The notes below the pieces were generated by a model that was not told the DNA's origin, ran no database searches, and worked only from the letters and a program-made list of their open reading frames with translations. This document shows, piece by piece, positions 1 through 61,451 of a stretch of DNA of 61,451 bases. The position numbers were made by a program, and so were the translations under genes. This DNA comes from a virus. Every line of letters starts with the position of its first letter. The stretch's first letter is position 1. The stretch lies in the IMG/VR virus record IMGVR_UViG_3300025704_000001. One strand, given 5' to 3'.

Positions 1-127
1 ACGGAGATTTATCTTACCTAAACTTAGACTGGAAACCCGTACCTATTTTATCTAAATTTGTAGATATTGTAGTTAATGGTATATCCGATAGAAGTTTTGA
101 TATCACAGCTTACTCTCAAGACCCTTA
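1..127. repeat. End overlap. Bases 1-127 are identical to 61325-61451, consistent with a circular or permuted genome of unit length 61324 bp.
   Basis: Direct comparison of both ends: acggagatttatcttacc...ctcaagaccctta is identical over 127 nt. Confidence 0.95.
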
Positions 128-2204
128 CGGTATTTCTAAAAGGACCGCTTATATGGAGTCCATAATCAGAGATATGCAAACGCAAGAATTAAACAACTTT
201 GCTCAAGAGCAATTTGGTATTAATCTGTTTGAGAATGCTCCTGATAAATTACCTGACTCTGAAGAGGAGCTAGATATACACATGCAACTTAGCTACAAGC
301 AAGGTATCGAGATAGCGGAAGAAGAAGCTATTAATACAATGCTTGTTACCAATAATTACGATTTAACAAAAAGAAGAATAAACGAAGATTTAACTATACT
401 AGGTATTGGAGCTGTTAAGAACAACTTTACAGAATCTAATGGAGTTACTGTTGAATACGTAGATCCAGCTTATATGGTTTATTCTTATACAGAAGACCCC
501 TACTTTCAAGATATATATTATGTAGGTGAAGTAAAATTTGTGCCTATTAATGAGCTTAAGAAACAATTCCCCGATTTAACACAAAGTCAGTTAGAGCAAA
601 TTCAACAACAAGGAACACAGAATAAGGGTGTATATAACAATAATTTAACCAACGACTATAATAACAACAGAGACTCAAACGTAATACAGCTTTTGTACTT
701 TAATTACAAAACTTATATGAATGAGGTTTACAAGGTTAAAGAAACAGCAACCGGCGCAACTAAGGTAATAGTAAGAGATGATCAGTATGATCCACCTATA
801 GAAGCTTATGAAGCAGAGTACGGTAAGTTATCTAGATCTTTAGAAGTGCTATACGAAGGTGTGATGGTATTAGGTACTAACCTATTATTGCGATGGGAAA
901 TGGCTCCGAATATGATGCGACCTAAAAGTGATTCATCTAAAGTTAAAATGAATTACTCTATTACTGCACCTAGAATGTATCAAGGCAAGATAGAATCTAT
1001 AGTTAGTAGATGTACAGGTTTTGCAGATATGATTCAATTAACTCATTTAAAGCTACAGCAAGTACTTCAGAGAATGATACCTGACGGTGTTTATTTAGAC
1101 GCTGATGGTATTAATGAAGTTGATTTAGGTAACGGAACTAACTACAACCCTCAAGAAGCGCTTAATATGTTCTTCCAAACAGGATCTGTTATTGGTAGAT
1201 CGTTCACCCAAGATGGAGATATGAATCCTGGAAAAGTTCCAATTCAGGAAATACAAACTGGTAGTGGTGGTCAAAAAATGGCAACATTAATTCAGACTTA
1301 CAATTATTATCTACAAATGATAAGAGATGTAACTGGATTAAACGAAGCGAGAGACGGTAGCACACCTGATTCAAGAGCTTTAGTGGGTATTCAAAAAATG
1401 GCGGCAGCAAATTCAAACACAGCTACAAGACATATACTAGATGCCGGATTGTTCTTAACAAAAGAAACAGCGGAGTGCTTATCTCTTAGGATATCTGATA
1501 TATTAGAATACCATCCAGCTAAAGAGGCTTTTATTCAAAAGATAGGTGGATTTAATGTAGCTACTCTAGAAGAGCTAAGTGACTTGCATTTACACGACTT
1601 TGGTATATTTTTAGAGTTAAGACCTGATGATGAACAAAAACAGGTTTTGGAAAACAATGTACAAGTAGCTTTACAAGCAGGTTTAATAGATTTATCCGAT
1701 GCTATCGATATCCGCGAAGTTAAAAATATAAAATTAGCTAATCAATTGCTGAAAGTTAAGCAAAAAAAGCGTCAAGAAAGAATTCAAGCTGAACAGCAAG
1801 CTAACATACAAGCACAAGCACAAGCAAACGCTCAAGCCCAGCAAGTAGCAGCTCAAGCTGAAATACAAAAGGATCAGGCTCTATTCTCTACAAAATCTCA
1901 ACTTGAACAGTTGAAAGGGCAGATCGAACAACAAAGAATACAAGTTGAAGTAGCAGCAAAGAAAGAATTGATGGAGCTGGAATTTCAGTACAACATGAAA
2001 CTTAAAGATGTTGAGGTTGAAGCTATGAAGGCAAAAGAAAATTCCATAGAAGACCGAAAGGACAAGCGTACTAAGATGCAGGGTACGCAACAGAGTGAGA
2101 TGATTGCTCAAAGACAACAAGATTTACCACCAAAAGACTTTGAATCGTCGGGAAATGACGTGATGGGTGGTGGATTTGGCTTAGGTTCCTTCGAACCTAG
2201 GTAA
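1..2204 (+). CDS. Portal protein, main part. The reading frame continues from 61096..61324 across the artificial end, giving about 810 aa in total.
   Basis: The frame is open from base 3 and in frame with the ATG at 61096 through the end overlap. The gene sits directly after the large terminase and before scaffold and capsid. The C-terminus is a Q/A/E-rich coiled coil. Confidence 0.7.
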   Translation, partial: GDLSYLNLDWKPVPILSKFVDIVVNGISDRSFDITAYSQDPYGISKRTAYMESIIRDMQTQELNNFAQEQFGINLFENAPDKLPDSEEELDIHMQLSYKQGIEIAEEEAINTMLVTNNYDLTKRRINEDLTILGIGAVKNNFTESNGVTVEYVDPAYMVYSYTEDPYFQDIYYVGEVKFVPINELKKQFPDLTQSQLEQIQQQGTQNKGVYNNNLTNDYNNNRDSNVIQLLYFNYKTYMNEVYKVKETATGATKVIVRDDQYDPPIEAYEAEYGKLSRSLEVLYEGVMVLGTNLLLRWEMAPNMMRPKSDSSKVKMNYSITAPRMYQGKIESIVSRCTGFADMIQLTHLKLQQVLQRMIPDGVYLDADGINEVDLGNGTNYNPQEALNMFFQTGSVIGRSFTQDGDMNPGKVPIQEIQTGSGGQKMATLIQTYNYYLQMIRDVTGLNEARDGSTPDSRALVGIQKMAAANSNTATRHILDAGLFLTKETAECLSLRISDILEYHPAKEAFIQKIGGFNVATLEELSDLHLHDFGIFLELRPDDEQKQVLENNVQVALQAGLIDLSDAIDIREVKNIKLANQLLKVKQKKRQERIQAEQQANIQAQAQANAQAQQVAAQAEIQKDQALFSTKSQLEQLKGQIEQQRIQVEVAAKKELMELEFQYNMKLKDVEVEAMKAKENSIEDRKDKRTKMQGTQQSEMIAQRQQDLPPKDFESSGNDVMGGGFGLGSFEPR

Positions 2205-2236
2205 TAATAGTAGTAACAATTATATAATATTTTATC

Positions 2237-3478
2237 ATGGCGGAAGCACAAAACACAGAAGGTACGTTTAAAATAAAAAAACCTACCGAAAAACCTACTG
2301 AAGCACCAGCTACAGTGGAGCAAGTAGAGCAAACAGGTCCAGCATCTGTCTCGGAAGACGGAACTCTAAAGCTTGATTTATCAAAACCAATGGAAACAAA
2401 TGCCAATACAGAGCAAGAAACAGCAGACGTGGTTGCAGATCAACAAGCCGAACCTATACAAGAAGTGGAAGCAGAAGTACCACAACAACCGGACCCCGTT
2501 CAAGTTGAAGAATCCGTTCCTGAAGAATTAGAGAATGAATTTTTACAAGAAGTAACAGACGAAGAAATTGCAGAGACAGCAGTAGAACTCGAAGAGCAGG
2601 TTGAGCAAGCTATAGTAGAACAGGCTGCAGGTGTTGAGTTACCGGAGAACATCCAAAAAGTAGTTGATTTTATAAATGACACAGGAGGAAGTTTAGAGGA
2701 CTACGTTAAATTAAATGTAGATTATGGTTCATTAGATGAAGATCAATTATTAAAAGAATATTATCAATCATCAAAACCTCACTTAAACAGCGATGAAGTT
2801 GAATTCTTATTAGATGAGAATTTCGCATATGATGAAGACATAGACGAAGACAGGGATGTAATAAAAAAGAAAATAGCTAGGAAAGAAGAACTCTCAAAAG
2901 CTAAAACATACTTAGACAATTTAAAATCTAAATATTACGAAGAAATAAAAGGAGGTAGTAAATTAGCTCCAGAACAAAAGAAAGCGGTGGATTTTTTCAA
3001 TCGCTATACAAAAGAAAACGAACTAGCAACTCAAACAGCTGAGAAGCAAACAAATGTGTTTTTAGATAAAACAGGTAAATTATTTAATAAGGATTTCAAA
3101 GGTTTTGATTATTCTGTTGGTGATAAAAAATACCGTTTTAAAGTAAAAGATGCGGAAACAGTGAAAAATACTCAAAGTGACATTAACAATTTTGTCAAGA
3201 AGTTCTTGAATGAAGATGGTGAAATGTCAGATGCTTCGGGTTATCACAAAAGTTTGTTTACAGCTATGAATGCTGATTCTGTCGCACAACATTTCTATGA
3301 GCAGGGTAAAGCCGATGCATTGAAAGCAAGCGTATCAAATTCAAAAAACATTAAAATGGGTGCGAGAGGTGTTCACGAAGATGTTAAACCGAACAATGGT
3401 GGGTGGAGCGTAAGAGCAGTTGACAGTGGAGGTGATGGTTCAAAACTAAAGATAAAATCATTTAAACATTTAAAGTAA
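2237..3478 (+). CDS. Scaffolding protein candidate (413 aa, very acidic, E/Q-rich N-terminal half).
   Basis: Lies between the portal and capsid ORFs. Composition is low-complexity, acidic and helical. Confidence 0.55.
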   Translation: MAEAQNTEGTFKIKKPTEKPTEAPATVEQVEQTGPASVSEDGTLKLDLSKPMETNANTEQETADVVADQQAEPIQEVEAEVPQQPDPVQVEESVPEELENEFLQEVTDEEIAETAVELEEQVEQAIVEQAAGVELPENIQKVVDFINDTGGSLEDYVKLNVDYGSLDEDQLLKEYYQSSKPHLNSDEVEFLLDENFAYDEDIDEDRDVIKKKIARKEELSKAKTYLDNLKSKYYEEIKGGSKLAPEQKKAVDFFNRYTKENELATQTAEKQTNVFLDKTGKLFNKDFKGFDYSVGDKKYRFKVKDAETVKNTQSDINNFVKKFLNEDGEMSDASGYHKSLFTAMNADSVAQHFYEQGKADALKASVSNSKNIKMGARGVHEDVKPNNGGWSVRAVDSGGDGSKLKIKSFKHLK

Positions 3479-3484
3479 AAAATT

Positions 3485-4930
3485 ATGGCAGGATTTGCAC
3501 AAGCGCCAGCTACATTAGCTAATTTAGCGCATTTAACACCAAGACCAGTAAAAGGTTTATTCGGAGACAACTATTTGTCTTTACAGGATATGGACTGGGC
3601 ACAACAATTTTTACCAGAAGTATATGAGAAAGAAGTAGAGAGATACGGTAATCGTACTATCGCTGGTTTCTTACGTATGGTTGGAGCAGAGATGCCTATG
3701 GCTTCTGATCAAGTAGTTTGGTCTGAACAAGGGAGATTGCATATCGCTTATGATACTGTAGAATCTAACGCTACAGGTACAGAAATATCTATACCTTCTC
3801 CTGGAGCAGATGGAAAAGTTCCGTTATTAGGTCCTGGAATGACGGTTGTTATTTCAAAAGGTAACGTAACAAATAAAGCTTTTATTGTATCAGCAGGAGC
3901 AGTTGCTGGTGGATTACAGCCTTATACCATTAAAGCATACGATACAGCTACTGGAGCATTAGACGTAGCTCTTCAAGGAGCAACAGCGGCATTGCCTCTT
4001 AACTTATTCGTATTTGGTTCTGAATATGGAAAAGGATCTAGCTTAGCTGGTAATTCAGTTGACGCTTCTTTCACTACTTTCAGTAACAAACCAATCATCT
4101 TAAGAGACAAGTACTCTGTAAATGGTTCAGATGTTGCTCAAATTGGATGGGTTGAAGTTACTACTGAAATCGGAACAGGTGGATACTTATGGTATTTAAA
4201 ATCTGAGCATGAATCTAGAATTCGTTTTGAAGACTATTTAGAAATGAGTATGGTTGAAGCAACTAATGCACAAAGTGCTTTTACAGATGCATCAGGAGCA
4301 GCTATCACAGGTACTCAAGGTTTATTCTCTACTATTGAAGAAAGAGGATTGGTTTACAACGACCCAGACTTTGGATCAGTTACAGCACCTACTGGTATTT
4401 CTCAGTTTGACGAAGTATTACAAGAACTAGACAAGCAAGGAGCTATTGAGGAGAACATGTTATTCTTGGATAGAAGTACATCTTTATCTATTGACAATAT
4501 GTTAGCTGCTCAAAATTCTTATGGAGCTGGTGGTACATCTTACGGTGTATTTGACAACTCTGAAGATATGGCTTTAAACCTTGGATTCTCAGGATTCAGA
4601 CGTGGAGCTTATGACTTCTACAAAACTGACTGGAAATATCTAAATGACTCTACAACTCGTGGATTAATCGACGACGTTAAAGGTGTATTAGTACCAGCTG
4701 GAACTTCTACAGTTTATGACCAACAATTAGGACAGAACATCTCAAGACCTTTCTTACACATCCGTTATAGAGCTTCAGAGGCTGATGACAGACGTTTGAA
4801 ATCTTGGGTTACTGGTTCAGTTGGAGGAAACTATACAAGTGACGAGGACGCAATGAATGTTCACTTCTTATCAGAAAGAACAATGTGTACTCAAGCTGCT
4901 AACAACTTTGTATTATTCAAAGCAACTTAG
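3485..4930 (+). CDS. Major capsid protein candidate (481 aa).
   Basis: Lies after the scaffold ORF and is followed by a strong terminator hairpin. The call is by gene order only. Confidence 0.6.
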   Translation: MAGFAQAPATLANLAHLTPRPVKGLFGDNYLSLQDMDWAQQFLPEVYEKEVERYGNRTIAGFLRMVGAEMPMASDQVVWSEQGRLHIAYDTVESNATGTEISIPSPGADGKVPLLGPGMTVVISKGNVTNKAFIVSAGAVAGGLQPYTIKAYDTATGALDVALQGATAALPLNLFVFGSEYGKGSSLAGNSVDASFTTFSNKPIILRDKYSVNGSDVAQIGWVEVTTEIGTGGYLWYLKSEHESRIRFEDYLEMSMVEATNAQSAFTDASGAAITGTQGLFSTIEERGLVYNDPDFGSVTAPTGISQFDEVLQELDKQGAIEENMLFLDRSTSLSIDNMLAAQNSYGAGGTSYGVFDNSEDMALNLGFSGFRRGAYDFYKTDWKYLNDSTTRGLIDDVKGVLVPAGTSTVYDQQLGQNISRPFLHIRYRASEADDRRLKSWVTGSVGGNYTSDEDAMNVHFLSERTMCTQAANNFVLFKAT

Positions 4931-4951
4931 TAGATTAAATTAATGTAATTC

Positions 4952-4985
4952 TTACCCTCGTTGAAACTACGGGGGTAATTATTAC
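4952..4985 (+). terminator. Rho-independent terminator after the capsid gene.
   Basis: A 10-bp stem ttaccctcgt/acgggggtaa with a 7-nt loop, followed by a T-rich tract. Confidence 0.7.
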
Positions 4986-5014
4986 TCTTATTAACATTTA
5001 TATTATATTATATT

Positions 5015-5800
5015 ATGGCTGTAAAAGCAAAAGCAAAAGTGAGTGAAGCTCCAAAGAAAGATGATTGGATCATCAAAGATAGATTATATGAGTTAACTAG
5101 AGGTAAAAAGCCTTTAGTGTTTACAGTGCCGACAGCGCACAGCTCAAAAAAAGCATTACTGTGGTTTGACGAAGACGCTGGGTATCAAAGAGAATTAAGA
5201 TATGCAACCAATCAAAAAAGTTGTTTCGTAGACGAACAGCAAGGGCAGGTTACGCTAGGTAGAATTGTATTTAGAGACGGTATGCTAAGGGTAAAGAAAG
5301 AGGATGTTGTTTTACAAAAACTACTGTCGATCTATCACCCATACACCGCGGATGGAATTATTGAAGAATACAAGCCTGTACAAATTGCTCAAAATCAATC
5401 AGACTGGATTGAATACGAATTAGCTGCTTTAAATTTAGCAAAGAGTCTTCCTATAGAAGAAGCTGAAGCTATACTAAGAGTTGAAATAGGGGAGAAAGTG
5501 AACTCCTTAACATCCACAGAATTAAAAAGAGACGTACTAGTTTTTGCTAGGAACCAACCTCAGTTGTTTATGGACTTAGCTCAAGACGACAATGTACAAT
5601 TAAGAAGCTTTGGCGCGAAAGCCGTAGAAGCTAATATATTGACTTTATCGCCGGATCAAAGAACATTTACATACGGAGAGAGTGGTAGAAAAGTGATGAC
5701 AGTGCCTTTTGACGAACACCCATACTCTGCATTAGCAGCATTCTTTAAAACCGATGAAGGTATGGAAATATATAAAGCAATAGAAAAGAGACTTAAATAG
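5015..5800 (+). CDS. Hypothetical structural-module protein (261 aa).
   Basis: Long ORF co-oriented with the structural operon. No motif recognised. Confidence 0.65.
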   Translation: MAVKAKAKVSEAPKKDDWIIKDRLYELTRGKKPLVFTVPTAHSSKKALLWFDEDAGYQRELRYATNQKSCFVDEQQGQVTLGRIVFRDGMLRVKKEDVVLQKLLSIYHPYTADGIIEEYKPVQIAQNQSDWIEYELAALNLAKSLPIEEAEAILRVEIGEKVNSLTSTELKRDVLVFARNQPQLFMDLAQDDNVQLRSFGAKAVEANILTLSPDQRTFTYGESGRKVMTVPFDEHPYSALAAFFKTDEGMEIYKAIEKRLK

Positions 5801-5806
5801 TCACCT

Positions 5807-5830
5807 TTATAGTAATAGGCTATCGAGAGG
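5807..5830. promoter_or_regulatory. Class II conserved element, copy d (tttatagtaataggctatcgagagg).
   Basis: Shares the core ATAGTARYAGGCTATYG with copies at 45404-45448 and 46657-46700. It is intergenic, about 35 nt upstream of the ATG at 5864. Confidence 0.45.
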
Positions 5831-5863
5831 TGGCCTATTATTATAATAATTAAAAAATAAATT

Positions 5864-6613
5864 ATGGCTGTAAGCATAGATACTGTATATCAAAGGGTAT
5901 TAGCAATACTTAATAAAGAGCAAAGAGGATATGTTACTCCTCAAGAGTTTAATCTATTTGCTAATCAAGCGCAATTAGATATATTTGAACAATACTTTTA
6001 TGATATTAATCAGTTCGGAAGAATCTCAGGTAATGATACTGAATTCTCAGACATGCTTAACATCCTTAACGAAAAAATAAACATATTTGAAACTACTGCA
6101 GATATGGTGTGGTCTAATAACTATTGGAACCCACCTGCTAATCTGTATAGAATAGGATCTATAGTTTACGAGAATACAATTACTACAAAATCATTGTACC
6201 CAACGCCAAATACAGTGGTTACAACAAAAGTTCCTGTAGAAGCGGAGCGTATAAATTATAATGAATATTTATACATAGCCCAATCAGGAATGACAAAACC
6301 AACAAACTCAAGACCCGTATTCGTAGCTAGCACTTCAGGTTACAAGGTATACGGAGCTGCTGAAGTGACTTCAAATGATGTTAAGTGCAATTACATTAGA
6401 AAACCAGTAGAAGCTGCCTGGGGCTACCAAATGGTCTATGGGGAAGCGCTATACGATTCTACTGTGTCAACTGATTTTGAATTACATCCATCAGAGGAAA
6501 CGGAGCTAGTTACAAAAATATTAGAATTCGCTGGATTATCTGTGCAAGATGTTCAAATGTATCAAGTAGCAGCAGGGATGGGCGCTCAAAATAACCAACA
6601 AGAAAAATCATAA
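5864..6613 (+). CDS. Hypothetical structural protein (249 aa).
   Basis: ORF in the structural operon. No motif recognised. Confidence 0.65.
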   Translation: MAVSIDTVYQRVLAILNKEQRGYVTPQEFNLFANQAQLDIFEQYFYDINQFGRISGNDTEFSDMLNILNEKINIFETTADMVWSNNYWNPPANLYRIGSIVYENTITTKSLYPTPNTVVTTKVPVEAERINYNEYLYIAQSGMTKPTNSRPVFVASTSGYKVYGAAEVTSNDVKCNYIRKPVEAAWGYQMVYGEALYDSTVSTDFELHPSEETELVTKILEFAGLSVQDVQMYQVAAGMGAQNNQQEKS

Positions 6614-6616
6614 TAT

Positions 6617-7534
6617 ATGGGACTTATAGATAAAACACAGGAAGAATACTATTTAGGCCCTGACGGCGTTTGGGATAGTCACGATGAAGATTACGGGAGT
6701 TATCAGTTTGTACCTATTAATGATATCATAAATACCTTTATGGTGGCTTATGTTGGTGAGGATAAGAACATTTCAAAAGTAAAAAGAACAGATGTGCAAT
6801 TTCATGCTATGCGCGCTATTCAAGAGTTTAGCTTTGACATGCTCCCTCAAGATAAATCTATTGAAATAGACGTACCTCCTGGTTTATATTTTGTGCTGCC
6901 ACAAGATTATGTTAACTTCACTAAGTTATCATGGACAGATACTCAAGGTATTGAAAGACCTATATATAGAACAAACATAACTAGTAATCCTAGTGCGCCG
7001 CTTCAGGATACAGATTATGAATACACGTTCGATCAAAATGGTAACATTTTAAAAGCCGAGAAGTCAGAAACTCTAAAGCGATGGAATGAAAGATCTACAA
7101 GTGGAGCTTCTAATGCTAATAGTGCATTTAATATAAACAATCCAGATCTACTAGGACTTTATGCTTACGGTAGAAGATACGGTTTAAATCCGGAATTAGC
7201 TCAAGCAAATGGTACTTTTTATATAGATAACGCAAATGGCGTAGTTAGGTTTAGCTCTGATCTTAGAGGAAAGCTAATAACATTAAAATACATAAGCGAC
7301 GGTCTAGGTTCAGATGAAGACATGGTTGTCCACAAGTTTGCCGTAGACGCTATATACAAGTACATACTTTACGCTATACTTTCTACTAGAGCAAATACGC
7401 AAGAGTATTTAGTAGCTAGGCATAAAAGAGAATTAGCAGCAGCAAGAAGAAACGCTAAAATTAGATTGTCTCAATTAAAATCTGAATTGATTGCGCAAGT
7501 AATGAGAAACCAATCCAAGTGGATTAAACACTAA
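6617..7534 (+). CDS. Hypothetical structural/tail protein (305 aa).
   Basis: ORF 3 nt after the previous stop and directly upstream of the 1673-aa ORF. Confidence 0.65.
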   Translation: MGLIDKTQEEYYLGPDGVWDSHDEDYGSYQFVPINDIINTFMVAYVGEDKNISKVKRTDVQFHAMRAIQEFSFDMLPQDKSIEIDVPPGLYFVLPQDYVNFTKLSWTDTQGIERPIYRTNITSNPSAPLQDTDYEYTFDQNGNILKAEKSETLKRWNERSTSGASNANSAFNINNPDLLGLYAYGRRYGLNPELAQANGTFYIDNANGVVRFSSDLRGKLITLKYISDGLGSDEDMVVHKFAVDAIYKYILYAILSTRANTQEYLVARHKRELAAARRNAKIRLSQLKSELIAQVMRNQSKWIKH

Positions 7535-7539
7535 TATAT

Positions 7540-10500
7540 ATGCCGGAATTAACACATACATTTACTAGAGGTAAAATGAATAAAGATCTCGATGAGAGAT
7601 TAGTTCCTAATGGTGAATATAGAGACGCTCTTAACTTAGAACTTGCTTCTTCTGAAACATCTCAAGTTGGAGCATTCCAAAACATAAAGGGTAATTTAGA
7701 ATTGCTTAACAAATCGGTTAACGCAGTAACTGGAGCATTTACTACGTGGCCTGCTGGTGACTATATATCTATACTAAACAATCCAGTGTGTATTGGAGTA
7801 AAAGCAGATGAGAATTCTGATGAGATATATTGGTTTATTGCCTCAGACCCTGACCCTGTAACAGGGGTAAAGATTAGTGTGATAGCATCCTATAATACCA
7901 CTACAAAGCTTACTTTACCTTTAGTGGTTGATACTCAAAGCGTTTTAAACTTTAGTAAAGATTATCTTATTACAGGTATAAATGTCCTTGAAGGTATATT
8001 AATGTGGACAGACAATCAAACAGAGCCTAAGAAGATAACTATAAAAGACTGGGTCAACTCTACTGCAAATTTTATAACACATTCACAAATATATAATAGA
8101 GACTTTATAGAGTCCGATTTAACTGTTATAAAAAGATACCCACTCAATCCACCTACCATTGAAGCTAGCTCTACTAAACGTAGTGGTCCTGTAGATACGG
8201 TAACAACATACGCTTTTACAGAAACGCCAGCTGGAGCACCTGTTGGCACAGTAGTACCTATGACTCCCGAGAGCGGACCTCAAGCTTTAACTTGGGCATC
8301 AAATAGCCTTCCAACATACGAACAAGGTGATATACTTATACTTACTAATGCGGAGAACGATCCATTAGATCCGGATGCTATTATTAGAGTAGAAGTTCAA
8401 TCTGTAAGCACACCTCAAACTGGAGCGGTGGTAACAGTCCTTTCTGTAGGAGAAGGAGTTGAAAGCCAAACTTTAGATCCAACAACATTTGACGTAACCT
8501 TAGAGCAAGAAACTCCATTTTTTGAAATGCGATTTGCAAGATTCGGTTATAGGTATAAATATGCAAATAACGAATTATCTGCATTCTCTCCTTTTTCCAA
8601 CCCTGCTTTTATACCCGGCGAATTTAATTATTCTCCACAGCAAGGTTACAATCTAGGTATGGTTAACAATATAAGGCAGCTCAATATATCTGAGTGGAGG
8701 CCAGATGCAGCTATATACCCAGATGTTAAAGCGGTTGATATCTTGTACAAAGCTACTAACAACTCCAATGTATACGTTGTAGATACGTTTACCAACGAAG
8801 ATCCGGAATGGATTGCAAACACTTTTGAAATAGAAAGCGAAATAATAACATCTGTAGTTAACGCTAACCAATTGCTAAGACCTTATGATAACGTTCCAAG
8901 AAAAGCGTTAGCTCAAGAGGTTACAGCTAATAGGTTAATATACGGTAATTACACTCAGAATTTTAATTTACTGAATGAAGACGGCACTCCTTTTTCAACT
9001 TATATTTCAGTAGGTGAAATTTCCAGAACAGTGTCCGCGGAGTTAACACCTGAAGGAGCTCCTAAAGGAGTTAGTATCGATGGGGAGGAAGTTGCTGAAT
9101 CAGCTAAGTCAATAAGAACATATCAAATAGGGGTTGCTTATATGGATAAATACGGTAGAACAACTCCAGTATTTACAAGCAATAAGGCTTCTGTGTATAT
9201 ACCTAAAACTAACGCTGCTTTTTCTACAAAACTAACGGCGCAATTAGGATCTAGCCCTGGTGGGAATTCTTCATTAATTCCTTACTATGATCAAACAAAC
9301 CAGTTTCCATATTTTAAATATTATGTAAAAGAAACATCTCAGCAGTATTACAACTTAGCATTGGATAGATTCTATGATGCTGAAGATGGGAATCTTTGGT
9401 TATCGTTTCCTTCTGCTGAAAGAAATAAAGTTGACGAGGATACATTTATCATACTTAAAAAAGGACATGATAATGCCGAGCCTGTTACTGAAGATGCTAG
9501 ATATAAGATTATAGCAATAGAAAACGAAGCTCCTCAGTACCTAAAAGAAACAAAGCTTTCTATGGGTAGCATGGATACTGAATTTGACATTGTAGCTTTC
9601 CCTATACCTGGAACTAATGAAGTACAGGTGGATAAAGATGATTTTGATAAACAATTTGGAGCGGAAGCTAGAACAATATCAGGTCTTTTAATGAGAGTTT
9701 TAAGTGGAGCAACATTTAGTTCTTATTATAAAATATCGACTTTTGGGCTTGACGCTACAGGAAACAAAGTAAGAATTACAGTGTCTACCTCTTTTGGAGA
9801 GGATATGGCTTTTACTTCTATACAAGAACCATATGGATTTGCAAATAGAATAGGTGACTTAAAGCTAGAATTAACCAAGGTAGAAATACAGAACAAACCC
9901 GAATTTACTGGTAGATTTTTTGTAAAAGTTTTTCAAGATGACTTATTAGAAGCAAAAATAGCAAGTGCTAGTAATGTTAATAATAACAACTATGTTAGGA
10001 AAGCGTTGGGTTACATGTATCACCTCAAAGGTACTTACACTAGCGGCGGTTTTTGGGGTGAATCCAATATAGGAGGCAACAACTGGACAAGAGCTGATGC
10101 TCAAAATAATAACGAAAGGTTATTTGTAGATGAGATAAGAACAGATGGACTCAGTACTACTGGTACTGGTCTTACTGAAAATAATGTAATGCAGATAAGC
10201 TGGGCTGGAGGATATGGACAATGGAGGCAAAGAGGCCTTTCGCTGTCTAACCCGGCTTTGTTAGAGCAGCTAAACAGCAAGCGAGCGTTATTTAGATTTG
10301 TAGATGCTGGTAACGGCAAAGCGGATCCTAATGGACAAGTATATCAAATGACTAATTCCATAGAGAGAAGAAGTTATAACTATGCTTCCAGGCCTTGGAT
10401 AAACGACGGAACGTATGACAATCCTACAAATCAAATAACTAGATGGACTATAAATTTTAGAAAAGCAGATTCTACATGGGAAGGGCTTGGATGGAATCCT

Positions 10501-12561
10501 GTTAGTGGCCAAAATGGCATTTTAGAATGGGAGACAGGTTTGACTGACTACTCTGAAAGATACATAGGGATAGAGTTTATAGAGTTAGCAGGCGACAGTG
10601 ATAATAATACTTTTACCACTAATAATCCGGCTATATTCGAAACAGAACCTAAAGAAGCTGCGGAATTAGATATATATCATGAAGTCCCTGGGGTTTACAC
10701 TAAAGATCAAGCAGGCGAAATTCATTCTTTAGACTTTTTTAATAGTTATTCGTTTGGTAATGGTGTAGAATCTGATCGTATTAGAGACGATTACAATCAA
10801 CCTGTTATTGAGAACGGAGTTAAAGCATCAACTACATTAGATGAGCCTTACAACGAAGAGCATAGAAGCAATGGTTTAATATTTTCACAAATATTCAATT
10901 CTGTGTCAGGTGTTAATGGATTAAACCAGTTTATACAAGCTGAATCTATAACTAAAGATGTAAATCCAGAATACGGTAGCATTCAGAAACTCTACTCTAG
11001 AGACACTAACTTAGTTACTCTATGCGAGAATAAGTCTATGAAGATTCTAGCTAATAAGGATGCTCTATTTAACGCAGATGGAAGCTCTAATGTTACATCT
11101 AACAGAGCTGTTCTTGGGCAAACGATAACATTTCAAGGTGAATTTGGTATTGGGACAAATCCAGAGTCTTTTGCTGAATTTGGATTTAGAATGTACTACA
11201 CGGACTCTAACAGAGGTACTGTTATTAGATTGTCTAACGATGGCTTAACAGAAATATCTGACTATGGTATGCACGGATTTTTCCAGGACAATTTAAAGTT
11301 AAATGAAAAATTGATTGGTACATGGGATATTGAAAAAATGAACTACAATTTATCTTTGTCTAACTTGTCTCCGTACTGGAAACAGACTTTAGGAGCTGGT
11401 CAGTTTGATAGAACAAATCTAGATTCTTCTTGTGGTCAGTTTTTAAATACAAAACCAACAACTAGCACAACTGTATCTTTCAAAGAAGCTGTAAACGGAT
11501 TTACTTCAAGAAAAACATATATACCGGAAGCTGGAGCGTTTTTAAACAATACGTACTACACGTTTAAGAACGGTAGAATATGGGAGCACGGGGCCAATCC
11601 TTTGTACAATACATTTTATGATATTGGACCAGATCACGCTACGTTAGGTAGTTATTACGAAAGTTCTTTTAACACTGTATTTAACGAAGAACCAACGTCT
11701 GTTAAAGGATTCAAGACAGTAGATTATAGCGGATCCGCTTCAAAGGAGTATGCTTATACTGTAGGAACTAGTCTTAAAACGTATTCTTTAGCTCAAGTGC
11801 AAGCTCAGCGATTAGTACCTACTTCTTTTACCACCTCAAAAGGTTGGTATGCAAATTCTATCTTCACAGATTTACAAGAGGGTGAAATAAAGGAATTTAT
11901 TGATAAAGAAGGCAAATACTTTAACTACGTAAAAGGATTAAGCACTTTTTACAATAGCAACTGTAATAACAATGTTGATTCCCATGAATTCAATGTTCAA
12001 GGAATCGGTAGAGCAATATCAATAACCGGGGATCCAGAGCCAAGTGAGTTTACTGTATTTAATGAATTAGATTTCGAATGCAACCCTCCGGCTCCGTTGG
12101 AACCAGACATGACTATGAGCACTAATGCTTCCATAGGACCTATAAGCGGAACCTCTATAGGTGTAGTAGATTTTTCTAGCTATGCTTATCCTAGCTCTGT
12201 AGATGGTCTTTTCTGTGAGCTTAGGGAATTTATGGATCAATATAACAATTTACAACCACCAACAAATTCAAAGCGATGGGGTGGCAGAAGTATTTATTGG
12301 TACGGGCCAAATGATTTCGTGCTAGGTACAATACTTTATGTTAAAAACTTTGAAGAATATGCCGCGATGGATAATAAAGTTTTTATTCAAGTAAATCCTA
12401 GCCCTACTGAAAACGGGGGCTTAATAAATTATTACGCTGGATCCAGTTGGACAGATATAGCTTTAGTGCCAGACAGCTATCGATTAGTTAGAACAGACGC
12501 TAGTGGAGCTGTTGCGGAAATAACGCAAATAAATACATTGACAAATCCAAGTTGTACTTAA
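7540..12561 (+). CDS. Large structural (tail/nozzle-type) protein, 1673 aa. The function is a positional guess.
   Basis: Uninterrupted 5-kb ORF in the structural operon. All antisense ORFs inside it are short. Confidence 0.7.
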   Translation: MPELTHTFTRGKMNKDLDERLVPNGEYRDALNLELASSETSQVGAFQNIKGNLELLNKSVNAVTGAFTTWPAGDYISILNNPVCIGVKADENSDEIYWFIASDPDPVTGVKISVIASYNTTTKLTLPLVVDTQSVLNFSKDYLITGINVLEGILMWTDNQTEPKKITIKDWVNSTANFITHSQIYNRDFIESDLTVIKRYPLNPPTIEASSTKRSGPVDTVTTYAFTETPAGAPVGTVVPMTPESGPQALTWASNSLPTYEQGDILILTNAENDPLDPDAIIRVEVQSVSTPQTGAVVTVLSVGEGVESQTLDPTTFDVTLEQETPFFEMRFARFGYRYKYANNELSAFSPFSNPAFIPGEFNYSPQQGYNLGMVNNIRQLNISEWRPDAAIYPDVKAVDILYKATNNSNVYVVDTFTNEDPEWIANTFEIESEIITSVVNANQLLRPYDNVPRKALAQEVTANRLIYGNYTQNFNLLNEDGTPFSTYISVGEISRTVSAELTPEGAPKGVSIDGEEVAESAKSIRTYQIGVAYMDKYGRTTPVFTSNKASVYIPKTNAAFSTKLTAQLGSSPGGNSSLIPYYDQTNQFPYFKYYVKETSQQYYNLALDRFYDAEDGNLWLSFPSAERNKVDEDTFIILKKGHDNAEPVTEDARYKIIAIENEAPQYLKETKLSMGSMDTEFDIVAFPIPGTNEVQVDKDDFDKQFGAEARTISGLLMRVLSGATFSSYYKISTFGLDATGNKVRITVSTSFGEDMAFTSIQEPYGFANRIGDLKLELTKVEIQNKPEFTGRFFVKVFQDDLLEAKIASASNVNNNNYVRKALGYMYHLKGTYTSGGFWGESNIGGNNWTRADAQNNNERLFVDEIRTDGLSTTGTGLTENNVMQISWAGGYGQWRQRGLSLSNPALLEQLNSKRALFRFVDAGNGKADPNGQVYQMTNSIERRSYNYASRPWINDGTYDNPTNQITRWTINFRKADSTWEGLGWNPVSGQNGILEWETGLTDYSERYIGIEFIELAGDSDNNTFTTNNPAIFETEPKEAAELDIYHEVPGVYTKDQAGEIHSLDFFNSYSFGNGVESDRIRDDYNQPVIENGVKASTTLDEPYNEEHRSNGLIFSQIFNSVSGVNGLNQFIQAESITKDVNPEYGSIQKLYSRDTNLVTLCENKSMKILANKDALFNADGSSNVTSNRAVLGQTITFQGEFGIGTNPESFAEFGFRMYYTDSNRGTVIRLSNDGLTEISDYGMHGFFQDNLKLNEKLIGTWDIEKMNYNLSLSNLSPYWKQTLGAGQFDRTNLDSSCGQFLNTKPTTSTTVSFKEAVNGFTSRKTYIPEAGAFLNNTYYTFKNGRIWEHGANPLYNTFYDIGPDHATLGSYYESSFNTVFNEEPTSVKGFKTVDYSGSASKEYAYTVGTSLKTYSLAQVQAQRLVPTSFTTSKGWYANSIFTDLQEGEIKEFIDKEGKYFNYVKGLSTFYNSNCNNNVDSHEFNVQGIGRAISITGDPEPSEFTVFNELDFECNPPAPLEPDMTMSTNASIGPISGTSIGVVDFSSYAYPSSVDGLFCELREFMDQYNNLQPPTNSKRWGGRSIYWYGPNDFVLGTILYVKNFEEYAAMDNKVFIQVNPSPTENGGLINYYAGSSWTDIALVPDSYRLVRTDASGAVAEITQINTLTNPSCT

Positions 12562-12576
12562 AATAAAAATATATAA

Positions 12577-14025
12577 ATGGCAAATTTTACAGTTAATATA
12601 GTTTCTTTTCCAGCTTTTGAAGGTGTAGATTTTACAATACAAAATCCAACAGCTACTCTTTCGCTTGTACCAGATCAAGGCTACACGTTGACAGCATCTA
12701 ATTTCACAGCAGACAATCCGCTGCCTAGTTATGTTGACAGTGTTGTTTTTGCTCAAGACGGATTAAATGTTAGCTGTGTTATAACTTACAACTCTCCAAG
12801 CATTATGCCTGCTGAGGATTTATTCATAAGCGTGTGCTCCACTGGTTTTGCTGAGGAATCTTTAATAAGCGTGTCTGGTTCGGTAATTAATTGCGGTATA
12901 TCAAATGTTTCACAGCCAGGGATAGGGGTTTTACCTTTGAACTATAACAGCAGTGGCACTTTTGGTAGTAGTAGCACTGCATTTACGCAGACTGTTGCCG
13001 CAGAGGCAGGATATTATTTTGCGTCGGTACCTGTATTATCGTTAAGTATAGGTAATCCAAGTAATTATACTATAACAGACGTTAAAACTTATAACGCCAG
13101 CAATCAGTTAATTCAAGTTGTATTTACAGTTACATATACTTTTCCTAAAGCGAATGTTACCGGCAATGTATTTTGCTTAAAAGCAAATGCGTTTCAAATA
13201 TATGTACCTGATATTAAAATTACCTCATACTCATTTATTACTTCCCCTGTAGATGGAGGAACCACTACTAGATCATTCAAAATATATGGTATAGCTGGAG
13301 CTAACTGGGCTTTAACAGCTAGCTACACACCAGGAGGTGTTAGTATAGTAAACACTTCTGGGGTTATTGACGCTACAGGCTCAACAGTAGTCACCGTTAT
13401 ATTTCCAGCTACCACAGAGAATAGAGTTTATACTTTTACGCTTACAGGAGATTTAGCATCATCATTTGATACGCTTAGCGGACAACCTTCTGTGTTTACA
13501 GTCAATCAGTATATAGAATCTACTTTAAGTTTTGTATTTTCTAGCTCTAATACAGACGTAACCGTAGGAGCAGCTGATGTAGAAACATATTTACCTTATT
13601 CTAATAACCAAACGCGTCAGTATACCGTGACCGCAACGTCTGTTAGTGACTTTGTTTTTGATCTAACACCTCCTTTATCCGGTTGGTCTAATCAAAACTT
13701 AGCTTCAACAGGTGATGATTATGTTCAAGCTGTTGATTATCAAAAGCTCGTTATAGATAATGTAGCCATACCTTCTACATTAACGGCTAATTTATCTGTT
13801 ACTGTTGGTTTTGCAGGAGCTTTAGATATGGTCAGCGTGCTTAATTTAGATAACTATTTGCAAGGGCCGTTAACACCTATAGTACTTACCTATAGTTTAA
13901 CCGATGCTTGCTGCGACGGAGTTCAGAACACTTACTTTATAGCTAACGGAGAAACATTTTTAACAGCAACATCAATACTAGATGCTTCAGGCAATCCTGC
14001 TGCAGACGGATTTTACAGACAATAA
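12577..14025 (+). CDS. Structural protein (482 aa, S/T/N-rich) ending in a Cys-containing module that recurs in the next two ORFs.
   Basis: The C-terminus ...ACCDGVQNTYFIANGETFLTATSILDASGNPAADGFYRQ is paralogous to 14030..14290 and 14294..14611. Confidence 0.7.
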   Translation: MANFTVNIVSFPAFEGVDFTIQNPTATLSLVPDQGYTLTASNFTADNPLPSYVDSVVFAQDGLNVSCVITYNSPSIMPAEDLFISVCSTGFAEESLISVSGSVINCGISNVSQPGIGVLPLNYNSSGTFGSSSTAFTQTVAAEAGYYFASVPVLSLSIGNPSNYTITDVKTYNASNQLIQVVFTVTYTFPKANVTGNVFCLKANAFQIYVPDIKITSYSFITSPVDGGTTTRSFKIYGIAGANWALTASYTPGGVSIVNTSGVIDATGSTVVTVIFPATTENRVYTFTLTGDLASSFDTLSGQPSVFTVNQYIESTLSFVFSSSNTDVTVGAADVETYLPYSNNQTRQYTVTATSVSDFVFDLTPPLSGWSNQNLASTGDDYVQAVDYQKLVIDNVAIPSTLTANLSVTVGFAGALDMVSVLNLDNYLQGPLTPIVLTYSLTDACCDGVQNTYFIANGETFLTATSILDASGNPAADGFYRQ

Positions 14026-14029
14026 ATAT

Positions 14030-14290
14030 ATGGCAAATTATAGACAACAAACAGCTGGAGTTTTAGGTAGCTCACTGGTATGCGCGCCCTGCTACGATAC
14101 CTTAACTTTATGTTATTCAACTACATATCAGGATTTATGTTGCGGCTCACCTACTTCAGTGACCGTGTATGTTAACGCTGGAGAAACTTTAGCAACAGCT
14201 ACCAACTTATATTCGGACACAGCTTTAACAACAGTCGCTACAGCTGGATACTACAGCGACGATACTAATAATTGTGGATTAACACCTTAA
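14030..14290 (+). CDS. Small Cys-rich protein (86 aa), a paralog of the neighbouring module.
   Basis: Starts at ATG 14030 (MANYRQQT...). The track start at 13982 would overlap the upstream gene. Contains the motif CC..Y.NAGETLATATNLYSD...GYY. Confidence 0.6.
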   Translation: MANYRQQTAGVLGSSLVCAPCYDTLTLCYSTTYQDLCCGSPTSVTVYVNAGETLATATNLYSDTALTTVATAGYYSDDTNNCGLTP

Positions 14291-14293
14291 ATC

Positions 14294-14611
14294 ATGGCAA
14301 CTTACAGACAACAAACAGGAATATTAGGAGCAATAACTACGTGCCCTTCTTGCGTAACACCATCTTCAAACCCAGCAGGTTTTTCAAGAAGTACTTTATC
14401 TGAAGCTTGCGCATCAACTGATATTACATACTACTTTTACTTTGAAGACAACACTATAGCTAACGGTGTAACAGTATATACTGATCAAAGCCTTAGCAAT
14501 GTATTTGTAGGTGATAATGGTTGGTATAGAGTATCTGTTTCTGGTGAGCCAGTGAGATCAATGCAGATAAATGCATCCGGAGAAGTATTTTCATTATCCC
14601 TATGCCCATAA
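14294..14611 (+). CDS. Small Cys-containing protein (105 aa), a paralog of 14030..14290.
   Basis: The N-terminus MATYRQQTGILG matches MANYRQQTAGVLG of the previous ORF. Confidence 0.6.
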   Translation: MATYRQQTGILGAITTCPSCVTPSSNPAGFSRSTLSEACASTDITYYFYFEDNTIANGVTVYTDQSLSNVFVGDNGWYRVSVSGEPVRSMQINASGEVFSLSLCP

Positions 14612-14627
14612 CAAATAAGAAACACAC

Positions 14628-14954
14628 ATGGACGAAATAACTTTAACTTTCCCTAAACCTATAAATGTATCTGTACAGGTAGGCGACACCGCTTACTACA
14701 CGAACGATATAAACGGTAAAGATATTAAATTAATAGGGTTGATAACGAATATCGGCGGTAGCAGTTTTACTGCTCAAATCAGTTCGTCTCAGGTGAGACC
14801 AACAACAGCTAGCTTCATATTGTTCAGTAAGACAGCAAGCGTTAACACTAGCGGTCTTAGAGGCTACTATGCTGAAATGCAGTTCAAGAATGATTCAACA
14901 GCTTATGCTGAGCTGTTCTCTGTAGGCTCGGAAATATTTATAAGTAGCAAATAA
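14628..14954 (+). CDS. Hypothetical protein (108 aa).
   Basis: ORF in the structural operon. Confidence 0.6.
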   Translation: MDEITLTFPKPINVSVQVGDTAYYTNDINGKDIKLIGLITNIGGSSFTAQISSSQVRPTTASFILFSKTASVNTSGLRGYYAEMQFKNDSTAYAELFSVGSEIFISSK

Positions 14955-14986
14955 TACGTAATAATAACACATAAAACAATATAATT

Positions 14987-15658
14987 ATGCCAATAGGAAT
15001 ATTAAGCGCCGTTCAAGGTCTTTCAGGCATTGCTGGTGGCCTCATAGGCAGCGGAGCAAGAAGAAGAGAGCAACGGGAGGCTCAGAAAGAATTTAACATA
15101 AATAAAGCCAGAATGGAAGGTGCAGATACATCTAATTTGGCTACTAATCAGGAAAACGTATACGAAGACTTAACTGTTAATACACAGCAAGCTGACTTTG
15201 TTAATCAACAGCAGCAAGCCGGTATGGCAAATACTATGGACGCTCTTCAAGGTGCAGCTGGCGGTTCAGGTATTGCAGCGTTAGCACAATCAATGTCTAA
15301 CCAACAAGCGCAAAATGCACAAAGCGCATCAGCTAGTATTGGGCAGCAAGAAGCCGGTAATCAAATGGCGGAAAGACAAATGGCCGGTCAGCTACAGTCT
15401 CAAGAACTTCAGGGAGCTTATGCTTCTAGAGCTGCTGAAAAAGACAAAACAGATACTATGCTCGGAATGTCTCAGCAAAGATTAGGTGCTGCAAACGCGG
15501 CTCAGCAACAAGCTACACAGTCTATACTGGGAGGTGTTGGTAGTATGGCAGCAGGAGTTTTACCACAAATACCAGGCTTAGCTAAAGGAGGTGACTTCTT
15601 GCAGAACATGTTCGGTATGCAACCCGCAACAACAACACAGGATTTAACGAAACCGTAA
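14987..15658 (+). CDS. Q/A/G-rich hypothetical virion protein (223 aa).
   Basis: Low-complexity Gln/Ala-rich ORF upstream of the giant protein gene. Confidence 0.6.
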   Translation: MPIGILSAVQGLSGIAGGLIGSGARRREQREAQKEFNINKARMEGADTSNLATNQENVYEDLTVNTQQADFVNQQQQAGMANTMDALQGAAGGSGIAALAQSMSNQQAQNAQSASASIGQQEAGNQMAERQMAGQLQSQELQGAYASRAAEKDKTDTMLGMSQQRLGAANAAQQQATQSILGGVGSMAAGVLPQIPGLAKGGDFLQNMFGMQPATTTQDLTKP

Positions 15659-15659
15659 T

Positions 15660-16892
15660 ATGGCAAACAACGCATTAATACAAGGAGCTGCTCAAACAAG
15701 CAAGAAATTTTTAGATGTAGGCGGCGCGATCGGAGCGGGGATTGCAGCGGGAGACTCTACTGTTTTAGCAACTCAAACCCCTCCTAGAACAAAAGCAAAC
15801 GAATCTATTCAGCAGAAAGTTAACGGATACATGGCAAAGATGAAGACCGACATGGATTTCACTAGCTTTACTCCTGCTGAAACTAAGTCTATGCGCGAAT
15901 TTCTACTTGCGGAGCGTTCAAAGTACGCTGACGCAGCAAAGATAGCAGCTCAGTTTAAAGATGCTACATCTCCAGAGTATTTAGAAGCAGTTGATATTAT
16001 GCAAGGTGTTAATAACAGTTTTACCAATTTAGCTTCTCAGTTAGGTGCTTACAAAAAAGGAAAAGTAGATTATGCTTCCGCAATGCAGCAAGGTTTGTTT
16101 TCTAACGGTAATGATCCTAGCAGATCCAGAGAGTCTATGATTGCTTATGGCTTTTACGATGGAGATGGCGACGGTAGAAGTGATTCTCGTTATGATTCTC
16201 CTTTTCAAATACAAGAAGGTGGAAACATCGGTTTTAAAGTTGACGGCAATGTTATAGATTATAGAGACATGGCTGAACCATTTGTTAAGGACACTAAGTT
16301 TTTAAATAGCTTAAACAAAGTGAGTGAAAACGCTTACAACAACGGAGCTAGTGGAAAAAACGATAATCAATATGCGCAAGATTCATACAATCAGTCATTA
16401 GACAGCGCTTTGCAAAACGAAGATACCTTAAGATCTATTATATACGACTTTAAGTCGGAAGTAAAACTAGATGACGTAGGAAACGCCTTAGATGCTGGCA
16501 ATATAACTATAGAACAAGCAAGGGAAAACGTAAAATCCAGATTACTTGTAGCTAGAAATCAAGCTTTTGCAGATGGTTCAAGGGAATATAAAGCAAAACA
16601 AAACAAAGCGACTATAGCGTCAATGAGTCCTGCTCAGCAATTCCAGGCAAATGCTATGAATAAAAAACTAAAACTACTTGAAAGCGGTAAAGAAATCACA
16701 GCTAGAACTCAAGGTAATAAGTTATCTGCTCAGGTGGTGAACCAAGGTGATAATCCTTACTACGAGATAAAAGACGCTACTGGGTTTCCAATTGAAGAAA
16801 TAGGTCCAAACGGAGAGTATGTTACTAAAAGGTTCTCACTAGACGAAGTTATAGACAAATTAGATTTAAACGTAATGGGATTAAACAATTAA
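15660..16892 (+). CDS. Hypothetical virion protein (410 aa).
   Basis: The ATG overlaps the previous stop (TAATATG). The N-terminal 25 aa are paralogous to a segment of the 55615..56082 product. Confidence 0.65.
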   Translation: MANNALIQGAAQTSKKFLDVGGAIGAGIAAGDSTVLATQTPPRTKANESIQQKVNGYMAKMKTDMDFTSFTPAETKSMREFLLAERSKYADAAKIAAQFKDATSPEYLEAVDIMQGVNNSFTNLASQLGAYKKGKVDYASAMQQGLFSNGNDPSRSRESMIAYGFYDGDGDGRSDSRYDSPFQIQEGGNIGFKVDGNVIDYRDMAEPFVKDTKFLNSLNKVSENAYNNGASGKNDNQYAQDSYNQSLDSALQNEDTLRSIIYDFKSEVKLDDVGNALDAGNITIEQARENVKSRLLVARNQAFADGSREYKAKQNKATIASMSPAQQFQANAMNKKLKLLESGKEITARTQGNKLSAQVVNQGDNPYYEIKDATGFPIEEIGPNGEYVTKRFSLDEVIDKLDLNVMGLNN

Positions 16893-16904
16893 ATAAAATT
16901 AAAT

Positions 16905-19900
16905 ATGGCAAATCCAGATCCAATATACAAAATAAATAATAAAGAAATACCTGCGTCTACCATAAAGTTAGCAGCGGAGCAAAACGGTATGACTTTTGAA
17001 GAATATGTAACTAGACGCGGCGCTGTTTTAGTGCCGGGAAAGAAGACAGACTCTACAACTGCGGATCCAAATGTGGAGTCAGAAAATACGGGATCAACTT
17101 CGGCAGAAGATTTTTCGGTATCGAGGTTAGGTGATGCTGAAGTGCAATTAGATGAATTTAGTGAACCGGTTACTATAAAAGCCTGGGAAGAAGAAACTAA
17201 CAAATACATTGATGAAAATCCAGACTTAACGGCTGATGAATTATCTGAATGGATAAATCGACCAGGTGGGCCTACAGAATCTCAATACTCTTTTCAAGAA
17301 GAAAAAGAAATATTTGAGGCTAACAAAAAAGAGCCTAAACTAGATAATCCTAATTACAGTCCTAACGATTTCATTATAAGCTTATATGAAGATCCTGGGT
17401 TTAATAAAAACAAACCGGCTTTATCCGCTTATGATAATGAACTTGAATTTTTAAAAAATAAACAAAAAGATTATCCCATAATGTCCACAGAATCTGCGGA
17501 TATACAATCTCAAATTAATCAACTTGAATATAACAAGCAAAACGAATTAGAGGATAATAGAACCACTGCGTCTAGAGCAAGAAATTTAATTACTCAAAAA
17601 ATTAACGAAGCTGACGCTTATTGGAATGATGCCCAAGCAAAGCTTCAAGCAGGGGAAATAACTCCAGAAGAGTTTGCCGCGGTAGAGCGTAACTATGACA
17701 ACAAAAGAGCAAACATATTTCAAAATTCTCTCGAAAAAGATAGATATGACGAGCAAACATTACTACTAAACGAAGTATCTACAGCTAAAACCAAAGATAC
17801 TTATAGTAGTTTTGGCTCAAGCGACTTAGGCGAAAACAAAAAAGAACAAATTGAATTTGACCAAAAAGTCGAAGATGAAATAATAAATAAATTATATTCT
17901 GACAATAAATTAAAAGGTAAAACTCTTGATGGCAATCTTAATCTTGAGGGAAAAGAAATGCTTATTACCGAAGCAAAAAGTAAAGTACTGAATCAATCTT
18001 ACGAAGAGTATTTAAACGAATACGATAAAGCTCAAGAAATAATATTTGCTGCAGACGAAGCAAGCTCAGTAACCCCTGAAGCCGCTACCGCAGCTCAAGC
18101 TATATTGTATAACGCAGCTGATAAATTACAAACAACATCTACTAAACTAGCTTTTAATATAGGAGAGCAGGTTTTTGATAACAATTTTCAAATGACTGAA
18201 GATTTTATTAAATGGAGAGATAGACATATCGATGGTGGTTTTGTTGGAGGTACAGCAGATTTTATAGGTACCCTTGTCCAAGGAGGGCAAAAACTCATTG
18301 GGGAATCCATTGTTGGTAGTGCTATTTGGTTAAATAGACTTGCTTTTACAGGTATGGGTACTTTTGAAGAAGATGAGTATTCTAGATTAGACATGGTAAG
18401 CGACATGTTTTCTAACTACAACTCATTTAATTACCTAGGAGTTAGTCCTAAAGGCGGGAGTTTATCTGAAGATGGGATATCTTTTAGATCTGGTAGCAAA
18501 ACTATAGCTAATATGTTACCTTTTACGATAGGAGTAGCGCTAGCTGCCCGTAAAGGTGATATGAAAGGTCTAAAAAACGCTTACTCTTTATTAAAAGGAA
18601 TGGGGGCAAGTGCTAGCACCATAAATAAAATAAAAATGGGCGGGTTTGCTTTTAGAGCAACCGTTAATGATAATTACATGGAAGGTAAGCAAATGGGGTT
18701 AGATGACAGTCAAGCTCTTGCTTATTCAAGCATGGCATCCACTGCTACGGCTGTAGTGCAGGGTATCATGCCTGATGTAAATTTCTTTAAAACCAACATA
18801 GGTAAATCTATGTTAAATACCGTTGTAGAAAACTTAAAGAAAGCAACTACAAAAGAAGCTAGAAAAGCGGTAGGAAAGCAGTTTGTTAATAGTCTTTTAG
18901 GAGAGATTGGTGAGGAAGAGGCTGAATTATTACTTCAAGATATAGCTAAAATAACTGTAGGCTTAAGTAATGAAACCAAATTTACTGATTTTGACACTCA
19001 ATTTGAAACCATAGGAGGAACAATCCTTTTAGCAGGTGGTACTTCTACGGTAATGGCTCCTACTCAATTTAGTAATTTTAAAAATAAAATATATAATCAA
19101 TACAGAACTCAAGGTGCTGATATAATAAAAACTTTACAAGAAAGCAAAAAAGTTGTAGAGACTAAATTAAAAAGAGCTAGAACTCAACAAAGTAAAGACG
19201 CTGCTCAACGCCAATTAGACGAAATAAATTCGGCTATAGACTATGGAGGCGATATTATAAAAGCTATTAATGTTGCTCCTGATGTAATGAATGACGAGCA
19301 AATAGATTTGCTTATACAAAAAAATCAATTACTAGAGAGAAAAGCAAAAGCAGATAAAAGATACACAAAGGGGATTGATGCAGAAATTGAAGCTATTGAT
19401 GCTAAAATAGAAGCTTCTCAAGTTAAGCAACAATCTTCAATTATAGAAGAAAGAACAGAAGCTGGTACTAAAAAAATAGCAGACGCTTTAGGTATTACTT
19501 TTGAAAAAGGTAACAAGGCAAAAATTAGTGAACTAATAGCTCAAGAAAATGCAGCTAGAGAAGAAAGAAACAAAGGAAAAAGCAAAGCTAATAAAGAAGA
19601 TTTAATAAATGTGAATGAGGCTTTAGCTCAAAACGGATTTATTATACAAAATGCGGATGGCACTCAAACCATAGCGGTTAATGAAGACGTTGCAGGTACA
19701 AATAAAGCAGTAACCACAGCTCAGCATGAATTACTACATGGAGTGTTGCTTAAAACCATTACAGACAATCCTGGAGCAATAGTACAAATGGGCAATGCTC
19801 TTAGATCTGAAATTGATAAAATGTTACCTAATGACATTAGTTTTAACAATGTTTATATTCAAGGTAGACTCGAAGCTTATAAGGATTCTCCGTCTAGCGT

Positions 19901-22900
19901 AAAAGCTGAGGAATTACTTACTATATTTTCAGAAGGATTAACCCAAGGATTTATATCGTTTGAAGAAAACGCTTTTACCAAAATAGGTGATTTTATTCGC
20001 CAAGGGTTACAAAGAGCTGGTATGAATGTTACTTTTAATTCAGGTAGAGACGTATTTAATTTTATAAAAGATTTTAATAAAAGTGTAATTGAAGGAAAAG
20101 GATTAGGTAAAGGATTAACTAAAGCAGCTAAAGAAGGAGCAAAAGTTGGTAAAAAACTTGGAAGCACTAGTGCGTTTTTATATAACGCAAATTTTGAAGC
20201 AAACATACAAAATGAATACAATAGTTCTAAACTAGAATTACCTAAAAAAGCTTTAAAAATAGCTATGGCCTACAGGTCACGAGTACAAGAACTAATAAAC
20301 AAATCTTCTAACGACGTTTTTGGTACCGCTGAAAAAGCAAACGCTGTTGAATACGCTTTAATTGGTAAAAATAACCCCAACAGTATATATAACACCGTGT
20401 TAAATTATGATAATAATTCCGGTATTACATTAGACGATACTATAGGTAAAACGGTTTCAGGTATTGGGGAAACTGCTGTTACTGAAAAATACTCCAAAGA
20501 AGGACCTAAATCTGTTTTGAACGAAATTAACAATTTAGTTCCACCTAGTGTTAAAACTCAAGCAGACTATTTTTCACCTAAAGTTTTTAATCCTATATAC
20601 AATGCTACCTTACCAAACGGTGTTATTAGCAATTACATAAAGTCAAAATCACCTAGTAAAGAAGTTGGAGAAAAAGCTATAGCGGGAATACAAGATCGAT
20701 TAGTTAACTATGATCCAGCAGCAGAAAGAAAGAAAGCTGGAAACAAAGAGCCCATTACTTTTGGCGAGTTTATATTCGCTAACACAAATTTCATTAAGTT
20801 AGATGCTAAAAAAGCTTTATTTAAAGAAAGTGAAGCCGCTAAGAAAACTACAGACTTAGATACTAAAGAAGCACAGAGTAAAATTGCTGAAGATGATGCT
20901 GTTAAAAAAGATAGACCTAAATTTAGGAAACTAATTGACAGTAGCGTTTTACCCGGTTTTACTATTAAAGAAATTGGCGGTAAATTAACTAAAGTTTTAA
21001 AAGTATTAAAATCTAAGCTTGATGCTAAAGTTTCTATAAACAAATCGGTTTCACCTTTAATCGCTGAGATAAAGAAAGCAATGGGTAAGCAAGCTGATAT
21101 TGATCTTAAAAAGGCTATGGGTGGAAAAGCCGATGCACAACTACAAAAATGGTTGTTAAAGAATAAGAAGGCAATACTAGAGAACATGACAACCACTTGG
21201 TTAATGGGCGCGATTCCTAAGGCTATTCAAAAATCCGTGGGAGGTACGTATAAAGTGGATTCTAATGGAACAAGAGTTAAAGATTCTTATGGAGACTTTG
21301 TATTTGTACCAAACTTTACAAGTGATTGGCAAGGTAAGACTATAGATAGAGAGAAGACATCGACAAACAAGTTAGGAAAAACTGCTGGAGGAGATATAGT
21401 TAGAAGATTACCTAATATAGCGACTGCTTTAAGTGACGCTGACTTCGTTGGATCTGTGTTACAGGATGTAAGTATAGATGCTGATGGTAAGATGACCTCA
21501 GGAGCTCCTATACGAGGCAAGAAAGAGTCTATGGCTAAAGCTATAGCTGAAGAAATATCATTAGAGATATTCAACAAAGAGTTACAAGACGAAAACAGTG
21601 AAATAAGTAAGGCTTTTGAAAATAATCAAGTTGCCAGAGGTGTTGTTTTGGTAGATAACTTCGTTGAAGATGTAGCTAGGCAATCTGAAAGAGGTACCGT
21701 TAAGTTTTCTAAGGCGGCAATAAGATTGGGGGTAGCATCTGATATTATAGATGGCATAAATACAGAAGAATTTAAAAATAGATTTTTCACGCATGCCAAC
21801 GACCCTAAAAACAAACTACCTCTTTACACTTCTTTAATAGAACAATTCCAGAGATACTCAATAGAAGACCTTAAGGTAAGTGATTTAAGAACAATAGCAG
21901 CTGAACTAAGCAAAGATTATACATTTAAACCTTTTGGAGAAATAGGTATTGAAAGAATACAAGAAACCGAGGGTGTTTTAAAAACGCTTAAGTATATACT
22001 AGAAAACACTAAAGAAGGCCTTACTAGGGGCAATAGCTATGCTACTGCTCAACAAATATATCAAAGCGTAGACACTAAACTTGACGAAAAAACAATACAG
22101 GGATTAAACGAAGGTAGAGCAGCTGTTAAGAAAGTTGTGGAAGTGCTGGTTGATCAAGGTTTCACTGGTAATGAAATTAAGAATATATTTGTAGCCGTAT
22201 ACAGCCCTAGTGGGTTAGGAGGCTTTAAAGGCAAGCTAAATAAAGATGGAAAAACCAGAGCTACACCTGATAGTGACATTTTAGTAGAAAGTGATTTAGG
22301 GCTGCCGAATTACAAGAAGGATACTGAAACCGGAATGCCAACTACGCAAATTGAGAATAGAGGATCTTTTATGGTCAGTGTATCTGATTTTGAACAGAAT
22401 TTTCTTAGAGGCATTGAAATGGGGGATAAAGTTTCCACCAGAACGGACGCTTACACTAAAAATTTCTGGTCAAAAGATAACTCTGTATACAATAAGTTGG
22501 ATAACGAAGGTAAAAAAGAATACCTACAAGAATTACAAGAAGGTAAAAAAGAATTTCAAGCCAGCTTAATAAAATTTATAGAAGCAGTTAACAAAGCAGA
22601 TATATCACCAGCAGCGCAAAGAACTTTAATTAGATTGCCTTTTGCAGCAATGGATGGACTGGGTAAAATTACTTCAGCTCCTAGATGGATGCCTGCCAAA
22701 CTAGACGGCACGTTATTAAGCTTAAAAGACTTAGTTAAGCTTGGATTTGGTAGAAAAGACGGTAAGATTGATAAAGGTGTGTTTGAACATACAAAACCCG
22801 CTAATAGAATGGCTATAGCAGCTTACATATATTCTATGACTGGTAAAAAAGCTGACCTGGATATTCTAATAGAAGAACTTTCTGATTTTGACACAGCTTT

Positions 22901-25900
22901 TATTACGGAAGGCATGGATAAGGGTTTAGTAAGAAACAAACTGCAATCACTTATGGGCCTTAATTATGTTCGTGGAGCAGGCGTTATGACAACCAGGTAT
23001 GCGGAAATGATCCAGGAAATGAATAAAGCTGGGGTAACTTTCTATGACGCTAAAAATAATACCTTTTTAAGCCCTGCTGGAGCCCTTGGCCCGCAATTGA
23101 ATCAGGAAATGGAAAACAATCTTGCTCCTGTAAAAACAGAACAAAAGGCTATCAATAATGCTAGAAGTATTAAGTGGTCTCAATCACCTAAAAAAATAAG
23201 GGTATTTGATTTCGACGATACATTAGCTCGTACAAAAAGTAATGTGCTATACACAATGCCTGACGGAACTACTGGTAAAATTGATGCGGCTACTTTTGCT
23301 AAAGACGCGGGTAAGATGGAAGCTGAAGGTGCTCAATGGGATTTTTCTGAGTTTAGTAAAGTAATGAATGGACAAGCTGGACCTTTGCTTGAGGTTGCTA
23401 AAATTATAGCAGACAAAAGAGGAACTAAAGATGTATTTGTTTTAACAGCAAGACCTGCTGATGCTGCTGGTCCTATTCAAGAATTTCTTAGTGAGCTAGG
23501 ATTAGATATACCTTTAGAAAATATTACTGGGTTAGGCAACGGAACACCTAAAGCTAAAGCTGATTGGATTATAGATAAAGTAGCTGATGGCTACAACGAC
23601 TTTTATTTTGCTGATGATCACACAGGAAATGTTAAAGCAGTTAAAGACGCTTTAGATACTTTCGATGTTAAAGGCAAAGTTCAGTTAGCTAAAGTTAAGT
23701 TTTCACAAAGCTTAGACACTAAGTTTAATGATATGATCGAACGCCAAAAAGGTGTGGAATCGTTTAAAGAGTTTTCTAAAGCAACCGCTCAGAGAAGAGG
23801 TAAAAAAACAGGTAAGTTTAAATTCTTTATATCTCCATCAGCAGAAGATTTTAGAGGATTAACTCAATACAAATTTGCTGGTAAAGGAAAGCAAGGTGAA
23901 GCTGACCAAAAGTTTTTTGAAGAAAGTTTGATGGATCCTTATTTCCAAGGGGTTGCGGCATTAGAATCAGCAAGGCAAACAATCAAAGAAGACACGAAGG
24001 CTTTACTTAAAACCTTTAAGCCAGTTAGAAAGAAGCTAAATAAACTAATAAAAGGTGAGCAGTATACTTATGACGCTGCTGTTCGAGTTTACTTATGGAA
24101 TAAAGCTGGAGAAGAAGTGCCTGGACTTTCTAAAAGAGACAACAAGAAATTGAACGATCTTGTAGCTAATGATCCTGAATTAAGCAGCTTTGCAGATGGA
24201 TTATTAATAGTATCTAAGAAAGACGCGTGGCCAGCTCCTAGTGAATATTGGATGGCTCAGACGACCTTAAGCGACTTAAATAACCTAACTGAAAAAACAA
24301 ATAGAAAAGAATACTTAGCTGAATTCATTGAGAATGTGGATATTATATTTAGCGAAAAGAATCTAAATAAAGTAGAAGCGCTGTATGGAGAAGCTTCTAG
24401 GAAAGCTATTGAGAACTCTATATACGCAATGAAGTCCGGTAGTAATAGCCCAAACCAAAGTGGTGACGCTATAACTAGTAAATGGATGAACTGGGTTAAC
24501 AGCTCTATTGGTACAATAATGTTTTTTAACAGAAGATCTGCAGTACTGCAAACTCTTTCTGCAGCTAACTTTATAAACTGGTCTGATAACAATCCAGCTA
24601 AAGCGGCAATAGCATTTGCAAATCAGCCACAATACTGGAAAGACTTTGTAACAATATTTAACTCAGATAAATTAAAGCAACGTAGAGGTGGTTTGAAATC
24701 AGATGTTCAAGAAGCTGAAATTGCTAATGCTGCTAAGAATTCTCAGGATAAAGCTCAAGCTGTTATTTCATATATACTAAAGATAGGTTTTACACCAACG
24801 CAAATTGCGGATAGTTTTGCTATCTCGATGGGTGGGGCTACGTTGTATCGTAATAGAATCAATACCTACAAAAAGCAGGGTCTTAGTCTAAAGGAAGCGG
24901 AAACAAAAGCTTTTGAGGATTTTAGTAAATTGTCAGACGAAGCTCAGCAGTCAGGTGATCCTGCATTAGTCTCTCAACAACAGCGAAGCGTTGCGGGACG
25001 TCTTATCTTGTCGTTTCAAAACACAACGATGCAATACACTAGACTTATGAAAAAGTCTGGCCAGGACCTTATAAATGGACGTGGGGATGCAAAGACACAT
25101 ATATCTAAGATACTTTATTATGGAGCTATACAAAACTTTTTGTTTAACGCGTTGTCAAAAACAGCGTTTGCATTAATACCTGGATTCGAAGAAGAAGATG
25201 AAGAAGATGAAGATAAAAAGAATCAAGCTATAGAAAAGAAAGCTGCTGGTATATTAGACGGTATGGCTGATTCGGTTATACGAGGTACTGGAATATACGG
25301 AGCTATATTTACTACTTTAAAGAATTCGATATCTACATGGAAAAGAGAAGACGAGAAAGGTTTTACAGGAGATCAAACCAAGACAATTATTGAACTAGCA
25401 AACCTAGCACCGGCAATAGGTTCTAAACTTAGAAAAGTTTATTCAAGCATTCAGACACGGCAATTTGATAGGGATATTATAGAGAAGCATCCTTGGGATG
25501 TTACAATAAATGGTAAGTTTAATCCATCATCAACGTATACTATAATAGCTAACTTATCTTCTGCTGCTTTTAATGTACCACTTGATAGAGCTTTAGCGGA
25601 AGCTAGGAGTGTAGGGGAAATGTTGGACGACAGAAATAGCAAGTTTCAAAGAATAGCATTAGCTTTAGGTTGGAGAACATGGAACGTTGGCGCCAAGAAT
25701 GAAGAGTTTGATCTTATAAAGCTTGAAGGTAAAGCTAAGAGAAAAATAGAGGGTAAGGAAAAAGCTAAAAGAACTAGAGCTGCTAAAAAAGAAAAAGAGA
25801 AACAACGAGTAGCTAATCTATCTCCAGCAGAAGCTCTTAAAGAAAGAAGAGACAAGGCAGCAGAAAAAAAGAGAAAAGCTTTAGCTAAAAGACGAGAAAA

Positions 25901-25934
25901 ATTAAGATCAAGATTAACAAAAAATAAAAAATAA
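16905..25934 (+). CDS. Giant multidomain (polyvalent-type) virion protein, 3009 aa. It carries an HExxH metallopeptidase motif and an embedded HAD-family hydrolase domain.
   Basis: 9-kb uninterrupted ORF. HELLH is at nt 19725-19739. HAD motifs are DFDDT (about nt 23208), VLTARP, K and FADDH (about 23190-23660). There is an acidic EEEDEEDED run near 25190 and a K/R-rich C-terminus. Confidence 0.85.
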   Translation: MANPDPIYKINNKEIPASTIKLAAEQNGMTFEEYVTRRGAVLVPGKKTDSTTADPNVESENTGSTSAEDFSVSRLGDAEVQLDEFSEPVTIKAWEEETNKYIDENPDLTADELSEWINRPGGPTESQYSFQEEKEIFEANKKEPKLDNPNYSPNDFIISLYEDPGFNKNKPALSAYDNELEFLKNKQKDYPIMSTESADIQSQINQLEYNKQNELEDNRTTASRARNLITQKINEADAYWNDAQAKLQAGEITPEEFAAVERNYDNKRANIFQNSLEKDRYDEQTLLLNEVSTAKTKDTYSSFGSSDLGENKKEQIEFDQKVEDEIINKLYSDNKLKGKTLDGNLNLEGKEMLITEAKSKVLNQSYEEYLNEYDKAQEIIFAADEASSVTPEAATAAQAILYNAADKLQTTSTKLAFNIGEQVFDNNFQMTEDFIKWRDRHIDGGFVGGTADFIGTLVQGGQKLIGESIVGSAIWLNRLAFTGMGTFEEDEYSRLDMVSDMFSNYNSFNYLGVSPKGGSLSEDGISFRSGSKTIANMLPFTIGVALAARKGDMKGLKNAYSLLKGMGASASTINKIKMGGFAFRATVNDNYMEGKQMGLDDSQALAYSSMASTATAVVQGIMPDVNFFKTNIGKSMLNTVVENLKKATTKEARKAVGKQFVNSLLGEIGEEEAELLLQDIAKITVGLSNETKFTDFDTQFETIGGTILLAGGTSTVMAPTQFSNFKNKIYNQYRTQGADIIKTLQESKKVVETKLKRARTQQSKDAAQRQLDEINSAIDYGGDIIKAINVAPDVMNDEQIDLLIQKNQLLERKAKADKRYTKGIDAEIEAIDAKIEASQVKQQSSIIEERTEAGTKKIADALGITFEKGNKAKISELIAQENAAREERNKGKSKANKEDLINVNEALAQNGFIIQNADGTQTIAVNEDVAGTNKAVTTAQHELLHGVLLKTITDNPGAIVQMGNALRSEIDKMLPNDISFNNVYIQGRLEAYKDSPSSVKAEELLTIFSEGLTQGFISFEENAFTKIGDFIRQGLQRAGMNVTFNSGRDVFNFIKDFNKSVIEGKGLGKGLTKAAKEGAKVGKKLGSTSAFLYNANFEANIQNEYNSSKLELPKKALKIAMAYRSRVQELINKSSNDVFGTAEKANAVEYALIGKNNPNSIYNTVLNYDNNSGITLDDTIGKTVSGIGETAVTEKYSKEGPKSVLNEINNLVPPSVKTQADYFSPKVFNPIYNATLPNGVISNYIKSKSPSKEVGEKAIAGIQDRLVNYDPAAERKKAGNKEPITFGEFIFANTNFIKLDAKKALFKESEAAKKTTDLDTKEAQSKIAEDDAVKKDRPKFRKLIDSSVLPGFTIKEIGGKLTKVLKVLKSKLDAKVSINKSVSPLIAEIKKAMGKQADIDLKKAMGGKADAQLQKWLLKNKKAILENMTTTWLMGAIPKAIQKSVGGTYKVDSNGTRVKDSYGDFVFVPNFTSDWQGKTIDREKTSTNKLGKTAGGDIVRRLPNIATALSDADFVGSVLQDVSIDADGKMTSGAPIRGKKESMAKAIAEEISLEIFNKELQDENSEISKAFENNQVARGVVLVDNFVEDVARQSERGTVKFSKAAIRLGVASDIIDGINTEEFKNRFFTHANDPKNKLPLYTSLIEQFQRYSIEDLKVSDLRTIAAELSKDYTFKPFGEIGIERIQETEGVLKTLKYILENTKEGLTRGNSYATAQQIYQSVDTKLDEKTIQGLNEGRAAVKKVVEVLVDQGFTGNEIKNIFVAVYSPSGLGGFKGKLNKDGKTRATPDSDILVESDLGLPNYKKDTETGMPTTQIENRGSFMVSVSDFEQNFLRGIEMGDKVSTRTDAYTKNFWSKDNSVYNKLDNEGKKEYLQELQEGKKEFQASLIKFIEAVNKADISPAAQRTLIRLPFAAMDGLGKITSAPRWMPAKLDGTLLSLKDLVKLGFGRKDGKIDKGVFEHTKPANRMAIAAYIYSMTGKKADLDILIEELSDFDTAFITEGMDKGLVRNKLQSLMGLNYVRGAGVMTTRYAEMIQEMNKAGVTFYDAKNNTFLSPAGALGPQLNQEMENNLAPVKTEQKAINNARSIKWSQSPKKIRVFDFDDTLARTKSNVLYTMPDGTTGKIDAATFAKDAGKMEAEGAQWDFSEFSKVMNGQAGPLLEVAKIIADKRGTKDVFVLTARPADAAGPIQEFLSELGLDIPLENITGLGNGTPKAKADWIIDKVADGYNDFYFADDHTGNVKAVKDALDTFDVKGKVQLAKVKFSQSLDTKFNDMIERQKGVESFKEFSKATAQRRGKKTGKFKFFISPSAEDFRGLTQYKFAGKGKQGEADQKFFEESLMDPYFQGVAALESARQTIKEDTKALLKTFKPVRKKLNKLIKGEQYTYDAAVRVYLWNKAGEEVPGLSKRDNKKLNDLVANDPELSSFADGLLIVSKKDAWPAPSEYWMAQTTLSDLNNLTEKTNRKEYLAEFIENVDIIFSEKNLNKVEALYGEASRKAIENSIYAMKSGSNSPNQSGDAITSKWMNWVNSSIGTIMFFNRRSAVLQTLSAANFINWSDNNPAKAAIAFANQPQYWKDFVTIFNSDKLKQRRGGLKSDVQEAEIANAAKNSQDKAQAVISYILKIGFTPTQIADSFAISMGGATLYRNRINTYKKQGLSLKEAETKAFEDFSKLSDEAQQSGDPALVSQQQRSVAGRLILSFQNTTMQYTRLMKKSGQDLINGRGDAKTHISKILYYGAIQNFLFNALSKTAFALIPGFEEEDEEDEDKKNQAIEKKAAGILDGMADSVIRGTGIYGAIFTTLKNSISTWKREDEKGFTGDQTKTIIELANLAPAIGSKLRKVYSSIQTRQFDRDIIEKHPWDVTINGKFNPSSTYTIIANLSSAAFNVPLDRALAEARSVGEMLDDRNSKFQRIALALGWRTWNVGAKNEEFDLIKLEGKAKRKIEGKEKAKRTRAAKKEKEKQRVANLSPAEALKERRDKAAEKKRKALAKRREKLRSRLTKNKK

Positions 25935-26107
25935 TGTCAACACCAATCACAACAAAAATTAGACAAGCTAGAGTAGGCTTAACAGCTAAGGAAGGTATGA
26001 AAATATCAGTAAGTCCAGATGGAACAGGAGCTGCGGTTCCTGATTATAATCCAGATCCAGCAACCCCAGGCTGTGGTTGCGGAGGCAACTGCAAATGCAA
26101 TAAATAA
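25934..26107 (+). CDS. Small protein (57 aa) with a Cys-rich C-terminus, PGCGCGGNCKCNK.
   Basis: The ATG overlaps the giant-gene stop (TAATG). Below the track cutoff; read by hand. Confidence 0.45.
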   Translation: MSTPITTKIRQARVGLTAKEGMKISVSPDGTGAAVPDYNPDPATPGCGCGGNCKCNK

Positions 26108-26281
26108 ATGATCATGGCTGATAACTTAAGAATATATATGATAAACGGATCTGTAATGGGGTTAGCTACTTTTAGTCAAATAGAAGATTGGTTAAAATTA
26201 ATATTACTTTTAGTGACTATAGGTTATACAATATCTAAGTGGACTAAAATAAAGGAAGAAAGCGATGACAAAACTAACTAA
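26108..26281 (+). CDS. Holin-like small membrane protein (57 aa).
   Basis: Read by hand. It has hydrophobic segments VMGLATF and LKLILLLVTIGYTI and a charged C-terminus. It overlaps the endolysin start by 17 nt. Confidence 0.45.
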   Translation: MIMADNLRIYMINGSVMGLATFSQIEDWLKLILLLVTIGYTISKWTKIKEESDDKTN

Positions 26282-26654
26282 TAACTTTTATTTATGGGAA
26301 TTTGAATGCAAGTGTGGTTGTACTATGCCTGAATTTGTTAAAAATAATATAATTGAACTAGCTGAAAACCTACAGGTGTTGAGAGATGAGGTTGGTAAAC
26401 TAGATCTTACTAACGCATATAGATGTAAAGCTCATAACGATGATGTAGGCGGGGCTACTAATTCTCAACATATAACAGGTAAAGCTGCTGACGTAAAGTC
26501 TGAAACAAAAAGTCCTAGCGAAATTGCAGAAACAGTTAACGACTTAATGAAAAGTGAAAGATTTAAAATGGGTGGCGTAGGCGAATACAATACATTTACA
26601 CATATAGATATTCGAGGGTTTAAAGCGAGATGGAGTAAAACGACTAAAAAGTAA
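26265..26654 (+). CDS. Endolysin, peptidase M15 (VanY / D-Ala-D-Ala carboxypeptidase-like).
   Basis: Zn-ligand motifs SQHITGKAADV and THIDIR in a 129-aa protein. Confidence 0.8.
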   Translation: MTKLTNNFYLWEFECKCGCTMPEFVKNNIIELAENLQVLRDEVGKLDLTNAYRCKAHNDDVGGATNSQHITGKAADVKSETKSPSEIAETVNDLMKSERFKMGGVGEYNTFTHIDIRGFKARWSKTTKK

Positions 26655-26657
26655 AAT

Positions 26658-27230
26658 ATGAGAACAAAAGGAATAGGTCCACAAGGATTAGGAATTAAAG
26701 GCAACAATGGATATCATATAGGATCTCCCGCGAAACAAGCAAAAAAATACAGCGAGCTAGCTAATCGAATGGAAAATTTTAATCAACGTAAAGATACTCT
26801 TGTTACAAGTAGGGGTACTAATCGGAATGTACTTAGAGCCGAGAACAGCTTTAAAGCCTCGGTTGGTCATAAAAAAGGGTTGATGGATATGAGAATAAAA
26901 GATTCAAAGACTCTCCTAAATAATGATGGGACGTTGCAATACATTACGCAACATGAAAAGACACCTACAAAATCTCCTGCTAAGCAAACAACTCGCTCTG
27001 AGAGATTATACGCAAGGTCTGAAAAGAATGCAGCTAAGGGTAGAAAAGCTGTAGATGAAGGAAGAGATAGAAGAGCGACTCGCTTACTTAAAAGAGCAGC
27101 TAAGCAAGAAGACAGAGCTATTAGACTAGAAGAGAGAGCTATGCAAGAAAACAAGGCAATACTATTAGAGATAGCTAAAAAAGATAAAGAGAAGAAAGTA
27201 GGAAAGAAGGGAGTAAAAAAACAAATATAA
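26658..27230 (+). CDS. Lys/Arg-rich protein (190 aa) of the SP[AT]K[QK] family.
   Basis: KGIGPQGLG...IGSPAKQ and TKSPAKQ. The N-terminus is paralogous to the 54919..55248 product. Confidence 0.65.
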   Translation: MRTKGIGPQGLGIKGNNGYHIGSPAKQAKKYSELANRMENFNQRKDTLVTSRGTNRNVLRAENSFKASVGHKKGLMDMRIKDSKTLLNNDGTLQYITQHEKTPTKSPAKQTTRSERLYARSEKNAAKGRKAVDEGRDRRATRLLKRAAKQEDRAIRLEERAMQENKAILLEIAKKDKEKKVGKKGVKKQI

Positions 27231-27237
27231 TAAATAA

Positions 27238-27270
27238 TAAAAGGCTCTCAATTACGAGAGCCTTTTTTAT
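27238..27270. terminator. Bidirectional terminator between the convergent arms.
   Basis: aaaggctctc-aattac-gagagccttt hairpin with T-runs on both strands, lying between the stops at 27230 (+) and 27291 (-). Confidence 0.8.
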
Positions 27271-27290
27271 TTGTAAACTTACTGGTTTAC

Positions 27291-29012
27291 TTAGCCATCA
27301 CAAGCTAAACAGTCTTCGCTCATTGCGTTAGCAGCAATGTCTCCACGTAGAACGCTTTCAGTTCTTGTGTAATACAAAGTTTTAACCCCTTTTTTCCATG
27401 CCTCAAAGTGAACTTTGTTCAACCATTTAGGAGTGGCTTCTGAAGGAAACGCAAGATTCAAACTAACTGATTGATCTATATACTGTTGTCTTAATCCTGC
27501 TTGATTAACTAATTCTAACTGATTAATCTCTTTGAAAGTTCGAAAAACTTCTTTAACAGGTATATCGTGATCACCAACAAGAACATCATCAAGCTCCTTG
27601 ATATCCTGCACAGATCCACCATCAGATAATATTTTATTCCATATATCGCTAGTATTCAAACCGTTATCTTCCAACACTTGCTCAAGCGTAGGGTTTTTCC
27701 TTATGAATGTTCCATTGGCTCCTTGTTCTGTGAATACATTCGCAGCCCACGGCTCAATGCCTGGACTAACGTTACCGGAAAGCTTACTATTAGAGACAGT
27801 AGGAGCGACAGCCCGAAGATGAGTATTACGCATACCAGTACCAGCACACCAAAGAGGTTCACCATACACCTCAGCAAGCGCTCTAGAGGCTCTTTCACTT
27901 TCAATTTTGATTTGCGAAAAAACTTTCCTAGTTTCAAACTGAGAAAGTAAACCTTCGAAAGGAATACCTTTCTCCTGTAAGTAGGTATGCCATCCGAGGA
28001 CACCCAGCCCCAATGCTCTCCCTTTCTGTGCAGATCGAATAGTGTTTTCGAATCCTCTAAGACCTTTGGCGCGTTGAATAAATTCCTCCATAACTCCATC
28101 AAGAAACCAAATGGCGTCGTGTATAAGATTAGTGTCTTTCCATTCTTCATATTTTGCTAAATTTAATGATGATAAACAGCATACAAAGCTATGTGTTTCA
28201 TCAGTGTGTAGTGCTATCTCAGAACAAATGTTCGTCATATGCACTTTTAATCCATTTTGTTTATATGCTTCTGGATTTGCTTTGTTAACATTTCCTTTAA
28301 ACATGATATACGGCTCTCCAGTTGCTTTTCGTTTTCTAAGAAGTTTACTCCATCTATTTCTAGCTTCCTTATCCCCTTGTTCAAGTCTACGCATAAACTT
28401 ATCACCAACAATTGCGCACTGATGTAGATTAAGCGACTGTCTGTTAACATCTCCTTTAGGTTCTCTGATTTCAAGCCACTCGTCAAAGTCGTCATGTTCA
28501 ATGTTGATATTAACAGAAGCAGCTCCTCTTCTAACTGATCCTTGGTTTGTGGCAAGTATTGTTGAATCGTATATTTTGCAAAAGGGTACGACTCCATCTG
28601 ATGTTCCATTACCTGTTATTTTAGCTCCGGCTGGCCTAATTTGATTAATACCGATACCAACGCCACCACCGTGCTTAGCGAGCATCATCATTTCTAAATT
28701 TTTACTCCCAATATCTTGTATGCTATCCGCTACGTCAATACCGAAACAGCTAATAGGCAACCCACGGTCAGTACCAGTATTACTAAGTACAGGAGATGCC
28801 AAGCATAACCAACCATTCCAAATATATTCGAAAAAGGTTTCAGCAAGTTCCGGTTTATAAAGCCTACGAGCAACAGTTTTAGCGACTCTTTGGTATGCTT
28901 CTTTAGGACTCTCTCCGTCAAATAGATATCCCCCGGATATTGTCTTCTTGTATACGTCTGTATCACCCCACGCAGGGTAATCTTCTCCTTTAATCCAATT
29001 TTCATTCCACAT
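27291..29012 (-). CDS. nrdA: Ribonucleotide reductase large subunit (compact class I alpha, 573 aa).
   Basis: Motifs NQGSVRRGAA, NICSEIAL and GLGVLGW, plus a C-terminal CLAC pair. Lies adjacent to the beta subunit. Confidence 0.85.
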   Translation of the reverse strand: MWNENWIKGEDYPAWGDTDVYKKTISGGYLFDGESPKEAYQRVAKTVARRLYKPELAETFFEYIWNGWLCLASPVLSNTGTDRGLPISCFGIDVADSIQDIGSKNLEMMMLAKHGGGVGIGINQIRPAGAKITGNGTSDGVVPFCKIYDSTILATNQGSVRRGAASVNINIEHDDFDEWLEIREPKGDVNRQSLNLHQCAIVGDKFMRRLEQGDKEARNRWSKLLRKRKATGEPYIMFKGNVNKANPEAYKQNGLKVHMTNICSEIALHTDETHSFVCCLSSLNLAKYEEWKDTNLIHDAIWFLDGVMEEFIQRAKGLRGFENTIRSAQKGRALGLGVLGWHTYLQEKGIPFEGLLSQFETRKVFSQIKIESERASRALAEVYGEPLWCAGTGMRNTHLRAVAPTVSNSKLSGNVSPGIEPWAANVFTEQGANGTFIRKNPTLEQVLEDNGLNTSDIWNKILSDGGSVQDIKELDDVLVGDHDIPVKEVFRTFKEINQLELVNQAGLRQQYIDQSVSLNLAFPSEATPKWLNKVHFEAWKKGVKTLYYTRTESVLRGDIAANAMSEDCLACDG

Positions 29013-29227
29013 TATTTTAAATCCATTTTAGGTTCTACTGGTTCAGCTTCAGCTATTTTTGAAGTAAGTTCGTGTATAGCATCTGCATATCCCGGCATTA
29101 ATTGAACTGTTTGCAATAGCCCTTGAGTTAAGGTATTTAAACCTACTAAATCTCTTATGGTATTATGCATAGCTTCTGCCAGCTTTCCCATATCATGCTT
29201 CATGTTAATCAGTGTTTGTTCTTTCAT
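29012..29227 (-). CDS. Hypothetical protein (71 aa) between the RNR subunits.
   Basis: ORF whose stop overlaps the nrdA start. Confidence 0.5.
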   Translation of the reverse strand: MKEQTLINMKHDMGKLAEAMHNTIRDLVGLNTLTQGLLQTVQLMPGYADAIHELTSKIAEAEPVEPKMDLK

Positions 29228-29245
29228 TTTGTTTTAGTTTTTAGT

Positions 29246-30214
29246 TTACCAAATATCTTCATAATCTTCATCCTCACCCGCTTTGGAATAATCCGTCGGC
29301 CTAATCGCAAAAAAATCAGTATGGGTAACGCCCCCGGTAAGATGGTAAAACCAATCAAGATTACTCGCTGCTTTAGTGTCATACGCGAAATAGTTCCCCA
29401 AGTCGACATACCCAAGTTCAACAAGCTTTTCATTTGTTCTTTTCTTTATAAAGTGTTTTAAATCGTTTGACTTGATGCCCTCTATGTCACCCTTTTCAAA
29501 CATCTTGGTAATGTAATTAGTTTCTAGCTTAACCATTGCCTCAGCTGACTTAATGATATCCTCGCGACACAATTCAAGTAGCTGACTATCTTCTTCACAC
29601 ATATGTCTAAATAATTGACAACCCATTTTGCTGTGCAGAGATTCATCTCTTACAGACCATTTCATTTGTTGCCCTATTCCCTTAAGTAAATTACGTAATT
29701 GGAAACTGTACAAAACAGCGAAAGCGCTATAAAGGGATACGCCTTCGGCAAACGCTGAAAATACAGCAAGGGACTTAGCAATACCAGTGCGGTTACTACC
29801 ATTATAAGCAACCAGGTTATTAAACCTCTCAGCAGTTGCCGGCTCGTGGAGGAAAGCTTCATAATCTTCTAGTTTTAAAGTCTCATTTAAGTAACTGTAA
29901 GCTACCGCGTGAATTGTTTCTTGTGATCCAAACATCATAGCCATTTGTTGTATTTCATGTTTTGGGAACCAACCAACAACTTTTTGTGTCCAGTAATCTG
30001 ATACTGCACATTCTGTTTGAGCAAAGCCGAGAAGTATATTACCAACTAAATGCTTTTCTTTCTCATCTAATTTTTCATTCCAGTCTTTTAAATCGCCTTG
30101 CATCGATATTTCTGTATGTAGCCAAAAAGCCTGAGCTTGTTTTAGCCAACCTTCAGTGTAATATTCTGGATACTCAAAAGGTTTGTAAGCAATTCTCTCG
30201 TCAAATAATCCCAT
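29246..30214 (-). CDS. nrdB: Ribonucleotide reductase small subunit (322 aa).
   Basis: Di-iron ligand motifs (QETIHAVAYS, FAEGVSLYSAF, VRDESLH). Confidence 0.85.
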   Translation of the reverse strand: MGLFDERIAYKPFEYPEYYTEGWLKQAQAFWLHTEISMQGDLKDWNEKLDEKEKHLVGNILLGFAQTECAVSDYWTQKVVGWFPKHEIQQMAMMFGSQETIHAVAYSYLNETLKLEDYEAFLHEPATAERFNNLVAYNGSNRTGIAKSLAVFSAFAEGVSLYSAFAVLYSFQLRNLLKGIGQQMKWSVRDESLHSKMGCQLFRHMCEEDSQLLELCREDIIKSAEAMVKLETNYITKMFEKGDIEGIKSNDLKHFIKKRTNEKLVELGYVDLGNYFAYDTKAASNLDWFYHLTGGVTHTDFFAIRPTDYSKAGEDEDYEDIW

Positions 30215-30381
30215 TATATATCTATTATGTATTTAATTGTTTCTAACGTATTCTGCCATGCACTCATATGAGCTAGCATGACAGGTTTTGTTGTTGATTT
30301 ATTTACTGTTTTCATATCGTCTAGTATATCTCTAACGAATAGATCTATGGTATGAAACTGAGTTTCTATATCTTCTGACAT
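30214..30381 (-). CDS. Small hypothetical protein (55 aa).
   Basis: Hand-read ORF MSEDIETQF... Its stop overlaps the nrdB ATG and its start overlaps the upstream stop (TAATG). Confidence 0.4.
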   Translation of the reverse strand: MSEDIETQFHTIDLFVRDILDDMKTVNKSTTKPVMLAHMSAWQNTLETIKYIIDI

Positions 30382-30536
30382 TATAAATCTATTTCTAAAG
30401 CCAGATCGACAAACGGCATGTATAGCACATGCGTTACCATATCTACTTGCTTATATGTTCTAAACCCTAATAATATACCAGGATAAATTCCTAGTGATAA
30501 CGCCCATCCTTTACTGTCTTCGTCTTTAATTTGCAT
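30381..30536 (-). CDS. Small hypothetical protein (51 aa).
   Basis: Hand-read ORF MQIKDEDSKGW..., chained to its neighbours by a TAATG overlap. Confidence 0.4.
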   Translation of the reverse strand: MQIKDEDSKGWALSLGIYPGILLGFRTYKQVDMVTHVLYMPFVDLALEIDL

Positions 30537-30702
30537 AACATTCTATTTTATATCGTTTATGTAATTTTTCTATATCTGTGGATCTTACCCTACCTTTAAT
30601 CTCCCAGCTCCATTTAATGAACTTTTCAATTTGGCGCTCAGCGTATTTTTGCCTTGCTATCCTTTTTGCTTCGAAAGGATTAACCTTACTGTCTCTTGAC
30701 AT
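30526..30702 (-). CDS. Small hypothetical protein (58 aa).
   Basis: Hand-read ORF MSRDSKVNPFEAKR... that overlaps both neighbours. Confidence 0.35.
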   Translation of the reverse strand: MSRDSKVNPFEAKRIARQKYAERQIEKFIKWSWEIKGRVRSTDIEKLHKRYKIECYAN

Positions 30703-31115
30703 TCTGCTTGATTTTGTGGTTTATAAATCGTATACCCCGGGAATTGATTAGTAACTAATTGTTTAAATAGTTTCCATCGCATAGGGAATGATTCATTAGC
30801 TCTACCCTTTGTTTCTATTATAAAGTCTTCGCCAATAAAATCCGGTGTATACTTAATAGGTAGTATTCGCTTACACCCTCTATTTTTGTATTCGCCTTTA
30901 CCATTCGCTTGTCTTTCATATACTTCATTCTCAAAATGAAAACCGTTCAATAGAACAAATGTTTCTCCTTCGTATTTGCTTTTTATACCAGCTTCTTTCA
31001 TAGCCACATACATATGCTTCTCAAGACCTGAAGCAAAGTCGATACCGTCATAGAATACCTTCTTTGCTCTTACCGGTCCTCGTTTGCCGGTTTTTCTTTT
31101 AAAAGACTTCCTCAT
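30657..31115 (-). CDS. PD-(D/E)xK-type endonuclease / Holliday-junction-resolvase-like protein (152 aa).
   Basis: The motif YTPDF...IIETKG is typical of DUF1064-type nucleases (recalled from memory). Confidence 0.5.
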   Translation of the reverse strand: MRKSFKRKTGKRGPVRAKKVFYDGIDFASGLEKHMYVAMKEAGIKSKYEGETFVLLNGFHFENEVYERQANGKGEYKNRGCKRILPIKYTPDFIGEDFIIETKGRANESFPMRWKLFKQLVTNQFPGYTIYKPQNQAECQETVRLILSKQKG

Positions 31116-31362
31116 CTGAAAATTCTAAGTCCGACAATAAATCTTCTTGTAGCTCTTCAGTATAGGTTTCTTTAGCTTTCTGAAGATACAATACAGCATC
31201 CATAAGTTCTTCTTGCAAATGATTAAGCCATTCAAACATTCTTGATGGGTCATCTTGCAATGTAACACCATACTTATCAAAGCCTACATCAGATCTTGAT
31301 ACAAATTTATTTACAACACGTTTAACAACTGGATCTCTAAACTCTATTTCTTGTTTGCTCAT
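31099..31362 (-). CDS. Small all-alpha protein (87 aa), possibly NTP-pyrophosphohydrolase-like.
   Basis: FEWLNHLQEELMDAVLY resembles MazG-superfamily helices. The similarity is weak. Confidence 0.35.
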   Translation of the reverse strand: MSKQEIEFRDPVVKRVVNKFVSRSDVGFDKYGVTLQDDPSRMFEWLNHLQEELMDAVLYLQKAKETYTEELQEDLLSDLEFSDEEVF

Positions 31363-32135
31363 TATAATGTTTCTTTTACGAATGTTCCATTAACCATTTT
31401 ACCTTGTCTAGATTTAATTACGCTATAAGCAGATGCAACACAGTCTTCTATATTATGACCTCTTAGTTTAGCTAAGTTCGTTAGAACAACAACCATATCG
31501 CCAATAGCATCTATAACTTCTGTTTCATCATTTTTTAATAAAGCTTCTGCAAGCTCGCCTGACTCTTCCATAAGTTTTAAGTACTGGGTTTTTGAATCAC
31601 CTTTTGCATATATACCTTTGTCTGCAGCCCAAGTTCTTATCTTATCGTATATGTTCGCTTCGTCACTTAGGTTTGAAGGTTTTTTATTTTCAGTGCTATT
31701 AACTTTAAAAGCTTTGTTATATACATAACATCTGCAATCATTAAACATTGAAGTTCTAGCATTTTTAATTATCCAAGGTATATTTTCTTTAGTTATTTTA
31801 AAAGTTCCGTGTGTTGTTTCCCAGCTTAAGCCTAAATTGTCCATTAATTGGCCTTTCAGCTTGTTTAATGGACATGGAAATGTTGAAGTCTGCTCTGTAG
31901 CGTTAATTGTCATTGAATTGTTTTTATTTATTAAATTTTTATAAGTTTGTCTATCTACTTTATAGCCATAAGACTTTTGAAGTTCTATTTCCAAGTCAGA
32001 TATCTCATCGATATCGTCGCTAGTATGTAGAACTTCGTATTCGTCTAAAGCATAACCTTGTTGCTTCGTAACTCTTTTATTAAGATCACGTGTTACTCCG
32101 ATTTTTTTACCAGTAATGTGATATATGTAATACAT
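31362..32135 (-). CDS. Fusion protein (257 aa): N-terminal GIY-YIG-like domain plus C-terminal MazG-type nucleotide pyrophosphohydrolase.
   Basis: N-terminus YIYHITGKKIGVT...R..K. C-terminus EESGELAEAL...DAIGDMVVVLTNLA. Confidence 0.65.
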   Translation of the reverse strand: MYYIYHITGKKIGVTRDLNKRVTKQQGYALDEYEVLHTSDDIDEISDLEIELQKSYGYKVDRQTYKNLINKNNSMTINATEQTSTFPCPLNKLKGQLMDNLGLSWETTHGTFKITKENIPWIIKNARTSMFNDCRCYVYNKAFKVNSTENKKPSNLSDEANIYDKIRTWAADKGIYAKGDSKTQYLKLMEESGELAEALLKNDETEVIDAIGDMVVVLTNLAKLRGHNIEDCVASAYSVIKSRQGKMVNGTFVKETL

Positions 32136-32143
32136 TTTTTAAT

Positions 32144-32962
32144 TTATTTACCAACACTTAGCTCTGCTTTAATTGCAGCGTAAGGATTGTAGTTTAATAA
32201 TTTAATTTCATCAGCTTTAGGGATTTTAATTCCAGATCCAGCAGTAATACCTCTACTTAATTCTAATTGAGGCAGTGCTCTTCTAGGTCTATCTCTATAT
32301 TCTTTAGCTTGTTCTAAATGATTATTATATAAATGACAATCACCAAGTTGACCAATTAATTGACCAGCTTTATAGCCGGCCCCTTCAGCTAGCATTTCTA
32401 ATAGTAAACCATACATTGTAATATCGTAAGGTAAACCTAAGAAAACATCGGCAGATCGCTGTTGCCACATTAAATCCATAACACCATTATTGATATAAAC
32501 TTGAAAAGCATAATGACAAGGAGGTAACGCCATATCGTCTAGCTCGTGTGGAGCCCATGCGCTAACTATCATGCGCCTTGAATCAGGATTGTGATTAATG
32601 CTATACACAAGTTTTTCGAGCTGATCTACGCCGTTAAAATCACGCCATTGTTTTCCGTATACTGGACCTAATGTTTCATCAGTTCTGCCTGAGCGTTCAT
32701 AATCTGGTCGCCAGTACTTAACTCCATTATCTTCAAGATATTTTAAATCAGTTCTACCTTGTAATATCCAAAGCAACTCAGTTCTTGCTGCATTGAAGCT
32801 TATTCTTTTTCCTGTAAGAATAGGGAACCCCAGTGACATATCGTGCCTAATCGTTCTTCCGAAGACAGACTTTGTCCCAGTTCCTGTTCTATCCGATTTA
32901 TCCATTCCTCTGTTGAGTATTTCTGATAATAATCCTTTGTATTCATTTTCTATGTTTGTCAT
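32144..32962 (-). CDS. thyA: Thymidylate synthase (272 aa, counting from ATG 32962).
   Basis: Motifs RTGTGT, LPPCH and DVFLGLPYD. The longer track start at 33058 adds a hydrophobic extension that overlaps the upstream ORF. Confidence 0.85.
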   Translation of the reverse strand: MTNIENEYKGLLSEILNRGMDKSDRTGTGTKSVFGRTIRHDMSLGFPILTGKRISFNAARTELLWILQGRTDLKYLEDNGVKYWRPDYERSGRTDETLGPVYGKQWRDFNGVDQLEKLVYSINHNPDSRRMIVSAWAPHELDDMALPPCHYAFQVYINNGVMDLMWQQRSADVFLGLPYDITMYGLLLEMLAEGAGYKAGQLIGQLGDCHLYNNHLEQAKEYRDRPRRALPQLELSRGITAGSGIKIPKADEIKLLNYNPYAAIKAELSVGK

Positions 32963-33191
32963 AATAGTATTTGTAGTATTCAAATATTTTTGTCCATATT
33001 TCATTTTTACCAAAAGTATCAGGGCTAGTATTAACATTGCCTTTGTTTCTAATATCAATATACCAGGCTTTATCGTTCTTAGCTTTTGGGGCTATATGAA
33101 TACCTTCTCTGATACACCATCGCTGCGCGATCCACAAATCCTCGTCAAAAGGAGGTTTGCCCATATCGCACTGACTCTTTTTTACTCCCAT
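32943..33191 (-). CDS. Hypothetical protein (82 aa).
   Basis: ORF between the primase-helicase and thyA, overlapping both ends. Confidence 0.5.
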   Translation of the reverse strand: MGVKKSQCDMGKPPFDEDLWIAQRWCIREGIHIAPKAKNDKAWYIDIRNKGNVNTSPDTFGKNEIWTKIFEYYKYYYDKHRK

Positions 33192-34894
33192 GGCATCTTA
33201 GTTCCTTCTAATGAAACTTGCTCGTGCGGAATATAGCCTCCAGAATCAGGATTCCATTTAAAATGTACCTCAGCGCCATTTTCTCCAAGATTTTGAAACT
33301 TAACTTTTAAAACTTTAACCATTACAGTTTTGTTTAAGTAATTTCTATGGACAACTAATCCGTGATAGGAAGCATCATACCATTCTCCACCGCCTTTGAT
33401 ATTATACATTGTAGGTACTTCTATTACGCCTTTATCATTCTTATACATCTTAGTAGGGTGAGCAACAATTATAACCAATACATCATGCTTCCTTGCAAAT
33501 GTTTCTATTTGCATTAAGTATTCCATTGTATATTTGTTAACGTCGCTATCATTAGCTGTTGTTGCTCTTACTTTATTGAATGGATCAATTACTAAGCACT
33601 TTATTCCTTTACGCTTAACCAATTCAGCACCCTTAGCTAAGACAGATTCTAGACTGTACCGATCCATATCAATATGATAAAAATTGCTATTGACATGATC
33701 TGCTACCTGATTCCACCTTTCAGTATGGATATCTGCTTTTTGAGGCATCCCTCCCCACACTTTTCTCATTAACTTGTGAGCGTGTAGAAAGTTAGGTTTG
33801 TTCTCAGGAGATGCAAAGGCTGTTTTCCATCCATAATTGTTATTGTATCCAACGCACATTTGGTCTACAAAATCAGATTTACCTGATGAAGGTATACCAG
33901 TTACTGTTATAAACTGACCTGTGTAAGTAGAAAACACTTCATCAAAGTTATTTAAGCCAACTTGAAAACCTGGCTTAAATCCATTTTCTACAAAGTCAAT
34001 AACTTCACCCTCGTGATCTCTAAATGTTGTTACATTTTCAAGAGGTACAGGTTTTGCACCTGTTATTCTTTTTACTAATTCTTCTTTACCATACTTTAGC
34101 AGATACTCGTTAGCGTCTTTGCAGTCTTGAAACGTAGCTGTTAAGCAAACTTCAGATCCCAATCTTCTAATTAGTTCTGTTTGCAAAGCTAGTCCAGCAT
34201 CATCAGTATCTGTAGCGATGATTATGTTACTCATGTTCTCGAAGTAATCAATACAAGAATCTAAGTAATCTAAATTGTTAGTCTTTAGTGTTGCTCCGTT
34301 TGGAACTGATATAGCGTTAGTTATGCCAGCTTCGTGAAGAGCTAATACATCCATTTCTCCTTCAACTATAACGCAATAGTCATATCCAACTATTGAATCT
34401 ATATTATAGAATACTTTTTCAGCTCCTTTAAATAGTTTGAAGTTTTTTTTACCGTCTCGATATTTGACGTTTAATAACTCGCCACCCATAAAGTAATTAA
34501 ACTTTATAACATTTTCTGACTTTTGTGTTTGGGGCATCCATTCAGGGCCCTCACTGACTTTTAAATCAGCGAGAGTCTGCTTGGAGATACCTCTTGTTTT
34601 AAACCACTCTTCAACTTTAGTGCCGACATCGTGTATAGCACTTGGCTGGGCTGGTTTGATATAAACCTTTTCAGCTTCGCCTTTACGCTTGTAAGTATGT
34701 AGTTGAAAACTAGTATCACAATTGTGGCAAGTACCGAGACCCCGATCCCAATCATAAGAAGCACACTTTGCTTTCTGATTCTTAGGTTTTCTATCAGGAG
34801 AACAAACAGGACATATACCCTGCTTGTGACCTTCTTCAAGCTTATGTGTATTGAACTCGTCAATCACAAATCCATTGATCTCTGTTGTTTGCAT
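33182..34894 (-). CDS. Bifunctional DNA primase-helicase (T7 gp4-like, 570 aa).
   Basis: Zn finger CPVC...CHNC, TOPRIM motifs VEGEMD and TDTDDAG, and the Walker A motif GIPSSGKS. Confidence 0.85.
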   Translation of the reverse strand: MQTTEINGFVIDEFNTHKLEEGHKQGICPVCSPDRKPKNQKAKCASYDWDRGLGTCHNCDTSFQLHTYKRKGEAEKVYIKPAQPSAIHDVGTKVEEWFKTRGISKQTLADLKVSEGPEWMPQTQKSENVIKFNYFMGGELLNVKYRDGKKNFKLFKGAEKVFYNIDSIVGYDYCVIVEGEMDVLALHEAGITNAISVPNGATLKTNNLDYLDSCIDYFENMSNIIIATDTDDAGLALQTELIRRLGSEVCLTATFQDCKDANEYLLKYGKEELVKRITGAKPVPLENVTTFRDHEGEVIDFVENGFKPGFQVGLNNFDEVFSTYTGQFITVTGIPSSGKSDFVDQMCVGYNNNYGWKTAFASPENKPNFLHAHKLMRKVWGGMPQKADIHTERWNQVADHVNSNFYHIDMDRYSLESVLAKGAELVKRKGIKCLVIDPFNKVRATTANDSDVNKYTMEYLMQIETFARKHDVLVIIVAHPTKMYKNDKGVIEVPTMYNIKGGGEWYDASYHGLVVHRNYLNKTVMVKVLKVKFQNLGENGAEVHFKWNPDSGGYIPHEQVSLEGTKMPWE

Positions 34895-34912
34895 TTAATT
34901 TAATTTGATTAG

Positions 34913-35002
34913 TTATTCTCCGTCTAAGCAATCGGGACACATATCGCAGTAATCAAAGTCACACTTAGTCATAACTTCACCGCACATTTCGCATTGATCC
35001 AT
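34913..35002 (-). CDS. Cys-rich mini-protein (29 aa, 8 Cys, zinc-ribbon-like).
   Basis: Hand-read MDQCEMCGEVMTKCDFDYCDMCPDCLDGE. Its ATG overlaps the SSB stop (TAATG). Confidence 0.35.
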   Translation of the reverse strand: MDQCEMCGEVMTKCDFDYCDMCPDCLDGE

Positions 35003-35310
35003 TAGAATGGTAGATCATCTGGTTCTCCAACTGAGGCTGCTGCTGCTTGAGGTTGATCGGTTCTAGGAGCGGCGGCTACATTATCTCCGTTTGTCCATAC
35101 AACTTTTACATTCCCTAAATAGATTTTAGCTGCTTTAGCTTCGCGTTCTTCTTTAGACTGCTCAATAACTACTGGTCCTTGATTTCCATAGTTGTCTACT
35201 TCATCGTTAATAGTAATTGTAATAGGTAAATACTTACCCTTTTTTCCAACATAGATTTTAGACTTGTCAATCATGTCTAAGTTGATACTCGCTTTAATAA
35301 TACTTGCCAT
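35002..35310 (-). CDS. ssb: Single-stranded DNA-binding protein candidate (102 aa).
   Basis: The C-terminal acidic tip EPDDLPF matches the SSB DDD(I/L)PF tail. Lies in the recombination/replication cluster. Confidence 0.6.
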   Translation of the reverse strand: MASIIKASINLDMIDKSKIYVGKKGKYLPITITINDEVDNYGNQGPVVIEQSKEEREAKAAKIYLGNVKVVWTNGDNVAAAPRTDQPQAAAASVGEPDDLPF

Positions 35311-35335
35311 TTGTTTTAGTTTTAATTGTTAATCG

Positions 35336-35372
35336 TTTATATTATCTATAGTCATTCGTGTTACATTTGTAA
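35336..35372 (-). promoter_or_regulatory. Class I early-region element, copy 1.
   Basis: tttatattatctatagtcattcgtgttacatttgtaa, 26 nt upstream of the ATG at 35310. Confidence 0.55.
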
Positions 35373-35374
35373 GC

Positions 35375-36118
35375 CTATAATGTCTTATTGATAAAATAGT
35401 TTTCCGGTTTAAAGTCCGGGTTTTCGTAAAATAATTTATACTGTTCTACTGCTTGCTGCACTTTGTTCTTACCACTTTCGTAGAAAGAATCTGAACAATC
35501 GAATATACCGATTTGCCGCGTAGTTTTGTCTATTGCTATGAAGATTAAATCATAACCAAATATCTTACGATAGATGTAGGCTTGACTGTCGTAATTGTAA
35601 CGGAAAGCTGAGCTTCTAAACTTTGTTATATCACTGGTTGTTTTAAGATCTATTATTAATCTTTCGTCGTGATTTACTATATCAGCTTTACCTTTCCACA
35701 TCATACCTTCAATCTCACCAATCCCAGGCTGTTCGTATTCGACGTTAATGCCGTTTATTAATCCACTACAAGTTTCGTTAGATGTCATAGTATCTATAAG
35801 TAATTCTAACTTATCTACTTCGTGGGATAACAAACACATTTCGCCACCTGAGATCTCCTTGTACGCTTTAGTATTCCTAGTTGTTGTACCTTCTATAATT
35901 CTATACTTTTTTAATTTGTCAGGTTCTAGTATAGCTGTATGAAAATAACCACCAATCAAAAAATTAATGTTTGGCTTCTGTGGAGTACCAAGCGCAAGAG
36001 GGTTTGTTAACAGTGTAGAAATATCAGAGTTGCTTCTAAATTGTCGGCCAAAGTCACCATAGTAATCTTCATCGCTTTTAAGTCTATCTAATATTTCTTT
36101 TTTGTTAAGATCATTCAT
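35375..36118 (-). CDS. PD-(D/E)xK exonuclease (RecB/Cas4/YqaJ-like, 247 aa).
   Basis: Motif GKADIV...LIIDLKTT. Paired with an annealase gene. Confidence 0.6.
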   Translation of the reverse strand: MNDLNKKEILDRLKSDEDYYGDFGRQFRSNSDISTLLTNPLALGTPQKPNINFLIGGYFHTAILEPDKLKKYRIIEGTTTRNTKAYKEISGGEMCLLSHEVDKLELLIDTMTSNETCSGLINGINVEYEQPGIGEIEGMMWKGKADIVNHDERLIIDLKTTSDITKFRSSAFRYNYDSQAYIYRKIFGYDLIFIAIDKTTRQIGIFDCSDSFYESGKNKVQQAVEQYKLFYENPDFKPENYFINKTL

Positions 36119-36122
36119 TGTT

Positions 36123-36671
36123 TTACAGGGTTGTTAATTTTGCCTCGATTTCTTTAGACAAGGCATACTTTGCTTTTATTGCTTCAACTTTACCACCTGC
36201 TTTAATATATTCCTGCGCCTTCTTAAAGGCTGGATCTTTTTCTGAGGTTAAGGTATTTTTAGTTTTAGCAGCGGTTGCATTTCCGCTTCCATTAGTGGCG
36301 TCACTATCAGCCGTGTCATCAATTAAGAATAAGTTTCCGAGTGCATATTTTTTTCCGTAAGAGGAAGCACTACCAAATTTTTGTGGCATTTGCATACCTT
36401 TCTGAACTAAATCTACACCAACAATAGCAGCAGCGTGTATAGCACTTTCGCCGTCAGAGATAGTAGCCTTTGATTCCAAAATAGGGAATGGCTCATTCTG
36501 AATTAACACTTCGTTAATTGTTACGCTTACTCCTAATTCTAATAAATAGGGTTTTGTTGCTTCTAGGATGTCTTCGGCTGATCTGAAGTTGTACTTGCCG
36601 AATGAATTAAATCTACTTTTTTTAGATTTGAATTTAGTCTGGATAGTAGCCAGTTTTTCATTTAATTTCAT
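36123..36671 (-). CDS. Single-strand annealing protein, Erf-like (182 aa).
   Basis: N-terminal pattern KSKKSRFNSFGKYNFRSAEDILEATKPYL, plus its position next to the exonuclease. Confidence 0.5.
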   Translation of the reverse strand: MKLNEKLATIQTKFKSKKSRFNSFGKYNFRSAEDILEATKPYLLELGVSVTINEVLIQNEPFPILESKATISDGESAIHAAAIVGVDLVQKGMQMPQKFGSASSYGKKYALGNLFLIDDTADSDATNGSGNATAAKTKNTLTSEKDPAFKKAQEYIKAGGKVEAIKAKYALSKEIEAKLTTL

Positions 36672-36732
36672 TAGATTGCATTTTGTTGTTATTAATATAA
36701 TTACGCATTATCACTTTAATTTAAGCCTTAAG

Positions 36733-37494
36733 TTAAAGATAATCAATCACTTGTGTTGCGTCGACGTTGGCGATTAAACGGTCAATTGCTTCTTTTTTTA
36801 TTTGAGAAACAATTACAATAGCTGTTACAGCAGTGATTCCCACTCGCTTAGCTATTTCTTTAGCTGGCACTTTTTCGCAATCTAAACCATAGGACATTCT
36901 TAATATATCATATTGTTTTTCCGTAAGATGCTCTCGCATTATACTTAACAAATAAGTGTTGAGTAAGTCAATATTATATGGTTCAGATTTATCAGCTATA
37001 TTCATAACCCACGAGGAATTTTCATCATCTTCTCCTTTGTACTCGTTGTCGTAGCTAGCGAATACACTGTTGAAAAACAATGACACTAATTTATCGTCAT
37101 TAGGATTTTTTCTTATTTGTATTAATTTGTTTTCAGGAATCTTTATGTCTCCTCTGTTTATGTCTATAGCTCTCCGTATTGCTCCTTTAATTCTTTTGGA
37201 TAGAAACGACTTTAATGTTTTTTCTATGTCCTCAGAACTGTTTAATTGTTCCCAGTCTAATTTATCAACCGCTAAAACTAATCCAGCATTACCTTCTTGT
37301 ATTAGATCGTTTATACTTAAAACACCTGAAGCTTGATCGCTGGTTGAAAATTTTCTAGCTATATTCTCTACTAAAGGCAGAAATGAAACTATTAGCTCAT
37401 TCCTGGTATAATCTTGAAAAAATTGCTCTAGTGGCATGGATCTTTTTACATCGTTTTTATATCTAACATAATTCTGTATATTGTATTTTTTCAT
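36733..37494 (-). CDS. Sigma-70 family RNA polymerase sigma factor (253 aa).
   Basis: Region 2 DLIQEGNAGLVLAVDKLD. Region 4 HTH EKQYDILRMSYGL...AKEIAKRVGIT. Confidence 0.8.
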   Translation of the reverse strand: MKKYNIQNYVRYKNDVKRSMPLEQFFQDYTRNELIVSFLPLVENIARKFSTSDQASGVLSINDLIQEGNAGLVLAVDKLDWEQLNSSEDIEKTLKSFLSKRIKGAIRRAIDINRGDIKIPENKLIQIRKNPNDDKLVSLFFNSVFASYDNEYKGEDDENSSWVMNIADKSEPYNIDLLNTYLLSIMREHLTEKQYDILRMSYGLDCEKVPAKEIAKRVGITAVTAIVIVSQIKKEAIDRLIANVDATQVIDYL

Positions 37495-37497
37495 ATA

Positions 37498-37534
37498 TTC
37501 ATATTATCAAACACTGTTCGTGTTATTTTTGTAA
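37498..37534 (-). promoter_or_regulatory. Class I early-region element, copy 2.
   Basis: ttcatattatcaaacactgttcgtgttatttttgtaa, only 4 nt from the sigma-factor ATG at 37494. Confidence 0.55.
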
Positions 37535-38155
37535 ACTAATTTGTTGGTTTAAAAGAGTTTTTTCTTTCTTCAGTTCGTTGCCCATGTTTCTATGTATTGT
37601 TCTAACCGAACATTTTAACTCTTCAGATAGCTTGTTTATAGTTATCTTTTCATTTTCGTTGTTTATTAGAACCATAGCATCGTATATTTCTGATTCAGAT
37701 ATACTCTTCCTACCAACCATCTTGCCTACTATAGACAATTTTTCTCTCATAGTCAGACCAGTAAAATCTTTAAATATTATCTTCCTTAATTTATTAGGAG
37801 GTGGCTTGTCTAAATCCATGAGGGAAACATCATATACCATATTATCTAGTAATTGATCAGAAACAGTAAATGTCACAAATCCGTTTTCTCTTTTGCATAC
37901 ATGCTTTGCAATCGTATTAAAGTCTTCTTGGTCCATTTGAGGATTCAAGTACCATAACACATACAAATGCCATTTAAGACTCTTATAAGTCGTTATTTTA
38001 GCTTTAGAGTTAAAGAGTGTATAGCATTCATGCGTACCATTCTCATAAAAGCTACCCCATTCAAAGACCTCTGTAGGTTTGTCTACTATTGGATCTCGCT
38101 TATAAGTAACTTTATATCTATGCAGGTAATCCATTCTTCTTTCGTATTGTGACAT
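37523..38155 (-). CDS. Hypothetical protein with a C-terminal helix-turn-helix (210 aa).
   Basis: ITINKLSEELKCSVRTIHRNM is HTH-like. The C-terminal part overlaps class I copy 2. Confidence 0.55.
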   Translation of the reverse strand: MSQYERRMDYLHRYKVTYKRDPIVDKPTEVFEWGSFYENGTHECYTLFNSKAKITTYKSLKWHLYVLWYLNPQMDQEDFNTIAKHVCKRENGFVTFTVSDQLLDNMVYDVSLMDLDKPPPNKLRKIIFKDFTGLTMREKLSIVGKMVGRKSISESEIYDAMVLINNENEKITINKLSEELKCSVRTIHRNMGNELKKEKTLLNQQISLQK

Positions 38156-38163
38156 TAGCTTAT

Positions 38164-38192
38164 TACTATTATATTATACTAGCTATTGTCGC
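38164..38192. promoter_or_regulatory. Class II-like element, copy a (a degenerate copy).
   Basis: tattatattatactagctattgtcgc lies directly upstream of the ATG at 38155. It shares TATA.TAG..CTATTGTC with copy b. Confidence 0.35.
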
Positions 38193-38200
38193 ATTTCTGC

Positions 38201-38422
38201 CTAGTATATAATTAATTTTAATCTTCTGTTATATTTTTTTAAAAGCTTAGCTTTATTTTCTATGTTACCTTTTACTACAGTTATGTTTTTATTACAGCTA
38301 TATTCACTTTTGAATGAAGATATAATTATCTCGTGGTTTAATTCAGCTATTCTGTCTTGTACTAGGTGCACGTGTTTCCGCTTTCTTCTGCTCTTTTTTA
38401 ACTTTTGTATTAATGTTCGCAT
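38201..38422 (-). CDS. Basic hypothetical protein (73 aa).
   Basis: ORF co-oriented with and overlapping its neighbour. Confidence 0.5.
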   Translation of the reverse strand: MRTLIQKLKKSRRKRKHVHLVQDRIAELNHEIIISSFKSEYSCNKNITVVKGNIENKAKLLKKYNRRLKLIIY

Positions 38423-38901
38423 AATTCGTTAATGTTAAGTGGACGTATAATTTTTTGCTCATTTTTATTTGCTATTTTGTATTTATCTTGTTCGTAATAA
38501 TTCCAGTAAGCTGAAACGCTGTTGTTTTTTACTTTATATTCGTCCGGCATACACTGGGGAGGTTCTGTAAAAGACCCTGTTGGTATATTTGAAGGGGCTA
38601 CTGCTAAAATATCTTTGCATTTTGTAATTGTTAAGTGGGTTTTATTATATCGTTTTGTGTATTCAGCACCTAATGCTAGCATGTGATTATATAGCCATTG
38701 ATAATTCTCGTTGTTTGCTCGTACCCATACAGAGCTAGGATGATTTAAGTGAGACTTTTTGTACGGTACATTTTCATTGCCTAACGCATGATGAGCAGTA
38801 CACAACATTTGAGCACACTCAAGTATCATCTTAACTTTGTGTTTATCGTAAAAGTAACTAGCAGCTACTTTAGGATCTGGGTGTAAATAAAATATATTCA
38901 T
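38410..38901 (-). CDS. Conserved-looking hypothetical protein (163 aa).
   Basis: Motifs DKHKVKMILECAQML and HLNHPSSVW. I could not place the family with confidence. Confidence 0.6.
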   Translation of the reverse strand: MNIFYLHPDPKVAASYFYDKHKVKMILECAQMLCTAHHALGNENVPYKKSHLNHPSSVWVRANNENYQWLYNHMLALGAEYTKRYNKTHLTITKCKDILAVAPSNIPTGSFTEPPQCMPDEYKVKNNSVSAYWNYYEQDKYKIANKNEQKIIRPLNINELCEH

Positions 38902-39008
38902 TAGTATCTTTTTTTACTTAGTCTGTTATAATGTTTGTCTAATAATAGGTTTGCGACTTCTTCGCTTATCATGTTTTCGTTGTATAGTTGCCATATTAGT
39001 TTACTCAT
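38901..39008 (-). CDS. Small hypothetical protein (35 aa from the internal ATG).
   Basis: MSKLIWQLYNEN... The ATG overlaps the ligase stop. The longer track version would overlap the ligase gene by 107 nt. Confidence 0.35.
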   Translation of the reverse strand: MSKLIWQLYNENMISEEVANLLLDKHYNRLSKKRY

Positions 39009-39828
39009 AGTTACGTAAGGTTTTATATAACGGGTGACGGTAGCTATTAGCTTTAGTACGCTCGAAATAAGTGAATGTAGCACGCTTGCCAACATAATTT
39101 TTAACATTAGCTAGTATATCGCGGCGATCTTGAAAGTTGTAGCCTTTGCCGATAGGACAGCCGAACTCAATACCGTTGTCGTCGCGCATTAAGAACTTGC
39201 CGATTAAGCCAGTGAACTTGCCTTTGCCGGGTACATAGCCTACAATTGTAGCTTCGGTGTCGTGAAAATCTTTGAACTTTTGTAAGTTGTAAGAACGTTT
39301 ACATTCGTAAACACCGTTAAGACGCAATATAGAGCCTTCGTAGCCTTCGTCAAGCCAGTTTTCGTGTATAGCATTAGCTAAGTCGCGAGTTGCAACAGAA
39401 TGCGTAGGAACATACTTAACACAATAAGAATACAATGCTGCAGTAGACAAAAATTTCATACGCTCTTCGAACATAGCTGAAGTATCAATGTAATCGTAAC
39501 AATGGAATTGAACGAGATCACACGATTCAACGCGATCGGAAGCAGTTGGTTTGGTTTTACGAACAAGTGAAATGATTTTTTCGAAATCGTTTTTTAGTTC
39601 GTGGTTGTATAATTCACCGTCTAGTATTAAGTCTGGGTGTTTGTGAAACACTGGGACTAAGCTAGATAGTATATGGTCGATGTTTAGCCACGGTTTACCT
39701 GTGCGTGAAAATGCACCGGCTTTAGAAATTACACAACGTACACCGTCAAGCTTAGGCTGCATGAATACTTTCTCGGACCAGTTAACAGGTTTTTTGTCTA
39801 CTTTGTATGCGAGCATTGGTTTTATCAT
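39001..39828 (-). CDS. ATP-dependent DNA ligase (275 aa).
   Basis: Adenylation motif I in QPKLDGVRCV (KxDG), at a compact phage-ligase size. Confidence 0.8.
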   Translation of the reverse strand: MIKPMLAYKVDKKPVNWSEKVFMQPKLDGVRCVISKAGAFSRTGKPWLNIDHILSSLVPVFHKHPDLILDGELYNHELKNDFEKIISLVRKTKPTASDRVESCDLVQFHCYDYIDTSAMFEERMKFLSTAALYSYCVKYVPTHSVATRDLANAIHENWLDEGYEGSILRLNGVYECKRSYNLQKFKDFHDTEATIVGYVPGKGKFTGLIGKFLMRDDNGIEFGCPIGKGYNFQDRRDILANVKNYVGKRATFTYFERTKANSYRHPLYKTLRNYE

Positions 39829-39843
39829 AATGTTTATATTTTA

Positions 39844-39886
39844 GTTACATTTATATTATCAATATATAATCGTGTTTTGTTTGTAA
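39844..39886 (-). promoter_or_regulatory. Class I early-region element, copy 3.
   Basis: gttacatttatattatcaatatataatcgtgttttgtttgtaa. It fills the gap between the stop at 39888 and the ATG at 39828. Confidence 0.6.
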
Positions 39887-39887
39887 G

Positions 39888-40157
39888 TTAGTCTTCGTCT
39901 AAGAATTCAGATATTTTGGTTTGTAGCTTAATAGCTAATGAATAGTCTTCATCTTTTACAGCTTGAGCTAGTTTTGTTTCAAGTGATTCAAGAGTTACTT
40001 CTTCAGTTGCTTTATTAGGCATCACTTCCCATGTACCTGATTGAATGTCGATCTGCTTAGCAAATTCTTCATCATATTCTTTTTGTTTTTTTTCCATAGC
40101 AGCGATGACAGTCTTAGCCACCGCTGTAGCTAGCTTTTCTATTTCTTTATCAGTCAT
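39888..40157 (-). CDS. Acidic hypothetical protein (89 aa).
   Basis: ORF; E/D-rich. Confidence 0.55.
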   Translation of the reverse strand: MTDKEIEKLATAVAKTVIAAMEKKQKEYDEEFAKQIDIQSGTWEVMPNKATEEVTLESLETKLAQAVKDEDYSLAIKLQTKISEFLDED

Positions 40158-40387
40158 TAAGCGAAGCTGTAGTTATATACAGGTAGCACGTATTTGTTAA
40201 TAAATTTACCTTTAGATTCAGAAATTCTTAAGCCTTCAAACACATGGTTTGGTACTTTAGTATAATTGTAACTTCTTCCGTTGGTAAAGGTTAACTTTAA
40301 GCGGTACTTATCATATTGATATTCAGCTGTTGAGATTGCGGTAGAGTTAACATCTACAGATTGCATTGGTAATACTAATTTGTTCAT
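40157..40387 (-). CDS. KTSC-domain-like protein (76 aa).
   Basis: The pattern STAISTAEYQYDKYRLKLTFTNGRSYNYTKVPNHVFEGL...SKGKFIN matches the KTSC domain consensus (recalled from memory). Confidence 0.5.
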   Translation of the reverse strand: MNKLVLPMQSVDVNSTAISTAEYQYDKYRLKLTFTNGRSYNYTKVPNHVFEGLRISESKGKFINKYVLPVYNYSFA

Positions 40388-40404
40388 AAGTTTAATTTGT
40401 TTTA

Positions 40405-40445
40405 GTTATTATTATTATCGATTGTTGTTCGTGTTTATTTTGTAA
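40405..40445 (-). promoter_or_regulatory. Class I early-region element, copy 4.
   Basis: gttattattattatcgattgttgttcgtgtttattttgtaa, 18 nt upstream of the ATG at 40387. Confidence 0.55.
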
Positions 40446-40447
40446 GA

Positions 40448-41053
40448 TTAATGGAATACTAATCCTACTTTGTGATTTTTACTAAACCATCTCGTTGCCA
40501 TTAAGTCAATCTCAGAAGAATCCACATAGTCAGCAGAAACAAGATCGCTGTGGCTAGAAAATATTCTGGTGTGTCGGTGTTTTCTTTCATTTATTAATTC
40601 TTTTTGTTTACCGGAGTCACTAAATATTATGTCATAGTTACTAGGCAAAGGTACACTTAAAAACATTTTGATCATGTTGGTATAACTGTAAAACCGCACG
40701 TTTGGGTTGGCTTTTGCAACCTCAATCCACTTATTTAGATATGCGCGAGAATAATAATCGCCACTATCATGGACTCTTACGTAGTCAGGTTTCTTCTTAC
40801 GTATTTCAGTGTTCATAGCTTCTACAAAATCATCTGTTTTGCTTAGCTCATAACGCTTTTCAAACGCCGGTTTTACATTAGACCAGATGTAGGCTCCTTT
40901 CTTGGCGTAACAGAACTTTACACATTCGTCAGCCATAGGACATGTTAACTTACCACTTGCAGATTTATATGCAGGTATGCCAAAGTTAAACACACGAAGC
41001 CCTAATACTTTAGATGTCTTCTTTAATTTAGTATTTTGAGTTAGTAAATTCAT
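40448..41053 (-). CDS. Hypothetical protein (201 aa) with the Cys motif CPMADECVKFCYA.
   Basis: CxxxxCxxxCYA plus VHDSGDYYS. It resembles the Gp88-type phage family (uncertain recollection). Confidence 0.55.
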   Translation of the reverse strand: MNLLTQNTKLKKTSKVLGLRVFNFGIPAYKSASGKLTCPMADECVKFCYAKKGAYIWSNVKPAFEKRYELSKTDDFVEAMNTEIRKKKPDYVRVHDSGDYYSRAYLNKWIEVAKANPNVRFYSYTNMIKMFLSVPLPSNYDIIFSDSGKQKELINERKHRHTRIFSSHSDLVSADYVDSSEIDLMATRWFSKNHKVGLVFH

Positions 41054-41054
41054 A

Positions 41055-41345
41055 TTAGTCTAATAATATCATATAAGCCTCGCTGTTATGCGTGCGAAAC
41101 CAAGTTAACGCTTTTTGAAAGTCACTTATTTGCTTTTCTGTTACTGCTTTTGGAGCCATTTCGAAAACATACTGCGATCCCATTATAAAATCGTATATAG
41201 ATAGCTCTAAGCCATTAAGTGTATAACATTCGCCGGTAAAACTGTTGGTAACTCTTTCACCTTCGTCGTAAATCATTCCTTTAAACCATTTAGGCACTAC
41301 TTGTTCTTTAGTCTTCATCTTCTTCGATATTAAATAATTCTTCAA
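41055..41345 (-). CDS. Hypothetical protein (96 aa; the start may be the internal ATG at 41318).
   Basis: ORF that overlaps the upstream gene end. Confidence 0.5.
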   Translation of the reverse strand: MKNYLISKKMKTKEQVVPKWFKGMIYDEGERVTNSFTGECYTLNGLELSIYDFIMGSQYVFEMAPKAVTEKQISDFQKALTWFRTHNSEAYMILLD

Positions 41346-41661
41346 TTTCTACAGATAATTGCTCAGCGATCTCGTCTACATTGTTGAATTCGATGTTGCT
41401 TAATTCAAGTTGGTTGTTGTAGTTTATTTCAAAATCGTAATCATAATCACTACCGTTATTGAAATCGTAATTGTCGAGTATATGTTGTATAACCTCTCGT
41501 ATTTCGTTTACTGTTTCTTTAGTGATAACAGGTTTGTTAACATTCGCTAACTCTCGTTGCGCAATATTTAGATCGTCTTTTAAGTTTTGAGCGTTTGCTT
41601 CCACCGCGTTTAAGGTTAATTCTAGATCGTTTACTTTTACTTCTAATTCGTGTTTTGTCAT
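41308..41661 (-). CDS. Strongly acidic hypothetical protein (117 aa).
   Basis: N-terminal coiled coil and a D/E/N-rich C-terminus ending in EEDED. Confidence 0.55.
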   Translation of the reverse strand: MTKHELEVKVNDLELTLNAVEANAQNLKDDLNIAQRELANVNKPVITKETVNEIREVIQHILDNYDFNNGSDYDYDFEINYNNQLELSNIEFNNVDEIAEQLSVEIEELFNIEEDED

Positions 41662-41665
41662 ATTA

Positions 41666-41899
41666 TTATATTTTATTTGATTTTTCTATTAATTCAGCAA
41701 TATACTGCCATACTTTTAATTCTGTTTTGTTACCTTCGGCGATTAATGTAGCTTGCTCAAGAGTTATATCAGCACCGTAATTTTTTGTTTCAAGATTGTG
41801 TTCGTCTTGTTGTATTATTATTTGACACATCTCTACTTTAGCGAAAGCTTTGTTGCTAGCTCGCTGGTGTATAGCATTAATCTTCGAATGCATCGCCAA
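41666..41899 (-). CDS. Hypothetical protein (77 aa).
   Basis: ORF in the early operon. Confidence 0.5.
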   Translation of the reverse strand: MAMHSKINAIHQRASNKAFAKVEMCQIIIQQDEHNLETKNYGADITLEQATLIAEGNKTELKVWQYIAELIEKSNKI

Positions 41900-42080
41900 A
41901 AAAATTAAGATCGCAAGTTGAGACTACATCGAAAGCAATACCGTATTTGACTTCAGTAAAAAATTCTTCGTAAGATAGTACTCTTACTATTTCATGATGC
42001 AAGTGAGGCATATTAGAATAGCGATTTGCTAATTTTTGTTTGTGCTCTGGTTTAAGGCGTTCGTAAAGTGATAGTCTCAT
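41877..42080 (-). CDS. Hypothetical protein (67 aa).
   Basis: First ORF after class I copy 5. Confidence 0.5.
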   Translation of the reverse strand: MRLSLYERLKPEHKQKLANRYSNMPHLHHEIVRVLSYEEFFTEVKYGIAFDVVSTCDLNFFGDAFED

Positions 42081-42102
42081 ATTATTATTATTGTTTTTAT
42101 TT

Positions 42103-42145
42103 GTTACATTTATATTATCGATCGGCGATCGTGTTTTGTTTGTAA
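42103..42145 (-). promoter_or_regulatory. Class I early-region element, copy 5.
   Basis: gttacatttatattatcgatcggcgatcgtgttttgtttgtaa. It overlaps the last 10 codons of ORF 42115..42381. Confidence 0.6.
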
Positions 42146-42381
42146 TCCTCGTTATACGCTGTAGCTAGCTCTATATATTCTACTTCAGCTAAAAATGCTC
42201 TCGCATAATCTTCTATTAAGTAAGGTGTATTGCAAGTGTTAGGGTTTCTAAACACGCAATCTTCAACTATTTCTTTTAATTCGCTTGGTTGAACTACATA
42301 GTCAAACTCTATATCGCCAAGTATATCTACGTTAATTCTCCACGTAGCATAGTTACTCCAGCCATTGTATTTTTTACTCAT
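42115..42381 (-). CDS. Hypothetical protein (88 aa).
   Basis: ORF whose C-terminus ...DYKQNTIADR is encoded by the class I element itself. Confidence 0.55.
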   Translation of the reverse strand: MSKKYNGWSNYATWRINVDILGDIEFDYVVQPSELKEIVEDCVFRNPNTCNTPYLIEDYARAFLAEVEYIELATAYNEDYKQNTIADR

Positions 42382-42388
42382 AATAATT

Positions 42389-42700
42389 TTATTTTAAGGT
42401 TGTTTGATCATGGTATGCTTCTTGAAATTCATAAGTAATATCTTGCTCAAACTTCTTGAAAGAGTCTACGCCGTATAGTTTTTCGTATAGTTCTTTGAAG
42501 CCTTGGTATTTACAATACTGATCGTTTATATAGTATGCTATTTCGACATCGCTTATTTCGTGATCATAAGCTTTTTTACGCTCGTTGTATATAGCGTGAC
42601 TCCACACGGTTGCATTTACTTTGAATAAACCTAAGTCTTTAGTTAATCCAGTGCTTAAACTGTAACTTTTGTCCTCGAATGTTTTAGTTATTTTACTCAT
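42389..42700 (-). CDS. Hypothetical protein (103 aa).
   Basis: ORF immediately downstream of the tRNA-like locus. Confidence 0.55.
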   Translation of the reverse strand: MSKITKTFEDKSYSLSTGLTKDLGLFKVNATVWSHAIYNERKKAYDHEISDVEIAYYINDQYCKYQGFKELYEKLYGVDSFKKFEQDITYEFQEAYHDQTTLK

Positions 42701-42719
42701 AATATTTATTTTAAATTAG

Positions 42720-42797
42720 TGGAGGTGGAGAGATTCGAACTCTCTTCCGCGATAGTTCCATATAGGCTTTCTATCACGTCAATACCAGGTCACCCCA
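42720..42797 (-). ncRNA. tRNA-like RNA 1 (78 nt). It has a canonical T-arm and acceptor stem but no D-stem and no standard anticodon arm, so it is tmRNA-TLD-like.
   Basis: RNA sense: (U)GGGGUG-ACCUGGUAUUGACG-UGAUAG[15-nt loop]CUAUCG-CGGAA-GAGAG/UUCGAAU/CUCUC-CACCUCC-A. There is a G3:U70 wobble and A73. The locus is a local GC-rich island with no credible ORF. Confidence 0.45.
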
Positions 42798-42880
42798 AAA
42801 CGGTTATCTTCGTCACTTTGACGGTCGGACTTCCACCGTGCCAGCGATTAATTACTTCGCCGCTCGTGATACCGTATTTT

Positions 42881-42989
42881 GTAACTAGTGAGGATTCGAA
42901 CCTCATACCCGTCGGTAGCGTTGCTTTGGGTCTCTGGCTTTGAAGAGTATTCAAAGGTGCTTGTACCACTAGCGCTCCATGCCTAGTCA
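42881..42989 (-). ncRNA. tRNA-like RNA 2 (about 109 nt), noncanonical.
   Basis: T-arm UGAGG/UUCGAAU/CCUCA. The 3' strand CUAGUUA pairs with the 5' strand UGACUAG. There is an internal hairpin UUUGA-AUACUCU-UCAAA and a D-loop-like GCUAGUGGUACAAGC. Extra nucleotides prevent a standard cloverleaf. Confidence 0.4.
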
Positions 42990-42996
42990 TTGTTGT

Positions 42997-43182
42997 TTAC
43001 TTATTTAGCTGATCGTACATTTTTGACACAGCAAGCGCCATTACTTCAGAGTGTATAGCATTATACTCGTCGCCATTTTGGTCAAAGTCCTCTAATTGCC
43101 AATCAATACTGTCATTCATTAATTCCAGAGTGACGTCCGCAATACCGCTTGCGATCTCGTCAATTTGCTTAGTTACACTCAT
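42997..43182 (-). CDS. Acidic hypothetical protein (61 aa).
   Basis: ORF just upstream of the tRNA-like locus. Confidence 0.5.
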   Translation of the reverse strand: MSVTKQIDEIASGIADVTLELMNDSIDWQLEDFDQNGDEYNAIHSEVMALAVSKMYDQLNK

Positions 43183-43184
43183 AG

Positions 43185-43361
43185 TTACGCTGGTATATAA
43201 GTTAAACCTTTATAATTAAACCACTCTGTGATACCGTCTTTGTCTTCGTTGGCATCATATTCGAATGCGAACAGTGAAGGCAAGTTGCCTATTAAGTATG
43301 GTTTGTAAACTTTGTTGTCTAGTAAGATGTTTTTACTTTTTAGGAATTTTATATGTTTCAT
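43185..43361 (-). CDS. Hypothetical protein (58 aa from ATG 43361).
   Basis: The track start at 43382 is a TTG inside class I copy 6. The first ATG is at 43361 (MKHIKFLK...). Confidence 0.5.
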   Translation of the reverse strand: MKHIKFLKSKNILLDNKVYKPYLIGNLPSLFAFEYDANEDKDGITEWFNYKGLTYIPA

Positions 43362-43377
43362 AGTTATATATTTTAGA

Positions 43378-43418
43378 TTCAATTATATTATCGATTGATG
43401 ATCGTATTTTTTTTGTAA
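43378..43418 (-). promoter_or_regulatory. Class I early-region element, copy 6.
   Basis: ttcaattatattatcgattgatgatcgtattttttttgtaa, 17 nt upstream of the ATG at 43361. Confidence 0.55.
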
Positions 43419-43514
43419 ATGTTTTACTTTCCTAGAATACTTTTTCTTATTCTTTTCAACGCTAGGTCTCGTTGCTTCCCAAACTTCTTGTTTAGTTATT
43501 ACTATCCTTTTCAC
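43383..43514 (-). CDS. Possible small basic ORF (43 aa, GTG start).
   Basis: Hand-read VKRIVITKQEVWE...KKYDHQSII. It ends inside class I copy 6. It has a non-ATG start, so it is tentative. Confidence 0.25.
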   Translation of the reverse strand: MKRIVITKQEVWEATRPSVEKNKKKYSRKVKHLQKKYDHQSII

Positions 43515-43515
43515 G

Positions 43516-43776
43516 CTAATCTAGTTTATACTCGTCAATCTCATAAGTGCTAGCGATAGCTTTTTTAGTTAACTCTTCAGCGTCTAGTAATGCTTGTCTA
43601 TTATCTAGGTAAAAACTGATCTTCACTTTCATTTCATCTTCATTTCTTGTACCGAAAGAAGTAGTTGACAATCCACTTAGTAATCTATCGTCACTACATT
43701 GGTAGCCACTTGCTAGCGTGTTGTCATAAGTTCTCCACTCTCTGTATTCGTAGGTTATTCCTTTGTAGTTTTTCAT
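43516..43776 (-). CDS. Hypothetical protein (86 aa).
   Basis: First ORF after class I copy 7. Confidence 0.55.
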   Translation of the reverse strand: MKNYKGITYEYREWRTYDNTLASGYQCSDDRLLSGLSTTSFGTRNEDEMKVKISFYLDNRQALLDAEELTKKAIASTYEIDEYKLD

Positions 43777-43797
43777 TATATTATTGTTTTGTTATTA

Positions 43798-43840
43798 GAT
43801 TCATTTATATTATCGATCGGCAATCGTATTTGTTTTGTAT
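43798..43840 (-). promoter_or_regulatory. Class I early-region element, copy 7.
   Basis: gattcatttatattatcgatcggcaatcgtatttgttttgtat. Its distal box abuts the stop of 43840..44076. Confidence 0.55.
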
Positions 43841-44076
43841 TACCAATCGAACTTAATCTTGTACACTGATTCTAGATCATTGTGACGCCATAGATCGGTG
43901 TGTGCATGTTTTCTACCACGACTCCCCGCTCCTTTTACTTTCACCTTAATACTTTTGTATTGTTTTTCCGTTACTCCACTACAAGATCCGTTGATCGCAA
44001 CAACATTGTTACGGTGTATAGCATTCGCTTTCTTCTGGTTTTTAACGTACTCACACGCTTCTTTCATTGTCATCAT
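43840..44076 (-). CDS. Basic hypothetical protein (78 aa).
   Basis: ORF whose ATG overlaps the upstream stop (ATGA). Confidence 0.55.
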   Translation of the reverse strand: MMTMKEACEYVKNQKKANAIHRNNVVAINGSCSGVTEKQYKSIKVKVKGAGSRGRKHAHTDLWRHNDLESVYKIKFDW

Positions 44077-44249
44077 AGTATTCGTTTTAATTGTTCTTTA
44101 ATTGCTAGTACATCCTCGTCAGTTACTTCAACCTCTTCGTCGCTTTCCCGATCAAATATAATATCGTACATTGCGTCATGAAAATGGTTACCCACTATTT
44201 CATCTAAGAGATTAGCGATATCTTTAATTTCTTCCCACGTTAAATTCAT
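44073..44249 (-). CDS. Acidic hypothetical protein (58 aa).
   Basis: Hand-read MNLTWEEIKDIANLLDEIVG...; below the track cutoff. Confidence 0.45.
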   Translation of the reverse strand: MNLTWEEIKDIANLLDEIVGNHFHDAMYDIIFDRESDEEVEVTDEDVLAIKEQLKRIL

Positions 44250-44255
44250 AATTAT

Positions 44256-44408
44256 TTATTTATTTAATTTATTTCTTAAATCCCATAATCTATAGTATTT
44301 TCTTCTTACTTCAAGATCTCGATCGTCTTGGTATTCGTCGTTTAGTTGTTCCATTAGTGTCTCGCACGCTAAGGTAAGATAACTTATTTCTTGTTTATCA
44401 AAGTTCAT
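44256..44408 (-). CDS. Small hypothetical protein (50 aa).
   Basis: Hand-read MNFDKQEISYLTLACETLMEQLNDEY... The ATG lies 17 nt downstream of class I copy 8. Confidence 0.45.
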   Translation of the reverse strand: MNFDKQEISYLTLACETLMEQLNDEYQDDRDLEVRRKYYRLWDLRNKLNK

Positions 44409-44422
44409 ACAGTATTTATTTA

Positions 44423-44584
44423 TTATTCAATTATATTATCGATGGCGGTTCGTATCAATTTTGTATTTATTTTTTTATTTACTCCGGCAATTTCCTCAAA
44501 TTCCGCACTAGTTATCTTACCCTCTAAGAGTAGTATGTAATCTCTCGTCACATCTCGTCTAGTTATACTGTTTATTACTCTCAT
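44423..44584 (-). CDS. Small hypothetical protein (53 aa).
   Basis: Hand-read MRVINSITRRDVTRDYILLLEGKITSAEFEEIAG...IDNIIE. The ATG overlaps the upstream stop (TAATG). Confidence 0.4.
   Translation of the reverse strand: MRVINSITRRDVTRDYILLLEGKITSAEFEEIAGVNKKINTKLIRTAIDNIIE
44426..44465 (-). promoter_or_regulatory. Class I early-region element, copy 8.
   Basis: ttcaattatattatcgatggcggttcgtatcaattttgta, embedded in the 3' end of ORF 44423..44584. Confidence 0.55.
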
Positions 44585-44841
44585 TACTTACAATTGTTTT
44601 CATTGAAGTTTATAAGGTGTTTAATACGATCAACGTGATTTGGTATTAATACTCTTTCAACTCTTGAATAAGGTTGTGGTATATCTTCAAACTTTTGTTT
44701 GTTTATTTGATATAATCTAGAGTGAGAATACTTTGTTGATACTCTAACATACCCACTTTGGTAAGTTACACCTAATCGTCCGTCACTTAGTTTAAAATGT
44801 AGTGATCCACCTTTAGTTACTTTTAGTAATTCCATATTCAT
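44584..44841 (-). CDS. Hypothetical protein (85 aa).
   Basis: ORF in the early operon. Confidence 0.55.
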   Translation of the reverse strand: MNMELLKVTKGGSLHFKLSDGRLGVTYQSGYVRVSTKYSHSRLYQINKQKFEDIPQPYSRVERVLIPNHVDRIKHLINFNENNCK

Positions 44842-44854
44842 TTAGTTTTATTGG

Positions 44855-44965
44855 TTAATATCTTTTCACTGCATGGATAGCACGAGCACATTCTTTAAGT
44901 TCGTTTAGAACTAATATTGCAAAGTGATTAAATTTTCGTCTAGTAGTAGTTAATTTTAATTTCAT
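44855..44965 (-). CDS. Small basic hypothetical protein (36 aa).
   Basis: Hand-read MKLKLTTTRRKFNHFAILVLNELKECARAIHAVKRY. The ATG lies 17 nt from class I copy 9. Confidence 0.35.
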   Translation of the reverse strand: MKLKLTTTRRKFNHFAILVLNELKECARAIHAVKRY

Positions 44966-44982
44966 AGTTATTATATTTTTTA

Positions 44983-45022
44983 TTCATTTATATTATCGAA
45001 ATAGTTTCGTGTTAATTTTGTA
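44983..45022 (-). promoter_or_regulatory. Class I early-region element, copy 9.
   Basis: ttcatttatattatcgaaatagtttcgtgttaattttgta, abutting the stop codon at 45023. Confidence 0.55.
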
Positions 45023-45178
45023 TTAAATCGTTTCCCAAAATAAATCTCTTTGTTCGTCATTTAAACCGATCAAATTGTCTTGACCAAATAGACTTTGACA
45101 AATCTTAGTTCTTCGTTTTGATTCATTAAATGCGTTAGTCACTTCGTCCCACGCTTCGTTGTTAGTTAAATATCTCAT
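45023..45178 (-). CDS. Small hypothetical protein (51 aa).
   Basis: Hand-read MRYLTNNEAWDEVTNAFNESKRRTKICQSLFGQDNLIGLNDEQRDLFWETI. Confidence 0.45.
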   Translation of the reverse strand: MRYLTNNEAWDEVTNAFNESKRRTKICQSLFGQDNLIGLNDEQRDLFWETI

Positions 45179-45215
45179 TTTATTATAGTTTTTAGTTAGT
45201 TATATATTTGTTTTT

Positions 45216-45258
45216 GTTACATTTATATTATCGAAGATACATCGTATTTATCTTGTAA
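45216..45258 (-). promoter_or_regulatory. Class I early-region element, copy 10.
   Basis: gttacatttatattatcgaagatacatcgtatttatcttgtaa, 37 nt upstream of the ATG at 45178. Confidence 0.6.
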
Positions 45259-45403
45259 AAAGTATATTGTTTATTAAGTAGTAAAAAAAGTATGGTAGGT
45301 ATTACTCTAAGTCTAAGTGTGTACAATTAAATTTATTGTAGGATGGAGTCTACTCTTCCGGGTAGATTTGATCTACTCAGGCCAATTTTACTTAAAAAAA
45401 AGT

Positions 45404-45448
45404 GTGACGTTAGCTAGTTATATAATTATAGTAGTAGGCTATTGTCAC
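45404..45448. promoter_or_regulatory. Class II conserved element, copy b (GTGAC-N35-GTCAC).
   Basis: gtgacgttagctagttatataattatagtagtaggctattgtcac is about 80% identical to copy c at 46657-46700. It lies in an ORF-free gap. Confidence 0.5.
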
Positions 45449-45463
45449 CTTTTTGGAAAGACC

Positions 45464-45483
45464 CGAGATTGAGGCGAATCTCG
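45464..45483 (-). terminator. Hairpin just 3' of gene 45499..45828 (weak terminator candidate).
   Basis: cgagat-tgaggcga-atctcg, 16 nt after the stop. The following T-tract is poor. Confidence 0.3.
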
Positions 45484-45498
45484 TTACATCGCCCTAGA

Positions 45499-45828
45499 TT
45501 ACTTTACTTCATCTAGCTCAGACCTTTCACTTAGATGCCTAACATTTGCCGGCATATCGGTACTTTGAGACCAATAACCTCTTTTAATCCAACAAGGCAT
45601 TATAGACAATTTAGGTAACATTAAGTTTAATACCTCATCATGATTGTAAGTCACTTGAACAGACGGTTTAGTTTTCGTCGGTTTAGTATTAAAAGTTATG
45701 ATTTGGTTTCGACCTAACCATGATTTTCTTACTACAAAGTTTTTTCTTTCGATCGGTGGGAAGATTTGTAGTTTTTCTTCGTTAGACATTTTCGCAATCG
45801 CGTTGGTAATTAATTCTTGATTTGACAT
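45499..45828 (-). CDS. Hypothetical protein (109 aa).
   Basis: First ORF after class I copy 11. Confidence 0.6.
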   Translation of the reverse strand: MSNQELITNAIAKMSNEEKLQIFPPIERKNFVVRKSWLGRNQIITFNTKPTKTKPSVQVTYNHDEVLNLMLPKLSIMPCWIKRGYWSQSTDMPANVRHLSERSELDEVK

Positions 45829-45860
45829 AATTTTATATTTATTTAAGTTATTATTTGTTT

Positions 45861-45903
45861 GTTACATTTATATTATCGAATACTATTCGTGTTAAGTTTG
45901 TAA
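45861..45903 (-). promoter_or_regulatory. Class I early-region element, copy 11.
   Basis: gttacatttatattatcgaatactattcgtgttaagtttgtaa, 32 nt upstream of the ATG at 45828. Confidence 0.6.
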
Positions 45904-45943
45904 GTGTGTGTGCATCGTAAATGCTGTGCAAGCTATACACGGA

Positions 45944-46084
45944 TCACGATGAGGTTCCGAACGCTTCGATAGCTCTCATCATTCTGATCTGGTCTTCTGT
46001 CATCTGGACAGGTTCTGATTCGATTCGTGTGACCTGGACGTACTTGGTTCCGTCTGGTCTAGTCATTAGTTTACTTGTATACAT
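45944..46084 (-). CDS. Small hypothetical protein (46 aa).
   Basis: Hand-read MYTSKLMTRPDGTKYVQVTRIESEPVQMTEDQIRMMRAIEAFGTSS. The ATG lies 16 nt from class I copy 12. It is preferred over the antisense + ORF 45921..46175. Confidence 0.4.
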   Translation of the reverse strand: MYTSKLMTRPDGTKYVQVTRIESEPVQMTEDQIRMMRAIEAFGTSS

Positions 46085-46099
46085 ATTGTTTTATTATTT

Positions 46100-46144
46100 G
46101 TTATTCGTATATATTATCGGTGGTAATTCGTATTTTAGTTGTAA
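46100..46144 (-). promoter_or_regulatory. Class I early-region element, copy 12.
   Basis: gttattcgtatatattatcggtggtaattcgtattttagttgtaa. Confidence 0.5.
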
Positions 46145-46293
46145 ATTCCGAATGATACTGATGCGCCATTTGTGAAAGCATCGATCAAGATGGCCGTTGC
46201 ACACACGCATACGAATGCCGTGATGCCGTATACGATTGTTCCGATTGTTGCGTTAGTGATTGGATTGTGGTGGAATTTGTTTTGAGATTTCAT
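46135..46293 (-). CDS. Small membrane protein (52 aa).
   Basis: Hand-read MKSQNKFHHNPITNATIGTIVYGITAFVCVCATAILIDAFTNGASVSFGIYN. It has one clear hydrophobic helix. It is the first gene after class I copy 13. Confidence 0.45.
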   Translation of the reverse strand: MKSQNKFHHNPITNATIGTIVYGITAFVCVCATAILIDAFTNGASVSFGIYN

Positions 46294-46316
46294 AAGTATA
46301 ATATTTATTTGTTTTT

Positions 46317-46358
46317 GTTACACTTATATTATCGGTGTTAAATCGTATTATATTTGTA
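46317..46358 (-). promoter_or_regulatory. Class I early-region element, copy 13 (the outermost copy).
   Basis: gttacacttatattatcggtgttaaatcgtattatatttgta, 24 nt upstream of the ATG at 46293. Confidence 0.55.
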
Positions 46359-46368
46359 GTTGTATATA

Positions 46369-46490
46369 CTATACACGTTGTGCTGTAACCAGGACCGGGA
46401 CCGTGTGATGTGAGCCGTGTGCCAGTGAAAAAGCTAGGATCCTGCACGGAAAATAGTAGTTGCTGCTGTAATGCTATACACGTTGTGCTG
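46369..46490. repeat. Two copies of the 17-bp direct repeat ctatacacgttgtgctg (46369-46385 and 46474-46490), each followed by a related GC-rich tail.
   Basis: Exact 17-mer repeated 105 bp apart. The tails taaccaggaccgggaccgt and ggattatcctgaaccgtggaccgt are related. The region is far more GC-rich than its surroundings. Confidence 0.8.
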
Positions 46491-46656
46491 GGATTATCCT
46501 GAACCGTGGACCGTAAACGTAAAACGTAGGTGGGGGCTGGGTAAACGAAACGAGTTTGTGAATAAGGGGTAGCGTTGATATAGTATATTGCAACACAATG
46601 ACTATATATTTGCAACAAAAAATTTTTTACTATATTTTTTTTAAAGTATTGAAAAC

Positions 46657-46700
46657 GTGACAGTAGGTAGTTATATATAATAGTAACAGGCTATCGTCAC
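46657..46700. promoter_or_regulatory. Class II conserved element, copy c (GTGAC-N34-GTCAC).
   Basis: gtgacagtaggtagttatatataatagtaacaggctatcgtcac. It is followed by tagttttg (a TAnnTTTG-type box) and by the ATG at 46740. Confidence 0.5.
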
Positions 46701-46739
46701 ACTTTTAGTTTTGGATATAATTGCGTAATCATACTTCGT

Positions 46740-46985
46740 ATGGCACAGAAACTTTCAGCAACAGCAAGAAGAGACAAAGCAGCTAGGGATTTGGCGTTTG
46801 CTAAGACACCTGCTAGAAAAGCAAAAAAAGCGCACGCGCAGAGAGAAGCAAGAGCTAATCCATCTGCAGCTAAAGGCAAGGATTATGATCACAAAGATCA
46901 GAGATGGGAAACTCCTAGTAGGAACCGAAGTAATGACGGTGAAGGAACAAAGAAAGAAAGTGGTAAGAAGTACCGCACAGACTAA
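46740..46985 (+). CDS. Basic hypothetical protein (81 aa).
   Basis: First rightward ORF after the divergent control region. The alternative-frame ORF 46798..47007 is not excluded. Confidence 0.45.
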   Translation: MAQKLSATARRDKAARDLAFAKTPARKAKKAHAQREARANPSAAKGKDYDHKDQRWETPSRNRSNDGEGTKKESGKKYRTD

Positions 46986-46994
46986 TATAACAGC

Positions 46995-47705
46995 ATGGCA
47001 AGAATAAGTACATACCCAAAAGACATAGACGTTAATGATTACGATGCTTGGATTGGGACAAACTACCCAGACGGAGCTACTAAGCAGTTTACGGCTAAAG
47101 CTGTAGCTGATTACTTGAACACTAAGGGTAAGGTATCTATATCTGCTCAGATGGTCTTTAGGTATTGGACAAATAACCCCTTAAATACGCAAGTACCAGG
47201 GACCGGAGACTTTTATGGGCCTGCAGCTAGCTCACCTATAGCAGGTATAACAACGATGCAGTTATCTAAGAACGATGTTTCAGGTCAAAACGTAGTTGCT
47301 TTTATGGATTACATAGTGGGTAGCCATATACTCGTAAGTCAGCAGAACGAAATAAGTATTTTTGGACACTTTTTGATTGATAGCTACACTATTAATGACC
47401 CAGATGATGATTTTTATACACTAAATTTGACTAGTGTCGCTGGCAATGGTAACTTAACAGAATTACTGTACTACAATTTCGCAATATTTACCCCATCAGC
47501 CTTAATTAATGATAAAAACTTTGTGTTTTCACAGAATGTAGCTTCTGCTACGTGGACAGTTCAACATAACTTAGACAAATTCCCATCATGTACTATGGTT
47601 TTATCCACAGGGCAGCAAGGATTTGGAGATGTAACCTTTATAGACGAAAATAACTTAACAATAACCTTTGCCTCAGCCGAAACCGGTAAGGCTTATATAA
47701 ACTAA
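46995..47705 (+). CDS. Structural/tail-fibre-associated protein (236 aa).
   Basis: ORF heading the tail-fibre cluster. Confidence 0.6.
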   Translation: MARISTYPKDIDVNDYDAWIGTNYPDGATKQFTAKAVADYLNTKGKVSISAQMVFRYWTNNPLNTQVPGTGDFYGPAASSPIAGITTMQLSKNDVSGQNVVAFMDYIVGSHILVSQQNEISIFGHFLIDSYTINDPDDDFYTLNLTSVAGNGNLTELLYYNFAIFTPSALINDKNFVFSQNVASATWTVQHNLDKFPSCTMVLSTGQQGFGDVTFIDENNLTITFASAETGKAYIN

Positions 47706-47708
47706 AGC

Positions 47709-48974
47709 ATGGCAATACCATTTTTAAATAACATTACTCTCAATAACAACGAGATACAAAACGTAAGATTGCATAACACCGGCACATCAAACGCTGCTGC
47801 AGGTCAAATATTCTTTAACACAGGCATAAACTTAGCTCAGTACTACGCAAACGGGGTAGACGAATGGGTTACCTTAAAAGAATACTCTTTTGGAAACGGA
47901 ACGTATATTAATGCTAACGTAACCGGCACCGCAGCTAAACCTATTATAACTCCAGATCTTTCAGCCACTGGAACACCTGATTTAACAACGTATCTAAGAG
48001 GAGACAATACTTGGTCACCTATAAGTGGTATATCTGGTACTACCTATGACTTAGGTAGCTCTCAAGCTGGAGCTAACGCAGCTGTAACATTAACCGGATC
48101 TGACGCAACACTAGACACTATTACGTTTGTTGCTGGTACAAATATAACGATCACTGATGATGGATCTAACAATATAACTATAGACTCAGCTAACCCTGAC
48201 CAAACTATAGAACTAACAGGTGAAGTAACTGGGTCTGGAACAACTTCAATATCAACAACAGTTGCTAATAACGTTTTGGATGTAGCTAATTTCAATGCAT
48301 CGGCTATTGTAACAGTTGCAGAGGGAATTGAAAACAACGACAATGACACAACTCTGCCAACCTCAGCTGCTGTAAAAGCTTATGCTGACAGTTTAATTGT
48401 AGGTGGTTTAATTTATCAAGGAGGTTTTGATGGATCTACAGGTTTTGTAACTGGAACAAGTAATTATTTGGATAGTAGAGGTACTCAAATAGCAGTAAAT
48501 AAAGGTTGGACGTATACAGTTACAACTGCAGGTACCTTTTATGGTGAAGTAGTTGAAGTAGGTGATGTTCTTATAGCAGAAGATGACCTAGCGTCTGGAA
48601 CTGGAGCGTTAACTGATTGGACAACTGTTCAAAACAACGTCGACCTTGCTAGTTTAACACAAGTAGGTATTGGTAATGTGAATGCTGGAACAGGTATTGA
48701 CGTTAGTTATGCTTCAGGTACAGCTACGGTTTCATTGACAGCTACAGCCGCTAGGTCAGGAAGTATTGCGGTTCCTACTTCGGGCACTTATACGTATCCA
48801 AATAATATAACTTCTACAGGTGGAACTAACAGTGTTTTAATACAACTAGTTGACGGAGGCACAAGTGAAACTGTTTATGCGGACGTAACTAGAGTATCAC
48901 CAACAACGTTCTCTGTTGATTACGCGGTAGCTGAACCAACAAATGTTATTGCATTGATTCAGTTGATAGGTTAA
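47709..48974 (+). CDS. Tail fibre-like protein (421 aa, G/T/S/A-rich).
   Basis: Fibrous composition. Lies next to the S74-containing fibre gene. Confidence 0.6.
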   Translation: MAIPFLNNITLNNNEIQNVRLHNTGTSNAAAGQIFFNTGINLAQYYANGVDEWVTLKEYSFGNGTYINANVTGTAAKPIITPDLSATGTPDLTTYLRGDNTWSPISGISGTTYDLGSSQAGANAAVTLTGSDATLDTITFVAGTNITITDDGSNNITIDSANPDQTIELTGEVTGSGTTSISTTVANNVLDVANFNASAIVTVAEGIENNDNDTTLPTSAAVKAYADSLIVGGLIYQGGFDGSTGFVTGTSNYLDSRGTQIAVNKGWTYTVTTAGTFYGEVVEVGDVLIAEDDLASGTGALTDWTTVQNNVDLASLTQVGIGNVNAGTGIDVSYASGTATVSLTATAARSGSIAVPTSGTYTYPNNITSTGGTNSVLIQLVDGGTSETVYADVTRVSPTTFSVDYAVAEPTNVIALIQLIG

Positions 48975-48990
48975 TAATTAAATAAAATAG

Positions 48991-51336
48991 ATGAAATTTA
49001 AAAACTACATAGAGGTACAATCTGGTGTTAAGGACAACAATGCGTCATCTGGTACGCCTGGTCAAATATTGTCGTCCACACAGACAGGTGTAGAATGGAT
49101 AAATCAAGACGCTATATCTTCGTCTTCTAACTTTGTTTACTTTTCAGTTAAAAATGAAACTGGCACTACTATACCAAGAGGAGCTGGTGTAATGGCTGTT
49201 GGTACTGACGGCAACTCTGGTCACATACTTATCGATGAGTTTATTGCTGATGGTAGTGTAGAACCTAAGTACTTCCTTGGTTTAATGGAAGACTCTATAG
49301 CTAATGGAGCTTTTGGTAGAGCTGTTTCATTCGGGGAGATAGATCAAATAAATACAAACGCTTTTTCTGACGGCGATGTTCTATGGACGGATCCAGCAGT
49401 TCCTGGCGGTTTAACAACCACAGAACCAGATGGTCCAAACACAAAGCTTGCTGTAGCTATAGTTTTAAACTCTTCTACTAATGGTAAAGTTTTCTGTAGA
49501 GTTCAAGGGAATGAAGGTGTTAACGATTTGCACGACACTAAGATAGTAAACCAGGTAGATGGTGATGTTTTGGTTTGGGATAATACTACAGGTGTCTGGT
49601 TTAACGATAGCACGTTGAATGTTGATTATACTAACGGTAGAGTTGGTATCGGAACGACTAGCCCTAACTATCCTTTAGAGGTTGTTGGAAAGTCTGCCTC
49701 TAGTGATGGGTTTCATAAAACAGGTTCACAAGGAGTTATTTTATCAGCAGGATCTGGAGCAGATACAGCTGTGATATCTAACGGATGGACAAGTGGAGTT
49801 GGAGACTGGATGAGATTAGAAGTTCCCTCAGCTGACGACGAAGGAGGGATTATTCAATTAAATTCTAACGGTAACGTCGGGATCGGAACGACTAGTCCTG
49901 TGGTAGAGTTAGATGTTCAGGGTAGCATATTCACCAGGGGAGGTCTTTACTTTACCCCTAATGGATCTACGTCTAGTGTACCAACCTGGGGTATGCTGTT
50001 GAATGCAGCAGGTGACTTAGTTATAGACGACACAACTGGTCCGCAGAATGTTATATTTTCTAATTCTGGTAACGTCGGTATCGGGACGACTAGTCCTAAT
50101 CAAAAACTGCACGTAAATGGAGGGACTCAGTTAGGTGATTTTAACGCTACAACTAATTTCGGAACGGTAGCATTAAAAGTTGTAGAGGGAACTGTGGCTA
50201 CAGGGCCAACATTAGGATCAGGCACTGTAGGTGCTCAAGCGGTGTTATACTCAAATGGGCAATTTGGCATGTACACAGGAGTAAGCAATAATGGAGATAC
50301 TTGGATGCAGTCTCAAAGAAATGATACAGGCACTTCTACTTACAATATACTTTTAAATCCAGCAGGCGGGAACGTCGGGATTGGAACGACTAGTCCATCA
50401 GCTAAATTATCAGTAAAAAGTAGTGGCACAAACAATTGGGTTTTTAGAGCAACGGCTTCTGACGGTGGAGACTTAGGCGGTATTTACGAAGACGGTGGAA
50501 CCAACGCCGAGCTATATATTAAAAATAGCGCTGGAACATCTTCTGTATTAATAAACAGTAGTGGAGACTCTTATTTCAATGGTGGCAACGTTGGTATCGG
50601 AACAACTAGTCCTACGACCAATTACAGTAAAGTTCTACAAATCAACGCTGCGGGAAATGGGTCAACATTAAGATTAACTGACGTAGGAAGCGGCTCTGCA
50701 GTAGGCAGCGGCTTAGAACTATTACAATATGGAGTGGATTCTTATATTATAAATAGAGAAAACGGGGTAATGCGTTTTTGGAATAATAGTAGTTCAAAAA
50801 TGGTTATTTTAGCCAACGGCAACGTTGGTATAGGAACTACTAGTCCTAGCCAAAATTTGCATGTTGTTGGAATTTCCGGAGCTACAACTGGTCTTCAAAT
50901 AATAAACAGTTATGGTAGTCCAACTATCAACGCTTATTATAACTCTTTTACAACAAGTGCTTCACTTTATGTTGGTACTCCGTTTTCTGGGCTAAGCTGT
51001 AATGCATCTGCTTTTAATATAACTTCAGATTACAGATTAAAAGAAAATATTATTGAATTAACAGGAGCTATAAGTAAAATAAAAAATTTAAGACCTGTTA
51101 GATTTAATTATAAAAACAAAGAAGAAACTATAAATGGATTTATAGCACACGAGGTTCAGGATGTTGTTCCGGAAGCGGTAACAGGTGAAAAAGACGCTTT
51201 ATATGAAGATGGTAAAGAAAAATATCAAGGATTAGATAATGGTAAATTAGTACCTTTACTAACAGCTGCTTTACAGCAAGCTATAGGTAAAATAGAAGAA
51301 TTAGAGTTAAGAATACAAACGTTAGAAAATAAATAA
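48991..51336 (+). CDS. Tail fibre/spike (781 aa) with six G(N/R)VGIGTTSP repeats and a C-terminal intramolecular chaperone (peptidase S74) domain.
   Basis: There are six repeats. The C-terminus SDYRLKENI...FIAHEVQDVVPEAV...LVPLL matches the S74 autoproteolytic chaperone pattern. Confidence 0.8.
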   Translation: MKFKNYIEVQSGVKDNNASSGTPGQILSSTQTGVEWINQDAISSSSNFVYFSVKNETGTTIPRGAGVMAVGTDGNSGHILIDEFIADGSVEPKYFLGLMEDSIANGAFGRAVSFGEIDQINTNAFSDGDVLWTDPAVPGGLTTTEPDGPNTKLAVAIVLNSSTNGKVFCRVQGNEGVNDLHDTKIVNQVDGDVLVWDNTTGVWFNDSTLNVDYTNGRVGIGTTSPNYPLEVVGKSASSDGFHKTGSQGVILSAGSGADTAVISNGWTSGVGDWMRLEVPSADDEGGIIQLNSNGNVGIGTTSPVVELDVQGSIFTRGGLYFTPNGSTSSVPTWGMLLNAAGDLVIDDTTGPQNVIFSNSGNVGIGTTSPNQKLHVNGGTQLGDFNATTNFGTVALKVVEGTVATGPTLGSGTVGAQAVLYSNGQFGMYTGVSNNGDTWMQSQRNDTGTSTYNILLNPAGGNVGIGTTSPSAKLSVKSSGTNNWVFRATASDGGDLGGIYEDGGTNAELYIKNSAGTSSVLINSSGDSYFNGGNVGIGTTSPTTNYSKVLQINAAGNGSTLRLTDVGSGSAVGSGLELLQYGVDSYIINRENGVMRFWNNSSSKMVILANGNVGIGTTSPSQNLHVVGISGATTGLQIINSYGSPTINAYYNSFTTSASLYVGTPFSGLSCNASAFNITSDYRLKENIIELTGAISKIKNLRPVRFNYKNKEETINGFIAHEVQDVVPEAVTGEKDALYEDGKEKYQGLDNGKLVPLLTAALQQAIGKIEELELRIQTLENK
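49636..50847 (+). repeat. Six in-frame 30-nt repeats (ggtaacgtcggnatcggaacgactagtcct) inside the tail-fibre gene.
   Basis: Copies start at 49636, 49870, 50068, 50368, 50584 and 50818. All spacings are multiples of 3. Confidence 0.9.
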
Positions 51337-51354
51337 ATAAACAAAACAAGAATT

Positions 51355-51717
51355 ATGACTACTTACAACTGGAATTGCAAAACAGTGGATGCTTACCCAC
51401 AGAATGGAGAATACGCAGACTTAGTGTATAATGTACACTGGATTGTTACTGGTGTATCAGATGAATTGAATCCAGAAGGTATTGCTTATTCAGTAACTAG
51501 CATTGGAACGCAGACACTAGACGTTAGTGATGTAACAGATTTTATACCGTTTGAGGATTTAACAAACGAACAAGTTGTTACCTGGACAAAAGGAGCTATG
51601 GGAGAAGAGCAAGTTGCTTCTATTGAAGCTAGTATCCAATCTCAGATTAATTCTTTGATTACACCTACCACGGTTACTTTAACTATTGGAGAACCAGTGC
51701 CAGTAATTGAATATTAA
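51355..51717 (+). CDS. Hypothetical protein (120 aa).
   Basis: ORF after the tail-fibre gene. Confidence 0.6.
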   Translation: MTTYNWNCKTVDAYPQNGEYADLVYNVHWIVTGVSDELNPEGIAYSVTSIGTQTLDVSDVTDFIPFEDLTNEQVVTWTKGAMGEEQVASIEASIQSQINSLITPTTVTLTIGEPVPVIEY

Positions 51718-51719
51718 GT

Positions 51720-52172
51720 ATGGTAAGAAAAAAGTTTAAAGACACTAAAGTAGGACAGTTCTTGCTAGGTAAATCAGGGGTGGTGAATTCTATAGCAAAT
51801 GTTTTGCCGGATAAAGGATTGCTTGGTTTAGTGAAGAACCTTATAACTAGCGACAAGGAATTATCTCCTGTAGATAAAGAAACTGCACTTAAGCTATTAG
51901 AACAAGATATGGTTGAAATGCAAGAAGTGAGTAAAAGGTGGCAAGCGGATATGTTGTCCGATTCTTGGCTTTCTAAAAACACTAGACCGTTAAGCTTAAT
52001 ATTTTTAACGGTTATGACTATAGCTTTGATTTGGGTTGATAGTAATAACTACGTGGATTTTACAGTAAGCGAAGAATGGATAAGTTTGCTAAAAACTCTT
52101 ACAATGACGGTGTATGTTGCTTATTTTGGATCAAGAGGAGCTGAAAAAGTAGGAAGTATAGTAAGAAAGTAA
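51720..52172 (+). CDS. Membrane protein (150 aa), a holin-like candidate.
   Basis: Soluble N-terminal half, then hydrophobic segments PLSLIFLTVMTIALIWV and LTMTVYVAYFG. Confidence 0.45.
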   Translation: MVRKKFKDTKVGQFLLGKSGVVNSIANVLPDKGLLGLVKNLITSDKELSPVDKETALKLLEQDMVEMQEVSKRWQADMLSDSWLSKNTRPLSLIFLTVMTIALIWVDSNNYVDFTVSEEWISLLKTLTMTVYVAYFGSRGAEKVGSIVRK

Positions 52173-52229
52173 ATAAACCACGTAATAATAACCTTAACAT
52201 TCAAATTAAATCAAACTAAATTAAATCAA

Positions 52230-53795
52230 ATGGAATTCAATTTACCAAGTCAGATCGTAAAAGATCTAAGTTTCGGAAACGAAGGTAGAAATAAAATAAT
52301 GTCCGGCGTTGATAAATTAGCAAGCGCAGTAAAGTCCACTTTAGGGGCTTCTGGAAAATGCGTAATATACGAAGACGCTATGGGCCGACCGGTTATAACA
52401 AAAGACGGAGTAACCGTTGCAGAAAGCGTAGTCTTAATGGATCCGGTCGAAAATATAGGTGCAACCCTTATAAAGGAAGCAGCGAGTAATACCGTTAGAG
52501 AAGCAGGTGATGGTACTACAACAGCTACTGTAATAGCTCACTCTCTATTAACTAATATAAACGAATACAAAGGTGAAGAACAAATTAGAGATATTAAAAG
52601 AAGCGTTGACGAATGTCTTGAAGAAGTTACTAATTATCTTGATAACACCAGGATTGAAGTTGAGGGTGATATGCTACAGCAAGTTGCTTACATTAGCTGT
52701 AACAATGACGCTGAGCTTGGAGACAAAATTGGCGAAGCATTCGAAAGAGTTGGAAAGACTGGAGTCGTTTTAATGGAGGATTCTGACACAAATGAAACGC
52801 ATGTTGAGTTTGTTGAAGGAACTCAGTTTGAATCAGGTATAAAGTCATCACACTTATTAACAGACAAAGATAAAGGAGTTGCTGTACTGGAAGAACCGTT
52901 GGTCTTAATAGTTAGTTCACCTGTGCCTAATATACGTAGAATCCAAAATATATTGGAACATGTGGTTAAAACCAAACGTAGTTTGTTAATAATCGCTCCG
53001 CTAGAGCAACAGCCTTTTGCGACGTTATTAGCTAATAAAGTAAAGGGTAATATAAAGGTCAACATTGTAGACCCTCCAGGGTTTGGACCAACTAAAGCTG
53101 ATACACTAGAAGACTTAGCTATCCTAACAGGCGCCACGGTCGTAGATGAAGAGCTTGGTGACGACTTAGACCTTTTAGATATTAATGTACTAGGCGAAGT
53201 TTTAAAGTCCGTTACAGACGCTAAAAACACGATATTGCAAATTAAAGATACCACCTTAGATTTAACAGAACGAATAGAAGAAGTTAAAACTAAGATTGAT
53301 AAAGAGACCAACGCTTATATCAAGATGAAACTAGAGAAGAGATTGTCTATGTTAACCGGTAAGGTTGGTGTTATTTATGTAGGTGCTGATTCAGCAGTTG
53401 AACTAAAAGAAAAGAAAGATCGAGTAGATGATGCTCTCCACGCTACGAAAGCAGCCTTAATGGAAGGAATAGTAGCGGGTGGCGGTATTGCATTATTAAA
53501 TGCGTCAAACAAGATCAAGCCTAAGAATGACGGGTATAAGTTATTATTAGATTCTATTAAAGCTCCTTTCTACACTATATTAGATAATGCTGGTATTGTT
53601 GAAATTAAAAAGCAAACAATTAAGAATAGAGGTATTGACGTTAAAACAGGTAAAGAAGTTAATATGATTAAAGCTGGTATTATAGATCCAGTATTAGTTA
53701 CAAAGTCAGCGTTAAAGAATGCGGTTAGTGTGGTAAAGACTATTATATCCGCAGATTGTATAATCTCAAATGTAAGATCCCTTGAACGCAGTTAA
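52230..53795 (+). CDS. groEL: GroEL-family chaperonin (Cpn60), 521 aa.
   Basis: ITKDGVTVA, the ATP-site motif EAGDGTTTATV, and EGIVAGGG. The size is near full length. Confidence 0.85.
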   Translation: MEFNLPSQIVKDLSFGNEGRNKIMSGVDKLASAVKSTLGASGKCVIYEDAMGRPVITKDGVTVAESVVLMDPVENIGATLIKEAASNTVREAGDGTTTATVIAHSLLTNINEYKGEEQIRDIKRSVDECLEEVTNYLDNTRIEVEGDMLQQVAYISCNNDAELGDKIGEAFERVGKTGVVLMEDSDTNETHVEFVEGTQFESGIKSSHLLTDKDKGVAVLEEPLVLIVSSPVPNIRRIQNILEHVVKTKRSLLIIAPLEQQPFATLLANKVKGNIKVNIVDPPGFGPTKADTLEDLAILTGATVVDEELGDDLDLLDINVLGEVLKSVTDAKNTILQIKDTTLDLTERIEEVKTKIDKETNAYIKMKLEKRLSMLTGKVGVIYVGADSAVELKEKKDRVDDALHATKAALMEGIVAGGGIALLNASNKIKPKNDGYKLLLDSIKAPFYTILDNAGIVEIKKQTIKNRGIDVKTGKEVNMIKAGIIDPVLVTKSALKNAVSVVKTIISADCIISNVRSLERS

Positions 53796-54039
53796 TCACT
53801 TTATTATAATCGACAAAATCAAGGAAGCTCCGAAGACAGTAGGAGGACTTGAAATAACACAAAATCAAAATCACGACGTTAGGTACTTAAAGGGTAACAT
53901 AATTAGTGTTGGAGATAAGATAGATTTTCTCAAAGAAGGCGATGTTGTTAGATATGACAAACACGCAGGGCACGGAATAGAATGGAATGATAAATTGTAT
54001 TTTGTAATTACAATAGGTGATGTAGTTTTAGTAGAATGA
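53782..54039 (+). CDS. groES: GroES/Cpn10-like co-chaperonin candidate (about 85 aa; non-ATG start, position uncertain).
   Basis: ...IIIDKIKEAPKTVGGLEI......KGNIISVGD...LKEGDVVRYDKHAG...VITIGDVVLV follows the Cpn10 pattern. It has a TTG start that overlaps the GroEL end. Confidence 0.55.
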   Translation: MNAVNHFIIIDKIKEAPKTVGGLEITQNQNHDVRYLKGNIISVGDKIDFLKEGDVVRYDKHAGHGIEWNDKLYFVITIGDVVLVE

Positions 54040-54476
54040 GACTAGGCTCAAGTGATTTAAGAGAAATGAATTTACTTAAGTATTACAGGCTTGTTAGAAA
54101 ATGGGCCTGTAAAACTTACAACCTTAAAGACGCTGATATTGAATTATTAATATATTTGGATTGCAAAAAGCAATTTACACGTAATGATTTCATAGACGGT
54201 GTTTATACATACTCTTGGGATAAAGCAAGATGGGAGAGATTAAGGCGAGAGGGTTGGATCGATGTCTGGAGAAAAAGAAATAGAACTACTATGAAGACTA
54301 ATATATATAGTACTTCACACAAATGTAAAAGTTTAATAAACAGAATTTACAGAATACTACTAGGGGAAGAGGATTTACCAACGTCAGCTAGAAGTACGTT
54401 TTACAAGAATAAAACATATACGGATAAAGTTTACAACAAAGCTATTGATGATATGATAAAAGACAAAGAAAGATAA
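54036..54476 (+). CDS. Basic hypothetical protein (146 aa).
   Basis: ORF whose ATG overlaps the previous stop. Confidence 0.6.
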   Translation: MRLGSSDLREMNLLKYYRLVRKWACKTYNLKDADIELLIYLDCKKQFTRNDFIDGVYTYSWDKARWERLRREGWIDVWRKRNRTTMKTNIYSTSHKCKSLINRIYRILLGEEDLPTSARSTFYKNKTYTDKVYNKAIDDMIKDKER

Positions 54477-54478
54477 TT

Positions 54479-54916
54479 ATGGCATTTAAAATGAACCCTA
54501 AATCACCAACTTTAAAATCAGTTGGACAGTACGCAGCTCCTCGAGGCATACAGCAAGCCGCAGTATCACCTGCTAAACAAAGTACGCAAGGAGACTACGA
54601 AAAAAGTTTAAAACAAAAGCATATTGTAAAATCAAAAACCTCAGCGCAAGGTGATAACGATAATGTTAAAAGAAGCCGTAGAAGCGAGGTTACAAATATA
54701 GAAAGTAAATCAAATAGAAGAGTACAACAAGTAGCTGGAAATGATAGTAATGACAAAAAAGGCTATAAAGCTACATTGACGACTGTAAAAGATCCAAACA
54801 CGGGAGGTAGACTTGTTGTTGGTCCTGAAGGAGGCTATCATGAAATGGGGAGTGAAGTAGCTCAAAAAGAAGTTAAGAACTTTCAAAAGAATTATCTAAA
54901 AACAAAAAATAAATAA
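54479..54916 (+). CDS. Lys-rich SP[AT]K[QK]-family protein (145 aa).
   Basis: MAFKMNPKSPTLK... and VSPAKQ. Confidence 0.65.
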   Translation: MAFKMNPKSPTLKSVGQYAAPRGIQQAAVSPAKQSTQGDYEKSLKQKHIVKSKTSAQGDNDNVKRSRRSEVTNIESKSNRRVQQVAGNDSNDKKGYKATLTTVKDPNTGGRLVVGPEGGYHEMGSEVAQKEVKNFQKNYLKTKNK

Positions 54917-54918
54917 CA

Positions 54919-55248
54919 ATGGCATACTCAGGATTTAAAGGAATTGGACCAAACGGTTTAGGTGGAAGTAAAAAATCAGTAATATCACCAACTAAGCAAA
55001 TGGGTACTGACGCAGGCGAAACGGCAGCATTCGAAGAAAGCAAACGATTAGAGTTAGCGGCAGACGAGAAAATGGAGCGAGCTAAGGGTAACAAAAAGAA
55101 ACAAGCTGAAATAATAGCTAAGACTAATAAAAAAATGGACAAAAAAGTTCCTGCCGCTAAGAAAAAAGCAGAAAAAGAAGGATATACAGCGTTTGGTGAA
55201 AGCAAAAAAATACCCGCAAAAAAAGCTCCTGGTTTCAAAAAACAATAA
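54919..55248 (+). CDS. Lys-rich SP[AT]K[QK]-family protein (109 aa).
   Basis: FKGIGPNGLGGSKKSVISPTKQ is paralogous to the N-terminus of 26658..27230. Confidence 0.65.
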   Translation: MAYSGFKGIGPNGLGGSKKSVISPTKQMGTDAGETAAFEESKRLELAADEKMERAKGNKKKQAEIIAKTNKKMDKKVPAAKKKAEKEGYTAFGESKKIPAKKAPGFKKQ

Positions 55249-55258
55249 AAGCAAAACA

Positions 55259-55612
55259 ATGGCATTCAAACTAAAATCACACGGAGAAGTATTCGGTATT
55301 CACGAGAAGACCTCTAAGTTTGGTACTCCTGTCATTATAAAAGATGACCTTGAAAGTGGGGTTGAGGCTGAAGCCAATCGTGATGGCACTATTTTTGTTA
55401 ACTCTAAACTGTCTGACAAAAAAATAGAAAAAGCTGTTGCTCACGAAAAAGTTCATTTAGATCAAATGGCTTCAGGTAGATTGCAATACTCTGAAGACTC
55501 TGTAACTTGGAAAAGGGATACAAGATCACCTGCTAGAGTTTACAAGAGAGCTACTATGAATGAAGGGCATCCTGATTTCGAATGGGAGAATGAAGCATAT
55601 AAACAATCATAA
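55259..55612 (+). CDS. Mini zinc-metallopeptidase-like protein (117 aa) with an HExxH motif.
   Basis: Starts MAFKLK at 55259; the track start at 55193 overlaps the previous gene. Motif AVAHEKVHLDQM, preceded by EANRDGTIFVN. Confidence 0.6.
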   Translation: MAFKLKSHGEVFGIHEKTSKFGTPVIIKDDLESGVEAEANRDGTIFVNSKLSDKKIEKAVAHEKVHLDQMASGRLQYSEDSVTWKRDTRSPARVYKRATMNEGHPDFEWENEAYKQS

Positions 55613-55614
55613 TT

Positions 55615-56082
55615 ATGGCAATTACATTTAGGGGTCAAGCCTCAAAACTTAAAAAGTCTGCAGCTAGTAATAACCGCAATGGATTTCAAGAAGTATCAGC
55701 CCCTGGGCCGAGAAGAGGAACTGGAGGTTTCGAAAATAGCCCTGCTAAAAAAAGTTGTTCACCTATAACTCAGAGATCAAAGTCTCCTTTAAAAATGAAT
55801 GAAGCGCTAGTTGCTGGAGCTGGGCAAACAGGTAAAAGATTTGTTGATGCCGGTGCTGAAGTAGGTAGAGCTTTCGAACAAAAGCAAGAACCTGCTGCTG
55901 CAAATCTTGGACACCAAGACCTTACGAGCAAAAATAAAAGCGCAAATAATAAAGAGGGTAATCAAAATAAACGCAAAGAAGTGAAAGGCGTTGATGCTGG
56001 ACAGTTTGCTAAAGGGGTCATTATCCCATCAACTTCAGAAATGGATCTCACGCTAGCTCCAACAACACTTACAAAAAACTAA
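55615..56082 (+). CDS. SP[AT]K-family protein (155 aa).
   Basis: NSPAKKSCSPITQRSKSPLK, followed by NEALVAGAGQTGKRFVDAGAEVG, which is paralogous to the 15660 N-terminus. Confidence 0.65.
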   Translation: MAITFRGQASKLKKSAASNNRNGFQEVSAPGPRRGTGGFENSPAKKSCSPITQRSKSPLKMNEALVAGAGQTGKRFVDAGAEVGRAFEQKQEPAAANLGHQDLTSKNKSANNKEGNQNKRKEVKGVDAGQFAKGVIIPSTSEMDLTLAPTTLTKN

Positions 56083-56085
56083 ACC

Positions 56086-57042
56086 ATGTCAAAAAACACA
56101 CCAATTACAGCAAGAGTAAGCACAGGCTTATTTAACAAAAAGAAAGGAGTAACAGAACCTTTACTAAACGTAGGGAAAGCCGGCGTACACGGCAATAATC
56201 AAACTAGAGATATTCCATCGCCGAGTAAAATAAAGGGATATGCAATGAAAAGCTCACCGTTCAAACAGAAAATGGTTGACGGCAAGCCTGTTGAAGCCAA
56301 GATTAAAAGTGCTGGTCAGAGAATAATAGAGGAAACTCCAGGAAAACCAGGTTCAGATAATTACGATAAAGCAGTCGCTGCTGAAGGTACTAAAATTGTT
56401 GACCCCGCGTTAATTACCCCAGAGATGACAGCAAGAGCTAATAAGAAAAGAGCCGACGCAAAAGCAGCCGACGTACTAGCAGCTAAACCTGTCAAAAAAG
56501 AAAAAATTATTCCGGGTAAAGATATTGATCTTAAAGATTTTGAGGTTGAAGGCAAAAGAGGTATGGTTGAAAGCTGGGAAGCTGGATCTCAAGGTAGACG
56601 AATGAAAAAACTGAGTGATGATATTTCAGACTCACAGAGAAATGTTGATAGATACAAAAGTCGACTTAAAGGATACGCTAAGCAAGATAAAAAAGGCAAC
56701 TGGGTTAAAACAGATCCAAAGGTGTCTGACAGAAAGTTTAATAGAAACCTTAGAAAATTTCAAGAATCATCAAGAAACGTAAAAGGGTCTCAAGATCAGT
56801 ATGATGTTTATTCCAAAGGAGTTTCACGAGGAGCTAGCGGATATCGAGGGGGTACATTTAATGTAACAGAACAAGCTACGAAGAAATCACTAGGAAACGT
56901 AAATCAGCAAATAGAATTTGAAAAGAAGCAGTTAAAGCCTGAAAAGGCTGTAACAAAGACAAATCCAAACCCAATCGCAAATAAAAAGAGTAACAATTTC
57001 TTTAAAAAGACTACTCCTTTAAAAATGAAATACTTTAAATAA
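56086..57042 (+). CDS. Lys-rich protein (318 aa) of the same module.
   Basis: IPSPSKIK and SSPFKQK; highly basic. Confidence 0.65.
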   Translation: MSKNTPITARVSTGLFNKKKGVTEPLLNVGKAGVHGNNQTRDIPSPSKIKGYAMKSSPFKQKMVDGKPVEAKIKSAGQRIIEETPGKPGSDNYDKAVAAEGTKIVDPALITPEMTARANKKRADAKAADVLAAKPVKKEKIIPGKDIDLKDFEVEGKRGMVESWEAGSQGRRMKKLSDDISDSQRNVDRYKSRLKGYAKQDKKGNWVKTDPKVSDRKFNRNLRKFQESSRNVKGSQDQYDVYSKGVSRGASGYRGGTFNVTEQATKKSLGNVNQQIEFEKKQLKPEKAVTKTNPNPIANKKSNNFFKKTTPLKMKYFK

Positions 57043-57425
57043 TGGCGTACAAACAGGAACCTAAATCCCCAATACTAAAAAGATGTTGGGAAGGGTACTC
57101 TCCGGTGCCTGGCAAAAAGAAGGAGGAAAAAGGAAGTTGCGCAAAGTCACCTGCTAAAAAGACAGCAGCTTGGACACGTAAGGAAGGTAAATCAGAAACT
57201 GGTGGCTTGAATCAAAAAGGTGTTGATGCTTATAAAAGAGACAACCCTGGATCTAAACTACAAACAGCAGTTACAACAAAACCATCTAAACTTAAAAAAG
57301 GTAGTAAAGCCGCTAAGCGTAGAAAATCGTTTTGCGCAAGAATGAGCGGGATGCCAGGGCCTATGAAAAAACCTAACGGAGAGCCAACAAGAAAGAAGTT
57401 AGCTTTAGACAAATGGAATTGCTAA
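57042..57425 (+). CDS. Lys-rich SP[AT]K-family protein (127 aa).
   Basis: MAYKQEPKSPILK, KSPAKK, and the C-terminal block KRRKSFCARMSGM...KLALDKWNC. Confidence 0.65.
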   Translation: MAYKQEPKSPILKRCWEGYSPVPGKKKEEKGSCAKSPAKKTAAWTRKEGKSETGGLNQKGVDAYKRDNPGSKLQTAVTTKPSKLKKGSKAAKRRKSFCARMSGMPGPMKKPNGEPTRKKLALDKWNC

Positions 57426-57574
57426 TGGCATCAAAAGGGTTAGGAGATACAATAGAAAAAATTACAAAAGCAACAGGAATTAAAACAATAGTAGATAAAC
57501 TTCCTGGCGATTGCGGGTGTAACAAAAGAAAAGAAGCGTTAAACAAAGCGTTTCCGTATAAACAAAAACAGTAA
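57425..57574 (+). CDS. Small protein (49 aa) with a GDCGCNK motif.
   Basis: Hand-read MASKGLGDTIEKITKATGIKTIVDKLPGDCGCNKRKEALNKAFPYKQKQ. The ATG overlaps the previous stop (TAATG). Confidence 0.45.
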   Translation: MASKGLGDTIEKITKATGIKTIVDKLPGDCGCNKRKEALNKAFPYKQKQ

Positions 57575-57597
57575 CAATTAAATTAAATTAAATCATT

Positions 57598-57867
57598 ATG
57601 GGTGAAGTAAAAACAATTGAGGTAGAAGCGAACGAAGTAAAGTCAATTTCAAAAGAACAATTAAAAGGCTTGCAAGAGGCTGTTAGCAAACAGAATCAAA
57701 TTCAAATGCAAATTGGTGGACTTGAGGGCCATAAAGCCGAGCTGATAGTTCAGTTGCAGAGCGTAGTGAAAGATCTTTCCTCGCTACAAGCTGATCTTGA
57801 AAAAGAATTCGGATCTGTTAATATTGACCTACAAACAGGAATTATTTCAGATGCATCTAATTCGTAA
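57598..57867 (+). CDS. Coiled-coil hypothetical protein (89 aa).
   Basis: ORF with heptad-like composition. Confidence 0.55.
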   Translation: MGEVKTIEVEANEVKSISKEQLKGLQEAVSKQNQIQMQIGGLEGHKAELIVQLQSVVKDLSSLQADLEKEFGSVNIDLQTGIISDASNS

Positions 57868-58069
57868 GATAAGCATCGGTAAAGACTATAAGAATGACGC
57901 TATGCACTACGCTGTTGGACAGGAAGTGTATGGCGGTCATACTATAGCCCATATATTGGAAGAAGAAGAAAAGTACTCTATACATATAACAAAAGGCGAT
58001 ACAATAATGCCTTGGAAAGACTTTAACAAAAACATGTCCATTTCTGTGGAGTACGATTTAAACTATTAA
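57851..58069 (+). CDS. Hypothetical protein (72 aa from ATG 57851).
   Basis: Starting at MHLIRKISIG avoids the long overlap implied by the track start at 57797. Confidence 0.5.
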   Translation: MHLIRKISIGKDYKNDAMHYAVGQEVYGGHTIAHILEEEEKYSIHITKGDTIMPWKDFNKNMSISVEYDLNY

Positions 58070-58070
58070 A

Positions 58071-58661
58071 ATGCAAAGCGTTTTTAATTATCTAGTAAAA
58101 CCAAAAGGCGATAGAACCGTTGGGTTTAAAAAAATAGAAGGGCAAACATTATTACTCAACACAGATCTACAGAATCACAGTTATACGAATAGAGTAGGGA
58201 CAATACTTAATTTACCTCTAGTTGGTAATGAAGAATTAAAAGAAGGAGATGACGTAATTGTGCATCATAATGTTTTTAGAAGGTTTAGAGACGTTAGAGG
58301 TAATGAGAAAGACAGTAAAAATTATTTAGCTGAAGATGTTTATACTGTACAAGCTGATCAAATATACGCTTTTAAAAGAGACGACGAATGGAGAGCCTTA
58401 AAAGGGTTTTGTTTTATTAAACCCATAAAAGAAGACAAGATGTTTTCTGCAGCATTTGAGAAGCCATTAATAGGTATTGTAAAACTAGGTAATGACGAAA
58501 TAAAAACCGAGTCATTAGTAGGTTTTAAGCCGAACTCAGAATATGAGTTTGTAATAGAAGGGCAGAGGTTATACCGAGTACCCGCCAATTCAATCACAAT
58601 TAAATATGAATACAAAGGAAACGAAGAGGAATATAATCCTAGCTGGGCAAAAGGCAGTTGA
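58071..58661 (+). CDS. Hypothetical protein (196 aa). The N-terminal part is faintly Cpn10-like.
   Basis: NYLVKPKGDR...G..LL....RVGTILNLP...LKEGDDVIVHH. This is only a weak pattern resemblance. Confidence 0.55.
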   Translation: MQSVFNYLVKPKGDRTVGFKKIEGQTLLLNTDLQNHSYTNRVGTILNLPLVGNEELKEGDDVIVHHNVFRRFRDVRGNEKDSKNYLAEDVYTVQADQIYAFKRDDEWRALKGFCFIKPIKEDKMFSAAFEKPLIGIVKLGNDEIKTESLVGFKPNSEYEFVIEGQRLYRVPANSITIKYEYKGNEEEYNPSWAKGS

Positions 58662-58881
58662 GGAGTTAATAAAAGTAGCTAAAGAGCCTATTGTAGATTC
58701 AGACGACGACCTAACTGCGGATAAACTTAAAAATGCCGCAGCCACAAAAAAACTAGCTATATTTGACGCTTTTGAAATACTAACACGTATAGAGGAGGAA
58801 GAAAGAGTGTTGGAGAACAAACCTAAGAAAGAGCTTGAAACAATAGAGTTCAAAGGCTTTGCTGAAAACAGATCTAAGTAA
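58606..58881 (+). CDS. Small terminase subunit candidate (91 aa). The call is positional only.
   Basis: Charged helical ORF directly upstream of the large terminase, overlapping it at TAATG. Confidence 0.35.
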   Translation: MNTKETKRNIILAGQKAVEELIKVAKEPIVDSDDDLTADKLKNAAATKKLAIFDAFEILTRIEEEERVLENKPKKELETIEFKGFAENRSK

Positions 58882-61091
58882 TGTACGAGCAGAATCTATA
58901 TAAGGTAGTAACCCCTGTAAAACTTACAACTATTTCTAGACTTAATAAAAGTAAGAAGTGGGGGTATGGATACAACAAAGAGCACAACATTGTAGTAATA
59001 AGCAAAACTGGTCAAATAGGTGAAATATACGAAATACAAAACCTTAGGATAGCTTTGCCGAAGTCACCAGGGAAGTTAGATAAGACAACAGACAGATGGA
59101 CTGTCGAGGAGTACCCTAGAGAATTAAATGCTATAAAGAGTATATTTGATTGGAGGGATTATCCTGAAGATTTTAAAACTAAATGGGGACCATATATAGA
59201 TGAGCAATTTAATAAAAGAGAAAACGGACACTGGTTTAATAATAAGGGCGTGGATACTTACATTACTGGTACTCACTTTATGTACCTGCAGTGGTCCAAG
59301 ATTGATGTTGGGAAGCCAGAATTTAGGGAATCAAACAGATTATTCTACATATTCTGGGAAGCTTGTAAAGCAGACAGAAGAAGTTATGGTATGTGCTATC
59401 TCAAGAACAGACGTTCAGGGTTTTCATTCATGGCATCTGGGGAGACCGTTAATATGGCAACAATATCGTCCGACGCGCGTTTTGGGATTTTGTCCAAATC
59501 TGGCGCCGATGCAAAGAAAATGTTCACAGATAAGGTTGTACCCATTTCTGTTAACCTGCCGTTCTTCTTTAAACCCGTACAAGACGGTATGGACAGACCG
59601 AAGACAGAACTTGCGTACCGAGTACCTGCGTCAAAATTCACAAGGAGGCGACTCGATTCGAATAAGGCCACAGAGATCATCGCAGGACTTGACACAACGA
59701 TTGACTGGAAAAACACCGGTGATAACGCGTACGATGGGGAGAAACTCAAACTTCTCGTCCATGATGAATCGGGTAAATGGGAAAGGCCGAACAACATCCT
59801 CAACAACTGGAGGGTTACGAAAACAACATTAAGGCTAGGGGCAAGAGTTATTGGAAAGTGTATGATGGGATCAACGTCAAACGCTTTAGATAAAGGTGGT
59901 GAGAATTTTAAAAAGCTATATGCAACATCAGACGTTACAAAAAGAAACGCTAACGGACAAACTCGCTCAGGATTATATTCTTTGTTCATTCCTATGGAAT
60001 GGAATTACGAAGGATTCATTGATGCTTATGGGATGCCTGTATTCAATACCCCACCAGAAGGCTGTGAGGACTCACATGGCGACCCTATTGAAGTCGGAGT
60101 CATAGAACATTGGAATAATGAGGCTGAAGGATTAAAAGGCGACCAGGACGCTCTAAACGAATATTACAGACAGTTCCCTAGAACAGAGGAACACGCTTTT
60201 AGAGATGAAACTAAAAACAGTATATTTAACTTAGCAAAAATATACGAACAAATAGATTACAACGAAGACTTAGCTAACAGTAATGTAGTTACAAGAGGTA
60301 GTTTTCAATGGCAAAACGGTATAAAAGATTCTAAAGTTATATTTAGTCCAAATCCACAAGGTAGGTTCTTAATAACTTGGACACCTGCTCACGATATACA
60401 GAACAGGCAAATAATTAAGAATGGAGCTAGATACCCTGGTAACGAACACATGGGTGCTTTGGGTTGTGATAGTTATGATATATCAGGAACAACAGACGGG
60501 AGAGGATCTAAGGGAGCATTGCATGGGTTAACTAAATTTAGTATGGAAGACGCACCTCCAAGTACTTTCTTTTTAGAATATATAGCAAGGCCTCAAACAG
60601 CTGAGATATTTTTCGAAGATGTGCTAATGGCTTGTGTATTTTACGGAATGCCTTTATTATGTGAAAACAACAAACCTAGGCTTTTGTATTATTTTAAGAG
60701 AAGAGGCTACAGAGGATACTCAATGAACCGACCGGATAAACTTTGGAATAAGTTGTCGGTAACAGAAAAAGAAATAGGTGGAATACCGAATTCAAGTGAA
60801 GATATAAAACAAGCGCACGCATCTGCTATAGAAATGTATATAGATAGTTACGTAGGTTTAAAGTCAGATGGAAATTACGGTACAATGTATTTCACAGAGA
60901 CATTGAATGACTGGTCTAAATTTGATATAAATAATAGAACAAAGTTTGATGCGGCAATAAGCTCCGGCTTAGCGATAATGGCATGCAACAAAGATCTATA
61001 CAGGCCGAGTGCTCCAATACAAAAAAGAACAATGAAAGTTAAATTTGCAAAATATAGGCAAGACGGCAATTTATCCGAGATAATAAAATAA
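58881..61091 (+). CDS. terL: Terminase large subunit (736 aa).
   Basis: Walker-A-like YLKNRRSGFS, Walker B LKLLVHDESGKW, and a C-terminal nuclease region with GALGCDSYD. The portal gene follows immediately. Confidence 0.75.
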   Translation: MYEQNLYKVVTPVKLTTISRLNKSKKWGYGYNKEHNIVVISKTGQIGEIYEIQNLRIALPKSPGKLDKTTDRWTVEEYPRELNAIKSIFDWRDYPEDFKTKWGPYIDEQFNKRENGHWFNNKGVDTYITGTHFMYLQWSKIDVGKPEFRESNRLFYIFWEACKADRRSYGMCYLKNRRSGFSFMASGETVNMATISSDARFGILSKSGADAKKMFTDKVVPISVNLPFFFKPVQDGMDRPKTELAYRVPASKFTRRRLDSNKATEIIAGLDTTIDWKNTGDNAYDGEKLKLLVHDESGKWERPNNILNNWRVTKTTLRLGARVIGKCMMGSTSNALDKGGENFKKLYATSDVTKRNANGQTRSGLYSLFIPMEWNYEGFIDAYGMPVFNTPPEGCEDSHGDPIEVGVIEHWNNEAEGLKGDQDALNEYYRQFPRTEEHAFRDETKNSIFNLAKIYEQIDYNEDLANSNVVTRGSFQWQNGIKDSKVIFSPNPQGRFLITWTPAHDIQNRQIIKNGARYPGNEHMGALGCDSYDISGTTDGRGSKGALHGLTKFSMEDAPPSTFFLEYIARPQTAEIFFEDVLMACVFYGMPLLCENNKPRLLYYFKRRGYRGYSMNRPDKLWNKLSVTEKEIGGIPNSSEDIKQAHASAIEMYIDSYVGLKSDGNYGTMYFTETLNDWSKFDINNRTKFDAAISSGLAIMACNKDLYRPSAPIQKRTMKVKFAKYRQDGNLSEIIK

Positions 61092-61095
61092 TAAT

Positions 61096-61451
61096 ATGGC
61101 TAGAGGCGTAACAAATAGTTTTTTTCCAAGTCAAGTTGTAAGTGATCAAGAGAAGATGTCTTTTGATTATGGGTTACAAGTTGGTAGAGCAATTGCTAAT
61201 GAATGGTTTGATGGTAATTCCGGAATAACTAGATTTAAAAGCAATCAAAATACATTCAATGCTTTAAGATTGTATGCAAGAGGAGAGCAACCTATACAAA
61301 AGTATAAAGACGAAATGTCTATAAACGGAGATTTATCTTACCTAAACTTAGACTGGAAACCCGTACCTATTTTATCTAAATTTGTAGATATTGTAGTTAA
61401 TGGTATATCCGATAGAAGTTTTGATATCACAGCTTACTCTCAAGACCCTTA
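61096..61451 (+). CDS. Portal protein, N-terminal part. It continues in frame into bases 128..2204 through the end overlap.
   Basis: ATG at 61096, 5 nt after the terL stop. The frame is open to the window end and in phase with the ORF at the window start. Confidence 0.7.
   Translation, partial: MARGVTNSFFPSQVVSDQEKMSFDYGLQVGRAIANEWFDGNSGITRFKSNQNTFNALRLYARGEQPIQKYKDEMSINGDLSYLNLDWKPVPILSKFVDIVVNGISDRSFDITAYSQDP
61325..61451. repeat. End overlap, second copy of bases 1-127.
   Basis: Identical over 127 nt. Confidence 0.95.

Follow-up and report, generated by a model that had tools for sequence, protein, structure and literature searches.

What does a GC-rich island encode among the early genes of a marine phage, and what might its products do for the virus? 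The window analyzed here, the 61,451 nucleotides of IMG/VR virus record IMGVR_UViG_3300025704_000001, includes genes for a portal, a large terminase, and DNA metabolism, the nearest relatives of which are found in Flavobacterium, Cellulophaga, Tenacibaculum, and Maribacter phages; its source is an uncultured, marine, podovirus-like phage with a Flavobacteriia host. The GC profile and the list of ORFs delimit a non-coding island at 42717..42996, located among early genes between a small early ORF upstream (42997-43182) and another downstream (42389-42700), with a GC content of 0.49-0.50 over 42725-42950 vs. 0.29-0.37 in the flanks. A first-pass annotation had already recognized this island and placed two structured elements in it; its coordinates proved exact, and the features it described are all present in the sequence, but it missed a third RNA in the 83-nt spacer between the two. 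Three non-coding RNAs, Elements 2, 3, and 1, make up the island as a cassette, head to tail. All of them, with the features given below, are on the minus strand.

A scan of both strands of the whole 61-kb window for a TTCRANY loop on a 5-bp stem returned three sites only. Two of them, at 42744-42728 in Element 1 and 42905-42889 in Element 2, are the minus-strand T-arms reported initially (GAGAG-UUCGAAU-CUCUC and UGAGG-UUCGAAU-CCUCA), and the third is a palindromic reverse-strand reading of the Element 1 T-arm. As also claimed, the 7-nt strand that follows each T-arm pairs with an upstream strand, giving UGGGGUG/CACCUCC in Element 1 and UGACUAG/CUAGUUA in Element 2.

Element 1 (42717..42797; 78 nt to A73, then a CUA trailer) matches the Rfam tmRNA model RF00023 end to end with 51.0 bits, above the gathering score of 47 (E = 3.5e-17). 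The alignment spans model positions 1-374, of which 304 are deleted, comprising the whole core, and both halves are aligned with high posterior probability. The tmRNA homology of the window is thus confined to the tRNA-like domain (TLD), here in a phage genome, which bears out the original suggestion of a TLD without its mRNA-like part. The 5′ acceptor strand UGGGGUG (42791..42797) pairs with CACCUCC (42721-42727) to give the G3:U70 wobble, with U1 opposite C72, and the discriminator A73 is followed by CUA (42717..42720), CCA not being encoded. The U1/C72 mismatch, G3:U70, and A73 agree with the earlier reading. The acceptor strand is followed by a stemless D-loop analogue, ACCUGGUAUUGA (42779..42790), where Bacteroidota-type chromosomal tmRNAs have ACCUGGUUUUGA; by a P2 helix, CGUGAUAG/CUAUCGCG, with the 15-nt loop AAAGCCUAUAUGGAA (42748..42778); and by the T-arm (42728..42744). 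The loop had been correctly described, whereas the helix, counted at first as 6 bp, has 8 bp plus an inner CC/GG pair. This loop stands where pseudoknots 1-4 and the tag reading frame would be. It alone closes P2; there is no resume codon, no tag reading frame with its stop, and no sequence left from which PK1-PK4 could form.

The defining features of a TLD are an acceptor stem, a stemless D-loop, a T-arm, G3:U70 with A73, and RNase P processing of the 5′ end (PMC3968760). Element 1 has an acceptor stem made from both of its ends, a T stem-loop, and a stemless, GG-containing D-loop, the D-loop analogues of the tmRNA-like domains being ACCUGG and AAAUGG. A 5′-motif scan yielded 55 chromosomal tmRNAs (367-420 nt), mainly from Bacteroidota, which have 18-20 of 23 5′ bases in common with Element 1, in support of the tmRNA-like 5′ end noticed earlier; most of these genes likewise lack an encoded CCA. 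Bacteroidota tmRNAs (RF00023) resemble Element 1 further in the G3:U70 and A73 of the acceptor stem, in the D-loop analogue ACCUGGU(A/U)UUGAC, in the GAC...GGA base of P2, and in a canonical T-arm. They differ from it in length, 367-420 nt vs. 78-81 nt, and in possessing pseudoknots 1-4, a resume codon, and a tag reading frame, and since these mRNA-like parts are missing, Element 1 would be unable to do the mRNA half of trans-translation. Judged by its sequence, Element 1 is a tmRNA homologue cut down to the TLD and a further member of the published kind represented by mycobacteriophage DS6A.

Twelve related sequences from IMG/VR viral contigs and the window copy form a type A alignment of 13. 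The relatives score 60.8-64.9 bits against RF00023, with the window copy 13 bits under them. The common structure is 97.9% paired, compensatory change occurs in 8 of 22 pairs, and covariation is seen at pair 4:69, in the P2 helix, and in the T-stem; G3:U70 is present in 13 of 13 sequences, and A73 is invariant. The covariation and the retained G3:U70 argue that these TLD-only RNAs are maintained by selection. The window copy departs from the others at its first base pair: the acceptor strand is GGGGGUG or GGGAGUG in 12 of 12 aligned relatives, and the 1:72 mismatch is found in the window copy alone. In its minimum-free-energy fold the register is shifted: U1 pairs with A73, G2 with C72, and G3 with C71, leaving U70 bulged, so that the G3:U70 wobble would be lost, and by this model the window's own copy of Element 1 may be impaired. 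Four relatives constitute a second kind of mini-tmRNA, type B, with A3-U70 instead of G3:U70 and with variable inserts at the P2 tip.

To our detectors, neither Element 1 nor Element 2 is a standard cloverleaf, as had been proposed. ARAGORN called 0 genes in the window at default, lowered-threshold, intron, tmRNA, and mitochondrial settings, and could be forced to make calls (two, both intron-containing) only at 80% of threshold with introns to 120 nt. The Rfam tRNA model RF00005 gave no match at E ≤ 10, and at this cutoff Rfam as a whole returned the tmRNA match of Element 1, a chance T-loop palindrome, and nothing else. These checks, which the first-pass annotation had recommended, returned no ordinary tRNA, while in related contigs the same detectors do pick up tRNA-Gln and tRNA-Met genes of the ordinary kind; a canonical tRNA is ruled out by the ARAGORN and RF00005 negatives. 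The RNAs share with canonical and class II tRNAs an acceptor stem, the UUCGAAU T-arm, and a GG available for elbow contact, and Element 2 is further like such tRNAs in its four-way junction and in a small extra hairpin by the T-arm. A D-stem is missing, however, neither an anticodon arm nor an anticodon is conserved, and Element 2 has no conserved 1:72 pair. Bacterial Y RNA (YrlA), in which by definition the ends form the Ro-binding stem (Ro60/Rsr) and the tRNA-like module is internal, was also rejected: there is no Rfam match at E ≤ 10, and the ends of Elements 1 and 2 form the acceptor stem itself.

Element 2 (42881..42989, 109 nt) is neither a tRNA nor a gene; described initially as tRNA-like with a 33-nt variable region, it is better described as a tmRNA-TLD-like or tRNA-like four-way junction with a variable arm. 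Its motif occurs in 85 stretches from IMG/VR and in at least 120 from metagenomes, and at least 146 distinct sequences from marine viral and metagenome contigs were parsed; Rfam and ARAGORN leave it uncalled in the window and in the relatives scanned. The family core is 94.9% paired, with compensatory change in 11 of 17 pairs, and 0 of 500 shuffles were as good. It comprises a 6-bp acceptor stem, an NNNUGG-type stemless D-loop analogue, a variable arm, a hairpin of 4 bp capped by GACG, and a canonical T-arm. All family features are found in the window copy, including the C-UACY-GACG-RGUA hairpin, the 5-6-bp T-stem, the UUCRANU loop, and the A-C-(A/U)-A-A tail; the search pattern itself contained the GACG hairpin and the T-loop, and their invariance is by construction.

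In the window, the 5′ acceptor strand UGACUAG (42983..42989; family NAACUAG) pairs through its positions 2-7 with 42883-42888, within the 3′ acceptor strand CUAGUUA plus C (42881..42888). The family tail at this end, A-C-(A/U)-A-A, appears as CAAA in 65 and as CUAA in 65 of the 146 elements. The acceptor stem occurs across the family as 14 different complementary stem sequences; it differs from that of Element 1, G3:U70 being absent as a rule, and conservation does not extend to its 1:72 pair, which fails to form in 34 of 47 cores. The D-loop analogue GCAUGG (42977..42982; family GUAUGG or GUCAGG) follows directly, and this hexamer ends in GG in 138 of 146 elements, as in the type A and B tRNA-like domains. 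On the other side of the arm, the mini-hairpin UACC-GACG-GGUA (42906..42917) stands directly 5′ of the T-arm (42889..42905); its Y:R closing pair covaries (UA 29, CG 17, UG 1), and covariation is seen in 5 of 6 pairs of the T-stem. A candidate 5′ strand further upstream in relatives, UAGCUAG, which would imply G3:U70, was ruled out by the larger data set: the strand that actually pairs is NAACUAG, immediately ahead of GUAUGG, and the sequence upstream of Element 2 in relatives is a separate module closed by GCUAGA/UCUAGC.

The arm itself, 58 nt in the window (42919..42976), is hypervariable. Across the family, arms measure 3-101 nt, with 122 distinct inserts among 146 elements, and most of them fold into one extended hairpin; the window's version is common to L056 and L059 only. 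It contains GCUAGUGGUACAAGC and the hairpin CUUUGA-AUACUCU-UCAAAG, so that the D-loop and 7-nt-loop hairpin first assigned to this RNA do exist, but they lie within the hypervariable insert and are not family features. Element 2 is found alone, without the mini-tmRNA, in about two thirds of contexts, and the two RNAs therefore need not act together. It is absent from every cultured phage in a collection of 50,697 records, and 854 kb of bacterial loci, mainly Bacteroidota, held no Element 2-like motif, although a sample of this size is much too small to rule out a host copy. The reading we favor for Element 2 is a tRNA/TLD-like scaffold, which would stabilize and present the variable hairpin, and it might serve as an uncharged decoy for TLD-binding proteins.

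The 83-nt spacer between Elements 1 and 2 holds Element 3 (42799..42876), a three-way-junction RNA. Its P1 pairs 42868-42875 with 42800-42808, P2 pairs 42857-42862 with 42842-42847 beneath the loop AGUAAUUAA (42848-42856), and P3 pairs 42820-42823 with 42811-42814; the window copy has these family helices together with J1/2 ACG, the loop, and the junction strand CACGGUGGAAGUCCGA (42825-42840). Eleven distinct homologues give a structure that is 93.8% paired, with compensatory change in 13 of 19 pairs and 0 of 500 shuffles as good, while slid controls are 17-49% paired. The junction 15-mer was the search pattern; in its scan of viral contigs, most matches arose by chance in GC-rich contigs or came from one recurring prophage gene, leaving only ~11 distinct true homologues, and a natural junction variant, GGUGCAAGUCCGA, occurs in L018. 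Element 3 has no Rfam match at E ≤ 10, and neither Element 2 nor Element 3 is in Rfam 15. The same short hairpin modules turn up in the Element 2 arm, at the mini-tmRNA P2 tip, in Element 3 P3, and also free-standing, and none of them matches an Rfam family. In relatives, the same elements stand directly upstream of varied first genes, the AU-rich leader always coming next.

Which known RNAs does the cassette resemble? Mycobacteriophage DS6A carries a TLD-only tmRNA, and in E. coli a DS6A-like molecule is a strong inhibitor of tmRNA, perhaps via SmpB titration (tmRNA Website; Hudson et al. 2014, PMC4131195; 2025 database update, PMC11915505). Compared by their descriptions, the DS6A RNA and Element 1 are both phage-encoded, with little beyond the TLD and no tag reading frame, and the same action, inhibition of host tmRNA perhaps by SmpB titration, is proposed for both. 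The host phylum of DS6A is Actinomycetota, whereas the sequence of Element 1 is Bacteroidota-type; and unlike the DS6A RNA, Element 1 is accompanied in its cassette by two other RNAs, Elements 2 and 3, and its sequences fall into two types, A and B. Among organelles, tmRNAs that lack a tag reading frame, namely mitochondrial ones and the ~65-bp plastid forms of Mallomonadaceae (PMC11915505), are likewise natural homologues reduced to about the TLD. However, each is the sole tmRNA of its organelle and has a dedicated SmpB, while Element 1 arrives with a virus in a cell equipped with a complete tmRNA of its own.

Megablast and blastn searches of the locus against the 50,697 phage records found no match, and short consensus queries gave chance T-arm matches and a weak match to Maribacter phage Panino (PP540027) only. 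This Flavobacteriia phage has a permuted, two-piece tmRNA-like gene (RF04321, 63.9 bits) with nearly the same acceptor strands as Element 1, GGGGGUGA and CCACCUCCACUAA; circular permutation has put the acceptor piece of that gene in front, whereas Element 1 is in standard order, and RF04321 finds nothing in the window at its gathering threshold and nothing across 42300-43400 at E ≤ 10. Small RNAs linked to tRNAs are known from phage T4 (the stable RNAs "species 1 and 2" of its tRNA cluster), from the tRNA-miRNA units of murine gammaherpesvirus 68, and from engineered tRNA scaffolds. In such units, which are present in viral genomes, the tRNA-like body recruits host tRNA processing and stabilizes or releases the attached RNA. 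The likeness is one of design: the scaffold here resembles a tmRNA TLD, and its arms are hypervariable and made of recurring modules.

We propose that the phage probably interferes with host rescue of stalled ribosomes. With moderate confidence, we read the island as a cassette of host-processed RNAs in which Element 1 would be an alanine-charged competitor of host tmRNA and Element 2 a scaffold, and from this we infer the following course of transcription, processing, charging, SmpB binding, and host effect. The cassette would be transcribed together with the leftward early genes. In keeping with co-transcription are a terminator scan that found no terminator-like site on the minus strand around the island, sigma-70 and Bacteroidetes-type promoter scans there that gave matches at chance level without excess, and the gaps of 2-5 nt between the adjoining elements; the promoter and terminator scans carried little information, and they detected no dedicated promoter or terminator for the island. 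Host RNase P, the 3′ tRNA-processing nuclease, and the CCA-adding enzyme would excise all three RNAs from the polycistronic transcript, since the tRNA-shaped ends of Elements 1 and 2 (acceptor stem, T-arm, and GG D-loop analogue) should be processed by host tRNA enzymes, and Element 3 would be released as the piece between them. Element 1 would then be charged with alanine by host AlaRS, bind host SmpB and EF-Tu, and compete with the host's full-length tmRNA at stalled ribosomes, with the outcome that trans-translation would be blocked or the nascent chain moved onto an RNA unable to add the degradation tag. A tblastn search with E. coli SmpB, a weak test, found no SmpB in the window, so host SmpB would be needed; Pfam and PHROGs searches of the neighboring small ORFs revealed no RNA-related partner. 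An SmpB/AlaRS/EF-Tu decoy and processing signals, two functions suggested at the outset, are the leading candidates.

Several observations count against the competitor model. The window copy has the 1:72 mismatch, the shifted fold, and the lower score described above; type B carries A3-U70, and Element 2 often occurs without the mini-tmRNA. The gain to a lytic phage from blocking trans-translation is not obvious, and the conserved Element 1 loop AAAGCCUAUAUGGAA is unexplained by competition.

A broader reading, which we offer tentatively as possible, is that these phages have a natural tRNA-scaffold system: at least three families of tmRNA-TLD-like bodies (types A and B and Element 2), along with Element 3, would be interchangeable host-processed chassis whose hairpin modules are swapped by recombination, yielding rapidly diversifying early RNAs that would bind or mislead host factors. 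For the forms with alanine identity these would be SmpB and trans-translation, and for the arms perhaps defense proteins.

Instead of blocking rescue, the mini-tmRNA could perform it for the phage, freeing ribosomes together with host SmpB from damaged or truncated phage mRNAs without a degradation tag. Such a role has been proposed for some of the mitochondrial and plastid tmRNAs that exist without a tag reading frame, which are thought to help with incomplete mRNAs (PMC11915505). The conserved G3:U70 and A73 point to selection for charging, not SmpB binding alone, and a TLD-only tmRNA has served as a peptidyl-transfer acceptor in vitro. We nevertheless consider tag-free rescue unlikely: without a resume codon, the peptidyl-TLD would not be released by normal termination and would need ArfB or peptidyl-tRNA hydrolase, the single experimental report cited shows inhibition, not rescue, and the host already has its own tmRNA.

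The arms raise the possibility, to which we assign a similarly low probability, that the RNAs are decoys or aptamer carriers against host defense, stable TLD-like scaffolds whose variable arms would bind or distract tRNA-targeting or RNA-sensing nucleases. The 122 inserts on a conserved scaffold, the same short modules at several sites and free-standing, and the early-gene location would fit, and the pattern is what diversifying selection would produce; on the other hand, the modules have no known target and no Rfam match, and their shuffling fits ordinary phage mosaicism or selfish mobile hairpins equally well.

Mere processing punctuation would require an acceptor stem and a T-arm only. By this account, which we find distinctly improbable, the ends are RNase P and 3′-nuclease cut signals that divide an early polycistronic mRNA into pieces of separate stability, and the excised RNAs have no function, as might be suspected of an island between co-oriented ORFs with no promoter or terminator of its own detected and of elements that precede varied first genes and an AU-rich leader in relatives. 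It leaves unexplained the G3:U70, A73, and Bacteroidota-type D-loop analogue of Element 1, the near-invariant acceptor sequence of Element 2 with its GACG hairpin, the Element 3 junction, and the presence of two or three tandem elements at one site.

We give hardly any credence to decaying remnants, whether of a phage tRNA or tmRNA gene or of a tmRNA-derived attP core: tmRNA genes are common integration sites, phages can carry their fragments, and the first base pair of the window's Element 1 is damaged, but an attP core would hold a 3′ fragment only. Element 1 joins the 5′ and 3′ TLD halves through a covarying helix, and compensatory substitutions in all three elements across many contigs indicate purifying selection on structure; this covariation and the presence of both halves are our grounds for rejecting an attP site or pseudogene.

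The weakest reading, a small protein gene, can be dismissed: mechanical ORFs do exist where none had been thought credible (one of 74 aa on the plus strand and, at 42790-42990 on the minus strand, one of 66 aa that runs from ATG to TGA, begins directly after the upstream stop codon, and covers Elements 2 and 3), but the 66-aa frame is not conserved, with an in-frame stop in 52 of 73 homologous elements (61-70 of 73 for the other two frames), Element 2 lengths are spread evenly over the residues modulo 3 (50/46/50 among 146 elements), and substitutions keep base pairs, not codons, so that frame stops and lengths rule it out almost entirely. Element 2 and 3 sequences may be mis-called as small ORFs in general, of which the window's 66-aa ORF is an example.

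In the literature searched, DS6A is the one TLD-only phage tmRNA described, and the present locus indicates that such RNAs recur in an abundant marine phage group infecting Flavobacteriia. They offer a tractable natural system for asking what a virus gains from disturbing ribosome rescue and whether alanine charging is needed. At least 146 versions of Element 2 lie unannotated in marine viromes, and their conserved tmRNA-like chassis with a hypervariable, modular arm is an unusual architecture. Such an architecture might point to a so far unrecognized class of viral RNAs with regulatory or counter-defense roles, and it could supply naturally optimized RNA-expression scaffolds for Bacteroidota.

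The first-pass annotation had described two noncanonical tRNA-like genes in a GC-rich island on the minus strand, a description with which the sequence of the locus agrees. GC content reaches 0.50 over 42725-42950 versus 0.29-0.37 in both flanks (overall GC of the window, 36%), and a scan of both strands of the whole window for a 5-bp stem around TTCRANY returned three sites, namely the two proposed T-arms and one of these read again, as a palindrome, on the opposite strand; the pair in the island is not a chance pattern. ARAGORN found no tRNA or tmRNA gene in the entire window and stayed empty at lowered thresholds, with introns, in tmRNA mode and in mitochondrial mode; only at an 80% threshold combined with introns of up to 120 nt did it return two forced intron-containing calls with odd boundaries. 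Since neither ARAGORN nor the Rfam tRNA model (no match to the island region at E ≤ 10) calls an ordinary tRNA, no high-scoring gene with other boundaries displaces the proposed pair; the finding is real and its first interpretation essentially right.

From its sequence, Element 1 (42797-42717, minus strand) is a tmRNA reduced to its tRNA-like domain (TLD), here called mini-tmRNA type A. The Rfam tmRNA model matched 42796-42717 from model position 1 to 374 with 51.0 bits, above the gathering score of 47 (E = 3.5e-17), and the alignment deletes 304 internal model positions, with 11 nt in their place. This end-to-end match without the core bears out the suggestion of a TLD lacking the mRNA-like part; the aligned parts are the acceptor stem, a stemless D-loop analogue (ACCUGGUAUUGAC), the base of the P2 helix, the T-arm and CCACCUCC-A. 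By comparison of sequence and structure, Element 1 shows the defining features of a tmRNA TLD, and everything needed for the mRNA step of trans-translation is missing. Relatives sought in IMG/VR with a 20-nt probe and a looser pattern lie on contigs of 25-71 kb, score 61-65 bits against the same model and start with GGGGGUGA.

Thirteen distinct type A sequences were aligned and pairs were counted on the proposed structure: 97.9% of cells are standard pairs and 8 of the 22 pairs show compensatory change, none of 500 shuffles did as well, and slid registers were 43-51% paired. G3:U70, noticed at first pass together with A73, is present in 13 of 13 sequences though the adjacent 4:69 pair varies (GC, AU, GU), and A73 is invariant; both are alanine identity elements present in all tmRNAs (PMC3968760). 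The mismatch of U1 with C72, also described at first pass, occurs in the window copy alone among the 13. Folded by itself, the window's Element 1 is predicted to favor a shifted register (U1-A73, G2-C72, G3-C71, with U70 bulged) that would abolish the G3:U70 wobble, and this copy may be weaker than its relatives.

Scanning bacterial genomes by the tmRNA 5' motif reached mainly Bacteroidota genomes and gave 55 complete chromosomal tmRNAs of 367-420 nt, none of them a short tmRNA gene. Their 5' ends (GGGGCUGACCUGGUUUUGACAGC) are identical to phage Element 1 at 18-20 of 23 positions, substantiating the earlier remark that Element 1 begins like a tmRNA, and CCA is mostly not encoded in these genes, just as the Element 1 gene ends in A-CUA. 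TLD-only tmRNAs have published precedents: mycobacteriophage DS6A was classed as "TLD only" by Hudson, Lau and Williams (PMC4131195), and a 2025 database update restates that form and adds plastid forms without a tag reading frame (PMC11915505). Element 1 is therefore a further example of an already known kind of RNA, a new and phylogenetically distant one of the DS6A type; a full-text literature search found no description of TLD-only tmRNAs in Bacteroidota phages, and the flavobacterial phage papers found merely count "one tmRNA gene" or treat integration. A second, more divergent TLD type, type B (GGGCGUGAAAUGGUUAG ... AACGCAGGUUCGAUUCCUGCCACGUCCACUA; 68-129 nt, no tag), occurs in related contigs (examples are L014, L019, L010, L032, L031 and L041), scores under the Rfam tmRNA gathering score and carries variable inserts at the P2 tip. 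It mostly keeps G3:U70, which is replaced by A3-U70 in L009, L043, L062 and L026.

Element 2 (42989-42881, minus strand) belongs to a large family missed by the standard detectors. Alignment of the first five relatives showed a conserved T-arm and 3' strand around an interior differing by large insertions. A scan with CTACNGACGNGTATGAGG found Element 2 in 65 IMG/VR stretches, and a pattern leaving the T-stem free found it in 85, with at least 120 further matches in marine metagenome contigs (none longer than 74 kb among the matches listed); the motif was absent from a small sample of bacterial, mainly Bacteroidota, DNA (854 kb). The at least 146 distinct sequences parsed share, from 5' to 3', the acceptor strand NAACUAG, a hexamer (GUAUGG or GUCAGG, GG-ended in 138 of 146), a variable arm of 3-101 nt that in most cases folds as one long hairpin (122 different inserts among 146 elements), one C, the hairpin UACY-GACG-RGUA, a T-stem of 5-6 bp around UUCGAWU, the acceptor strand CUAGUU and the tail A-C-(A/U)-A-A; the GACG hairpin and T-loop were set by the search pattern, so that their invariance is partly by construction. 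Across 47 distinct cores 94.9% of cells are paired, a kind of count that contig relatedness inflates, and compensatory change occurs in 11 of 17 pairs, a number independent of relatedness, with T-stem covariation depending in part on where the optional sixth pair is placed. No shuffle among 500 was as good, and slid registers gave 24-48% pairing. All 14 different acceptor-stem sequences are complementary; conservation does not extend to 1:72, which is unpaired in 34 of the 47 cores, leaving an effective stem of 6 bp.

This arrangement, in which three bases and UGG come after the acceptor strand and a D-stem is missing, follows the tmRNA and not the tRNA design, the counterpart hexamers being ACCUGG in type A and in Bacteroidota-type tmRNAs and AAAUGG in type B. 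As a rule the family lacks G3:U70; the window copy has G2:U71, and L057, the nearest relative by gene context, has an Element 2 with G3:U70. We rejected Element 2 as a tRNA on this D-loop design and on its going uncalled by Rfam and ARAGORN in the window and the related loci scanned, in runs that picked up neighboring tRNA-Gln and tRNA-Met genes of the ordinary kind. The D-loop-like GCUAGUGGUACAAGC and the AUACUCU-loop hairpin singled out in the first-pass annotation are present but lie within the variable arm, and are shared by L056 and L059 alone, so they are no defining feature of the family.

The 83-nt spacer separating Element 2 from Element 1 was found again in related contigs and carries a third conserved RNA, Element 3 (42876-42799, minus strand), a three-way junction represented by 11 distinct sequences, with a P1 of 8-9 bp containing a bulged A, a P2 capped by AGUAAUUAA and a P3 of variable length. 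The junction strand is invariant in the 11, partly by construction since it was set by the search pattern, and locus L018 holds a natural junction variant. Pairing extends to 93.8% of cells with compensatory change in 13 of 19 pairs, 0 of 500 shuffles were as good, slid registers were 17-49% paired, and Rfam gave no match. Usually Element 3 sits directly upstream of a mini-tmRNA, at a gap of 2-5 nt. Scanning with the 15-mer CACGGTGGAAGTCCG returned mostly chance matches in unrelated GC-rich contigs plus true homologues, told by the flanking GUAUCACG ... GAUAAC. An unrelated prophage gene that is highly repeated, with identical copies in dozens of isolate-derived contigs (L092, L093, L118 and others), contains the same 15-mer; this is a chance match, and the junction strand is unusable as a sole probe. 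The invariant P2 loop (42848-42856, minus strand) includes the self-complementary hexamer UAAUUA, which could support a kissing-loop dimer or pairing with the UAAUUA-type AU-rich leaders that follow the islands.

Downstream sequence was long enough for scoring in 73 Element 2 contexts: a mini-tmRNA lies within 700 nt in at least 19 and Element 3 is present in at least 5, counts that are too low because divergent forms were left unscored. Because the mini-tmRNA lies near a minority of these contexts, Element 2 is the common component and the mini-tmRNA the accessory one; L057, whose flanking ORFs are those of the window, carries Element 2 alone. In other contigs the gaps are filled by other conserved modules, sometimes with ordinary tRNA genes in the array. 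Six short conserved hairpin motifs, M1-M6, recur at differing sites (the Element 2 arm, the mini-tmRNA P2 tip, Element 3 P3, or free-standing): GAGGGAUCGUUAUGAACUC lies in Element 3 P3 in seven loci, in an Element 2 arm in one and elsewhere in nine, and GGGCGAAUGCYGUAAAGAUACC occupies the type B P2 tip in four loci and sites outside type B in four. Such a distribution suggests shuffling of RNA sub-modules by recombination. On the minus strand of locus L018, the stretch ~60-430 nt upstream of Element 2 includes an Element 3 variant whose junction reads GGUGCAAGUCCGA, as well as a module GGCGAAAGAUACGAUUAAUGAUCAC... and a tandem pair of tRNA-like units of ~60 nt ending ...GAGUUCGAAUCUCCCUGCGGUUA(C/U)UAA; by sequence, the islands seem to hold more tRNA-like families than Elements 1-3.

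The 61-kb window encodes a portal, large terminase, virion proteins and tail fibers, and a leftward DNA-metabolism block with primase-helicase, thymidylate synthase, MazG, both ribonucleotide reductase subunits, ERF recombinase, DNA ligase and a sigma-like factor. For the large terminase, identity is 62% with the protein of an uncultured Caudoviricetes genome and ~43% with its counterparts in Flavobacterium, Cellulophaga, Tenacibaculum and Maribacter phages, and BLAST found no DNA match of the RNA locus among 50,697 deposited phage genomes; the window therefore comes from an uncultured phage of Flavobacteriia. Within the virion-gene block, a 3009-aa ORF (16905-25934) has a weak polynucleotide-kinase family match (phrog_415, E = 1.6e-6, residues 2091-2279) that would place an RNA/DNA-end-modifying domain inside a giant structural protein. 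The stretch 46250-46650, which heads the leftward early block, has few ORFs and is locally GC-rich (up to 0.50); a 20-nt sequence (ATRCTATACACGTTGTGCTG) is directly repeated there at 46366 and 46471, spaced 105 nt, and two TTGTTGCAA...TATA motifs resemble each other. The stretch may serve in early control or be a further RNA.

The island lies on the minus strand amid small early ORFs without assigned function, with no terminator-like site near it on that strand, no Bacteroidetes-type promoter motif nearby and promoter-like sites at chance rate. The three RNAs abut; after the last of them, relatives have an AU-rich leader and then the next ATG. On the simplest reading, the island would be co-transcribed with the early genes and its RNAs excised by host tRNA-processing enzymes; RNase P processes the tmRNA 5' end (PMC3968760), and because the elements abut, cuts at the Element 2 3' end and the Element 1 5' end would free Element 3 exactly. 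Processing punctuation alone would leave the identity elements and the sequence-level conservation unexplained, and the covariation and the retention of both halves of the TLD contradict the reading as a pseudogene or attP remnant. The first-pass claim of no credible ORF needs qualifying, as mechanical ORFs of 66 aa (ATG 42990, TGA 42790, minus strand, covering Elements 2 and 3) and 74 aa (42719-42943, plus strand) exist, the former probably annotated by gene callers as a hypothetical protein though not conserved. A protein gene is excluded by stops in the 66-aa frame in 52 of 73 homologues (61 and 70 of 73 in the other two frames), by Element 2 lengths without mod-3 bias (50/46/50) and by substitutions that keep base pairs.

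A permuted tmRNA is likewise excluded for the window. In Maribacter phage Panino (L091, PP540027), by contrast, the permuted-tmRNA model RF04321 scores 63.9 bits at L091 2487-2629 (record coordinates about 27590-27732), with acceptor strands almost the same as the window's and an acceptor piece ...GGACGGGAGUUCGAAACUCCCCACCUCCACUAA upstream of GGGGGUGAUUGGAUUUGAC; this cultured flavobacterial phage thus carries a relative of the window's mini-tmRNA in circularly permuted form. The GenBank "tmRNA" feature in Panino, 333 nt long and overlapping tRNA-Asp and tRNA-Thr genes, is probably mis-delimited.

In tmRNA generally, AlaRS recognizes G3:U70 and A73, and SmpB binds the elbow made by the D and T loops (PMC3968760); a TLD-only molecule served as a peptidyl-transfer acceptor in vitro in a published report, and such a molecule is reported to inhibit tmRNA in E. 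coli (PMC4131195). We propose that Element 1 would be charged with alanine, bind host SmpB and EF-Tu, and compete with host tmRNA at stalled ribosomes; tblastn with an approximate E. coli SmpB sequence detected no SmpB gene in the window. Conservation of G3:U70 argues that charging matters and so favors ribosome entry over pure SmpB titration, and the outcome would be either a block of trans-translation or tag-free rescue. The strongly conserved acceptor sequence, GACG hairpin and 3' tail of Element 2 imply recognition by a specific factor, and its hypervariable arm implies a payload or a tolerated insertion site; a scaffold or decoy would be the best available reading, held with low confidence. 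Elements 2 and 3, together with the modular architecture in which they are set, absent from Rfam 15 and from the descriptions found in our literature search, are the more novel part of the locus, and because modules and hairpin motifs recur in varied positions, the region is a mosaic in which conserved chassis are combined with interchangeable inserts.

Follow-up and report, generated by a model that had tools for sequence, protein, structure and literature searches.

Why should small, strongly basic phage proteins that are otherwise unalignable carry the same Ser-Pro-x-Lys (SPxK) motif, and what is an HExxH protein doing among them? The locus that raises this question lies in a window of 61,451 nucleotides (IMG/VR record IMGVR_UViG_3300025704_000001), the complete, circularly assembled ~61-kb genome of a marine podovirus whose DNA is AT-rich (36% G+C) and whose terminase has its distant kin among the terminases of Flavobacterium, Cellulophaga and Tenacibaculum phages. 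A sequence-only reading had placed a module of Lys-rich proteins between the chaperonin and packaging genes, and this position holds, with GroEL/GroES at 52230-54039 on one side and the large terminase at 58881-61091 on the other; the ORFs that it named are all present at their coordinates. The features discussed here are the following.

54479..54916, + strand: protein A, 145 aa, pI 10.1; L1 leader MAFKMNPKSPTLK (54479-54517); VSPAKQ (SPAK 54566-54577).
54919..55248, + strand: protein B, 109 aa, 23% Lys; L2b leader MAYSGFKGIGPNGLGG...ISPTKQ (54919-54999, leader to ISPTKQ; SPTK 54985-54996).
55259..55612, + strand: protein C, 117 aa, predicted SprT/IrrE-like mini zincin; L1-like start MAFKLK; HEKVH at residues 62-66, SPAR at residues 90-93.
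55615..56082, + strand: protein D, 155 aa; start MAITFRGQASKLKK; NSPAKK (SPAK 55738-55749) and KSPLKM (SPLK 55783-55794).
56086..57042, + strand: protein E, 318 aa, net charge +35; L3-type leader MSKNTPITARV...EPLLNVG; PSPSKI (SPSK 56218-56229) and SSPFKQ (SPFK 56254-56265); conserved ...KYFK C-terminus.
57042..57425, + strand: protein F, 127 aa; L1 leader MAYKQEPKSPILK (57042-57080); CWEGY..GSC hairpin cassette (57084-57143); KSPAKK linker (SPAK 57147-57158); DUF6321 domain (57186-57416).
26658..27230, + strand: protein H, the ORF after the endolysin, 190 aa, pI 10.5; L2 leader MRTKGIGPQGLGIKGNNGYHIG (26658-26723); SPAK 26724-26735; a cassette; KSPAKQ (SPAK 26973-26984); coiled-coil cassette.
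25934..26107, + strand: ORF of 57 aa; L3-type leader (MSTPITTKIRQARVG...ISVSPDGTGAAVP) and Cys-rich tail PGCGCGGNCKCNK.

The motifs listed in the sequence-only reading (VSPAKQ, ISPTKQ, NSPAKK, KSPLK, SSPFKQ, KSPAKK, GSPAKQ and KSPAKQ) were all recovered, and the ORF at 56086 adds a further one that is not on that list, PSPSKI. The high basicity it described is also real: the six motif-bearing proteins (A, B, D, E, F and H) have pI values of 9.97-10.52, K+R contents of 16-27% and net charges of +12 to +35, as against a pI of 6.5 for C. Nor is SPxK a product of composition, since nine copies occur in the 1,044 residues of these six proteins versus 0.64 expected from within-protein shuffles that preserve composition, none of which (0 of 20,000; maximum 6) gave nine. 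Only three in-frame copies are found elsewhere in the main genes of the genome, two in a 3,009-aa protein and one in the terminase. Across 75 related IMG/VR loci, ORFs bearing the L2 or L3 leaders described below hold 9.2-9.6 copies per 1,000 aa compared with 0.21 in other ORFs (200,474 aa), a density ~45-fold higher in leader-bearing ORFs. Among non-redundant instances, position 3 is Ala in 71% and rarely basic, and position 5 is Gln in 42%; the copies are single, spaced 10-100 aa apart rather than in tandem, and are kept in orthologues with an overall identity of just 27-49%. Within the motif, Ser and Pro are encoded as they are genome-wide, with both Ser codon families present, and retention is mainly at the amino-acid level. 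The Lys codon is biased towards AAG and the Ala codon is GCT in 80% of instances versus a background of 44%, the latter making some nucleotide-level kinship of the motif copies possible.

Every protein opens with a conserved leader peptide, of which there are three types, with the consensuses MAFKM.PKSP.LK (L1), (F)KGIGPxGLG..NNGY.IG (L2) and M..PIT.RV (L3). The shared N-termini had been read as paralogy, and the short similarity is genuine (48% identity over 21 aa between A and F, 50% over 24 aa between B and H), but no significant similarity extends past it; whole-protein paralogy was therefore dropped, the common parts being short leaders and the linker alone. The KGIGPQGLG-type leader is a family that can be verified independently: a 27-position profile searched against 1.84 billion representatives matched 56 clusters at E<=1e-3 and 22 at E<=1e-10, with a best E down to 1.7e-14, and in roughly three of every four clusters the match begins at residue 1 or 2. 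Leaders and bodies combine freely among relatives. The B-type leader MAY[NS]GFKGIGP..LG..SPxK stands on different cargos in loci L008 and L011, as does a close variant, MSYKGYKGIGPKKYG, in L015; the L008 orthologue of A has a leader identical in type and a different body; and the DUF6321 gene has exchanged its leader between relatives, other leaders being found on the same domain. Complete, very short ORFs of a leader plus an 18-25-aa tail also exist.

Past the leaders, the metagenomic relatives are mosaics of short cassettes whose junctions are occupied by SP[A/L/F/T]K followed by Q or K. Internal BLAST end points fall within 3 aa of an SPxK in 26% of 1,567 cases versus 7.3% for random positions, with alignment starts clustering on the motif Ser, and alignment ends on the Lys or one residue beyond it. 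Orthologues of D carry the optional cassettes KIGPQGLGVKGNNGYSVG and KKNFYGG.AYF.DGYGGDL, mostly between SPxK copies, and relatives of F (P0011-P0016) show cassette insertions that are mostly SPxK-flanked. The cargo cassettes include DUF6321, DUF5872, KDACY..PSAYASG, CW.GY..GSC, HKMY..GYGH and GLW.NI. Other marine phages encode these same small basic modules without leaders, adjoining scaffold, capsid or terminase genes; in cyanophages and pelagiphages the leaderless cassettes have head genes as neighbours. At the site of H, behind the lysis cassette, relatives hold one to six leader genes. The neighbouring ORF 25934-26107 is part of the same cassette system, although in this genome it is without SPxK: in P0131-P0144 its leader runs into SPAKQ and then into the coiled-coil cassette that H also has, and an ORF of L014 joins a related L3-type leader to SPAKK and GGGCGCSGKCKC.

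The ORF at 55259 begins with MAFKLK and contains HEKVH, as had been claimed, and the HExxH gene is present in 9/9 relatives where the region is available. C has 247 homologues, the best 120 of which share 57-100% identity and are mostly 114-130 aa long; EANxDGTIF, HEKxHLxQ and WExEAY are invariant, and SPAR is SPAK in many homologues. An AF2 model (pLDDT 88) matched SprT-like proteins in BFVD by Foldseek (E 9e-5 to 2e-4), IrrE/PprI cores in the PDB (probability 0.87-1.0, E 0.06-0.5) and, weakly, "large polyvalent protein-associated" zincin domains in BFVD. By its modelled fold, C is a SprT/IrrE-like mini zincin, and within the module it alone is both strongly conserved and invariant. Counting against a role of C in cutting SPxK in the capsid, zincins of this type are frequent in phages in roles unconnected with capsids, none is known to be specific for SPxK, and Pro at P1 or two residues before the scissile bond is unusual for zincins.

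Protein F connects the module to a known domain. Its C-terminal 77 residues are Pfam DUF6321 (E 1.3e-20, 74 bits, above the cut-off). Its AF2 model gives residues 1-12 and 38-41 a pLDDT <50, folds residues 19-35 into a hairpin and shows a helical C-terminal domain, for which Foldseek returned no PDB match; SPAK lies in a linker with pLDDT <50 between the hairpin and the DUF6321 domain. In pelagiphage HTVC131P and in cyanophage S-TIP37, DUF6321 genes have the scaffold gene on one side and the capsid gene on the other, and DUF6321 tblastn matches land within the T4-GC119 genes of cyanomyoviruses. T4-GC119, named a "structural protein", gave 13 peptide counts in purified S-SM1 virions (PMC3037559), a detection that covers DUF6321 alone, in a distant myovirus protein devoid of SPxK. 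T4-GC119 proteins likewise end in DUF6321 and chain KDACY..PSAYASG and CW.GY cassettes, but they and the pelagiphage versions differ from F in having neither leaders nor SPxK linkers.

The module genes are closely spaced within the late operon, and a search of the + strand from 46000 to 61451 found no terminator-like site; we count this tightly packed, terminator-free arrangement as support for virion association. Both 54479-57425 and 25934-27230 are insertion hot spots for late-operon accessory proteins. Leader-family genes occupy three hot spots, located at operon ends or starts, one of them at the very beginning of the rightward operon, a position that non-structural proteins would fit equally well and that thus speaks against virion association. 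Leader/SPxK proteins are absent from the late regions examined of two cultured relatives, Cellulophaga phi38:1 and a Flavobacterium elemo phage, and of the GenBank record that lies closest, the genome of an uncultured freshwater podovirus, so the module is not needed for assembly. The proteins, very basic and biased in composition towards disorder, evolve fast: dN/dS is 0.14-0.47 versus 0.01-0.06 for core genes, reaching 0.47 for A against a relative with a 97% identical terminase, and orthologues of E are 27-30% identical or undetectable by BLAST though the terminases are 78-86% identical. The zincin stands at 0.03. These values, below 1 for all ORFs tested, identify the module ORFs as real genes under relaxed or diversifying constraint.

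Based on these data, we propose, with a probability of roughly 40%, that the module encodes late-made accessory proteins loaded into the capsid, in which SPxK is a linker open to possible cutting by the zincin. The leaders would act as recognition or loading peptides through which both the accessory proteins and the zincin enter the capsid during assembly; the basic cargo would be packed together with the DNA and may reach the host; and SPxK, exposed between cassettes, would be the hinge of the chain and probably the point of zincin cleavage. Cutting at SPxK would account for the insertion, loss and swapping of cassettes at exactly this motif with no harm to the cassettes next to them. The sequence-only suggestions of a maturation cleavage site and of packaged internal proteins thus gain indirect support from the SPxK junctions, the modelled low-confidence linker of F, the invariant zincin and the presence of DUF6321 in cyanophage virions. 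Its statement that this is not a described family needs dividing: DUF6321 in the 57042 ORF and the zincin fold are known, while we found no published description of the leader/SPxK arrangement. What is new is this arrangement of leader peptides, interchangeable cassettes joined by SPxK and an adjacent conserved mini metalloprotease.

A rather unlikely alternative is that these proteins condense DNA in the manner of histone H1, their SPxK turns and Lys-rich flanks binding AT-rich phage DNA or the host nucleoid at the minor groove or the phosphates, with no proteolysis and with the leaders as extra DNA- or protein-binding elements. The wider S/T-P-x-K pattern does occur in H1 tails, SPxK fits it, and the module resembles the S/TPKK proteins (H1, sea-urchin sperm H2B) in its Ser-Pro-x-Lys turn, its Lys-rich, probably unstructured chains and its presumed link to densely packed DNA. 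The charge and pI of the six proteins agree with this explanation, as does the SPA[RK] of C, which the model places at the turn of a hairpin, in keeping with a motif that forms turns; moreover, T4 internal proteins touch packaged DNA through lysines only (PMC3012670). However, canonical S/TPKK requires that positions 3 and 4 both be basic, whereas in the module Ala, Leu or Phe takes the place of Lys/Arg at position 3, position 5 is frequently Gln, and the motifs are isolated and coincide with module junctions, so the histone likeness drawn in the sequence-only reading is superficial. DNA binding by itself would leave unexplained both the coincidence of breakpoints and insertions with SPxK and the constant presence of a conserved zincin.

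It is unlikely, too, that these are non-virion accessory proteins for host take-over or anti-defence, made late or early-late, with a zincin acting on host targets and SPxK serving as a flexible linker that is tolerated where other recombinants were lost, or whose coding microhomology aids illegitimate recombination. The hot spots are typical accessory "moron" positions, and the raised dN/dS, the absence from the relatives checked and the biased Ala and Lys codons all suit this explanation, as does the fact that IrrE/ImmA-type zincins usually cut regulators. Yet a neutral linker would hold neither four to five fixed residues in otherwise unalignable proteins nor a 45-fold enrichment, the Ser and Pro codons follow the genome background, and cargo cassettes lie within head-gene clusters of unrelated marine phages, one of them virion-borne. 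We consider it very improbable that the proteins are RiPP-like precursors, in which a modifying or processing enzyme would recognize the leaders, SPxK would separate leader from core and one core from the next, much like the boundaries in multi-core cyanobactin precursors, and the zincin would free modified Cys-rich cores. The order of leader, boundary and variable core, the very short complete ORFs, the Cys-rich tails of ORF 25934-26107 (CGCGGNCKC type) and L014, and the peptidase gene in the cluster would fit, but Pfam, NCBIfam and PHROGs show no RiPP-modifying enzyme family in the module or its neighbours, an export system is absent, and the cargos are mostly basic proteins of 60-300 aa or folded domains, not short cores. 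Proteins rich in Lys, Ser, Pro and Ala do invite over-reading of short motifs; still, chance SPxK and MAFK starts, or ORFs that are not genes, are refuted by the shuffles, the retention in orthologues, the dN/dS values and the leader profile search.

For the capsid-loading proposal, adenovirus offers an analogy: its pVII and pX/Mu are basic, DNA-associated virion proteins freed from precursors by a packaged viral protease. Cleavage at a short consensus is known there and proposed here, while virus lineage, protease class (cysteine in adenovirus) and cleavage consensus are unrelated. The internal proteins of T4 (IPI, IPII, IPIII and Alt) are, like those of the module, otherwise unrelated, basic, non-essential and fast-diversifying proteins with a common short N-terminal peptide, encoded together, as at the hypervariable IP loci of T-even phages. 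The T4 peptide loads them into the prohead core and is removed by the prohead protease, and contacts with the packaged DNA are made by their lysines (PMC3012670). The module differs in having three leader families rather than one, SPxK junctions and multi-cassette chains that lack a T4 counterpart, and sequences that resemble neither the T4 targeting peptide nor the internal proteins; capsid loading, known for the T4 proteins, is proposed for the module. A search for a gp21-type prohead protease detected none, and the only peptidase candidate of the module is the zincin. Polyvalent proteins, to which the module again shows analogy in working and no sequence homology, are combinatorial chains of independent modules in phages with portal-terminase packaging, and their commonest partner is a zincin-like metallopeptidase, for which processing of the chain, either inside the head or once it has been injected, has been predicted (Iyer et al. 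2017, PMC5512222). Their description includes neither a defined junction motif nor N-terminal leaders, both features of the module, and our chains are small (45-370 aa), with tiny basic cassettes in which no enzymatic or anti-restriction domain is recognizable. The zincin here is, unlike theirs, usually a separate 117-aa protein, but in some relatives (L008, P0220 and P0222) it is likewise fused to a cargo cassette, through SPLK.

Six very basic proteins of this phage (pI 9.97-10.52, net charge +12 to +35), the products of module ORFs A, B, D, E and F and of ORF H behind the endolysin gene, carry 9 copies of the tetrapeptide Ser-Pro-x-Lys (SPxK) across 1,044 aa, against a mean of 0.64 and a maximum of 6 expected from 20,000 within-protein shuffles. 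The sequence-only reading, all of whose ORFs and motifs we find in the window along with one further motif (PSPSKI, in E), is thus upheld in that the motif exceeds what composition would produce. The other main genes of the genome contain 3 in-frame copies. Across 75 IMG/VR loci, the density is 9.2-9.6 per 1,000 aa in ORFs bearing leader type L2 or L3 (described below) vs 0.21 per 1,000 aa in the remaining ORFs of the same loci (200,474 aa). The non-redundant consensus is S-P-A(71%)-K-Q(42%)/K(34%), in which the Lys at position 4 is fixed by the search pattern; at position 3 (85 non-redundant instances), Ala accounts for 71%, Leu for 7% and Val for 7%, with Lys and Arg outside the six commonest residues. 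Each window protein has one or two copies, with 12-83 residues between copies, placed at the junctions of sequence cassettes. The motif is kept mainly at the peptide level. The codons of its Ser and Pro do not depart from usage across the genome (p = 0.24 and 0.15), and both Ser codon families occur. Its Ala and Lys codons are skewed among 84 distinct instances from loci L017-L091 (GCT 80% vs 44% background; AAG 40% vs 25%), which we read as a mild nucleotide-level bias. A DNA-level recombination signal at SPxK is countered by the Ser and Pro codon use, and the GCT bias leaves a small doubt.

The N-termini of these proteins had been called paralogous. They are indeed related, but the relationship does not extend to whole proteins: in pairwise BLAST, the similarities of A to F and of B to H are limited to the first 21-24 residues. 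Family members in relatives are mosaics in which a leader and SP[A/L/F/T]K[Q/K] precede one or more cargo cassettes, mostly separated from each other by SPxK as well, with two to five cassettes per chain in varying order. The recurrent elements are as follows.

Leaders and cargo cassettes of the family
L1 leader: MAFKM.PKSP.LK
L2 leader: (F)KGIGPxGLG..NNGY.IG
L3 leader: M..PIT.RV...
Cargo cassette: DUF6321
Cargo cassette: DUF5872
Cargo cassette: KDACY..PSAYASG
Cargo cassette: CW.GY..PG.KKG..GSC (F residues 15-34)
Cargo cassette: HKMY...EEH..L..GYGH
Cargo cassette: GLW.NIRA.KGSGKKPT
Cargo cassette, coiled-coil: ARSEKNA.KGRKAVDEGRD..A.RLLKRAA.QE.R (in H)
Cargo cassette: Cys-rich tails

The L2 leader, which may resemble collagenase sites (GPQG|L), encapsulin cargo-loading peptides and the GroES mobile loop, occurs in 56 clusters, in about three quarters of which it starts within the first two residues, with varied cargos behind. 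The exchange of modules is well illustrated upstream of DUF6321, where the window has L1 and a CW hairpin vs L2 and the HKMY cassette in a relative with a 78%-identical terminase. Of the 1,567 internal BLAST end points collected from 68 non-redundant relatives, 26% lie within 3 residues of SPxK, compared with 7.3% for random positions, and the alignments start on the Ser and end on the Lys or the next residue. The optional cassettes of D orthologues (an L2 peptide; KKNFYGG.AYF.DGYGGDL) mostly sit between two SPxK copies, and a hydrophobic cassette lies between SPAK and SP[T/A]KK in the F relatives P0011-P0016. AlphaFold modelling of F gives pLDDT <50 for the leader (residues 1-12) and for the SPAK segment (38-41); the CW cassette is modelled as a hairpin and DUF6321 as a helical domain. 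A charge-hydropathy plot placed all the proteins among the disordered ones; we give it little weight because the confidently folded protein C scored likewise.

The module lies in a genome whose two ends (1-127 and 61325-61451) are identical over 127 nt, so that the window represents a complete phage genome, circularly assembled, of ~61.3 kb and 36% G+C, with the circle cut inside the portal gene (61096-61451 runs on into 1-2204). The virion block is followed by the gene for a 3,009-aa protein and then by a short lysis cassette, which encodes a membrane protein of 57 aa and an M15 endolysin. ORF H and a leftward replication block come next. The rightward late block, from ~46,700, comprises tail-fibre genes, GroEL/GroES, a 146-aa conserved protein (p146), the module and the terminase; no terminator-like site was found on its + strand.

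Features of the genome
1-16,900: virion proteins, among them the portal, a scaffold candidate (2237-3478) and the major capsid protein (3485-4930)
16905-25934, +: 3,009-aa protein
26658..27230, +: ORF H
46740-46985, +: 81-aa basic protein (MAQKLSATARRDKAARDLAFAKTPARKAKK...) at the start of the rightward late operon
52230-54039, +: GroEL (521 aa) and a GroES-like protein (85 aa), directly upstream of the module
54036-54476, +: p146, basic, 146 aa, upstream module border; dN/dS 0.06; phrog_17028
54479..54916, +: ORF A
54919..55248, +: ORF B
55259..55612, +: ORF C, with HExxH
55615..56082, +: ORF D
56086..57042, +: ORF E
57042..57425, +: ORF F
57413-57574, +: G53, 53 aa, with KGLGD..ATGIK and a CGC motif; dN/dS 0.02
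58881-61091, +: large terminase (TerL); 62% identity with its counterpart in an uncultured freshwater podovirus

The terminase is 31-43% identical to those of Flavobacterium, Cellulophaga and Tenacibaculum phages, a relationship that makes a marine Flavobacteriia host likely.

Protein C, the only one of the six consecutive ORFs with an HExxH motif, has 247 homologues, the best 120 of which are 57-100% identical and mostly 114-130 aa long. They share a start resembling L1 (MAFKM.PKS) and the invariant features EANxDGTIF, HEKxHLxQ, WK..T.SPA[R/K]VY.R and WExEAY; HEKxH does not vary in 39 aligned homologues. The model of C (pLDDT 88) has strands at 25-48 followed by a helix at 53-71, and thus shows the arrangement of SprT/IrrE-like proteins, with HExxH on the active-site helix and an edge beta-strand before it. 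Structural searches recovered phage SprT-like proteins in BFVD (E 9.3e-5 to 1.9e-4, TM 0.53-0.61) and, in the PDB, the zincin cores of IrrE/PprI and of an ImmA-type regulator over ~50 residues (probability 0.87-1.0, weak E of 0.06-0.5). A PDB sequence search with C found nothing; Pfam DUF6782 was below threshold and phrog_87, a metalloprotease, matched weakly. On its modelled fold, C is a SprT/IrrE-like mini zincin and a putative peptidase. C is found in 9/9 relatives whose region is available. It is fused via SPLK to a PSAYASG cassette only in L008, P0220 and P0222, vs a separate adjoining gene in the window.

The metagenomic homologues of F, H and C and the 75 IMG/VR contigs all come from a single family of ~60-kb phages syntenic with the window, and the cassette family is so far confined to this one marine phage family. 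Relative to a genome with a 97%-identical terminase, dN/dS is 0.47 for A, 0.28 for D, 0.24 for E and 0.14 for B, and 0.01-0.06 for GroEL, p146, C, F, G53 and TerL. In relatives at 78-86% terminase identity, the orthologues of A, D and E are 27-72% identical or wholly replaced, and C and the DUF6321 domain are retained. The leader genes occupy three hot spots in the family.

Hot spots of leader genes
Hot spot 1: after the lysis cassette (H in the window)
Hot spot 2: at the start of the rightward operon, beside ORF 46740-46985
Hot spot 3: between p146 and the terminase

Directly 3' of ORF 46740-46985, many relatives have L2-leader/SPxK and DUF6321 genes, and the window genome has none there. The G53 gene lies 3' of the DUF6321 gene wherever it is present; p146 and G53 are strongly conserved companions of the variable module. 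The GroEL and GroES-like genes are kept across the family, and Flavobacterium elemo phages have both without SPxK proteins.

Leader/SPxK proteins were not found in the late regions examined of the cultured relatives Cellulophaga phi38:1 and Flavobacterium elemoE, or of MW202828, an uncultured freshwater podovirus genome and the closest GenBank record. The module is therefore accessory, and proteomics-based annotations of these phages cannot be transferred to it. A and H had no tblastn match in 50,697 GenBank phage records, even at E 1-10; A, B, D, E and H gave nothing significant in Pfam, PHROGs or NCBIfam; and in blastn of the region only the DUF6321 segment matched, in cyanophages and pelagiphages.

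It is this segment that provides a link to virions. F contains DUF6321 at residues 49-125 (74.3 bits vs a Pfam gathering cut-off of 28.5; profile positions 1-72/72). The domain has at least 8,000 metagenomic matches, all of those listed being significant (E<=1e-3 for 7,999), and is matched in 537 GenBank phage records; Foldseek of the F/DUF6321 model (pLDDT 68) against the PDB gave no match (best E 6.5). Its tblastn matches in S-SM2, Syn33, P-HM2 and S-ShM2 fall within genes of T4-GC119, a gene grouping of Sullivan et al. 2010 that was recorded as a structural protein; purified S-SM1 virions yielded 13 peptide counts for it (Table S8, PMC3037559). These cyanomyovirus proteins chain PSAYASG, CW.GY and DUF6321 cassettes without SPxK or leaders. 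In pelagiphage HTVC131P and the T7-like cyanophage S-TIP37, the interval from scaffold to capsid gene holds a DUF6321 gene, which adjoins that of a GLYANIH mini-protein.

Tiny, very basic gene pair/trio between scaffold and capsid
L004 5742-6231: pelagiphage HTVC131P
L092 3489-3859: cyanophage S-TIP37

This conserved pair or trio of marine T7-like phages includes DUF6321 and a ~50-aa GLYANIHAKR...GAPTAKNFKRAAKTAK protein, and in the window's family both sequences recur as cargo downstream of L2 leaders. In pelagiphage HTVC024P, the DUF6321 gene is in a block of small genes after the endolysin, like H in the window.

Based on the above data, we describe a cassette-built protein family with conserved leaders, a junction motif and an associated conserved mini zincin (probability about 0.9). 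We further propose a mechanism, which we hold at about 0.4 in full, in which the leaders would load the proteins into the capsid, the proteins would be packed with the DNA, and SPxK would form an exposed linker, probably cut by the zincin. Such a mechanism would account for why unrelated bodies share leaders and why the zincin has a leader-like start, for the tolerance to cassettes being inserted precisely at SPxK, for the basicity of the proteins, and for the placement of the cargo cassettes near head genes in other phages. It would parallel the capsid-targeting sequence of T4, a precedent for the proposed loading (PMC3012670), and the zincin processing predicted for packaged polyvalent proteins (PMC5512222), without homology to either. 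As with the T4 internal proteins (IPs), a short conserved N-terminal peptide is common to otherwise unrelated proteins; unlike in T4, no gp21-type prohead protease that would remove it was detected, and neither the targeting peptide nor the IPs showed any homology to the family. PHROG, Pfam and NCBIfam searches of the module and structural genes returned no IP or prohead protease matches, and a canonical prohead protease was not detected among the structural genes. Polyvalent proteins combine 2-15 independent domains per polypeptide, combinatorially recombined (Iyer et al. 2017, PMC5512222), and the chains of two to five recombining cassettes resemble them. The structural match of C to "polyvalent protein-associated" domains is weak (E 0.04-0.2), and the zincin is linked to the chains as a neighbouring gene in the window and by fusion in L008, P0220 and P0222. 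Scans of A, B, D, E, F, H and of relatives gave no conflict-function domain (anti-restriction, methylase, ADP-ribosyltransferase, primase and others), and the window's proteins differ from polyvalent proteins in this respect.

One main rival is an H1-like DNA binder without proteolysis, which would be compatible with our proposed reading. The likeness to S/TPKK repeats of histones H1/H2B, raised by the sequence-only reading, does not extend to their canonical definition, which asks for Ser/Thr-Pro followed by two basic residues, in tandem or clustered copies in terminal tails, whereas position 3 here is predominantly Ala and the copies are single and at junctions. The other main rival gives the proteins an accessory role outside the virion, with SPxK as no more than a linker under selection; the S-SM1 virion peptides and the scaffold-capsid gene neighbourhoods speak against it. 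A more ambitious reading, which we consider unlikely, is that of a distinct system: three families of loading peptides would bring hypervariable mini-domain chains into the capsid, the SprT-like zincin, bearing the same leader, would cut SP[A/L/F]K[Q/K], the chains could recombine freely because the linker with the cleavage site is fixed, and the small basic products would be packed with the DNA and injected alongside it. If true, this would be a phage analogue of a polyprotein toolkit for effector delivery. Since DUF6321, DUF5872 and SprT-like zincins are already known kinds, we class the cassette family as a variant of phage internal or polyvalent accessory proteins. The sequence-only reading did not recognise a described family here, and in the profile libraries and literature searched we likewise came upon no account of the leaders, of the junction motif or of cassettes joined in this way; searches on DUF6321 and on SPAKQ/SPLKQ/SPLKK/SPAKK in phages gave nothing relevant among the top-ranked results. 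RiPP precursor peptides are a very unlikely alternative, no RiPP enzyme family having been found among the neighbours with Pfam, PHROGs or NCBIfam.

To our knowledge, how proteins that travel with DNA are selected and trimmed is poorly understood outside T4 and giant phages. If the leaders load the capsid and SPxK is processed, leader + SPAKQ + cargo would constitute a compact rule for such selection and trimming in a podovirus, short enough for direct test by synthetic fusions, and it could serve the packaging of foreign proteins into phage heads. It would also offer a first functional handle on widespread marine-phage modules (DUF6321, DUF5872, PSAYASG and others) and a natural case of cassette shuffling at a fixed peptide junction. 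Were the proteins only DNA-neutralising filler, the family would still be a clear case of motif-delimited modular evolution, of narrower interest.

It is worth noting that Cys-rich tails PGCGCGGNCKCNK and GGGCGCSGKCKC behind L3 leaders end short ORFs (window 25934-26107, +; L014 6268-6408), and that many DUF6321 relatives have similar CGC..C.C stretches between the L2 leader and SPLKK; the tails may be metal-binding mini-peptides. The 3,009-aa protein combines one HELLH motif (residue 941) with a segment at residues 2091-2279 that is polynucleotide-kinase/HAD-like (PHROG 415, E 1.6e-6), and its C-terminal tail is very basic; the version in relatives is 2,933 aa long. We regard it as a candidate for a polyvalent protein that is carried in the virion and has a zincin of its own. 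Lastly, a 1,673-aa virion structural protein (7540-12561, +) matches the C-terminal domain of the crAss-virus muzzle protein below the Pfam threshold (E 7.8e-5; 23.5 bits, cut-off 27), a hint of kinship with the crAss-like phages in tail architecture.
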